From assembly GCF_032191835.1 (NCBI RefSeq), contig NC_083224.1:1240001-1304000 (forward strand): DNA of 64,000 bases, in the 5' to 3' direction. This document shows positions 1 through 64,000 of this stretch, piece after piece. Origin of the DNA: Heteronotia binoei (Eukaryota). How positions within the stretch are numbered: the first letter of the stretch is position 1; every line of letters begins with the position of its first letter. The position numbers and the translations under genes are program-made. The notes under the pieces were generated by a model. It was not told the DNA's origin. It searched no databases and was given only the letters and a program-made list of their open reading frames with translations.

Positions 1-245
1 AAATATCTCCCCCTAAATTCACAGGATCTATATTGATATCAGATGGCCATCTAGCCTCTGTTTAAAAACCTCCAAGGAAGGAGAGCCCACCACCTCCAAA
101 GGAGGAAGCCTGTTCCACTGAGGAACCGCTCTAACGGTCAGGAAGTTCTTCCTAATGTTGAGCTGGAAACTCTTTTAATTTCAACCAGTTGGTACTGGGG
201 CCACGGAAAACAATTCCACACCATCCTCTCTATGACACCCCTTCA
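1..245 (-). mobile_element. CR1 LINE 3' fragment (ATTCTAT-tail family)
   Basis: Same sequence as the CR1 3' units at 7140-7450 and 39500-40650. Confidence 0.8.
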
Positions 246-1427
246 AGTTGTAAATTCCTGACATCTCGTCACGGCAAGGCCAAAGGGAACTAAGGAACAG
301 CTTGTGGGGGGGGGGGGTCCTTTCCCTACCCATCACATTATTTCACCCCAAACTGACCCCCTCCCCCCACAACATCTCCCCTCACACACACGTCTGGATT
401 ACAGTGCCTAGGGACTGGGCTGCAATGTGAAACAGAAGTGTTCTGGATGAGGAAAGGACTAAGCCCCCGCTCCCCAGCTTCTGATATCATCACCTTCCAA
501 AATCACTTTCTAGCAAGGAAGGACTGTGTGGCCTGTATGGGAGGGCCAGCACTACCCTTGAGAGGACACCCGGGAATTAATACAAATCCTCCGCGTGTCC
601 CCTTGGTGCCGGGTGCCAGCTAACTTGTGTACAGGGAAAGGGAAGTCCCTAAATGCCTATGGGTCACTTGGGGGCTGCTGAAAGAGATCCTGAACCTTTC
701 CTGGCAGAGGTGCAGGACAGAGGCCTGCTCACGAGGCGAGACAGACGATAAACTCAGCACCAAAAGAAGCACATCTGTATTTCAACAATTAATTTGGTCT
801 ACATACATAGCAGCAAAACTCGCCACTGCGAGCAGAGGCTTCAGAACCAAAAACAGGAACTCCAAACCAACAGTCCCACCCCCACCACGGCCTTGTTTTC
901 TATGGGGAAATGGGGGCCCAGCCTCCACTCTGTGAGCATCGGGGCGGACGAGCAAGATCAGAAGACAGCAATGCCATCGTGCATCAGGCCCCGAGAGCCA
1001 CAGGACACAGATATTCTGGAGCTCTTTGTTCCAACTGCCAAGTTATAAAAGAGCAGCCAGGACGTGCCTGATTCTAGGAAGAACACACTGAAATCCCAGA
1101 ACAGAGAGGCCTGTGGATAAAGCCTTCCCGATTGTCAAGCTTGCAGCTGTACCCTGCAATTCTGGAAGCTTTGGGGCTCTGTGCACCTTACTGGTCTGCC
1201 CTGAGACTTTTTTTTGGGGGGGGGGGGGAGAACGTCGCCTGTGCAGACCTCTGTTGCATACAGGACAGGAATGAACTTGGGACTGCTTAAATGTTTCCCT
1301 AACGGGCAGAGGAAAAGTCAGTTATATTGCTGGGAAGCTCAGTTACCCTGAGTTTCTTTATGGAGAAAGGAAGAACCACGGTAGGCATTTAGCGTGGCTC
1401 CAGCAGCTGCTGTAGTTCCAGACTGGG

Positions 1428-10560
<9,133 letters not shown>

Positions 10561-10619
10561 CCCACCCCACTTAACCCCCAGCCTCCCACAGAAGCAGCCA
10601 GCGCCTTGCCCCAGCCCTC

Positions 10620-11160
10620 CCCAGCAGCCCCAGCAGCAGCAGCCGCCCCACAGCCGGAGCCCGGGCAGCGCCGCTTCGCCCTCCTATAACCCAGGCGGAG
10701 AGGCCGCCCCACCGAGGAAGTGGCCAATCAGAGGCCACGTCGAAGAAGCGGCAGCCGCTCCACCAATGGGGGAGAGAGGTTCGCCCCTAGAGCGACGTGC
10801 CGGCGCGCCAACCGCCTCGCAGGGGGTCCGTAGGCGGGACTTCCCGTTTCCCTGAGCCGCGGCAGGAAGCACTGCGCCTCCCGCCTCCGGGGGATGACGC
10901 TTCCGAGCGCGCACTTCCGGCCGGGGAGCCTGTCATGTGACCGAGCAAGATGGCGGCCCGTGCCGATGCCGGCCGCTTCCGGGTTCTCTCCTCCGAGGAG
11001 GCGGAGGGGGCTGCCGGGGAGAAGGAGGCCGCGGGCCAGGCGGGGGACCTGCGCAGCGTCCTGGTCACCAGCGTCCTCAACCTGGAGCCCCTGGACCTCG
11101 ACCTCTTCCGGTCAGTCTTGGGTTGGGGAGCAGCCCCGGTTGGGTTCCCGCCTGCTGCGC
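10620..11160. promoter_or_regulatory. CpG island / bidirectional promoter of ZSWIM3 and ACOT8
   Basis: CpG-dense. CCAAT at 10724 and 10763, ETS/GABP-type ACTTCCGG at 10913-10920, YY1-type CAAGATGGCGGC at 10946-10957 overlapping the ACOT8 ATG. Confidence 0.8.
10950..11110 (+). CDS. ACOT8: ACOT8 exon 1
   Basis: MAARADAG...DLRSVLVTSVLNLEPLDLDLFR; donor GTCAGT at 11111. Confidence 0.88.
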
Positions 11161-14100
11161 CAGGGCTGCCAGTCCCCAGGTGGGGAGGCCCTGCTCCCGC
11201 TCCAGGGTCGTCAGAAAGCGGAGTCTGGGCGGGGGGGAATGTCTACTGGGAGCGCCATTATTCCCTATGAAGATCGATTCCCATAGGGTATAATGGAAAA
11301 CTGATCCGTGGGTATCTGAGGCTCTTGTGGGGGAGGCTGTTTTTTTAAAGTAGAAGCATCAGATTTTCAGTATAGCACCCAGTGCCTCTCCCCAAAATTC
11401 CCTCCACGTTTTGAAACGATTGGACCCAGGGGGTCCAATTCTGCAAGCCCCCCCCCAAAAGGTGCCCCCTTTATTATTTCCAATGGAGGGAAGGCATTTG
11501 AAAGGGGTGCGGTCCCTTTCAATGTGATGGCCAGAACTCCCTTTGGAGTTCAGTTGTGCTTGTCCCAACCTTGCTCCTGGCTCCACCCCCAAAGTCCCCA
11601 GATATTTCTTGAATTGGACTTGGCAACCATATCTCACTCACACCTCTCTCTCTCTCTCTCTCTCTCTCCCCGGTCTTGTCTGGCGCAGGGGGAGGCACTA
11701 CTGGGTGCCTGTCACGCAGCGGCTCTTCGGCGGGCAGATCGTGGGCCAAGCGCTGGTGGCGGCTGCCAAGGCAGTGGGCGAGAAGCTGCATGTCCATTCC
11801 CTCCACTGCTACTTCGTCCGAGCAGGTTGGGGAGCAGTGGGGCCGAGGGAGGGCGGCAGGAGGAGTGTTTCTTTGCCTTCTTGAAGCACAGTGGTAGAGC
11901 ATCTGCTTGGGAAGCAGAAGGTCCCAGGTTCAATCCCCGGCATCTCCAAAAAAGGGTCCAGGCAAATAGGTGTGAAAAACCTCAGCTTGAGACCCTGGAG
12001 AGCCGCTGCCAGTCTGAGGAGACAATACTGACTTGGATGGACCCAGGGTCTGATTCAGTATAAGGCAGCTTCATATGTTCACAGGAGGGGAGGTTGCCAG
12101 CTCCGGGTGTGGAAATGCCTGGAGATTTGTAGGGGGGAGAAGCCTGTTGTGGGAGTGCCGTTTAAGAGCTGAGAGATGAGACCGTGGACAGAATGTTGTG
12201 CATTGAAGCTCGTTAGTGCTATGGGAAGAAATATGCTGGTTGAGTAATGTACGCAGGCGCCCCTTGTTGATGGGCAGATTAGATACAGTGATTAATTGGC
12301 TGATGCAGGTGGAATGTTGTGATGTCATATTGTTAATAAAAGCAAGTGCAGACGTGGCAAGGAGGAGTTACTAAGACCTGATTCCTTGCGCAAGCCTCGT
12401 GCACACTTTGAACCTTATCAAGACGTCTTCCCTGAGGTTTTTATTGTCTTATAAATCTTTCTTTCCGCACCTAAGGTGTCAGAGCCGGTCTCCGACAGCC
12501 TGTGAAGCAGCATGGAATCCTAGCGTTGAAAGGGACCTCCAGGGCCATCTAGTCCAACCTCCTGCACAATGCAGGAAAGTTACAAACACCTCCCCCTAAA
12601 TTCACAGGATCTGCATTGCTGTCAGACGGCCATCTGGAGCTGGGTTAGAGGAAGGGAGGGACTTCAGTGCCTTAGGATGCCATAGAATCTACCTTCCAAA
12701 GTGGATATATTCTCCAGGAGAACCCATCTCTGTTGCATGGAAATTAGTTGCATAGGAATATTTTGTAGTAGCAGTTTTGAGAGACACAAAAGGATGAGTC
12801 ACTTCTTACAAGAGTGGCTCACTTGTGGAGCTGGCTGTCCTACAGTGGCCCCCCAGCTTCAGCAGGGTTAAGGGGGGGGATGGTCTGTTGTTATTGGCCA
12901 TTATAACAAAAATGGGGCCTCCTGCATGGTCCAATGCCAGCAGGGGCTCTCTTGCAGCATCTGACTGGCACTGAGCTAGACAGGCCATGGGTCTGCTCCA
13001 GCAGGTCGGCTCTAGCCTGCTTCTCAGTGCAGCTATGGGAAGTGCACCGCTTAACTGGGACTGACAGCGGTACTCTCTACTCACAGGGGACCCATCGGTG
13101 CCGGTCCTCTATCAGGTTGAGCGCACCCGCACCGGCTGCAGCTTCTCTGTGCGCTCTGTCAAGGCCATCCAGCACGGGAAGCCCATCTTCATCTGCCAGG
13201 CCTCCTTCCAAGAGCTTCAGGCCAGCCCTGTGCAGCACCAGTTCCACATGCCTGAGGTCCCCCTCCCAGAGGAGCTGCAGACCCAGGAGGAGCTCATCCA
13301 GCAGTACTTGCAGTGAGTATAGCAGGAAGGGGGCAGTCCTGGCGCAAACAGGATCAGGCAAAGGGGCCGGGCTGCAGTGGTGGTTGGCTCTTGTGCACTG
13401 GGTGGCCCGGAGAACAGCCACAGTCCAAGCAGAAAGTGCTGGAGGCCTGTTTCAGCTTCTCCGACAATATGTACTATGGCAAGAACCTTTGGTCAGACAG
13501 CTAGGCGTCGCTTTGTACTTTGCATCCTGTTCAGAGAGTCAGTTTGGTGTAATGGTTAAGTGCGTGGACTCTTATCTGGGAGAACCGGGTTTGATTCCCC
13601 ACTCCTCCACTTGCAGCTGCTGGAATGGCCTTGGGTCAGCCATAGCTCTTGCAGGAGTTGTCCTTGAAAGGGCAGCTCCTGGGAGAGCCCTCTCAGCCCC
13701 ACCCACCTCACAGGGTGTCTTGTTGTGGGGGGAGAAGATATAGGAGATTGTAAGCCGCCCTGAGTCTCTGATTCAGAGAGAAGGGTGGTATATAAATCTG
13801 CAGTTCTTCAAAACTCACTTTGGGTTTGCTCTGGGTCTGGATGCTTTCTGTCTCATGAACATATGAAGCTGCCTTATACTGAATCAGACCCCCCCTGGGT
13901 CCATCAAAGTCAGTCTTGGCTACTCAGACTGGCAGCGGCTCTCCACTCTCAAGCTGAAGTTTTTCACGCCTACTTGCCTGGACCCTTTTTAGTTGGAGAT
14001 GCCGGGGATTGAACCTGGAACCTTCTGCTTACCAAGCAGATCCTCTACCACTGAGCCACCATCCCTCTCCTGCTCTCCAGCTGAGGTTTTTCACGCCTAC

Positions 14101-16128
14101 TTGCCTAAACCCTTTGTAGTTGGAGATGCTGGGGATTGAACCTGGGACCTCCTGCTTACCAAGCAGATGCTCTGAGCCACCGTCCCTCCCCTGGTGTCTT
14201 GTTTGAAGCTGCCACAATCACTGTTCTCTGAGCCATGGGAGCTTCTGCCAGGGCCAGTTTGTATATTTGGCTCTAGCAGGGAAACTGTTGGCAGCTCCTG
14301 AGGTCCAGCTGGTGCCCCAGGCCCCTGGTGGAGATTGGGTTCTCCTCACACATCTCTTTCCAGCCTAGCATTTCTTTCCAAAGGGACCCAAACCTCATGG
14401 AGAAGTACAGACGGGGGCTGAACAAGATGCTGGCCCAAGAAATCCCCATTGAGATGAAGCCGGTCAACCCGCCTGACTTGCTCCACAAGAACCCTCAGGA
14501 ACCCAAACAGCTTTTTTGGGTCCGGGCCAGAGGCCACATTGGTAAGAAGCCCTGTGCATTTGCGTCCTTGGGAGACTTTGGTGCGATGGGAAACCATGTT
14601 ATTGCAGGCTTTGCTTGTTCTGAACTTCTTGATTGAGGACTGGAGGGAGAAATGAAGCCGCCTTGGTGTGGAATTGGTTTCTGTGGCCCCGGAAGGTAGG
14701 ACCAGAACCATCAGGTTGAAATTAAATCAGAAGAGCTTCTGGCTCAACATTAGGAAGAATTTCCTGACCGTTAGAGTGGTTCCTCAGTGGAACAGGCTTC
14801 CTCAGGAGGTGGTGGGCTCTCCTTCCTTGGAGGTTTCTAAACAGAGGCTAGGCGGCCATCTGACAGCAATGAGGATACTGTGAACTTGGGGGGAGCTGTT
14901 TGTGAGTTTCCTGCCTTGTGCAGGGGGTTGGACTAGATGACCCTGGAGGTCCCTTCCAACTCTATGAAATGCAGGATTCATCTCTGCAGCTGAAGATGTG
15001 GGGCCCTCTGACCAGGTTGTGGGGCCTGCCTAAGCTTTGCATAGACTAGAGATCACCTTTCAGTCTGGTTTTTGTCACCAAAGACTGGCATGGCTGTGTC
15101 CTCAGGGGCTTAAATTGCACCTTCACAGCTGTGAGGGCCTGAAACTTTACAGGTCATTTGCAGCTTTCAGCTCATTAGCCTTGGACTGTGCAGGGAAGCC
15201 AGTGGCTGCCTCAAGCGGGGCAAAATGTTGCTTTACAGACCAGCTGGTGCTGGCCACACACCGCCTTGTGCCCGAGGTGTCCTTTGGTCTTCTTCTGAGT
15301 CAATGGAGCAGGGCTCTGAGCAGGGAACCTCTGCCTTGCAGGCGACTGTGACATGAAGCTGCATTGCTGCGTGGCCGCCTACATCTCCGACTACGCGTTC
15401 CTGGGCACAGCCTTGCTACCTCACTACCACCGCCACCGTGTCCGGTTCATGGTCTCGCTGGATCACTCCATGTGGTTCCACGCCCCCTTCCGAGCTGACC
15501 ACTGGATGCTGTACGAATGCGAGAGCCCCTGGGCCGGTAGGTGCTGCTACCTGTGGATGGGGCGAGGCCCAGACATATGAAGCTGCCTTACACTGAATCA
15601 GACCCTTGGTCCATCAAAGTCAGTATTGTCTACTCTGACTGGCAGCAGCTCTCCAGGGCCTCCAGCTGAGGTTTTTCACGCCCATCTGCCTGGACCCTTT
15701 TTAGTTGGAGATGCCGGGGATTGAACCTGGGACCTTCTGCTTCCCAAGCAGATGCTCTACCACTGAGCCACCGTCCCTCCCTAAAAGGTGGGTGGGGCTG
15801 AGAGGGCTCTCACAGCAGCTGCCCTTTCAAGGACAACTCCTGCGATAGGTATGGCTAACCCAAGGCCATTCCAGCAACTGCAAGTGGAGGAGTGGGGAAT
15901 CAAACCTGGTTCTCCCACTTAAGAGTCTGCACACTTAACCACTACACCAAACTGGCTCTTGGTTGCAGCTGCTGCAGTGACCCACCCCCTCCTTCCCTCT
16001 CTCCCGCAGGTGGCTCTCGAGGGCTGGTGCATGGACGGCTGTGGCGCAGGGATGGCGTTCTGGCAGTCAGCTGTGCTCAGGAAGGAGTCATCCGAGTACA
16101 GGAGCCTCCCCCGGAAAGCAAACTCTAG
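10950..16128 (+). CDS. ACOT8: Peroxisomal acyl-CoA thioesterase 8 (6 exons, 331 aa, C-terminal SKL PTS1)
   Basis: Exons 10950-11110, 11689-11825, 13087-13312, 14384-14541, 15342-15536, 16010-16128 total 996 nt, all GT-AG and phase-consistent. Motifs RLFGGQIVGQAL, HSLHCYF, YISDYAF, SLDHSMWFH, CAQEG; ends ESKL*. Confidence 0.96.
11240..11632. mobile_element. Non-autonomous DNA-transposon-like repeat (GGTTGCCAA-type end); related copy at about 23660-24370 in the opposite orientation
   Basis: Shares GTGATGGCCAGAACTCCCTTTGGAGTTCA and CCCCAAAGTCCCCAGATATTTCTTG with the reverse complement of 23660-23790. The class is inferred. Confidence 0.55.
11689..11825 (+). CDS. ACOT8: ACOT8 exon 2
   Basis: GRHYWVPVTQRLFGGQIVGQALVAAAKAV...YFVRAG; AG/GT flanks. 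Confidence 0.95.
11875..12080 (+). mobile_element. tRNA-head SINE with CR1-like tail (single copy)
   Basis: A/B boxes (CAGTGGTAGAGC, GGTTCAATCC); tail CTGATTCAGTATAAGGCAGCTTCATATGTTC. Confidence 0.8.
13087..13312 (+). CDS. ACOT8: ACOT8 exon 3
   Basis: DPSVPVLYQVERTRTG...QQYLQ; donor GTGAGT. Confidence 0.95.
13536..13805 (+). mobile_element. CORE-type SINE
   Basis: GAGAGTCAGTTTGGTGTAATGGTTAAG...GGGTTTGATTCCCC...CACCTCACAGGGTGTC. Confidence 0.8.
13858..14190 (-). mobile_element. tRNA-head SINE multimer
   Basis: Two tandem heads plus one tail on the minus strand. Confidence 0.8.
14384..14541 (+). CDS. ACOT8: ACOT8 exon 4
   Basis: DPNLMEKY...FWVRARGHIG; donor GTAAGA. Confidence 0.95.
14640..14965 (+). 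mobile_element. CR1 3' fragment
   Basis: [44 protein letters not shown], plus 3' UTR. Confidence 0.85.
15342..15536 (+). CDS. ACOT8: ACOT8 exon 5
   Basis: DCDMKLHCCVAAYISDYAFLG...ECESPWAG; donor GTAGGT. Confidence 0.95.
15575..15965 (-). mobile_element. tRNA-head SINE followed by a CORE-SINE fragment (ACOT8 intron 5)
   Basis: Same families as at 11875 and 13536. Confidence 0.75.
16010..16128 (+). CDS. ACOT8: ACOT8 exon 6
   Basis: GSRGLVHGRLWRRDG...ESKL TAG. Confidence 0.95.
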
Positions 16129-16285
16129 CCAATGCCTCCTCCCCCTTGCCCCGCCCCAGCTTCTGCCGGGCCCTCCTGGACTTAACGGATCAGCTCCAGA
16201 GGCCGCTGGTGGCGGTGCAGGGAGGGGGAGGGGACACAACAGGGCAAGTTCAAAGAAATTCACACCCCAGTTCGGTAGCACTTAT

Positions 16286-16291
16286 TTTATT
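16286..16291 (-). terminator. SNX21: SNX21 polyadenylation signal
   Basis: The first AATAAA I found on the minus strand after the SNX21 stop at 16849. Confidence 0.65.
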
Positions 16292-16321
16292 GGGCTTGTA
16301 AATTGCAGTGTTCCTATGGCT

Positions 16322-16327
16322 AATAAA
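16322..16327 (+). terminator. ACOT8: ACOT8 polyadenylation signal
   Basis: AATAAA 194 nt after the stop, followed by a GT-rich tract (TGTGGTCTCCTGTG). Confidence 0.75.
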
Positions 16328-16848
16328 GTGACTGAGGCTTCCCACGAGGCTGTGGTCTCCTGTGCCGGGGAGAGGCCAGGCCTCCATCCCTTTCTTACTG
16401 CACCGTTACTGGGGAGGGGAGACTGCTGTGTCAACAGGGAGACAACTTCCTCCAGTTGCTGGAGAGGCTATTCTACCGCTGGGGGCTCCCGTGGCCGAGG
16501 GACAGAAAGTTCCAGTGCAGCATCCCCCTCAGCTTCCCTTTGCCTCTGCCCTGATGGTAGCACCTCAGTCGTTCTTCTCTCCCAAAGCAGCAGCAGCTTC
16601 CCCTCCCATAGCCGCCGAGTTCCCTCCCTACCTACCCTGTGCTGGGCGGGGGTTAGTGTCATCCCGTGAGGCAGAAGGGGGCCGTCCCTTGTCCCCTCAA
16701 GCATTCAAGTACTATTAACGCCCCCCTGGCCAAGTCCCAGGTCAAATCCGTCCCAAGCAGCCCTTCCTTCCTCTCCCGGCTGCCGGATTGGTTAGGCCAG
16801 GGGAGAAGTGCGACTCTAGCCAGGCTGCCCTCCCTCCCTCCCACAGGC

Positions 16849-17520
16849 TCAGGGCAGGGGCTGCTTGACGAGGAGCTCCTTCAGGGTGGGGGGCTGTGGC
16901 CCAGCCAGCCCAGTGTCCTGCAGCCTCTGCAGCCAGGCTTCCGCCTGCCGCTTGTCCTTGCCCAGCATCCAGGTGAGGTGGACGTGGGCCTGCAGGAAGG
17001 GGGCCAGGAACGGGTGGCTGTCCTGGGCCTCCAGCAGCCGCAAGGCCTGCTCGCTGTGGGCGTGGGCCTCGGCCAGGCGGTCCAGCTCCTGGTGGCAGAC
17101 GGCCAGCCCCGCCAGGCTCAGCAGGAAGTGGCCCGAGCGGCAGGCGCCCAGCTTGTCCTGCAGCCGGTGGGCATTGGCCCACGCCCCCAGGGCCTCGCGG
17201 TACATGCCACTGCAAGTCAGGCGCTGCGCTGCCCGCAGGTCGCTCAGGAAGAAGAACTCTAGGAACTCGGCAGAATGACGGATTTCCGGCCGGGAATGCA
17301 GGTGGGAGAGGAACTGCTCAAAGGCCCGGCTGCGCTTGGCGATCGTCTCGGGGGTGAAGTTGCGCCGCAGCCGCTTCCGCGGGAAGGAGACGCCTGCCAT
17401 GGCGCTGCCGAAGCGCCGCCGCAGGAGCCGGTTCAGCTGCTCAAAGTCTGAATAGCGCCGGGCGATGGAGGCGGGGGCCTTGTCAAACTGCCCCGCCCGG
17501 ATCAAGTAGATGGTGTAGAG
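16849..17520 (-). CDS. SNX21: SNX21 last coding exon
   Basis: LYTIYLIRAG...LVKQPLP TGA; acceptor CTGCAG at 17526-17521. Confidence 0.95.
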   Translation of the reverse strand, partial: LYTIYLIRAGQFDKAPASIARRYSDFEQLNRLLRRRFGSAMAGVSFPRKRLRRNFTPETIAKRSRAFEQFLSHLHSRPEIRHSAEFLEFFFLSDLRAAQRLTCSGMYREALGAWANAHRLQDKLGACRSGHFLLSLAGLAVCHQELDRLAEAHAHSEQALRLLEAQDSHPFLAPFLQAHVHLTWMLGKDKRQAEAWLQRLQDTGLAGPQPPTLKELLVKQPLP

Positions 17521-19041
17521 CTGCAGGGGGGGGGGACGGGAGAGGTGAGGGGAGGGGAGCCAACCAGAAGCCACCCACTCCAGCAAGACAGACCCCCCCA
17601 GCCACACATCACACCCCCCACACATCAGACACACACATACACATCACCCCCACACACACACCACACATCACCCCCCACCCCCACACATCACCCCCCACCC
17701 CCATCGCACACCCCCACACATCACACACACACATATCACACCCCAAACACCCCCCCACACACATCACCCCCCACCCCCACACATTGTACCCCCCACACAC
17801 ATCGCACACCCCCACACATCACACACACATACATATCACACCCCACACACACATCACACCCCCCACACCCTCACACCTCCCCCACACATCACACCCCCAC
17901 ACTTCCCACACACATCACCCCCCCACACACACATCACACACCCCCAGACACCCCCCCCACACACACATCACACCCCCCCCACACACACACATCACACCTC
18001 CCACCCCCCCCACCCACACACACCCCCACCCACACCACACGCAAAGAGCAACTGTCAGCAGACCCGCTCCTGAGGCAAGTGAAGCAGAACTGGCCTCCAG
18101 TGCAAATTACCTGAGGCTCTTCTGAGCCAGCCATGGCCCAGTTGCAGCAGGAAGGAAGGAAGGAAGACAAGAGTCAGGGCCAGAACCCACCAAGCCCCCC
18201 CCCCCAGGGGGACGCGAGAGCCAGGCAGCATGCAGCACGTGAGGCCTCCATCCTGGTGGGCCCCTCTCCTCTCCTCTCCGAGCTGCCCCAGCCAGGGGAG
18301 AACCAAGCCGTCCCCCTCCCCCCATGCTGGCTCTCCCCGGCTGGGGGCCTCTCGCCTCCACTCACCACGTACTTGGAGCTGCGCTCGTTGACCACGTTGG
18401 CGTTGGTCACCTCAAAGAGGAGGCGCTGGGGCACGAGGCTGCCCCGCGACTTCCGCCAGAGCTCCTGCAGCTGCCGGGTGAGCATGTTGCTGCCCTGGCG
18501 CTCGGCCGACGGGGGGCCGGGTTCTGCTCCAAAGGAGGGGGGGGAAGGAAGAGGGAGCTGTCAGGGGGGAGGCAGAGACTCTGGTGCTTCGCTGTGGCTT
18601 GCTGACAACCTGCCCCCCTCCCCGATGGCCACTGCCAGACCGAAACCACCAGGTATTGCCACCCGGGATGCCTCTGCAGGCGGGCATCTCGGCTCTGCTG
18701 CTTGGGGGAAAGAGACCAGCTACACGGTGTGGGGGGGAGGGAGAGTTCCTGCCCAGACCCCTACCTCCGTCCTCTGAGGCACCCCCCAGCAGCTCTGGAG
18801 GCGGGGCTTCTCCCAGGTCCTGCCCGGTCCCCTCAGGGGCTTCTTCCTCTGCCTCCTCATCCTCATAATTGCTGGAGAAGCTCAGAGTCCCGCTGAGGCG
18901 CGTGGAGAGGCCCTCTGTGTCGTCCTCCAGCTCGGAGCTTTCCGGAAACTCTTCCACTCCCGAGCCGCAGTCGGGCAGGCCGTCTGGCTCCCCTTCCTTG
19001 GTCAGCGCGTGCCGCAGGCGGTGCAGGATACGCGAGGCCAT
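16849..19041 (-). CDS. SNX21: Sorting nexin 21 (PX domain plus TPR-like C-terminus, about 368 aa)
   Basis: Exons 19041-18765, 18523-18366 (or 18526, NAGNAG), 17520-16849. Matches recalled human SNX21 (MASRLLHRLRHAL, FPESSELEDD, QRLLFEV, RRYSDF, FPRKRLRRNF, PPSLKELL). Confidence 0.95.
17590..18045. repeat. C/A-rich minisatellite (CACACATCACCCCCC-like) in the last SNX21 intron
   Basis: Repeated ACATCAC(A)CCCCC cores, almost no G. Confidence 0.9.
18366..18523 (-). CDS. SNX21: SNX21 internal exon (158 nt)
   Basis: PGPPSAERQGSNMLTRQLQELWRKSRG...SSKYV; donor GTGAG; tandem acceptor GAGCAG. Confidence 0.92.
18765..19041 (-). CDS. SNX21: SNX21 first recognisable coding exon
   Basis: MASRILHRLRHAL...ASEDG; acceptor at 19064-19063 lies 21 nt (in frame) upstream of the ATG; donor GTAGGG. 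Confidence 0.92.
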
Positions 19042-19293
19042 TGCGCTGTGGCAGCGGGGACCCTGCAAGGGAGAGCTGGTCACAGGTGGCCCGGAGTGGC
19101 CGCAGCTCAGTGGCAGAGCCTCTGCTCAGCAGGCAGAAGGGCCCCAGTTCAACCCGCAGCTACATCTGATAAAGGAGTGGGCAGCAGGTGATGGGAAGGA
19201 CCCCGACGTGAGGCCCTGGGAGCCTCTGCCAGTCTGAGGACTGACTTGGATGGGCCGAGGGGGGTGGTCTGGCACGGGAAGAACCGAAGGAAC

Positions 19294-20464
19294 AAAATAG
19301 CTCTGCCCAGAAGAAAACTTCAGTCCAACTTCTAGAAATATCCAAAGTTTCGTAGCAGTAAACAATCACAATAGTAGTATCAATAACAACTATATATCTC
19401 CTGCGAGCACAGTCTTCCTCGTGGCAAATTCTCTGTGTGACTCCAGAACGTTACATATATGAACATATGAAGCTGCCTTATACTGAATCAGACCCTCAGT
19501 CCATCAAAGTCAGTATTGTGTACTCAGACTGGCAGCAGCTCTCCAGGGTCTCAAACTGAGGTTTTTCACACCTATTTGCTTGGACCCTTTTTAGCTGGAG
19601 ATGCCGGGGATTGAACCTGGGACCTTCTGCTTACCAAGAAGATGCTCTGCCACTGAGCCACAGCCCCATTCATGGCTCTCCAGGGTCTCAAGCTGAGGTC
19701 TTTCACACCTATTTGCCTGGACCCTTTTTTGGAGATGCTGGGGATTGAACCTGGGATCTTCTGCTTCCCAAGCAGATGCTCTACCACTGAGCCACCGTCC
19801 CTCCCCATATGAAGCTGCCTTATACTGAATCAGACCTTTGGTCCATCAAAGGCAGTCTTGTCTACTCAGACTGGCAGCGGCTCTCCAGGGTCTCCAGCTG
19901 AGGTTTTTCACACCTATTTGCCTGGACCCTTTTTTGGAGATGCCAGGGATTGAACCTGGGACCTTCTGCTTCCCAAGCAGATGCTCTACCACTGAGCTAC
20001 CGTTCCTTCCTAACATTTTTTCTAGTCCAGAGTAGGAGTCGATCCACATGGGTTGGCTCAAAAGGTTAATTTTCCTTCACGCGATCGCCAGCTTGAAGAT
20101 GCATGTTTCGCTGAATGGAGCTTTTCCCGTAAGCCGAATAGATATTTACTATAGAAGATCTCTTGTACGTGCCAATTTCTCGAGATATTTTTCTCAAACG
20201 ACGGCTTGAGAAAAACACCTCCAGAAACTGGCGTGTGCAAGAGAAAGACTCCTACTCTGGACTGGAATTCTGCATCTTCTATGACTTTTTTTAACCTTTA
20301 AAAAAGCATTCTGGAGTCACACAGAGAGATTGCTACGAGGGATACTTTGCTCGTACGACATATATTGCTACTGAAACTGCTTTTGTGATTGTTTACTGCT
20401 AAGAAACTTTTGATATTTCTATTAAGTTGTACTGAAGTTTTTTTCCGGGCACAGACGTTTTGTT
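19294..20464. mobile_element. Unclassified foldback-like element with about 155-bp inverted termini, interrupted by SINEs
   Basis: 19294-19448 is a diverged reverse complement of 20309-20464; there are internal inverted repeats. Confidence 0.5.
19455..20010 (-). mobile_element. tRNA-head SINE cluster (3 heads)
   Basis: GATGCCGGGGATTGAACCTGGGACCTTCTGC occurs three times. Confidence 0.85.
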
Positions 20465-21136
20465 ACTGGTTTTTCCACTGTGCCTCCTGATACAGAATTT
20501 TCCCACTGCCCTCCTGATACAGAATTAAGGCAGCCTCCATGGGAACTCAGTAGGATACTGGGAGGCTCAGCCACTTTCTGCAGTATCTCCTCCTCCCCCC
20601 TTCCTCCCCCAGTAGCTGAGCTGCTTCCCAGAGCCCTCGCTCGGTTCTCCAAACACCTCTTGTGTGAAACAGGATCTTGTGGCTGCTGGAGGAAGGGCTG
20701 AGGCCCTCCAACCACAACTGAAGAACCAACGGACTGCAAAGATTTAAAAAATGCCCTTGTTAAGTTCAACGTACTGCTGGGCAAGCTCAGACCATTCATT
20801 TCAGCAAGCGGACTCCGGCTGCGTGAGGGAAAAGGGCTGGGGGCTCAGGAAGAGAGCACTCCGCACCTGAGACTTTCTGGAACAACCTAAGGGCAGCAAT
20901 CAGACTGCTGCTGGTACACTTAGCCCAGCCTCCTGCCTCATACAGTGGCCCACAAGAAGGCACAGAGTCTGAAGTTCTCCCTGATGTTGCCTCCTGGCAT
21001 TGGAGCTCCCTTTCCTAACCCTGGCTCACAACCACCGATGGACCTCTCCTCCACACATTTAAAGCTGCCTGGGCTGGTGGCCACACCTCCCTCCCTCCCT
21101 CCCTCCACTGGCAGTAGGAAACAGCCAGAATCCTAA

Positions 21137-23356
21137 GAGAACATAAGAACATGAGAGAAGTCATGATGGATCAGGCCAGTGGCCCCTCCAGTCCAACACT
21201 CTATGTCACATAAGAGAAGCCCTGTTGGATCAGGCCAGTGGCCCCTTCAGTCCAACACTCTGTGTCACATAAGAACATAAAATAAGTCATCTTGGATCAG
21301 GCCAATGGCCCATCCAGTCCAACACTCTGTGTCACATAAGAGAAGCCCTGTTGGATCAGGCCAATGGCCCCTTCAGTCCAACACTGTGTCACATAAGAAC
21401 ATAAGAGAAGCCCTGTTGGATCAGGCCAGTGGCCCCTCCAGTCCAAAACTCTGTGTCACATAAGAACATAAGATAAGCCCTGTTGGATCAGGCCAATGGC
21501 CCCTTCAGTCCAACACTGTGTCACATAAGAACATAAGAGAAGCCCTGTTGGATCAGGCCAATGGCCCCTCCAGTCCAACACTCTGTGTCACATAAGAGAA
21601 GCCATGTTGGATCATGCCAATGGTCCCTCCAGTCCAAACTCTATGTCATATAAGAAAAACCATGTTGGATCAGGCCAGTGGCCCCTCTAGTCCAACACTC
21701 TGTGTCACATAAACATAAGAGAAGCCCTGTTGGATCAGGCCAGTGGCCCCTCCAGTCCAACACTCTGTCTCACGTAAGAACATAAGAGAAGCCCTGTTGG
21801 ATCAGGCCAATGGCCCATCCAGTCCAACAATCTGTGTCACATAAGAACATCAGAGAAGCCCTGTTGGATCAGGCCAATGGCCCCTCCAGTCCAACATTCT
21901 GTGCCACACATAAGACCATAAGAGAAGCCCTGTTGGATCAGGCCAATGGCCCCTCCAGTCCAACACTCTGTGCCACACATAAGACCATAAGAGAAGCCCT
22001 GTTGGATCAGGCCAATGGCCCATCCAGTCCAACAATCTGTGTCACATAAGAACATCAGAGAAGCCCTGTTGGATCAGGCCAATGGCCCCTCCAGTCCAGC
22101 ACTCTGTGCCACACATAAGACCATAAGAGAAGCCCTGTTGGATCAGGCCAATGGCCCATCCAGTCCAACAATCTGTGTCACACATAAGACCATAAGAGAA
22201 GCCCTGTTGGATCAGGCCAATGGCCCCTCCAGTCCAACACTCTGTGCCACACATAAGACCATAAGAGAAGCCCTGTTGGATCAGGCCAATGGCCCCTCCA
22301 GTCCAACACTCTGTGTCACATAAGAACGTAAGAGAAGCTCTGTTGGATCAGGCCAGTGGCCCCTCCAGTCCATCACTCTGTGTCACATAAGAACATAGGA
22401 GAAGCCATGTTGGATCAGGCCAGTGGCCCCTCCAATCCAACACTCTGTCTCATATAAGAACATAAGAGAAGCCCTGTTGGATCAGGCCGATGGCCCATCC
22501 AGTCCAACACTCTGTCACATAAGAACATCAGAGAAGCCCTGTTGGATCAGGCCAGTGGCCCATCCAGTCCAACACTCTGTGTCACATAAGAACATAAGAG
22601 AATCCCTGTTGGATCAGGCCAATGCCCCTCCAGTCCAACACTCTGTGTCACATAAGAGAAGCCATGTTGGATCATGCCAATGGTCCCTCCAGTCCAAACT
22701 CTATGTCATATAAGAAAAACCATGTTGGATCAGGCCAGTGGCCCCTCTAGTCCAACACTCTGTGTCACATAAGAACATAAGAAAAGCCCTGTTGGATCAG
22801 GCCAGTGGCCCCTCCAGTCCAACACTCTGTGTCACATAAGAACATAAGAGAAGCCCTGTTGGATCAGGCCAGTGGCCCCTCCAGTCCAACACTCTGTGTC
22901 ACATAAGAACATAAGAGAAGCCCTGTTGGATCAGGCCGATGGCCCATCCAGTCCAACCCTCTGTCACAAAGAACATAGAGAAGCCCTGTTGGATCAGGCC
23001 AGTGGCCCATCCAGTCCAACACTCTGTGTCACATAAGAACAGAAGAGAAGCCCTGCTGGATCAGGCCAATGGCCCCTCCAGTCCAACTCTCTGTGTCACA
23101 TAAGAACATAAGAGAAGCCCTGTTGGATCAGGCCAGTGGCCCCTCCAGTCCAACACTCTGTGTCACATAAGAACATAAGAGAAGCCCTGTTGGATCAGGC
23201 CAACGGCCCATCCAGTCCAACACTCTGTGTCATACAGTGGCAAAAAATTTATATATACACACACACTGTGGCTAATAGCCACTGATGGACCTCTGCTCCA
23301 TATTTTTATCTAAACCCGTCTTGAAGGTGGCTATACTTGTGGCCGCCACCACCTCC
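21137..23356 (-). repeat. Tandem array of CR1 3'-end units (57-70 bp, about 32 copies) plus CR1 3' UTR running into the gap
   Basis: Reverse complement of the 4235-6147 unit; 69-bp GTGCCACACATAAGACC variants at 21860-22320. Confidence 0.93.
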
Positions 23357-23456
23357 NNNNNNNNNNNNNNNNNNNNNNNNNNNNNNNNNNNNNNNNNNNN
23401 NNNNNNNNNNNNNNNNNNNNNNNNNNNNNNNNNNNNNNNNNNNNNNNNNNNNNNNN
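23357..23456. other. Assembly gap (100 N)
   Basis: Run of 100 N directly after a CR1 3' array. Confidence 1.
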
Positions 23457-23965
23457 AATGTCACCCTGTGGAGGGGCTGTGGATTGTCCCTGCAGTCCCC
23501 TCCCATGCCCAACTTTCCAGGACCTGAACCCGGGGCTCTCTTGGAGCACCTATCTAGAGGTGACTCCTGGGCCTTGTATCCGGGGAGGGGGGGGGGGGCT
23601 CCCGTTCTAGCTATAGCTGAAGAGGGGCAGCTCCTCCCCTGCCTGCCACAAGGGCTGCCAAGTCCAGTCAAGAAATATCTGGGGACTTTGGGGGTGGAGC
23701 CAGGAGACATAAGAGGTGGAACCAAGATCAAGGCTGTGACAAGCATAATTGAACTCCAAAGGGAGTTCTGGCCATCACATTTAAAGGGTCTGCGCACCTT
23801 TTAAATGCCTTCCCCTTCATTTGAAATAATGAAAAATAGGAGCACCTTCTTTTGGGGCTCGTAGAATTGGACCCCTTACTCCAATCTTTTTGAAACTCGG
23901 TGAGCGTTTTGAGGAGAGTCACCGAATGCAATGCTGAAAATGTGGTGCCTCCAACTCAAAAGAAA

Positions 23966-24260
23966 GAGCCCCGTGGCGCAGAGTGTTAAAGCTGCAGTAC
24001 TGCAGACCTAAGCTCTGCTCACGACCTGAATTCAATCCCTGGCAGAAGCTGGGTTTTCAGGTAGCCGGCTTGAGGCTGACTCAGCCTTCCATCCTTCTGA
24101 GGTCAGTCAAATGAGTCCCCAGCTTGCTGGAGGGAAAGCATAGAGAACTGGGGGAGGCCATGGCAAACCACCCCGTAAAAAGCCTGCCCTGAAAACGTTG
24201 TGGAAGCAAGGTCACCCCAGAGTCGGAAACGACTGGTGCTTGCACAGGTGACCTTTCCTT
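23966..24260 (+). mobile_element. SINE with Meta-type central domain
   Basis: AGAGCCCCGTGGCGCAGAG head; GACTCAGCCTTCCATCCTTC...GGTCAGTCAAATGAG domain. Other copies at 27923-28200, 37038-37335, 37339-37605, 38832-39110. Confidence 0.75.
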
Positions 24261-24399
24261 TTCCTAACTAAAAAAAAACCCCAGCTCATCCGGAGCCCCA
24301 GATACCTGTGGATCAATTCTCCATTATCCTATGGGATTCTATCTCCATAGGGAATAATGGAGTGCCCAGAAGACATTTCCCTCCTCCCCCCCCACCCCC

Positions 24400-25260
24400 G
24401 CCGCTATCTGCTGAGCCTGAAGCCGGGGGGGGGGGAGGGCCTCCAAACCGGGGGATCCCCTGCCCCCACCTGGGGATTGGCAACCGCCGCCGCTGTTGCC
24501 CTGGGAGGTGCTGCTGGCCTCCGGCTCTTTCCTGCCGCTGCAGCCAACGAAAGGCGGCCACCGCTCTGTCTCCGGGGCCAGGGACTCCGTGGGGCCACCA
24601 GGAAGCTTGGGGGGGACCAGCCCTGACTCGAACACAGCTCCGGGCCTCGGGGGAGCAGGCGGGAAAGAGCTCTCTAGCCCAGGGGCCGGGGGAGAAAGCC
24701 CTTCCCGCAAGCCGCCCTTCCTTTCCCCGAAGGGAAGGGGCTCTCTTCTGGGCAGCAGCTGCCCGGGGAGGAGGAGGCGGAGGGCGGCGGCTGCCTCGAC
24801 GCGCGTCCTTGGGGCGCTTCCTTGCAGGCCCGCAGAAGCCGCGGAGGGGAGGCTGGCGCTCTGCACGCGCTCAGAGGAGCAGGCGGGGCTGGCTCACCGG
24901 CGGGGGGAGAGGGGGGTGGAGGGCCGCGCCGCTTCTCGCCTCTGCCTGCCCTCCGGGGCCGCCCCGACCGCGCTGCCAGGCCGCGCAGCAGCGGCTCCTC
25001 CTCCTCCTCCTGCTGCTGCTGCTGCTGCTGACCTCGATCTGGCCGGCGCCGGCCCAGCCTGCAGCCCCGAGCCAATCCGCAGCGGCCGGCCTGGTGCGCC
25101 GACAAGGGCAGGCGGCGGCGAGGATCGGGGCCCGCCGGGGAGGGAGGGAGGGAGGGAGACGCCGCCTCCTCCTCCCCCCTCCGCCTCCTGCGCCCCGCTC
25201 CTCTCCCCGAAAGCGGCCCGCCAGACACGGACTCGAACTCCGCTCAGTGCGGCCCCTCTG
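24400..25260. promoter_or_regulatory. CpG island, probable SNX21 promoter
   Basis: Very high CpG/GC content, CCAAT at about 25072, upstream of SNX21 on the minus strand. Confidence 0.7.
24898..25050 (-). other. SNX21: Candidate non-coding first exon of SNX21
   Basis: Lies in a CpG island. Donor CCG|GTGAGC at 24897; CCAAT at about 25072. I saw no ATG. The 5' boundary is a guess. Confidence 0.45.
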
Positions 25261-25283
25261 GTGGAAAAAGATGATTTGTGTGC

Positions 25284-26090
25284 GGAGAATCCTAGAGCAG
25301 GAAGGCACCTCCATGGTCATCTAGCCCAACCCCCTGACCAATGCAGGGAACTCACAAACACCGCCCCCTAAATTCACAGGATCCTCATTGCTGTCAGGTG
25401 GCCATCCAGCCTCTCTTGAAAAACCTCCGAGGAAGGAGAGCCCACCACCTCCAGAGGATAATAGAATTCAGTGGAAGGTGCCTCCAGGGTCATCTAGTCC
25501 AACCCCCTGCACAATGCAAGAAACTCAAAAACCCCTCCCCCTAAATTCACAGGATCTTCATCGCTGCCAGATGGCCATCTAGCCTCTGTTGAAAAACCTA
25601 GAATCCTAGAGTTGGAAGGGACCTCCAGGGTCATCTAGTCCAACCCCCTGCACAATGCAAGAAACTCAAAAACCCCTCCCCCTAAATTCACAGGATCTGC
25701 ATTGCTGTCAGGTGGCCATCCAGACTCTGTTGAAAAACCTCCAAGGAAGGAGAGCCCCCCCCCCCCCCCCAAGGAGAAAGCCTGTTAGAATCATAGAAGA
25801 GTTGGAAAGGACCTCCAGGGTCCTCTAGTCCAACCCCCTGCACAATGCAGGAAACTCACAAACCCCTCCCCCTAAATTCACAGGATCCTCATTGCTGCCA
25901 GATGGCCATCTAGCCTTTGTGGAAAAACCTCCAAGGAAGGAGAGCCCACCACCTCCCGAGGAGGAAGCCTGTTAGAATCATAGAAGAGTTGGAAGGGACC
26001 TCCAGGGTCATCTAGTCCAACCCCTGCACAATGCAGGGAACTCACAAACGATTCCCCCTAAATCCACAGGATCCTCATTACTGTCAGATG
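25284..26090 (-). repeat. Multimer of CR1 (ATTCTAT-tail) 3' ends, about 5 units
   Basis: Repeated GGTCATCTAGTCCAACCCCCTGCACAATGCAGGAAACTC...AAATTCACAGGATC. Confidence 0.88.
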
Positions 26091-26309
26091 GCCCTTTTTG
26101 CAGAAAAAGCACAGCAGGAACTTATTTGCATATTAGGCCACACCCCTGACCCCAAGCCAGCTGGAGCTGCGTTCCTGCTCAAAAAAGCCCTGTCAAAAGG
26201 CCATCTAGCATCTGTTTTAAAAATGTCTCCTCCTCTTTTCTCCCCCGCCCACTGGGAGGGAGGGGCTGCTGAGGACATGGTCCTCAGGAGTGTCTCAGAG
26301 AGCACAGGG

Positions 26310-26647
26310 GAGGGACGGTGGCTCAGTGGCAGGGCATCTGCTTAGGAAGCAGAAGGTCCCAGGTTCAGTCCCCGGCATCTCCAACTAAAAAGGGTCCAGG
26401 CAAATAGGTGTGAAAGACCTCAGCTTGAGACCCTGGAGAGCAGGGGAGAGATGGTGGCTCAGTGGCAGAGCATCTGCTTGGGAAGCAGAAGGTCCCAGGT
26501 TCAATCCCCGGCATCTCCAAAAAAGGGTCCAGGCAAATAGGTGTGAAAAACCTCAGCTTGAGACCCTGGAGAGCCGCTGCCAGTCTGAGAAGACAATACT
26601 GACTTTGATGGACCAAGGGTCTGATTCAGTAGAAGGCAGCTTCATAT
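26310..26647 (+). mobile_element. tRNA-head SINE dimer
   Basis: Two heads plus a tail. Confidence 0.82.
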
Positions 26648-27326
26648 GTCCCCCCCCCCCCCCCGCTTCTCTCCCCACAAGCAACCCCGAGGAGGAGGAG
26701 GCCAGGCACAGCGTGGGGTAGGCGCCCCCATTCTGCGCCCCCCCCCCCCCCCCCGTATCTTCCACGGACTTAGTGAGCACCAGACTGTACTCGCCTGCCA
26801 GCTGCCTCTCCCTCCTCGCCCAACCCAGCCTAAGTCTGGCCTTGAAGCCTTCTGGACCTGCTTCTCGCTGAAGCAAAGCGTGGACAATGGTGGGGACAGG
26901 AGGGATGGGGAAGGGAGTCCTGCTGCTGTTGAGGTCATCAGTCTTTATGGGGCCGCTGGACTTTTCTTGTACTCAGGCTGATCTATTGCAAGGGAGGGGC
27001 AGGGGGGCTGCGTGGCTGGACAGACCCTTGTCCAGGGGCACCTTTAGGCCAGTTCTACTCCAGTTGAAGCCCAGAGCTGGACAGGCCAGGCCGATCTCAT
27101 CAGATCTCAGAAGCTCAGTTGGGTCAGCTCTGGCAAGAACTTGGATGGGGGAATACCAGCAGTTGGGAGGCAGGGGCAGGCTTTATTCAGCCACCTCCCT
27201 CAATATCCTCCAGGCCCTCAGTCGGGTCCAGGCATCAGAGGGCAGAGACTTCCAGACACACTTGCAGACACACGCACACAAATACAAGAAATCTCCCCCC
27301 TCCCAAGGGAAAAGTTCTATTCATTT

Positions 27327-27790
27327 TGTTCCACAGAAGCCCATGGATCGCTGTGCCTCGTAGCCCAATTAAGAAACTCACGAAAGGGGTCCTGCAAGGA
27401 GAGAAAATAACTGAGAAAGCTTTTATTAAAACACCCAGACTGGTAGGGAGACATTGGGCCCGCAAGGCTCAAGAAAAGCTCAGGACGTCCCGAGTTCTCC
27501 AGAGAGACAAAGGGTGACCATAGGCCTTATACCCCTGGTGATACATGCAGATATGAAGCATTCAAGCAAACATTATTGGATACAAAAACAACGCTTCATG
27601 GCTTGTCTTCTTTCCATTGGTGAATCCCAATTTGGGATGCACCTGGGGAAACTAGATCTTGCTTACCCATCCAGGAAAGATCCATCGACACCTTGGGAAG
27701 GGTAATAATGCGCTCTGTCTTCCTGTTTGTTCCCCTGATCCCAGGCCATTTAGCAATGGTATCACCCAGACCTCAGCCTTAAATCATAAG
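27327..27790 (-). mobile_element. Possible solo LTR (ERV-like)
   Basis: Minus strand shows TATAAG (27531-27526), AATAAA (27427-27422) and an end ...GGAACA at 27327. The 5' boundary is unclear. Confidence 0.35.
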
Positions 27791-27922
27791 CACCGCTGCC
27801 CACCTGGATCTGTGCTTAGACTCAGTTTAGCTTGCTTGTGACTGAGAGCCTCCCCCCAAGGTGAGGTGCTCATAGTTTAGGCTGTGCCTACTTTCCTCAC
27901 GTCCGGAATAGGGGGCTCCTAT

Positions 27923-28200
27923 GAGAGCCCCGTAGGGCAGAGTGGTAAAGCGGCAGTACTGCGGTCTGAACTCTCTGCTCACGACATGAGTTTGAACCCG
28001 GTGGAAGCTGGTTCAGGTAGCCGGCTCCAGGTTGACTCAGTCTTCCATCCTTCCGAGGTCGGTCAAAGGAGCACCCAGTTTGCTGGGGGGAAAGCGTAAA
28101 TGACTGGGGAAGGCAACGGCAAACCACCCTGTAAAAAGTGTGCCGTGAAAGCAACGTCACCCCAGAGTCGGAAACGACTGGTGCTTGCACAGGGGACTAA
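27923..28200 (+). mobile_element. Meta-domain SINE
   Basis: Same family as at 23966. Confidence 0.75.
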
Positions 28201-28257
28201 CTTTTAATGAGCTATGGCTGACCCAAGGCCATTCCAGCAGGTGCAAGTGGAGGCGTG

Positions 28258-29690
28258 GGGAATCAGTTTGGTGTAGTGGTTAAGTGTGCGGACTATTATC
28301 TGGGAGAACTGGGTTTGATTCCCCACTTCTCCACTTGCACCTGCTGGAATGGCCTTGGGTCAGCCACAGCTCTCTTATCTGGAAGAACCGGGTTTGATTC
28401 CCCGCTCCTCCACTTGCACCTCCTGGAATGGCCTTGGGTCAGCCATAGCTCTCTCATCTGGGAGAACAGGGTTTGATTCCCCACTCCTCAACTTGCACCT
28501 GCTGGAAGGGCCTTGGGTCAGCCATAGCTCTTATCTGGGAGAACAGGGTTTGATTCCCCACTCCTCCACTTGCACCTGCTGGAACGGCCTTGGGTCAGCC
28601 ATAGCTCTCTTATCTGGGAGAACCGGGTTTGATTCCCCACTCCTCCACTTACACCTGCTGGAATGGCCTTGGGTCAGTCATCGCTCTGGCAGAGTTGTCC
28701 TTGAAAGGGCAGCTGCTGTGACAGCCCTCTCAGCCCCACCCACCTCACAGGGTGTCTGTTGTGGGGGAGGAAGGGAAAGGAGATTGTGATCCGCTCTGAT
28801 ACTCTTCGGAATGGAGGGCTGGATATAAATCCAATATCTTCATCTACCTCACAGGGTGTCTGTTGTGGGGGGGGGGGGGGGTGGAAGGGAAAGGAGATTG
28901 TGAGCCTCTCTGAGACTCTTTGGAGTGGAGGGCGGGATATAAATCCAATATCTTCATCTACCTCACAGGGTGTCTGTTGTGGGGGAGGAAGGGAAAGGAG
29001 ATTGTGAGCCGCTCTGAGACTCTTCGGAGTGGAGGGTGGGATATAAATCCAATATCTTCATCTACCTCACAGGGTGTCTGTTGTGGGGGAGGAAGGGAAA
29101 GGAGATTGTGAGCCGCTCTGAGACTCTTTGGAGTGGAGGGCAGGATATAAATCCATTATCTTCATCTACCTCACAGGGTGTCTGTTGTGGGGGAGGAAGG
29201 GAAAGGAGATTGTGAGCCGCTTTGAGACTCTTCGGAGTGGAGGGCGGGATATAAATCCAATATCTTCATCTACCTCACAGGGTGTCTCTTGTCGGGGAGG
29301 AAGGGAAAGGAGATTGTGAGCCGCTCTGAGACTCTTCAGAGTGGAGGGTGGGATATAAATCCAATATCTTCATCTGCCTCACAGGGTGTCTGTTGTGGGG
29401 GAGGAAGGGAAAGGAGATTGTGAGCCGCTCTGAGACTCTTTGGAGTGGAGGGCGGGATATAAATCCAATATCTTCATCTGCCTCACAGGGTGTCTGTTGT
29501 GGGGGAGGAAGGGAAAGGAGATTGTGAGCCGCTCTGAGACTCTTCGGAGTGGAGGGCAGGATATAAATCCAATATCTTCATCTACCTCACAGGGTGTCTG
29601 TTGTGGGGGAGGAAGGGAAAGGAGATTGTGAGCCCCTCTGAGACTCTTCGGAGTGGAGGGCGGGATATAAATCCAATATCTTCCTTCAAA
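28258..29690 (+). repeat. CORE-SINE with internal expansions: about 5 x 79-bp head units and about 9 x 104-bp tail units
   Basis: Head CTTATCTGGGAGAACCGGGTTTGATTCCCC... repeats at 28295-28680. Tail ACCTCACAGGGTGTCTGTTGTGGGGGAGGAAGGGAAAGGAGATTGTGAGCCGCTCTGAGACTCTTCGGAGTGGAGGGCGGGATATAAATCCAATATCTTCATCT repeats at 28740-29690. Confidence 0.92.
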
Positions 29691-31124
29691 CCCGTTCTCC
29701 CAGAGAAGAGGCTGCACATTTAATCACTACATCAAACCTGGGACCTCCTGCCTGTCCAGCAAAGGCTCTGCCAGTGGACCCCAAGCTGCAGCTCTCTCAT
29801 CTTCTCCAACCTCCACAGGCGCAAGCAGTGCATTGGCCACACCAGCAGCAACAAGGGGCTGGAGGAATGCGTTTCCATCCCCCTCGGTGCTCTACCAGTG
29901 AGTCTGGAAACCCGAGACCTGCGGAATGTTCTTTCTCAAGGAGACAGAATCTGCCCCCTCATACTTGACGATGCCTCAGCTGCTTCTGCAGCCTGAAACA
30001 ACAGAGAGTCGGTGGGGTTTTCTGTGCCTCTGAGCTCATCTTGGTGCCTTGAAGTTTATGGCTCCCCCCCAGAGAGACTGTGGGGCTGGCTCCCCACGGC
30101 AATCGAGTCTCTTCCGTCAGCCCGCTGAATTCGTTGGGATGCCCTCCGTGACCTGTCCAAAGCAGTCTCTGTTCAAAATCCCAGTCCTTTTTTGGCTTTC
30201 TTGCCTTGAGAGTTCAAGCCCCCCTCTCCCACAGCTCTGAGGGCTTAGGAGGAGAAGAGATTGGATTTATACCCAACCTTGAAGCTTCAGAGCAGCTTAC
30301 AATCTCCTTTTCCCTTCCCCGCCCCACAACAGACTCCCTGTGAGGTAGGTGGGGCTGAGAGAGAACTGCTCTCTCTCGAGAGAGAACTTGTGGCTGGCCC
30401 AAGGTCACCCAGCATCTGCAAGTGGAGGAGGAAAGGGGAATCCAACCCGGTTCTCCCCAATTAGAGTCCGTGCTCTTAACCACTACACCAAACTGGCTCT
30501 CCTGGGGCCAGGAGTCGTGGTTGGAAGACGGCTGCTCACCACCAGCCCACTGTGTTTCCCTACTCCAAAGGAAACCCTCCCTGCCTAGGGATGGTGCATT
30601 GTGCACAGAAGAGGGCGTGTCCAGCATGGGAAGCCTGTGAGCTCCTCTTTCCCCTTTCCTGCTCATGCCACACCGGGGATCTGATTGGGCTCTGAGGGCG
30701 ATTCTGAAAGCCCCACTGTGAGCCTCAGGTCTGCATTGGGCAGGCTTGCTTTGAGCACAGAGTGCGTTTTCCTTACCGTGGGCTTCTGCTGCCACTGTGC
30801 CTTGGGAACTCTTCCTTGCCAGCCCGGAATGTCTGTTCTGCTCCCGCCCCCACCACCCCCGGAGAGAGACTGTGGCCTTAAGGTGACTCTCAGCTCAGCC
30901 TCCGTAGGCTGTTGGATATTGTGAGAGGACGACGCAGGGGAGGTGGTTGTAAACTTCTAAAGAAACAAGCAATGCCCAGAGCCAGTACTGGGGGGCCCCC
31001 TGAAAACTCTGAATCATTTTAGCCACGACTCCAGTGAACCCCTTGACTCTGTTTGGTGGGTGCCCTCTTCCGCTTAGGGTGCTTTGTTTCCCCCTCCCTC
31101 CCCCCATCCCGAGCCAGCCGCTCC

Positions 31125-31250
31125 TCTGCCTTATTTAGAGATGCCCCCACAGGCTGCCTTAGCCGCTTCCTCAGGAATGCCTATTAATAGGAGGAGGAAA
31201 GGGGTGGGGGGGCACCTGTTGCCATCCGTCAAGGCCCTCCCACCTGCAGT
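31125..31250. promoter_or_regulatory. Candidate muscle enhancer upstream of TNNC2
   Basis: Consensus MEF2 site CTATTAATAG (31181-31190) within the palindrome CCTATTAATAGG, plus CACCTG E-boxes at 31213 and 31241. Confidence 0.55.
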
Positions 31251-31650
31251 TGGGGGCTGCCACCACCCCACTCCTCCCCCCTCCCCCCACGTCCTTCCTG
31301 GCTTCGCTCCTGCGGCTGGCCAGGGTGTCTCCTGGGGGGGAAAGGTACTCCCTCCCCACGAGCCAGGCTCCACTCCGAGGAAACGGGATCCTCCTGTCAA
31401 CAAGCTCCCCCAACCGGCGCAGGTCCCAAAGAAAGGGGCTCGAGTGGAGGGAGCTGTGAGGGTGGGGACAGAAGACGGTGCCTGTCCTCCCCCCAGCCCC
31501 TCAGGAGGGCAAGCTGGCACCAAGGAGCCAGTGTGGGATGATTAGGTGCCATGGCCTCTAATCCGGACGGCCAGCTTCGAGTTCCCGGTTATAAGGGCCA
31601 AATAGGGGGTGATGGGAAAGCCAGCTTCGATTCCCCACATCCTCCCAGGA

Positions 31651-32315
31651 GAGCCAGTTTGGTGTAGTGGTGAAGTGTGTGCGGACTCTTATCTGGGAGA
31701 ACCGGGTTTGATTCCCCACTCCTCCACTTGCACCTGCTGGAATGGCCTTGGGTCAGCCAGAGCTCTCTTATCTGGGAGAACCGGGTTTGATTCCCCACTC
31801 CTCCACTTGCACCTGCTAGCATGGCCTTGGGTCAGCTATAGGCCTGGCAGAGGTTGTCCTTGAAAGGGCAGCTGCTGTGAGAGCCGTCTCAGCCCCACCC
31901 ACCTCACAGGGTGTCTATTGTAGGGGAGGAAGGGAGAGGAGATTGTGAGCCACTCTGAGACTCTTCGGAGTGGAGGGTGGGATATAAATCCAATATCTTC
32001 ATCTACCTCACAGGGTATCTGTTGTGGGGGAGGAAGGGAAAGGAGATTGTGAGCCGCTCTGAGACTCTTGGGAGTGGAGGGCAGGATATAAATCCAATAT
32101 CTTCTTCTACCTCACAGGGTGTCTGTTGTGGGGGAGGAAGGGAAAGGAGATTGTGAGCCGCTCTGAGACTCGTTGGAGTGGAGGGTGGGATATAAATCCA
32201 ATATCTTCATCTACCTCACAGGATGTCTGTTGGGGGGGGGGGAAGGGAAAGGAGATTGTGAGCCGCTCTGAGACGCTTCAGAATGGAGGGCGGGATATAA
32301 ATCCAATATCTTCTC
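31651..32315 (+). repeat. CORE-SINE with 2 head units and about 4 tail units
   Basis: Same 79-bp and 104-bp units as at 28258-29690. Confidence 0.9.
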
Positions 32316-32749
32316 CTCCTCCTCAAGAAGCCGGCTGGGTGACCTTGGGCCTGACTGAATTTGCAGGACCTTGGGCTCGTCCAAGCTCTTTCGGCCCAAC
32401 CTCACCGGGTGCCTGTTGTGGAGCAGAAGCGAAAGGAGACTGGAAGCCACTCTAAGACTCCCAGGGAAGGGGACAGAGCCCAGCTCTCCTTCTTCTCGGG
32501 CAGCCCCTACTCTGTGCTCCAAGAAGTGGGGTGTTGAGGGCCCCACCCCAGAGACAGCAGCTTTGTCTCGCTCCTATTTTAAACTCTCGGCCTGCTGGCT
32601 GGTGACAGCTGCCCGTCCCGGCGAGAAGCCCACCCTCTCTCTGTTGCCATCCTCTCTGGAGGTCTTGAGTTTCTCGCTTGGCCTTTCTCATTCCACGCCC
32701 CACCCACCCCCCCGGCCGGAAATCCTTGTGGTTGCAATCCCCTGCCAGG

Positions 32750-32967
32750 TGTGGCCTGGCTAAATTTGGTAAAATGCCCCCTTGACCAATGGCGAGGCCA
32801 GAGAGGCGGCGATTGGCCCTTTGGAGAGCGGCCTCCCTTGATGTCCACCCGGCATACAAATTGGAGAGCCAGGAGCTGCGGAGAATCTTTTGGCATCCCC
32901 CAGGAGGACCGGAGTGGGCCGCGGCCAGCCTTTGTCTGCGGGTCGCTGCGAGCTGCTCCCTGCCAAC
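32750..32967 (+). promoter_or_regulatory. TNNC2: TNNC2 core promoter and 5' UTR
   Basis: CCAAT at about 32786, ATTGG at about 32812, TATA-like CATACAAAT at 32853-32861, about 110 nt before the ATG. Confidence 0.6.
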
Positions 32968-32970
32968 ATG
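32968..32970 (+). CDS. TNNC2: TNNC2 exon 1 coding part (ATG only)
   Basis: GCCAACATG|GTAAGC gives Kozak context plus a strong donor; an ATG-only first exon is typical of TNNC2. Confidence 0.8.
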
Positions 32971-35900
32971 GTAAGCGGGACGGGGGATGCTGAAGATCTT
33001 GTTACACTCTGGAGAGGGGAGCAGGGGACGGCCTGCTCTGGAGGTGCCAAACCGGGCCGTGGCACGTGGGCAGGCAGCGAGAGGGATGGAGCAGCACTGC
33101 GTCAGACGGGACAGGCCAGCCCCAGAATTGGCACGGCAAAAAAACAGCAACCCCAAGCGGGAACGCGTGCTGTTCCGGTCCAGGCACTTCTGGGAGGACA
33201 CAAGGCCGGCGCGACTCTTGGCAGAGGCCGCTGGTGGCCTGAGCGAGACAATGCTGCTACTCGCGAGAAAGAGAGTTTGGCCTGCAGGCAGCCTTTCTCC
33301 AGGAGAGCTCTGGAGAGGAGTTTAGAAAGGACTCCAGGGATGTAGAGAAGGCGATGGGCGGGGGGGAGAAGATGCAGCTTCTGCTGGGCCCATTTGGCAG
33401 CAATCTCCTGTGGGGGGGGGGGGAGGGAAATCTTTGTTAAGTTGACCTTTAGGACAGTGGGTGCCAGGCTGGGATGAGGAACTCTTCGGGATGGAGGCGC
33501 TGGCCTGGGCCGGAGCCCAGCCATGGAGGTGGAAGGGCTGTGCAGAAAGCTGAGCCCCTGGTCACAAGAATTCCCTGGGCAGCCTTCCCAGCCTCTGGCC
33601 TCCCCACCCCCACTCCAAGGGGTAACTCAATCCGAGAGCGACAGGTGCTGGGACAGCTGGCGGCCAGCCACTGAGCACCCTACAAGGAGGATGCGGGCGC
33701 CCCGCTAAGAATAGCCCAGGACCAAGACGGTTCCCGTACAGACTCCCGAGAGCTCCACCGCCGGGGACGGAAAAGCTGGGCGAGCAAAGGCATCCAGGGG
33801 AAAGAGAAAGAGAAGCCCCTGGGAACTGGACCACGAAGGGCAAAGGAGGATCATGGCACCTGGGATCGGCGGGACAAGGGTGGCCTGCGTGCCCCCTCCC
33901 CCGCCTGGAGCTTCTGGCTCCCGGGAAAGGCTGCCCAGCGTGTCTTCCCCATTCCTGTCTTCTGGAGGAGCTGCTCAGCAAGAAACCTGAGGAGGGTCTG
34001 TGGCTCAGCGGCAGGGCACTTGCTGAGCAGGCAGAAGCCTCCCCGGTTATAAGGGCCAAGTAGGGGGTGATGGGAAAGACCTTTCTCTGCCTGACACTCC
34101 GGAGAGCCACTGACAGCCGGAGCAGACAAGACCGACCATGGGAGAAAAGGTAGAAGGCCGCTTTGTGCGTTACGGGGAGTTTTCCAGGCCTGCCACAAGA
34201 GATGCGGGAAGGAGGTTCAGTGCCTCAGGTTGCAGACAGCCAGTCTGGGGCAGTGGTTCAGAGCAGCAGTCTAATCCGGAGAGCCGAGTTTGATTCCCCG
34301 CTCCTCCTCCACATGCAGCCAGCTGGGGGACCTTACCAGTCACAGTTCTCTCAAGAGCAGTTCTGAGAGAGCTCTCTCAGCCCCCCCTTCCTTACAGGGC
34401 ATCTGCTGTGAGGAGTGGAAGGAAAGGAGACAGTGGAAGGAGAGGCACGGGGGCTCATGGTAGAGCTTGGTAAGCAGACGGTCCCAGGTTCAATCGCATC
34501 TCCAACAAAAAAGGGTCCAGGCAAGTAGGCGTGAAAAACCTCAGCTGGAGACCCTGGAGAGCCGCTACCAGTCTGAGTAGACAAGACTGACTTTGATGGA
34601 CCCAGGGGGGTCTGATTCAGTAGAAGGCAGCTTCATACGTTCATATATGTTGGGGAGCAATGGCAGCTCAATGGTAGAGCATCTGCTGGGTAAGCAGAAG
34701 GTCCCAGGTTCAATCCCCGGCATCTCCAACTAAAAAGGGTCCAGGCAAGTAGGCATGAAAAACCTCAGTTTGAGACCCTAGAGAGCAGGGAAGAGATGGT
34801 GACTCAGCGGTAGAGCATCTGCTTGGTAAGCAGGTCCCAGGTTCAATCCCCGGCATCTCCAACTAAAAAGGGTCCAGGCAAGTAGGCGTGAAAAACCTCA
34901 GCTGGAGACCCGGGAGAGCCACTGCCAGTCTGAGTAGACAAGACTGACTTTGAGGGACCCAGGAGGGTCTGATTCAGTAGAAGGCAGCTTCATATGAGAC
35001 TGTTTGTCACGCCGTGACACCAAGTGAAGGGCAGGGTATAAATCCAATCTCTTCTTCTCCTCCACCACACACCCCTTGCAAGTCCAGGGACCCATTCTGT
35101 TCCACCAGAGCTGCCTCACCCCCCTCTTAAGTTCTGATTCAGGGTTAGGGAATTATTGAAGATTTGGGGGTGGCACTTGGGAAGAGTGGGGTACAAGGCC
35201 AAAGAACCCACGCTCCACAGCGGCCATGTTCCCCACGGGAACTGACTGCCGTAGACTGGAGATGGCCTGCAATTCTGAAGATCCTGTGAATTGAAGGGGG
35301 GGGGGTGTTTGTGGGTTTCCTGCACTGTGCAGGGGGTTGGACTAGATGACCCTGGAGGTCCCTTCCAACTCTATGATTCTATAACCCCACCTGGAAGCCC
35401 ATGGCCCTTCCTGCATCGGGTACCAGGGCAGGGGGAAAAGGAAGGAAGGCCCTGATCCGCTGCATCCTCGTGCAGCATCTGTGAGAACTCTCAGCCCCAC
35501 CCACCTCACAACCTGGGTGTCTGTTGTGGGGGGGAGAAGATATAGGAGATTGTGAGCCACTGAGATTCTGATTCAGAGAGAAGGGTGTGGTATAAATCTT
35601 TGGTCGTCTTCTCCACTTGTACCTGCTGGAATGGCCTTTTGTCAACTGTAGCTCTGGAAGGAGTTGTCCTTGAAAGGGCACCTTCTGTCAGAGCTCTCTC
35701 AGCCCCACCCACATCACAGGGTGTCTGTTGTGGGGGAAGAAGACAAAGGAAATTGCAAGCCGCTCTGAGCCTCTGATTCAGGGAGAAAGGCGGGGTATAA
35801 ATCTGCGATTCTTCTTTATGCAGGAAGAGGAAAGGGGCACGGAGGCGAAGGGTCTGTAGGCAGCCTTGCTTTGTGGTCATCGCTGGGGAGGGGGAGGGAA

Positions 35901-38900
35901 ATCTGGGGCTGGAGCAAGACCTGGGAGATGCCTCTAGCTTCTCTTCCCATGCAAAAGTCACGGGGATTAGCTGGGACCTCCGGGGCTGGAACGGACGGTG
36001 TGGGGCAGAGCTCATTCGGGCCTGGGTGTGACCCTCCTTTGCTTGTCTTGCAGACGGACCAGCAGGCGGAAGCCCGGTCCTTCCTCACAGAGGAAATGAT
36101 TGCCGGTGAGTTGGGAGGGGGTGCGTGTGACATCATCGCCCCAGATCTCTGGGTCGAAGGGGAAGTGGAGCAGTTGAGACACCCCGCCCCAGCCCCACCT
36201 GGCCGGGGCTGACCTGCTAGAGGAGGGCTCCCCAAACAGAGCTCACCCAGCTGCCCCTTAGCAGCCCAGCCCCACAAGCACCCTTGAACTACTGCTGGTC
36301 TACAGAAGCCGGGCAGCTGCCAGTGCCTGGGTTCTGCGTGTGTGCCAGCTGCCTGCCCTGCTTGGGCATTGACTGGTTGCCAGGCCCAGGGTGGGAACTC
36401 CTAGAGATTAGGGTCTGGGGAGGACAGGGGCCTTGGGGGAGGGGGAGTTACAATGCCACAAAACCCACCCTTCAAAGCATCCATTTTTCCTAAGAAGGAC
36501 CGATTCCTGTTGTCTGGGAGAGGAGCTATAATTCCTACACGGAGGGACGGTGGCTCAGTGGTGGAGCATCTGCTTGGTAAGCAGAAGGTCCCAGGTTCAA
36601 TCCCCGGCATCTCCAACTAAAAAGGGTCCAGGCAAAGAGGCGTGAAAAACCTCAGCTGGAGACCCTGGAGAGCCGCTGCCAGTCTGAGTAGACAAGACTG
36701 ACTTTAGGGATGGATGGTGGCTCAGTGGTAAAGCATCTGCTTGGTGAGCAGAAGGTCCCAGGTTCAATCCCCGGCATCTCCAACTAAAAAGGGTCCAGGC
36801 AAATAGGTGTGAAAAACCTCAGCTTGAGACCCGGGAGAGCCGCTGCCAGTCTGAGTAGACAAGACTGACTTTGATGGGCCCAGGGAGGTCTGGTTCAGTA
36901 GAAGGCAGCTTCAGATATTCATATGTCCAGGGTTCCTCCTAGGCCCTATGCAGGATGTGGCATAGGGCCACCACTGACGGCTGCTCCTTGCCAGGCCACT
37001 GGCCGTTTAGAAGCATTTCTTCCTTAATGGGTATAAAGAGCCCTGTGGCGCAGAGGGGTCAAGCTACAGTCCTGCAGTTGGAGCCCTCTGCTCATGACCT
37101 GAGTTCGATCCCGTCAGAAGCTGGATTCAGGTAGCCGGCTCGAGGTTGACTCAGCCTTCCATCCTTCCGAGGTCGGTCAAAGGAGTCCCCAGCTTGCTGG
37201 GCGGAAAGTGTAGAGGACTGGGGAAGGCCAGGGCAAACTACCCCGTAAAAAAGTCTGCCATGAAAACGTCGTGAAAGCAGCGTCACCCCAGAGTCGGAAA
37301 CGACTGGTGCTTGCACAGGGGACTACCTTGACCTTTCAGAGCCCCGTGGCGCAGAGTGGTAAAGCTGCAGTACTGCAGTCCAAGCTCTGCTCACAACCTG
37401 AGTTCAGGTAGCCAGCTCAAGGTTGACTCAGCCTTCCGAGGTCGGTCAAATGAGGACCCAGCTTGCAGGGGGGGGAAGCATAGATGACTGGGGAAGGCAA
37501 TGGCAAACCACCCCGTAAAAAGTCTGCAGTGAAAACGTTGTGAAAGCAACGTCACCCCAGTGTCGGAAACGACTGGGGCTTGCACAGGGGACTCCCTTTA
37601 CCTTCCTTAAGGGATGCGATTGGGCTGCTTGGTCTGCTCCACTCCCCACCCCCCTTTCCCGGGTAACTCCGCACTTCCTCTCCTGCAGAGTTCAAAGCCG
37701 CCTTCGACATGTTTGACGCTGATGGTGGCGGGGACATCAGCACCAAGGAGCTGGGTACCGTCATGAGGATGCTGGGCCAGACGCCCACCAAAGAGGAGCT
37801 GGACGCCATCATAGAGGAGGTGGACGAGGATGGTGAGGAGCTGCGGTGATGGGGGGGGGGGGCCGGGAGGGAGGAAGCCGCAGGAGCGGGTGGGGAGAGG
37901 GCAGTGCCCTGACCCCGGCCTGGCCTCTCTCCGCAGGCAGCGGCACCATCGACTTTGAAGAGTTCTTGGTCATGATGGTGCGCCAGATGAAAGAGGACGC
38001 CAAAGGAAAGTCCGAAGAAGAGCTGGCCGAATGCTTCCGCATCTTCGACAGGTGAGGAGAGGCCCCTCCCGTTGGAATGGAAGGATATTTCGAGCACACA
38101 CGCACCCCCCTCGAGGAGGAGGAGACGACGTTCTTCCTCAGGCAGCTGGACGCTCTTTGCTCTAATCCTGGTCTTGGACTTGCAACGCAAGAAGGGCTGG
38201 CCTGTCTCCAGGGATGCCGCTGGGCTCTGCAGCCGGCCTTTATATAGCTTTTGTCCCACCGACAGGAGGAATGCTTGACCTCCCGCCTCTCCCCGCCTGC
38301 TTTCTACCACACAGCAGAGATGGAGTGCAGCCCCTTCCCTGCTAGTGGGGTTGAAAATGTACACTGGTCCCCTTTGCTGAACAGTGGGCTGCTGCCCCCT
38401 GCCAGGCAAGGGTAGGTATGGACAGCCATTTCTGCAGTGCCTCCTCTCTTCCCCCCCTTCCCACGGACGCCTGTCTCAATTCTCCCCTTGGCAGCAGGGC
38501 AGAGAGGGGGCAGAGGGCGCCTCTCCTCAGAGGTTTGGCCTTGACCTCGCCAGGCAGGAGAGGCTGTACGCCAAGAACACAGCAAAGGCAGGCAGGGCTA
38601 CTTGACGACACTCAGGCCCTCTTCTCACATGTTCCAGAGTCTGCCACCGGTCAAGCTGGCAATGCACAACTGCACCTCACATGAAGGAGCCACAGACTTA
38701 GGGACGAAGCCTTAGATCACAAGCAGCCCCCCCACGCCGTTCTGCATGGAGGCCAGAGCATGCTGAAAGGCTGAAGGAGTGGGGCATGTTTAGAAGAAGA
38801 CTGCAGATTTATACCCCGCCCTTTTCTCTGAAAGAGCCCCGTGGCGCAGAGTGGTAAAGCTGCAGTACTGCAGTCCTAAGCTCTGCTCACGACCTGAGTT

Positions 38901-41900
38901 CGATCCCCGGCGGAAGCTGGGTTTTCAGGTAGCCGGCTCGAGGCTGACTCAGCCTTCCGAGGTCGGTCAAATGAGTCCCCAGCTTGCTGGGGGAAAAGCG
39001 TAGATGACTGGGGAAGGCAGTGGCAAACCACCCTGTAAAAAGTCTGCCATGAAAACGTGAAAGCAACGTCACCCCAGAGTCGGAAACAACTCGTGCTTGC
39101 ACAGGGGACCCTTCATTTCCTTCTCTCTGAATCAGAGCGGCTTACAATCTCCATTATCTTCTCCCCACACAAAAGACCCCCCCCTGTGAGGTGGGTGGGG
39201 CTGAGAGTGCTCTCACAGAAGCTGCCCTTTCAAGGACAACCTCTGCCAGAGCTACGGCTGACCCAAGGCCATTTCAGCAGGTGCAAGTGGAGGAGTGGGG
39301 AATCAAAGCCGGTTCTCCCAGATAAGAGTCTGCACACTTAGTGACACCTGGTTAGCCTGGAGAGGAGGCGGCTGAGAGGTGATAGGATCACCATCTTCAA
39401 GTCCTTGAAGGGCTGTCCTAGAGAGGATGGTGTGGAATTGTTTTCTGTGGCCCCAGAAGGGAGGACCAGAACCAACGGGCTGAAATTAAATCAAAAGAGT
39501 TTCTGGCTCAACATTAGCAAGAACTTCCTGACTGTTAAGAGCGGTTCCACAGTGGAACAGGCTTCCTCCTCGGGAGGTGGTGGGCTCTCCTTCCTTGGAG
39601 GTTTTTTAACGGAGGCTGGATGGCCAACTGGCAGCAATGAGGATCCTGTGAATTTAGGGGGAGGGGCTTGTGAGTTTCCTGCATTGTGCAAGGGGCTGGA
39701 CTAGATGACCCTAGAGGTCCCTTCCAACTCTATAATTCTAAGTTCCCACAGGCTTCCTCCTCGGGAGGTGGTGGTCTCTCCTTCCTTGGAGGTTTTTAAG
39801 CAGAGGCTAGATGGCCATCTGACAGCAATGCAGATCTTGTGAATTTAGGGGGAGGGGTTTGTGAGTTCCCTGCATTGTGCAGGGGGTTGGACTAGATGAC
39901 CCTAGAGGTCCCTTCCAACTCTATAATTCTAAGTTCCCACAGGCTTCCTCCTCGGGAGGTGGTGGTCTCTCCTTCCTTGGAGGTTTTTAAGCAGAGGCTG
40001 GATGGCCATCTGACAGCAATGAAGATCTTGTGAATTTAGGGGGAGGGGCTTGTGAGTTTCCTGCATTGTGCAGGGGGTTGGACTAGATGACCCTGGAGAT
40101 CCCTTCCAACTCCTCTATGATTCTACCAGGCTTCCTCCTCAGGAGGTGGTGGGCTCTCCTTCCTTTCTAAACAGAGGCTTGGATGGCCATCTGACAGCAA
40201 TGAAGATCCTGTGAATTTAGGGGGAGGTGTTTGTGAGTTTCCTGCATTGTGCAGGGGTTGGACTAGATGACCCTGGAGGTCCCTTCCAACTCTATAATTC
40301 TAAGTTCCCACAGGCTTCCTCCTCGGGAGGTGGTGGGCTCTCCTTCCTTGGAGGTTTTTAAGCAGAGGCTAGATGGCCACCTGACAGCAATGAGGATCCT
40401 GTGAATTTAGGGGGATGTGTTTGTGAGTTTCCTGCATTGGGCGGGGGGGTTGGACTAGATGACCCTGGAGATCCCTTCCAACTCCTCTATGATTCTAACA
40501 GTCTTCCTCCTTGGGAGGTGGTGGGCTCTCCTTCCTTGAAGGTTTTGAAACAGAGGCTGGATGTCCATCTGACAGCGATGAAGATCCTGTGAATTTAAGG
40601 GGAGGCGTTTGTGAGTTTCCTGCATTGTGCAGGGGGTTGGACTAGATGGCCCTGGGGGGTCCCTGCCTGTTCAGGCTGGACAGACATGCCAAGGGAAAGC
40701 AATACTCCCCTGCTGGCCCAGGCCTGGACGTGCTCAACGGCCCCTCCTAACGCTGTGACCTCTTCTCCCCACTGCCTCACCAGGAACGCAGACGGCTACC
40801 TGGATGCCGAGGAGCTGATTGAGATCTTCCGGGCGTCTGGTGAGACCGTCACCGAGGAGGAGGTCGACTGGCTCATGAAGGATGGAGACAAAAACAACGA
40901 TGGCCGGATTGACTTTGACGGTAGGTGATGGGCTTGGCCCAGTGCCAGTGCTCCGTACCCATCTCGGCACCCAGCCTCACAGCTTAGGGGGCTCTGGGCT
41001 GATGCAAGAGGGCATCTTGGGGGCCCCCAAGGAGAAACAGACGAGGTGCACGACTCCTGGCCCTTTTAGCTGCTGTGAGAAGCCACGGAATACTGCAGAA
41101 ATGTGACTGTCCAGGATGAGTCCCGTGACAGAATACCGAGATGAAGAGACCTAAACTGGTTGACCTCAGCAGATCTTGGCACCTTAGCAGGGTCGACTCT
41201 GGCTAGGACCAATACTCTAAGACGGGGGTGTCGAACTCTTTTGTTGGGAGAGCCAGATCCGACACAAAAGAGAGCCTGCTGGGCCAGGCCATGTCAGGTT
41301 GGGCCGAGCCATGTTGAGGCGGGGCCATCCGTGTACCTATTTAAGACTAGGTAGCAGAGACACAAACTTTATAAAGGACACAAACACAATTTTAAAAATC
41401 TTAAAACGATAGTATTCGTTGGTCTGAAAGATGCTTTCTTTGTATCTCTCCCACGGGACCCAGAGAACTGGGCAAAGGAAGCTCTGGCTCTTTCCTTCCT
41501 TCCCCAGGAGAGGGAAGGAGCCTCAGCCAATAGAAAGGAGAAGCTTGGCTTAGTAGCTCTGCTGTGCAATCGATGAAGCCTGGCAAAGCAAGCTGTTATG
41601 CAGAAGGAAGCAAGATACAGGGAGAAGGAAGCAGATGACAGCCAGTTGCTCAGAGGCCGGATAGGGGCCTGATTCGGCTCCTGGACCGCATGTTTGACAC
41701 CCTTGCTCTTAGAGTCTTGTGAGCAAAAATTCTACTTTGTGAGCTCCTGGCATCAAAGTTGTGAGCTGCTGCATAAATCAGTGTGCTCTGGGATCATCCT
41801 TCCTGAGCTAAAACAAAAAATGTGTGAGCCGGAGGCTAAAAAACCGGTGAGCCGGCTCACGCTAACTCAGCTTAAAGGGAACGCTGGTTAGAACGTGGAC

Positions 41901-42250
41901 GAGACCACTGAGGAACCCCAAAGTTGCTGTGCAAAGGCAGGCAAGGGAAAACCACCTCTGCTTATCTCTTTGCTTGGAAACCCGACAGGGGTCCCCGTAA
42001 CTCAGCTGCGGTATGACGGGACTTTCCATCCAACGTCACAGAATCGAAATCTAATTTACCCCCATCAGTTCCTGTGCCCCCAGGGCTTTGTGGGGGCTCA
42101 GAGCACAACACCCATGCCCGCTTGTTCAGGTGCCCCGAGGTCACTTGGGGGGTGGGGGAGTGAGGGTGCTGGTGCCAACCCTGTCCTGGAACTCACCCCC
42201 GCTTCTTTCTCTCAACAGAGTTCCTGAAGATGATGGAGGGTGTGCAGTAA
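32968..42250 (+). CDS. TNNC2: Troponin C, fast skeletal muscle (6 exons, 160 aa, four EF-hands)
   Basis: Exons 32968-32970 (ATG only), 36054-36105, 37689-37832, 37937-38051, 40784-40920, 42219-42250. Translation [36 protein letters not shown]...[12 protein letters not shown]. Confidence 0.97.
33600..33720. promoter_or_regulatory. Candidate TNNC2 intron 1 muscle enhancer
   Basis: CCCACCCC box at about 33603, E-boxes CAGGTG (33642) and CAGCTG (33654), MEF2-like CTAAGAATAG (33705-33714). Confidence 0.45.
34445..34995 (+). mobile_element. tRNA-head SINE cluster (3 heads, TNNC2 intron 1)
   Basis: CCCAGGTTCAATC...CATCTCCAAC occurs three times, with two tails. Confidence 0.85.
36054..36105 (+). 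CDS. TNNC2: TNNC2 exon 2
   Basis: [17 protein letters not shown]; CAG/GTGAGT. Confidence 0.96.
36541..36920 (+). mobile_element. tRNA-head SINE dimer (TNNC2 intron 2)
   Basis: Two heads plus a tail. Confidence 0.85.
37038..37605 (+). mobile_element. Two adjacent Meta-domain SINEs
   Basis: Head-to-tail copies at 37038 and 37339. Confidence 0.8.
37689..37832 (+). CDS. TNNC2: TNNC2 exon 3
   Basis: [23 protein letters not shown]...VDEDG. Confidence 0.97.
37937..38051 (+). CDS. TNNC2: TNNC2 exon 4
   Basis: [38 protein letters not shown]. Confidence 0.97.
39350..40650 (+). repeat. CR1 ORF2 end followed by about 6 tandem 185-bp 3'-end units (TNNC2 intron 4)
   Basis: [24 protein letters not shown]..., then repeated CAGGCTTCCTCCTCGGGAGGTGGTG...GGACTAGATGACCCT...CCAACTCTAT(G/A)ATTCTA. 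Confidence 0.9.
40784..40920 (+). CDS. TNNC2: TNNC2 exon 5
   Basis: [45 protein letters not shown]. Confidence 0.97.
41223..41705. mobile_element. hAT-type MITE with 14-bp TIRs and 8-bp TSD
   Basis: Left CGGGGGTGTCGAAC, right GTTTGACACCCTTG. Flanks CTCTAAGA (41215-41222) and CTCTTAGA (41706-41713) match at 7/8. Confidence 0.8.
42219..42250 (+). CDS. TNNC2: TNNC2 exon 6
   Basis: [13 protein letters not shown]. Confidence 0.96.
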
Positions 42251-42453
42251 AGCGCCCGGACATTCCTGCAATGGTGGCGGCAGCAGCCGGCTAGGCTGGG
42301 CCTCTCTTGCCCCTGTGCCAGCCCCCTTGCCTCGCCTCGCCAGCCCGCCCCCCAGAGTCCCTGCTTCGGTTCCAGCTTGCTCCAGATTGGAGACTCCACT
42401 TCAGCTCCTGTGAGGATTTCCTTCCTCCCGCAAATCGGTTTATCAACAACTTC

Positions 42454-42459
42454 AATAAA
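42454..42459 (+). terminator. TNNC2: TNNC2 polyadenylation signal
   Basis: AATAAA about 200 nt after TAA. Confidence 0.8.
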
Positions 42460-42719
42460 GAGCAAAGGACTGGAACGCAGGCTGCGGCGGCGACACTGTT
42501 TTCGAGGGGGGCGGGATGCAAATGCAGCACCCCTGTGCCCAGGGGGTGGGGAGCGGAGCTGCTACGGCTTTGCTTTTGGGCTACCCTCAAGGAAATCTCT
42601 GCCTCCACAGAAGCCAGCTAAACAAACAGAATCCTTTGCGGGTGGGGGGAACCAGGCTTTTGCATGTGAGAGCGGACCCCTGGCCACGGTGCGTTTGATG
42701 TGTTCAATTAGTGCGTCCA

Positions 42720-43585
42720 ATCTTCAAGTCCTGGAAGGGCTGTCCTATACAGGATGGTGCGGAATTGTTTTCTGTGGCCTCAGGTCAGACCAGAACCAGC
42801 GGGCTGAAATTAAATCAAGAGTTTCCGACTCAACATGAGGAAGAACTTCCTGACCGTTAGAGCGGTTTCTCAGTGGAACAGGCTTCCTCCTCGGGAGGTA
42901 GTGGGCTCTCCTTCCCTGGAGGTTTTTCAACGGAGGCTAGATGGCCATCTGACAGCAATGAAGATCCTGTGAATGTAGGGGGAGGTGTTTGTGAGTTTCC
43001 TGCATTGTGCAGGGGGTTGGACTAGATGACCCTGGATGTCCCTTCCAACTCTAGGATTCTATGCTTTAACTGGGCTCTCCTTTCTTGGAGGTTTTTAAAC
43101 AGAGGCTAGATGGCCATCTGACAGCAATGAAGATCCTGTGGATTGAGGGGGAGGGGTTTGTGAGTTCCCTGCATTGTGCAGGGGGTTGGACTAGATGGCT
43201 CTGAAGGTCCCTTCCAACTCCTCTGTGATTCTAACAGGCTTCCTCCTTGGGAGGTAGTGGGCTCTCCTTCCCTGGAGGTTTTTAAACAGAGGCTAGATGG
43301 CCTTCTGACAGCAATGAGGATCCTGTGGATTGAGGGGGAGGTGTTTGTGAGTTTCCTGCATTGTGCAAGAGGTTGGACTAGATGACTCTGGAGGTCTCTT
43401 CCAACTCTATGGTTCCTTCCTTCCTTCCATCTTCCTCGGGAGGTGGTGAGCTCTCCTTCCTTGGAGGTTTTTAAAGAGAGGCTAGATGGCCATCTGACAG
43501 CGATGAAGATCCTGTGAATTTAGGGGGAGGTGTTTGTGAGTTTCCTGCATTGTGCAGAGAGTTGGACTAGATGACCCTGGAGGTC
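42720..43585 (+). repeat. CR1 3' end multimer, about 4 units
   Basis: Same 185-bp unit as at 39500-40650. Confidence 0.88.
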
Positions 43586-43589
43586 CCTT

Positions 43590-44110
43590 CCAACTCTATG
43601 AGTGTGGTGCAGCAGCAAAAAAGGCACACAGTCACAAGATGTCATCGTCCTGTTGTACACTGCATTGGTCAGGCCACCCCTGGAGTCTTGTGTGCAGTTC
43701 TGGAGGCCTCCCTTCAAGAAGGATGTGGCCAGAATGGAGCGGGTCCAGAGGAGAGCGATGGGTGCTCAGGGGCCTGGAGACCAAGAAGCCCATCTGAGGA
43801 AAGGCAGAGGGACCTGGGGAGGTTCTGTCTGGAGAAAAGGAGGTGTGGGGGGGGGGGGGCAGAACTGCTCTCTTGAAGTCTCTGAAGGGCTGCTGTCCCT
43901 TAGAGGAGGGCAGGGAGCTGTTCCCGTTGGCAGCAGAGGAGAGGACTCGCAATAACAGGCCTAAATTAAGAGTCGGCAGGTATCGACTGGATCTTAGGAA
44001 AAACTTTTTTTTACAGTCAGAGCTGTTCAACAGTAGAACCAGCTACTCAGGGAGCTGCGGAACTCCCCCTCCCTGGCAGTCCTCAAGCAGCAGCAGGACA
44101 AACCCATCAG
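43590..44110 (+). mobile_element. Older CR1 ORF2 fragment
   Basis: [39 protein letters not shown]. Confidence 0.8.
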
Positions 44111-44967
44111 GCGTGCTCTAGCCCAGGGCTGGCCAAACTTGCTTAAAGTAAGAGCCACGCAGAAGAAACAGATGTTTGAGAGCCTCAAGACGTGAACATC
44201 AGATGTTTGAGACCCGTAAGATAGGGAGGGAGATAAGGGGGAGACAGGTGGAAAGAAAGCAACTTTAACTCTAAATGCACTCTCCAAGCCACTGGCTGGC
44301 TTGGCGAAGTGATTTAAAGAGAGAAAGGCCTTCTCCGAGCCAGTGGGAGCTTGGAGAGCCACAAAGTATGTGTGGAAGAGCCACGTGTGGTGGGGGTTGG
44401 ACTAGATGGCCTCTCCGTCCCCTTCCTACTCTGATTCCTGCTTTACAACCACCCAAGGGAGAGCTCAAACTTTTGCCATTTCCTCTTCTTTGCGGCTGAG
44501 GGAGGACCGCTGCAAGAGCAACAAGAGGAAACCACACCCAAAGCTGCCCGGGCTCTGGCAGAATTCCCACAGCCTCCCCTCCCAGTGAATGCCCACAGAA
44601 GCAGCCTGCATGAGTGCTGGGGCTCCTGGAAACGGCTGCTCAAGCCAATGGCCCTGCCACATCCATTCTTGGGCCCCCCCGCTTCTGAAGGTCACGTTTG
44701 GGCTCTGCAAAGGGGACAAAGATGAGCTGGCAAACTTAGAGAGTGTTGCCACTCAAGTGAAGGGGAGAAAGAAGAAGACCACCGTAGATTTACAGCCCGC
44801 CCTTCTCTCTGAATCAGAGTCTCAGAGCAGCTCACGTTCTCCCTTCCTTTTCCTCCCCCACCCCACAACAGACATCCTGTGAGAAGGATGGGGCTGAAAG
44901 AGCTCTCCCAGAAGCTGCCCTTTCAAGGACAACTCCTGTGATAGCTCTGGCTGACCCAAGGCAATTC

Positions 44968-45770
44968 ATAAGAACATAAGAGAAGCCCTGTTGGATCAGG
45001 CCAGTGGCCCCTCCAGTCCAACACTCTGTGTCACATAAGAACACAAGAGAAGCCCTGTGGGATCAGGCCAATGGCCCCTCCAGTCCAACACTCTGTCACA
45101 GAAGAACATAAGAGAAGCCCTGTTGGATCAGGCCAATTGCCCATTCAGTCCAACACTCTGTGTCACATGAGAACATAAGAGAAGCCCTGTTGGATCAGGC
45201 CAATGGCCCATTCAATCCAACACTCTGTGTCATATAAGAACATAAGAGAAGCCATGTTGGATCAGGCCAGTAGCCCCTCCAGTCCAACACTCTGTGTCAC
45301 ATAAGAACATAAGAGAAGCCCTGTTGGATCAGGCCAATGGCCCATTCAATCCAACACTCTGTGTCACATAAGAGAAGCCATGTTGGATCAGGCCAGTGGC
45401 ACATTCAGTCCAACACTCTGGGTCACACAGTGGCCAAAAAATTTATACACACACACACAGTGGCTAATAGCCACTGATGGACCTCTGCTCCATATTTTTA
45501 TCCAATCCCCTCTTAAAGCTGGCTATGCTTGTAGCCGCCACATGTTAATCCCCCTTTGGGTGAAGAAGTGCTTCCTTTTATCCGTTTTAACCTGGCTGCT
45601 CAGCAATTTCATTGAATGCCCACGAGTTCTTGTATTGTGAGAAAGGGAGAAAAGTACTTCTTTCTCTACTTTCTCCATCCCATGCATTATCTTGTAAACC
45701 TCTATCAAGTCACCCTGCAGTTGACGTTTCTCCAAGCTAAAGAGTCCCAAGCGTTTTAACCTTCCTTCAT
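44968..45770 (-). mobile_element. 5'-truncated CR1 with about 7 x 67-bp 3'-end units, inserted into a CORE-SINE
   Basis: LGLFSLEKRQLQGDLIEVYKIMHGMEKVEKEVLFSLSHNTRTRGH...; SINE halves at about 44780-44965 and 45772-45857. Confidence 0.88.
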
Positions 45771-46101
45771 AGGGAGGTGCAACTGGAGTGGAGAATCAAA
45801 CCCAGTTCTCCCACATAAGAGTCCACTCACTTAACCGCTACCCCAAACTGGCTCTCACCTGAGCAGGCTCAGGTGTCTTGCAAACTATCGGAGAAGCCCC
45901 TACGTGTGAATTCTAAGTCTGCAGACATTTCATATTCTCCTGCAGCAGCTCCAACTTTACACCTACAGAATTCTGATGAAGGAGAAGGTCACAGGAGGGA
46001 GGTGGGAATCTCTCCTGCACTCCTCTTTCCGGGTTCCAGAACAAGGACGACGGCGCACAAAAGGGGAAAAAGCCCTCACGGTAGAAAACACAGCACACAC
46101 A

Positions 46102-46107
46102 TTTATT
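46102..46107 (-). terminator. UBE2C: UBE2C polyadenylation signal
   Basis: AATAAA about 135 nt after TGA. Confidence 0.75.
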
Positions 46108-46241
46108 TATACATTAAGACAAAATGCCAAATAAAATTAAAAACAACTTATGATACAACCTGGCATTCATAGTCAGCGCATAGAGGGACAGGAGAAAGAA
46201 GCCGCCGCCACCGCCGGGGTGGAGAGAGAGAGAGGCCGCAG

Positions 46242-54593
<8,352 letters not shown>

Positions 54594-55012
54594 CGCGCTG
54601 CTCTCCTCCTCCTCCCGCTGCAGCAGCTGCCCGCGTTTGAATGTTGCAAAGCTCCTGCTCCGCAGCCAATGGGCGCCCGCCTCGCTTTCGACCGGCCCAA
54701 TGGGAGCGCGCGGCGTCGCGGCCCCCACGCGAAACGGACCCCGGCCGCGCCGTCATTGGCCGGCGGGAGAACGCTGAGGGCTCCCATTGGCCGGTGGCGT
54801 TCGGAGGGTGCCCCCGCGAGAACCAATGAGGCTCGCCTTCCGAGCCCCGCAGGGAGCGTGGGGGAGCATTCACACGTGACGCCGAGCTCTCCCGTTCACT
54901 CCTATGGAGAAGCTTCCAGGGAACACGTCACATCTGTCCAGTTTTATTAGTATTACTATTACTTACTTTTCGAAGGCATTAATTTCAAAATAGAGATACA
55001 CAATCATTAGCC

Positions 55013-58000
55013 ATAAGAACATAAGAGAAGCCCTGTTGGAACAGGCCAGTGGCCCCTCCAGTCCAACACTCTGTGTCACATAAGAACATAAGAGAAGCCC
55101 TGTTGGATCAGGCCAGTGGCCCATCCAGTCCAACACTCTGTGTCACATAAGAACATAAGAGAAGCCCTGTTGGATCAGGCCAGTGGCCCCTCCAGTCCAA
55201 CACTCTGTGTCACATAAGAACAGAAGAGAAGCCCTGTTGGATCAGGCCAGTGGCCCCTCCAGTCCAACACTCTGTGTCACATAAAAACATAAGAGAAGCC
55301 CTGTTGGATCAGGCCAGTGGCCCCTCCAGTCCAACACTCTGTGTCACATAAGAACAGAAGAGAAGCCCTGTTGGATCAGGCCAGTGGCCCCTCCAGTCCA
55401 ACACTCTGTGTCACATAAGAACATAAGAGAAGCCCTGTTGGATCAGGCCAGTGGCCCCTCCAGTCCAACACTCTGTGTCACATAAGAACATAAGAGAAGC
55501 CCTGTTGGATCAGGCCAGTGGTCCCTCCAGTCCAACACTCTGTGTCACATAAGAACATAAGAGAAGCCCTGTTGGATCAGGCCAGTGGTCCCTCCAGTCC
55601 AACACTCTGTGTCACATAAGAACATAAGAGAAGCCCTGTTGGATCAGGCCAGTGGCCCCTCCAGTCCAACACTCTGTGTCACATAAGAACATAAGAGAAG
55701 CCCTGTTGGATCAGGCCAGTGGCCCCTCCAGTCCAACACTCTGTGTCACATAAGAACATCAGAGAAGCCCTGTTGGATCAGGACAATGGCCCCTCCAGTC
55801 CAACACTCTGTGTCACATAAGCACATAAGAGAAGCCCTGTTGGATCAGGCCAGTGGCCCCTCCAGTCCAACACTCTGTGTCACATAAGAACATAAGAGAA
55901 GCCCTGTTGGATCAGGCCAGTGGCCCCTCCAGTCCAACACTCTGTGTCACATAAGAACATAAGAGAAGCCCTGTTGGATCAGGCCAGTGGTCCCTCCAGT
56001 CCAACACTCTGTGTCACATAAGAACATAAGAGAAGCCCTGTTGGATCAGGCCAGTGGTCCCTCCAGTCCAACACTCTGCGTCACATAAGAACATAAGAGA
56101 AGCCCTGTTGGATCAGGCCACTGGCCCCTCCAGTCCAACACTCTGTGTCACATAAGAACATAAGAGAAGCCCTGTTGGATCAGGCCAATGGCCCCTCCAG
56201 TCCAACACTCTGTGTCCCATAAGAACAGAAGAGAAGCCCTGTTGGATCAGGCCAGTGGCCCATTCAGTCCAACACTCTGTGTCACATAAGAACATAAGAG
56301 AACCCCGGTTGGATCAGGCCAGTGGCCCCTCCAGTCCAACACTCTGTGTCACATAAGACCATAAGAGAAGCCCTGTTGGATCAGGCCAGTGGCCCCTCCA
56401 GTCCAGCACTCTGTGTCACATAAGACCATAAGAGAAGCCCTGTTGGATCAGGCCAGTGGCCCCTCCAGTCCAACACTCTGTGTCACATAAGAACAGAAGA
56501 GAAGCCCTGTTGGATCAGGCCAGTGGCCCATCCAGTCCAACACTCTGTGTCACATAAGAACATAAGAGAAGCCCTGTTGGATCAGGCCAGTGGCCCATCC
56601 AGTCCAACACTCAGTGTCACATAAGAACATAAGAGAAGCCCTGTTGGATCAGGCCAGTGGCCCCTCCAGTCCAGCACTCTGTGTCACATAAGAACATAAG
56701 AGAAGCCCTGGTGGATCAGGCCAGTGGCCCCTCTAGTCCAACACTCTGTGTCACAGAAGAGCATAAGAGAAGCCCTGGTGGATCAGGCCAATGGTCATCC
56801 AGTCCAACACTCTGTGTCACAGAAGAACATAAGAGAAGCCCTGGTGGATCAGGCCAGTGGCCCCTCCAGTCCAACACTCTGTGTCACAGAAGAACATAAG
56901 AGAAGCCCTGGTGGATCAGGCCAGTGGCCCCTCCAGTCCAACACTCTGTGTCACAGAAGAACATAAGAGAAGCCCTGGTGGATCAGGCCAGTGGCCCCTC
57001 CAGTCCAACACTCTGTGTCACATAAGAACATAAGAGAAGCCCTGGTGGATCAGGCCAGTGGCCCCTCCAGTCCAACACTCTGTGTCACAGAAGAACATAA
57101 GAGAAGCCCTGTTGGATCAGGCCAGTGGTCCCTCCAGTCCAACACTCTGTGTCACATAAGAACATAAGAGAAGCCCTGTTGGATCAGGCCAGTGGCCCCT
57201 CCAGTCCAACACTCTGTGTCACATAAGAACATAAGAGAAGCCCTGTTGGATCAGGCCAGTGGCCCCTCCAGTCCAACACTCTGTGTCACATAAGAACATC
57301 AGAGAAGCCCTGTTGGATCAGGACAATGGCCCCTCCAGTCCAACACTCTGTGTCACATAAGCACATAAGAGAAGCCCTGTTGGATCAGGCCAGTGGCCCC
57401 TCCAGTCCAACACTCTGTGTCACATAAGAACATAAGAGAAGCCCTGTTGGATCAGGCCAGTGGCCCCTCCAGTCCAACACTCTGTGTCACATAAGAACAT
57501 AAGAGAAGCCCTGTTGGATCAGGCCAGTGGTCCCTCCAGTCCAACACTCTGTGTCACATAAGAACATAAGAGAAGCCCTGTTGGATCAGGCCAGTGGTCC
57601 CTCCAGTCCAACACTCTGCGTCACATAAGAACATAAGAGAAGCCCTGTTGGATCAGGCCACTGGCCCCTCCAGTCCAACACTCTGTGTCACATAAGAACA
57701 TAAGAGAAGCCCTGTTGGATCAGGCCAATGGCCCCTCCAGTCCAACACTCTGTGTCCCATAAGAACAGAAGAGAAGCCCTGTTGGATCAGGCCAGTGGCC
57801 CATTCAGTCCAACACTCTGTGTCACATAAGAACATAAGAGAACCCCGGTTGGATCAGGCCAGTGGCCCCTCCAGTCCAACACTCTGTGTCACATAAGACC
57901 ATAAGAGAAGCCCTGTTGGATCAGGCCAGTGGCCCCTCCAGTCCAGCACTCTGTGTCACATAAGACCATAAGAGAAGCCCTGTTGGATCAGGCCAGTGGC

Positions 58001-59080
58001 CCCTCCAGTCCAACACTCTGTGTCACATAAGAACAGAAGAGAAGCCCTGTTGGATCAGGCCAGTGGCCCATCCAGTCCAACACTCTGTGTCACATAAGAA
58101 CATAAGAGAAGCCCTGTTGGATCAGGCCAGTGGCCCATCCAGTCCAACACTCAGTGTCACATAAGAACATAAGAGAAGCCCTGTTGGATCAGGCCAGTGG
58201 CCCCTCCAGTCCAGCACTCTGTGTCACATAAGAACATAAGAGAAGCCCTGGTGGATCAGGCCAGTGGCCCCTCTAGTCCAACACTCTGTGTCACAGAAGA
58301 GCATAAGAGAAGCCCTGGTGGATCAGGCCAATGGTCATCCAGTCCAACACTCTGTGTCACAGAAGAACATAAGAGAAGCCCTGGTGGATCAGGCCAGTGG
58401 CCCCTCTAGTCCAACACTCTGTGTCACAGAAGAACATAAGAGAAGCCCTGGTGGATCAGGCCAGTGGCCCCTCCAGTCCAACACTCTGTGTCACAGAAGA
58501 ACATAAGAGAAGCCCTGGTGGATCAGGCCAGTGGCCCCTCCAGTCCAACACTCTGTGTCACATAAGAACATAAGAGAAGCCCTTTTGGATCAGGCCAATG
58601 GCCCCTCCAGTCCAACACTCTGTGTCACATAAGAACATAAGAGAAGCCCTGTTGGATCAGGCCAGTGGCCCCTCCAGTCCAGCACTCTGTGTCACATAAG
58701 AACATAAGAGAAGCCCTGTTGGATCAGGCCAGTGGCCCCTCCAGTCCAGCACTCTGTGTCACATAAGAACATAAGAGAAGCCCTGTGAGATCAGGCCAAT
58801 GGCCCATCCAGTCCAACACTTTGTGTCACATAAGAACGTAAGAGAAGCCCTGTTGGATCAGGCCAGTGGCCCATCCAGTCCAACACTCTGTGTCACATAA
58901 GAGAAGCCCTGTTGGATCAGGCCAATGGTCCACTCAGTCCAACACTATGTGTCACATAAGAACATAAGAGAAGCCCTGTTGGATCAGGCCAATGGCCCAT
59001 CCAGTCCAACACTCTGGGTCACATAAGAGAAGCCCTGTTGGATCAGGCCAATGGCCAATCCAGTCCAACACTCTGTGTCA
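55013..59080 (-). repeat. 67-bp CR1 3'-end satellite, about 60 copies, with a 1540-bp higher-order duplication
   Basis: Unit ATAAGAACATAAGAGAAGCCCTGTTGGATCAGGCCAGTGGCCCCTCCAGTCCAACACTCTGTGTCAC. Confidence 0.97.
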
Positions 59081-59765
59081 CACAGTGACCAAGAAACCCA
59101 GGTGCCATCAGGAGAGCCATCAGTGGGGCCAGGACACCAGAAGCCCTCCCACTGTGCCCCCCTCCCAAGCATCAAGAATACAGAGCATCACTGCCCCAGA
59201 CAGAGAGTTCCATCAATACACTGTGGCTAATAGCCACTGATGGACTTCTGCTCCATATAAGAATATAAGAGAAGCCATGTTGGATTAGGCCAATGGCCCA
59301 TCCAGTCCAACTGTCTGTGTCACACAGTGGTCAAAAACCGAGGTGCCATCAGGAGGTCCATCATTGGGGCTAGAAGCCCTCCCACTGTGCCCCCCCTAAA
59401 GCACCAAGAATACAGAGCATCACTGCCCCAGACATAAGAACACAAGAGAAGTCCTGTTGGATCAGGCCCATGGCCCATCCAGTCCAACAATCTGTGTCAC
59501 ACAGTGGCCAAAAAACCCAAATGGCATCAGGAGGTCCATCATTGGGACTAGAAGCCCTCCCATTGTGCCCTCCCCCCAAGCACCATGAATACAGAGCATC
59601 CCTGCTCCAGACACAGAGTTTCATCAATACGCTGTGGCTAATAGCCACTGATGGACCTCTGCTCCATATTTTTATCTCACCCCCTCTTAAAGCTGCCTAT
59701 GCTTGTAGCCGCCACCACCTGTGGCAGTGAATTCCATGTGTGAATCACCCTTTGGGTGAAGGACT
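59080..59765 (-). mobile_element. Stacked 5'-truncated CR1 3' ends of different lengths
   Basis: Three head-to-tail 3' UTR copies, the last reaching ORF2-end sequence (CCCTTTGGGTGAAG). Confidence 0.8.
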
Positions 59766-60008
59766 CCTTCACTCTGGGGGGCAGCCTGTGAGGAAGTCCA
59801 GCTCCCCCAAGAAGGAAGAGGGCTACATTTCCATGGGGCAGCTACAGGTGTTTGTTTCCTGCAGAGACAAGACACGCAAGTTCTCTCACCCCACCCGCAG
59901 CACAGCCAAGAGGCCGCTGAACACCCATCCAGAGACTTCCCTTCCCCTCCCACCCAAAAAGACACAGAAGGTACCAGTTCAAGCAGAGGTGATTTTCAAG
60001 TAGAATAG

Positions 60009-60014
60009 TTTATT
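60009..60014 (-). terminator. DNTTIP1: DNTTIP1 polyadenylation signal
   Basis: AATAAA about 120 nt after TAG. Confidence 0.75.
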
Positions 60015-60135
60015 CAGAACCTGATTCTTACAGTAACAGTCAGAGACGCAGCTGAATCTTGCATTCTCCCCCCACCCCCCCAAAAAACCACCTCAAGCAG
60101 GCCAAAGGCCGGAAGAAGTCCAGTGCAGCCCCCAC

Positions 60136-60280
60136 CTAGGGGTCAGGAGGCCCCTCTGCTGCTGGAGGCAGCTGCTCTCCTTCGCTGCGGAGTTGCTCCA
60201 TGTACTTCCGCATCTTGGCCGTCATCCACGGCGGGGGGACAAAGGGCTTCAGCTCCTCCAGCTTCAAGTCAAGAGACCCC
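60136..60280 (-). CDS. DNTTIP1: DNTTIP1 last coding exon
   Basis: GSLDLKLEELKPFVPPPWMTAKMRKYMEQLRSE...PPDP TAG. Confidence 0.94.
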
Positions 60281-63200
60281 CTAGGGAGAGTTACGGAAGG
60301 GGGGAAGCAGCTCTCCTTGGAGCAACACGCTTGGAGGAAACCTCCTTGCAGCCTCGAAGGGGACTCTCCCGCTGCCTCCTCTGAGCTCTGCCCCCCCCCC
60401 CCCAGCCCTCCTGCCCGAGGCCCGTCTCTCACCTGTACTCATCGCTGGCCACCAGATCCTGGATATCCTCTTCTAACAGAAGATAAGCCTAGGAGAGAAG
60501 AGAGGCACAAGGACCTGAGGCACCAGAAGAGCTGTTTTGCCCTCCTGCGCTAGAAGGCCACTGTGGAGAGCCAGTGTGGCCTAGTGGTTAGAGAGCGGGA
60601 CAAGCAGCTGGGAGATCCAGGCTTGAATCCCCTCTCTGCTCACCGGGTGACCCTGGGCCAGTCACGCACACATACTTTACAGAGGTGTGAGGATAAAATG
60701 GACAAGAGGAGAACGGACGCCCTTTACGGCCAGGGGCCTGCAGAACTTTGGGATCGCCTCTCGCCATATGAACTCCCCCCCCCCCGGGCTCTGAGGTCTG
60801 CTGCTCAACATCTCCTCTTAGTCCCTGCTCCTAAGGACGCCTGGCTGGCTTCAACGAGGGACAGGGCCTTTTCGGTCCAGGCCCCTACCTGGTGGAATGA
60901 GCTCCTGCTGGAGATCCGGGCCCTGCGGGACTTATCCAGGTTTCGCAGGGCCTGTAAGACGGAGTTCTTCCGCCAGCCTTTTAAATGATCCAGTGGGCGT
61001 CCTTGAAAGTCATCCCTTCCCTCAGCATTTCCCCACTGTGGTGTTCTGCTATGCAACTAGCCATCGGCTGCATGCGGTTTACCGCCTATGTCTAAAAGAT
61101 TGTTTCCTCTGCTGCTCCTGCTTGGTCACGTCTGTTTTTATGACATTATTTAAACCCTGTTGTTTTATTGTTGTAAGCTGCCCTGAGCCCGCTTGCGGGA
61201 GAGAAATCGAAAAATTAAATTAAATTAAAGCCATTCTGGAGATAGAAATGAAGTAAGCAAATAGATTCCTCTTGCCCAGGAAGGGAAGCGACTGTCAGAG
61301 ACCCATCAGGACTCTTCCTGAAAGAGCCCCAACCACCTCCGCCCCCTGCAAAGCTGGATTCCTGCCCCAGCTCCAGCGCACTCACCATCTTCCCTCCGGT
61401 GGCCCTCATATGCTGCTGCTCCGCCAGCCAGTGCTTGTCTTGAGGGTCGGCTGCGTACTGCAGAGAGGGGGCATGGTTAAAAAACGTCCGCTGCTGGTTC
61501 TCGGGCCCCAGCAGCCCCACAAGGGGCTCCTGCCCAAAGACCATGCAAAGCTGCACGTGGCCCCCTGGCAGGCTGCTGCGCAATCCTTCCCTCCCATCCT
61601 TCCCTTTGCAAACGGGGTCTGAGCAGGGGGGCCGCAAGGAAGGGGTCTCCTTTGCCAGCAAGAAGGCAGCACGAAGCCACTGAAACTGAGGAGGCGAGGC
61701 CACACCACCCCGCTCCAAGTTCACAAGGACATCGGAAAATGGCCCCTCCAGTCCAACACTCTGTGTCACACAGTGGCCAAAACCCAGGGGCCATCAGGAG
61801 GGCCATCAGTGGGGCCAGGACACTAGAAGCCATCCCACTGTTGCCCCCCCCCCCCCAAGCACCAAGAATTCAGAGCATTCCTGCCCCAGAAATAAGAACA
61901 TAAGAGAAGCCCTGTTGGATCAGGCCAATGGCCCCTTCAGTCCAACACTCTGTGTCACATAAGAACATAAGAGAAGCCCTGTTGGATCAGGCCAATGGCC
62001 CCTTCAGTCCAACACTCTGTGTCACACAGTGGCCAAAACCCAGGGGCCATCAGGAGGTCCATCAGTGGGGCCAGGACACTAGAAGCCATCCCACTGTTGC
62101 TCCCCCCAAGCACCAAGAATTCAGAGCATCCCTGCCCCAGAAATAAGAACATAAGAGAAGCCCTGTTGGATCAGGCCAATGGCCCATCCAGTCCAACACT
62201 CTGTGTCACACAGTGACCGATATATGTGTGTGTGTGTGTATATATGTATGTATACACACACACACTGTGGCTAATAGCCACTGATGGACTTCTGCTCCAT
62301 ATTATTATCCAATCCCCTCTTGAAACTGGCTATGCTTGTAGCCGCCACCACCTCCTGTGGCAGTGAATTCCACATGTTAATCACCCTTTGGGTGAAGGAC
62401 TTCCTTTTATCCATTTTAACCTGTTTTAATCAGTTCAGAATTTGAAAATGAGCATGCACAAGTGATAAGCAGACTGCTGTATAAGGAATTTGGATCAGCT
62501 TATGAAAAAGCTGGAAACAGTGAAACATGATGAGAAGCTGGCAATCACGTGAAGGTGATTTTTTCCCTTTAGAGCCAATATCTGGGGCTGGAGTCTGTAC
62601 TTCAAAAAGAATCTGGAGTGAAACCCCCATTGGAGACTGAAAAGTTTCTTCAGAGTCGCCCAGTGGAATGGACTATTGATAAAGGGACTTTCTTTTTCAC
62701 TTTTTGATATTTCTGTATGAATTCATTTGCTGTTGAAGCATCTATGAAATGAAAAGCAATTTTCCATATTCTAGCAAGGGATTTATTCTTAACACAGTTG
62801 TTCTTTGGTAGCATATCGGTACTGTGTTGCCACTGTGTTGTTCTTTTTTCTTCTCTTCTCAACACTTGAGTGACAGAAGACAGCGATTGAGGAGGGACAC
62901 AGCCAGCACCAGTGTCTCGATGGGCCGGGCCAGGCCAGCCAGCCTTTGGGGCCAAGGTGCTCTCTGCAGCTGCCCTGCTCTGGGCCACGTGGGAGGGGTT
63001 TGTGTGGCTTGGGGGCAGAGCACCTGCTTGGCATACAGAAGATCCACACTTTGGTCCCTTAGCATCTCCAGCTACAAGGATCAGGGTGTGTTACAGCTGG
63101 AGAGCTGCTGCCAGTCTGAGTAGACCATGCTGAGCTGGATGGAACCAGGGTGTGAGTCATTCTAAGGCAACGTCAAGGGTCCGGGTGTGTCCAGCTACCT

Positions 63201-63790
63201 GCACTGACCTTAAACAGGTGTGGGTGTTTGATGTACAGCCTGCCTCTGGTTCCTCCCATCCCAAGGGCCCTGGAGCAGGAAAACCAAGAGAGAGATCCCA
63301 TTTTTGCAACGGGACAGATCCACACTCTTCTTTACCACCCGGACATCTGTGTGGCTCAGGCCAGCCCCTCCCCCAGCATTCACTCACTTGTTTGCTCTTG
63401 AGCCAAGAACGAAGGCCGTGCCCTCCGTGATCCGCGAGGGATTCCACTGCAGGGCGAGAGGAAGGGAAGTGCTCTTTCAACTGCACAGGTGGGAAGAGGA
63501 GTCCCTACCGGGGGTGGGGAGTTAAAGCTCTCCCCTCCTGCCCTGGCCCCCCTCTGGAAAGCAGATGCTGAGAGGTCAAGTGGTGCGCTGAATCGAACCC
63601 ACAGTCCATCCAGGCTCACCTGCCGTTTCTGGGCCTAGCCCCCTTCCCTCCTTTTGCCCCCTGGCGGCATCAGGCAACCAGCCTCTCTGCCCGCGTGGGG
63701 CTCCCCCCTTGCGGAGAGGAGGCTCCCTCTCACCCGTGCCTCACCTTGGGCCCGTCCCTTTGCAGCGGCTCGCAGGACTTGGTTTTCCAC
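60136..63790 (-). CDS. DNTTIP1: Deoxynucleotidyltransferase terminal-interacting protein 1 (MiDAC subunit), last six coding exons; 5' part lies beyond the window
   Basis: Exons 63790-63745, 63446-63388, 63269-63209, 61457-61386, 60488-60433, 60280-60136 are phase-consistent. WKTKSCEP, FVLGSRANKALGMGGTRGRLYIKHPHLFKYAADPQDKHWLAEQ, AYLLLEEDI, LDLKLEELK, KMRKYME. Confidence 0.95.
60433..60488 (-). CDS. DNTTIP1: DNTTIP1 exon (56 nt)
   Basis: AYLLLEEDIQDLVASDEY. Confidence 0.94.
60564..61230 (+). mobile_element. CORE-SINE fragment followed by an L2 LINE 3' end
   Basis: LWDRLSPYELPPPRALRSAAQHLLLVPAPKDAWLASTRDRAFSVQAPTWWNELLLEIRALRDLSRFRRACKTEFFRQ resembles the L2 ORF2 C-terminus. Confidence 0.75.
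61386..61457 (-). CDS. DNTTIP1: DNTTIP1 exon (72 nt)
   Basis: YAADPQDKHWLAEQQHMRATGGKM. Confidence 0.95.
61738..62420 (-). mobile_element. Stacked CR1 3' ends (DNTTIP1 intron)
   Basis: Two longer truncated units, 67-bp units and a (TG)/(TA) microsatellite, then ORF2-end sequence. Confidence 0.82.
63209..63269 (-). CDS. DNTTIP1: DNTTIP1 exon (61 nt)
   Basis: ALGMGGTRGRLYIKHPHLFK; donor GTCAGT. Confidence 0.94.
63388..63446 (-). CDS. DNTTIP1: DNTTIP1 exon (59 nt)
   Basis: WNPSRITEGTAFVLGSRAN; CAG/GTGAGT. Confidence 0.92.
63745..63790 (-). CDS. DNTTIP1: DNTTIP1 exon (46 nt)
   Basis: WKTKSCEPLQRDGPK; TAG/GTGAGG. Confidence 0.9.
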
Positions 63791-64000
63791 CTAGCAGGAG
63801 AAAGAAGCCTCTGGTTGGCGTGGCTTCCAGGGCGGAACCAGGGAAAGGGGCTCTGGCAGGGCTGCTCCCCAAGGAGGCTCCCCCTGCCTGAACCCGGCTC
63901 CTTCCTCCTCCACCTGCATAAGAGCTGATTAGCTCAGCACCAACCCCAGCTGCCAGAATCGACGCCAGCATTTGTGGCCCAGCATCTCTTGGCACAGCCT

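What the first reader, a model, noticed from the sequence alone, without database searches (positions are those of the whole stretch)
55013..59765. CR1 LINE 3' ends amplified into kilobase satellites: a recurrent tail-multimerisation system
Seen: six separate CR1 insertions (4235-6147, 21137-23232, 44968-45425, 47780-48045, 55013-59080, 61738-62200), in both orientations, end in head-to-tail repeats of the same last ~67 nt. Copy number runs from about 4 to about 60, always with the same junction TTCTTAT|GTGACACAG. The native context is CACTGTGTGACAC, so tail and re-entry point share a TGT microhomology. Established: CR1 3' ends carry a short stem-loop and an 8-bp terminal repeat needed for target-primed reverse transcription. 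Inference: either the RT repeatedly re-anneals and re-copies its own 3' recognition module (telomerase-like stuttering), or new 5'-truncated copies target old tails, or an active master already carries an expandable 3' VNTR. Each route seeds satellites from a LINE tail, and every unit keeps the RT recognition signal.
Basis: partly seen in the sequence, partly recalled or inferred. Interest (0 to 1): 0.8.

Follow-up and report, generated by a model that had tools for sequence, protein, structure and literature searches.

The report
CR1 LINE tails grown into minisatellites
Six copies of a gecko CR1 retrotransposon really do end in arrays of 4 to 61 copies of their last 67 bases, but these look like the LINE counterpart of the SINE-derived satellites already described in squamates: a short multi-tail end is copied along with the element and then expands locally by ordinary DNA-level duplication, so no special reverse-transcriptase stuttering system is needed.

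Summary
All six CR1-A 3' ends in the window carry head-to-tail tails: 29, 30, 7, 4 and 61 units of mostly 67 bp, plus one mixed 184/67-bp array. The re-entry point GTGACACAG is constant. The junction is not: 79% of spacings are 67 bp and the rest are 59, 62-66 or 69 bp. Two further re-entry points lie about 180 and 250 nt upstream.

Three layers explain it.
1. Each junction type joins the exact CR1 3' terminus to an internal point. This tail-to-internal signature indicates a retrotransposition-coupled origin. One array (61738-62424) mixes two UTR subfamilies, so that event was intermolecular.
2. Oligomeric tails are inherited. A 252-bp, four-unit block (59-67-59-67) is 96.4% identical at two unrelated loci.
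3. Kilobase size comes from DNA-level block duplication. One block of 23 units (1,493 bp) is duplicated with a single mismatch, and there are 4-, 10- and 14-unit repeats.

Two controls in the same window argue against a tail-specific system. A second CR1 family does the same at five loci. An internal, non-tail 79-bp SINE segment shows one junction at three loci with 2, 5 and 47 copies.

Earlier notes of this scan report the same 67-bp arrays on other pieces of this genome. This is a new member of a known kind. Array lengths were not checked against long reads.

The parts
3824..4235 (+). Array 1: 5'-truncated CR1-A body (ORF2 C-terminus and short-UTR variant with a (TG)n(TA)n microsatellite) up to the native junction CCACTGT|GTGACACAG
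   Evidence: Translation. Alignment. Start position.
4236..6147 (+). Array 1: 29 tail units (three of 59 bp, one of 62 bp, the rest 67 bp). It contains block repeats at lags of 4, 10 and 14 units, and the terminal unit is degenerate.
21137..23233 (-). Array 2: 30 tail units. It is the most heterogeneous array (59 to 69 bp), and a 117-bp compound unit occurs twice, 15 units apart.
23234..23356 (-). Array 2: CR1-A short-UTR body, cut off by a 100-N assembly gap at 23357-23456 (gap left untouched)
44968..45426 (-). Array 3: 7 tail units (59, 67, 67, 67, 65, 67, 67 bp)
45427..45767 (-). Array 3: CR1-A body (short UTR) inserted into a SINE. It starts at the same CR1 position as array 1. A possible 5-bp target-site duplication, ATGAA, flanks the body plus the whole array.
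47766..48045 (+). Array 4: 14 nt of UTR (TTTTTGGCCACTGT) followed by 4 tail units of 67 bp
55013..59081 (-). Array 5: 61 tail units. The proximal units are 59-67-59-67 bp. The segment 55551-57043 is repeated at 57091-58583 (lag 1540 bp, 23 units) with 1 mismatch in 1,493 bp.
59082..59763 (-). Array 5 upstream part: CR1-A body with the long-UTR variant and its first tail, then two longer tail-to-internal units with re-entry at about -180 and about -250
61738..62209 (-). Array 6: tail, a 184-bp long-UTR unit, a 67-bp unit, a 189-bp long-UTR unit, and a 3'-truncated tail. This forms a 251-bp higher-order repeat present 1.9 times at 95% identity.
62210..62423 (-). Array 6: CR1-A body of the short-UTR (microsatellite) variant. 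This is a different subfamily from the units that follow it.
39557..40664 (+). Comparison: a second CR1 family (CR1-B, with the classical hairpin and ATTCTATG tail) forming a tail-to-internal array of 191-bp units, 5.9 copies. Similar arrays lie at 6951-7356 (-), 25472-26093 (-), 42902-43600 (+) and 46944-47290 (+).
50471..54256 (-). Control: a 79-bp internal (non-tail) segment of a tRNA-derived SINE present in 47-48 copies. The same junction GCTCTC|TTATCTGG occurs at 28296-28687 (5 copies) and 31686-31836 (2 copies).

Best explanation
This is a dispersed, LINE-derived minisatellite family, built in three steps.

Step 1 (inferred). In the history of this CR1 subfamily, a few retrotransposition-coupled events joined the exact 3' terminus of one copy (..TTCTTATG) to an internal point of another 5'-truncated copy. 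Each join uses 2-nt microhomology. The mechanism was either insertion of a truncated copy into an existing tail or an RT template switch onto the 3' end of a second RNA. The result was elements with two or more tails.

Step 2 (shown for part of the arrays). Source elements with such oligomeric tails retrotransposed. Independent insertions therefore share the same junction and even the same order of unit variants.

Step 3 (shown). Each inserted oligomer then behaved as an ordinary minisatellite. It grew to kilobase size by DNA-level unequal exchange or replication slippage that duplicates blocks of 4 to 23 units. The interior became homogenised while the edge units stayed older and more degenerate.

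The RT recognition hairpin is carried along as a passenger. Nothing indicates that it drives the expansion.
For: Retrotransposition-coupled origin:
- Every junction type has its left side at the CR1 3' terminus, while the right side varies. CR1-A has three re-entry points, at -59/67, about -180 and about -250.
- CR1-B has at least six re-entry points at five loci.
- This is the tail-to-internal class described for non-LTR elements in Drosophila (PMC5932611).
- Array 6 joins a short-UTR body to long-UTR units, so that event involved two different templates.

Inheritance of oligomeric tails:
- Array 1 units 2-5 and array 5 units 1-4 match at 243 of 252 positions without gaps. They share the 59-67-59-67 order and a CACATAG variant.
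- Every other register costs at least 21 edits.
- The two loci lie 55 kb apart in opposite orientation, and their flanks are not homologous.
- In CR1-B, the junction ATTCTA|ACAGG (including two substituted copies, |CCAGG and |ACAGT) always goes with a 3-nt insertion in the tail: 6 of 6 such tails in 4 loci against 0 of 15 other tails.
- An alternating pair of CR1-B junction types recurs at the 39.5-kb and 46.9-kb loci.

Growth in situ at the DNA level:
- Array 5 repeats 18 consecutive, mutually different unit types at a lag of 23 units. This is 1,493 bp with one mismatch.
- Array 1 repeats blocks at lags of 4, 10 and 14 units.
- Array 2 has a 117-bp compound unit twice, 15 units apart.
- All six arrays keep the native UTR-to-tail junction, and their bodies are only 14 to about 680 nt long. 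This is unlikely (my rough estimate is P about 0.003, assuming truncation points fall uniformly) if the arrays had their present length when copied by a low-processivity RT.
- Edge units are more diverged than interior units in arrays 1 and 5.

Not tail-specific:
- The 79-bp internal SINE segment shows the same pattern.
- SINE-derived satellites of this kind are described in squamates, and they are most diverse in geckos (PMC10702118).
Against: - Unit divergence within arrays 1 to 4 (7-10%) is about as large as divergence between the CR1 bodies at different loci (8-9.5%). Many units are therefore as old as the insertions, so a larger share of each array may have been present at insertion than I assume.
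- Only one pair of arrays shows clear collinearity. The similarity in unit order between arrays 2 and 3 is weak.
- Ectopic gene conversion between arrays could mimic inheritance.
- The near-perfect 1.5-kb duplication in array 5 could be an assembly artefact. No long reads were available.
- The window holds no full-length source element, so a multi-tail master has not been seen directly.
Confidence: 0.58

Rival explanations
1. RT stuttering at each insertion. During target-primed reverse transcription the CR1 RT copies the tail, jumps back to the 3' end of the same or another tail RNA, and repeats this many times. The arrays would then be born at roughly their present size.
For: Non-LTR RTs do this in vitro. 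[quoted passage not shown] Every unit ends at the exact 3' terminus with 2-nt microhomology. Units in arrays 1 to 4 are about as diverged as the insertions are old.
Against: Units copied from one tail would be identical at birth. Exact duplication of blocks of 4 to 23 mutually different units must therefore be later DNA events. The variant order shared by arrays 1 and 5 is not expected from independent stuttering. Sixty jumps followed by about 690 nt of further synthesis is implausible for an RT whose copies here retain only 14 to about 680 nt of body. A non-tail SINE segment forms equal arrays.
Confidence: 0.12
2. Serial targeted insertion as the main builder. New, severely 5'-truncated copies repeatedly insert into the octamer tail of older copies, adding one unit at a time.
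For: Tail-to-internal tandems from double insertion are documented for non-LTR elements (PMC5932611). Array 6 is a composite of two UTR subfamilies. Some CR1-B junctions contain a few extra bases, as would be left between two nearby insertions. The possible target-site duplication of array 3 overlaps a TATG-like target.
Against: Truncation at the very same nucleotide in about 100 independent events is unlikely. Block duplications and array-specific variants show local copying rather than import. The route can explain the seeds but not 30 to 61 units.
Confidence: 0.12
3. Purely DNA-level origin. The first duplication at each locus also arose by replication slippage between short TG repeats, independently of retrotransposition. 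The arrays would then be ordinary minisatellites that happen to lie in a LINE.
For: The SINE 79-bp array has internal-to-internal boundaries lying in a short CTCT direct repeat. The window is full of TE-derived arrays.
Against: For nine or more junction types in two CR1 families, one boundary sits at or within 16 nt of the element's 3' terminus, while the other boundary ranges over 250 nt. The composite array 6 contains a UTR segment that its own body lacks.
Confidence: 0.1
4. Assembly artefact. The arrays are inflated by mis-assembly of a short repeat.
For: There is a near-perfect 1.5-kb internal duplication in array 5, and a 100-N gap lies 124 bp from array 2.
Against: The arrays contain 17 to 30 distinct unit variants in a non-periodic order. 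Six loci have unique flanks. RNA reads cover tail-to-unit junctions contiguously. Other windows of the genome were noted to hold the same arrays.
Confidence: 0.04

Closest known systems
SINE-derived satellites (sSats) of squamates (Vassetzky et al. 2023, Mob DNA, PMC10702118)
   Same: Both are dispersed arrays of a retroposon segment, with one longer terminal unit that continues into the rest of the element. Both show several unit variants per genome, longer arrays that are more homogeneous, and greatest diversity in geckos. The window itself holds such arrays (79-bp and 104-bp SINE units).
   Different: The source here is an autonomous CR1 LINE. The unit is exactly its 3' terminal hairpin plus octamers. 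That paper does not treat LINE-derived arrays.
Tail-to-internal tandems of non-LTR retrotransposons and the double-insertion model (McGurk and Barbash 2018, PMC5932611)
   Same: The junctions join the 3' end of one copy to an internal point of a 5'-truncated copy. Such dimers are proposed as seeds that expand into satellites by unequal exchange.
   Different: In Drosophila these are mostly low-frequency dimers with scattered junctions. Here a few junction types are fixed in the family, spread by retrotransposition and expanded to 61 units.
Microsatellite seeding by CR1-L3 and Rex LINE tails in snakes (Pasquesi et al. 2018, PMC6050309)
   Same: The 3' end of a squamate CR1-type LINE spreads a tandem-repeat seed across the genome with every insertion.
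   Different: The seeded repeat there is a 5-mer at the very tail. Here it is a 59-67-bp module that includes the hairpin.
Satellites derived from LINE 3' regions: chicken HinfI repeat (CR1 3' UTR plus part of ORF2), common cetacean satellite (L1 3' end), Drosophila 18HT (HeT-A 3' region); listed in PMC9659126
   Same: In each case the tandem repeat unit is derived from the 3' non-coding end of a LINE.
   Different: Those are single large satellite blocks. Here there are many short to kilobase arrays, each still attached to its own CR1 copy, so the early stages are visible.
R2 reverse transcriptase template jumping (PMC11371274)
   Same: It is a biochemical route that places 3' UTR copies head to tail.
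   Different: It has been shown for R2 in vitro and in engineered cells, not for CR1. It is not needed to explain most of the array length here.

Membership tests
CR1 LINE (3' end) | ORF2 C-terminal region of CR1 type lies immediately upstream | tested here: met
   The peptide ..[31 protein letters not shown] lies upstream of the arrays. It is homologous to the C-terminus of the second, classical CR1 family in the window (BLASTP E = 3e-8). Assigning that motif to CR1 rests on my own knowledge. No RT domain is present in these truncated copies.
CR1 LINE (3' end) | 3' hairpin followed by an 8-bp microsatellite (ATTCTRTG in nearly all amniote CR1s; PMC8665684, PMC4316615) | tested here: met
   CR1-B ends in ..GGTTGGACTAGATGACCCTGGAGGTCCCTTCCAAC TCTATGATTCTA... 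CR1-A has the homologous TGTTGGACTGGATG..TCCAACA stem and two octamers, CTCTTATG and TTCTTATG, which are a variant octamer.
TE-derived dispersed satellite (sSat-like) | Four or more tandem units of a retroposon segment, with a terminal unit that extends into the rest of the element, at several loci | tested here: met
   Six loci hold 4 to 61 units, and each continues 5' into the CR1 UTR and ORF2.
TE-derived dispersed satellite (sSat-like) | Growth and homogenisation by DNA-level unequal exchange (higher-order repeats, degenerate edges) | tested here: met
   Blocks are duplicated at lags of 4, 10, 14 and 23 units. Edge units are more diverged than interior units in arrays 1 and 5.
Tail-to-internal tandem by double insertion or template switch | One side of each junction is at the element's exact 3' terminus and the other is at variable internal points | tested here: met
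   CR1-A has three re-entry points and CR1-B has at least six. All left sides lie at the octamer tail or within 16 nt of it.
Tail-to-internal tandem by double insertion or template switch | The two joined copies come from separate templates | tested here: met
   This is met for one locus only. In array 6 a short-UTR body is followed by long-UTR units.
Telomerase-like RT stuttering | Arrays are produced de novo at each insertion from a single-tail template | not testable with these tools
   Testing this needs young polymorphic insertions or a retrotransposition assay. Indirect evidence, namely shared unit order and block duplications, speaks against it as the main route.

The most novel reading that the evidence does not exclude
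The CR1 reverse transcriptase of this gecko lineage itself creates tandem tails, by end-to-end template jumping onto tail RNAs during target-primed reverse transcription. It would do so recurrently and at preferred microhomology points. Under this reading, two CR1 families, and the SINEs that use CR1-type tails, continually seed new minisatellites. This would be an RT-driven generator of satellite DNA.
Probability: 0.15. Interest if true: 0.7.

Novelty: new member of a known kind. Interest (0 to 1): 0.38.

Why it matters
The window catches satellite birth from a LINE at several stages side by side: dimers, 4-7-unit oligomers, and 2-4-kb arrays with higher-order structure. Each stage is still attached to its parent element. 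This makes the seed-then-expand model for TE-derived satellites directly testable in a vertebrate. It also extends the SINE-derived satellites described in squamates to their LINE partners.

There is a practical consequence. CR1 3' ends in this genome cannot be treated as single-copy anchors for dating or presence/absence markers. Kilobase arrays of a strong hairpin may also matter for replication and assembly.

It does not by itself reveal a new enzymatic mechanism.

Tried and rejected
- Segmental duplication as the reason for six similar loci: rejected. A self-BLAST of the window found no homology beyond the TE arrays.
- Rfam: no family matches the tail. The only hits are tRNA matches in SINE heads.
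- ESM Atlas search with the CR1-A C-terminal peptide: it returned only unnamed clusters and was uninformative.
- Literature search for the unit sequence, and for CR1 or LINE tail satellites in lizards and geckos: nothing specific was found.
- Sequencing runs: no long-read DNA run was offered, only small DNA contig sets and RNA-seq.
- RNA reads laid on 58750-59850:
  - They showed coverage of both strands in equal measure.
  - Many tails were followed by heterogeneous flanks.
  - Tail-to-unit junctions were covered contiguously.
  - The short-UTR variant was dominant.
  - These reads mostly reflect genomic copies inside host transcripts. They say nothing about array length or about an active master.
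- Unit-order alignment between all array pairs with shuffling: only array 2 versus 3 (nominal p = 0.006) and array 1 versus 5 (p = 0.044) stood out. The array 2 versus 3 signal did not hold up against generic consensus-like arrays.
- Target-site duplications: only two possible 5-bp pairs were found (arrays 1 and 3). Results for the other loci are inconclusive.
- MFE folding of single units gave no significant stability over shuffles (z = -1.1 to -1.6).
Full report
**Observation**

- 4348-6148 (+, 27 copies)
- 21208-23232 (-, 31 copies)
- 44967-45427 (-, 7 copies)
- 47782-48045 (+, 3.9 copies)
- 55012-59082 (-, 61 copies, 95% matches)
- 61738-62210 (-)

I read each array in the sense of the element and split it at a fixed anchor. 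The arrays hold 29, 30, 7, 4, 61 and 4 tail units. Upstream of every array lie three things: the C-terminal end of a CR1-type ORF2 (..[31 protein letters not shown]), a 3' UTR, and the native junction CCACTGT|GTGACACAG.

The unit is the last 59-67 nt of the element. It contains a stem TGTTGGA/TCCAACA around an inner GGCC/GGCC stem, followed by one or two octamers (CTCTTATG, TTCTTATG). A hairpin plus an 8-bp microsatellite is the published hallmark of CR1 3' ends (PMC8665684 and PMC4316615). No CR1-A 3' end in the window has a single tail. A self-BLAST shows no homology between the loci outside the repeats, so they are separate insertions.

- The re-entry point GTGACACAG is constant, but the junction is not always the same. 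Of 129 spacings, 102 are 67 bp. The rest are 59 bp (one octamer), 62-66 bp, 69 bp, or compound.
- Two more tail-to-internal junctions lie upstream of the large array: TTCTTATG|TCTGGGGCAG (about -180) and TTCTTAT|ATGGAGCAG (about -250).
- The sixth locus is mainly a 251-bp repeat of a 184-bp unit plus a 67-bp unit.
- Microhomology at the junctions is 2 nt.
- Only 70 of 116 units keep both stems.

**Context in the same window**

- A second CR1 family (CR1-B) has the classical hairpin GGTTGGACTAGATGACCCTGGAGGTCCCTTCCAAC and an ATTCTATG tail. It forms tail-to-internal arrays of about 190 bp at five loci, with at least six different re-entry points. Its C-terminal peptide is homologous to that of CR1-A (E = 3e-8).
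- A tRNA-derived SINE carries two expanded segments. One is a 104-bp unit that includes its 3' end. The other is a 79-bp internal unit.
- The 79-bp unit has the same internal-to-internal junction (GCTCTC|TTATCTGG) in three separate SINE copies, with 5, 2 and 47 units.
- An earlier follow-up note of this scan identifies the genome as a gecko's and files such a 79-bp array under the SINE-derived satellites of squamates. That class is described in PMC10702118.

**Origin of the junctions**

In both CR1 families, one side of every junction type sits at the element's 3' terminus or within 16 nt of it. The other side ranges over about 250 nt. This asymmetry is the signature of target-primed reverse transcription, which has a fixed 3' end and a variable 5' truncation. 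It matches the tail-to-internal tandems described for non-LTR elements (PMC5932611).

At 61738-62424 the body belongs to the short-UTR subfamily, in which a microsatellite replaces about 120 nt. The following 184/189-bp units contain that 120-nt segment. The first junction there therefore joined two different templates. Either a truncated copy inserted into an old tail, or the RT switched between RNAs. Template jumping of a non-LTR RT onto further 3' UTR RNAs is documented for R2 (PMC11371274). I cannot separate these two routes.

**Inheritance of oligomeric tails**

Units 2-5 of array 1 (4295-4546) and units 1-4 of array 5 (59081-58830, minus strand) align without gaps at 243 of 252 positions. 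They share the 59-67-59-67 length order and a CACATAG variant in the third unit. Every other register costs at least 21 edits. Units of 59 bp occur nowhere else in these two arrays apart from unit 1 of array 1.

In CR1-B, the junction ATTCTA|ACAGG (two of the six copies carry substitutions, |CCAGG and |ACAGT) is always linked to a 3-nt insertion in the preceding tail. This holds for 6 of 6 such tails in four loci against 0 of 15 other tails. An alternating pair of junction types also recurs at two loci. These shared architectures at unrelated sites are best explained by source elements that already carried several tails.

**Growth of the arrays**

- In array 5, 18 consecutive and mutually different unit types recur at a lag of 23 units. 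At the base level, 55551-57043 equals 57091-58583 with one mismatch in 1,493 bp.
- Array 1 repeats blocks at lags of 4, 10 and 14 units, with exact runs of 184-281 bp.
- Array 2 has a 117-bp compound unit twice, 15 units apart.
- Blocks of different units can only be copied after those differences arose. These are therefore DNA-level duplications, from unequal exchange or slippage.
- All six arrays retain the native UTR-to-tail junction, and their bodies are only 14 to about 680 nt long. If the arrays had their present length in the template, truncation should often have fallen inside them. My rough estimate, assuming truncation points fall uniformly, is P about 0.003.
- Edge units are more diverged than interior units in arrays 1 and 5.
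- Possible 5-bp target-site duplications (TAAAA and ATGAA) flank the body plus the whole array at two loci.

**Caveats**

- Unit divergence within arrays 1 to 4 (7-10%) is similar to body divergence between loci (8-9.5%). A good part of these arrays is therefore old, and the size at insertion is uncertain.
- Only one array pair is clearly collinear.
- Gene conversion between arrays is not excluded.
- No long-read DNA run was offered. The array lengths, and the near-perfect duplication in particular, are unverified.
- RNA reads from the same species label cover tails and tail-to-unit junctions on both strands equally. They also show many tails followed by heterogeneous flanks. They reflect genomic copies within transcripts and do not identify an active master.

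**Comparison and verdict**

Satellites derived from LINE 3' regions are known: the chicken HinfI/CR1 repeat, the cetacean common satellite from L1, and 18HT from HeT-A (PMC9659126). Also known are microsatellite seeding by squamate CR1 tails (PMC6050309), SINE-derived satellites in geckos (PMC10702118), and the model in which a double insertion expands into an array (PMC5932611).

I found no paper that describes this 67-bp CR1-tail family. Earlier first-stage notes of this scan report the same arrays on several other pieces of the genome, so the arrays are not rare.

I file this as a new member of a known kind. Telomerase-like stuttering is neither needed nor excluded for the seeds, and it is unlikely to be the source of kilobase length.

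Noticed in passing
window 39557-40664, 6951-7356, 25472-26093, 42902-43600, 46944-47290: A second, classical CR1 family forms about 190-bp tail-to-internal arrays at five loci, with at least six re-entry points. One junction type is strictly linked to a 3-nt tail insertion. A two-junction higher-order unit is shared by two loci.
   Followed up: partly
window 28296-29683 and 31686-32313: Two copies of one SINE each carry both an expanded 79-bp internal segment and an expanded 104-bp 3' segment. The copies are 92% identical over 638 bp, which suggests a source SINE with two internal VNTRs.
   Followed up: partly
window 4236-4294: The first unit of array 1 has GATCAGGCC-ATT-GGCCTGATC, a perfected palindrome in place of GGATGGGCC..GGCCTGATC. 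This looks like a templated quasi-palindrome correction of the hairpin.
   Followed up: no
window 3824 and 45767: Two independent CR1-A copies begin at the same nucleotide of ORF2, about 340-410 nt upstream of the tails. This may be a preferred truncation point or the 5' end of a short non-autonomous derivative.
   Followed up: no
window 19538-19795, 34673-34919, 36541-36872: tRNA-derived SINEs occur as head-to-tail dimers with periods of 133-167 bp. Their heads score as tRNA in Rfam.
   Followed up: no
window 40690-40900: An exon encodes an EF-hand peptide (..[38 protein letters not shown]..) that resembles troponin C or calmodulin. It lies directly after a CR1-B array.
   Followed up: no
window 17592-18040: A C/A-rich low-complexity tract of about 450 bp (imperfect (CA)n with CCCC runs) lies in a region of 64% GC.
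   Followed up: no
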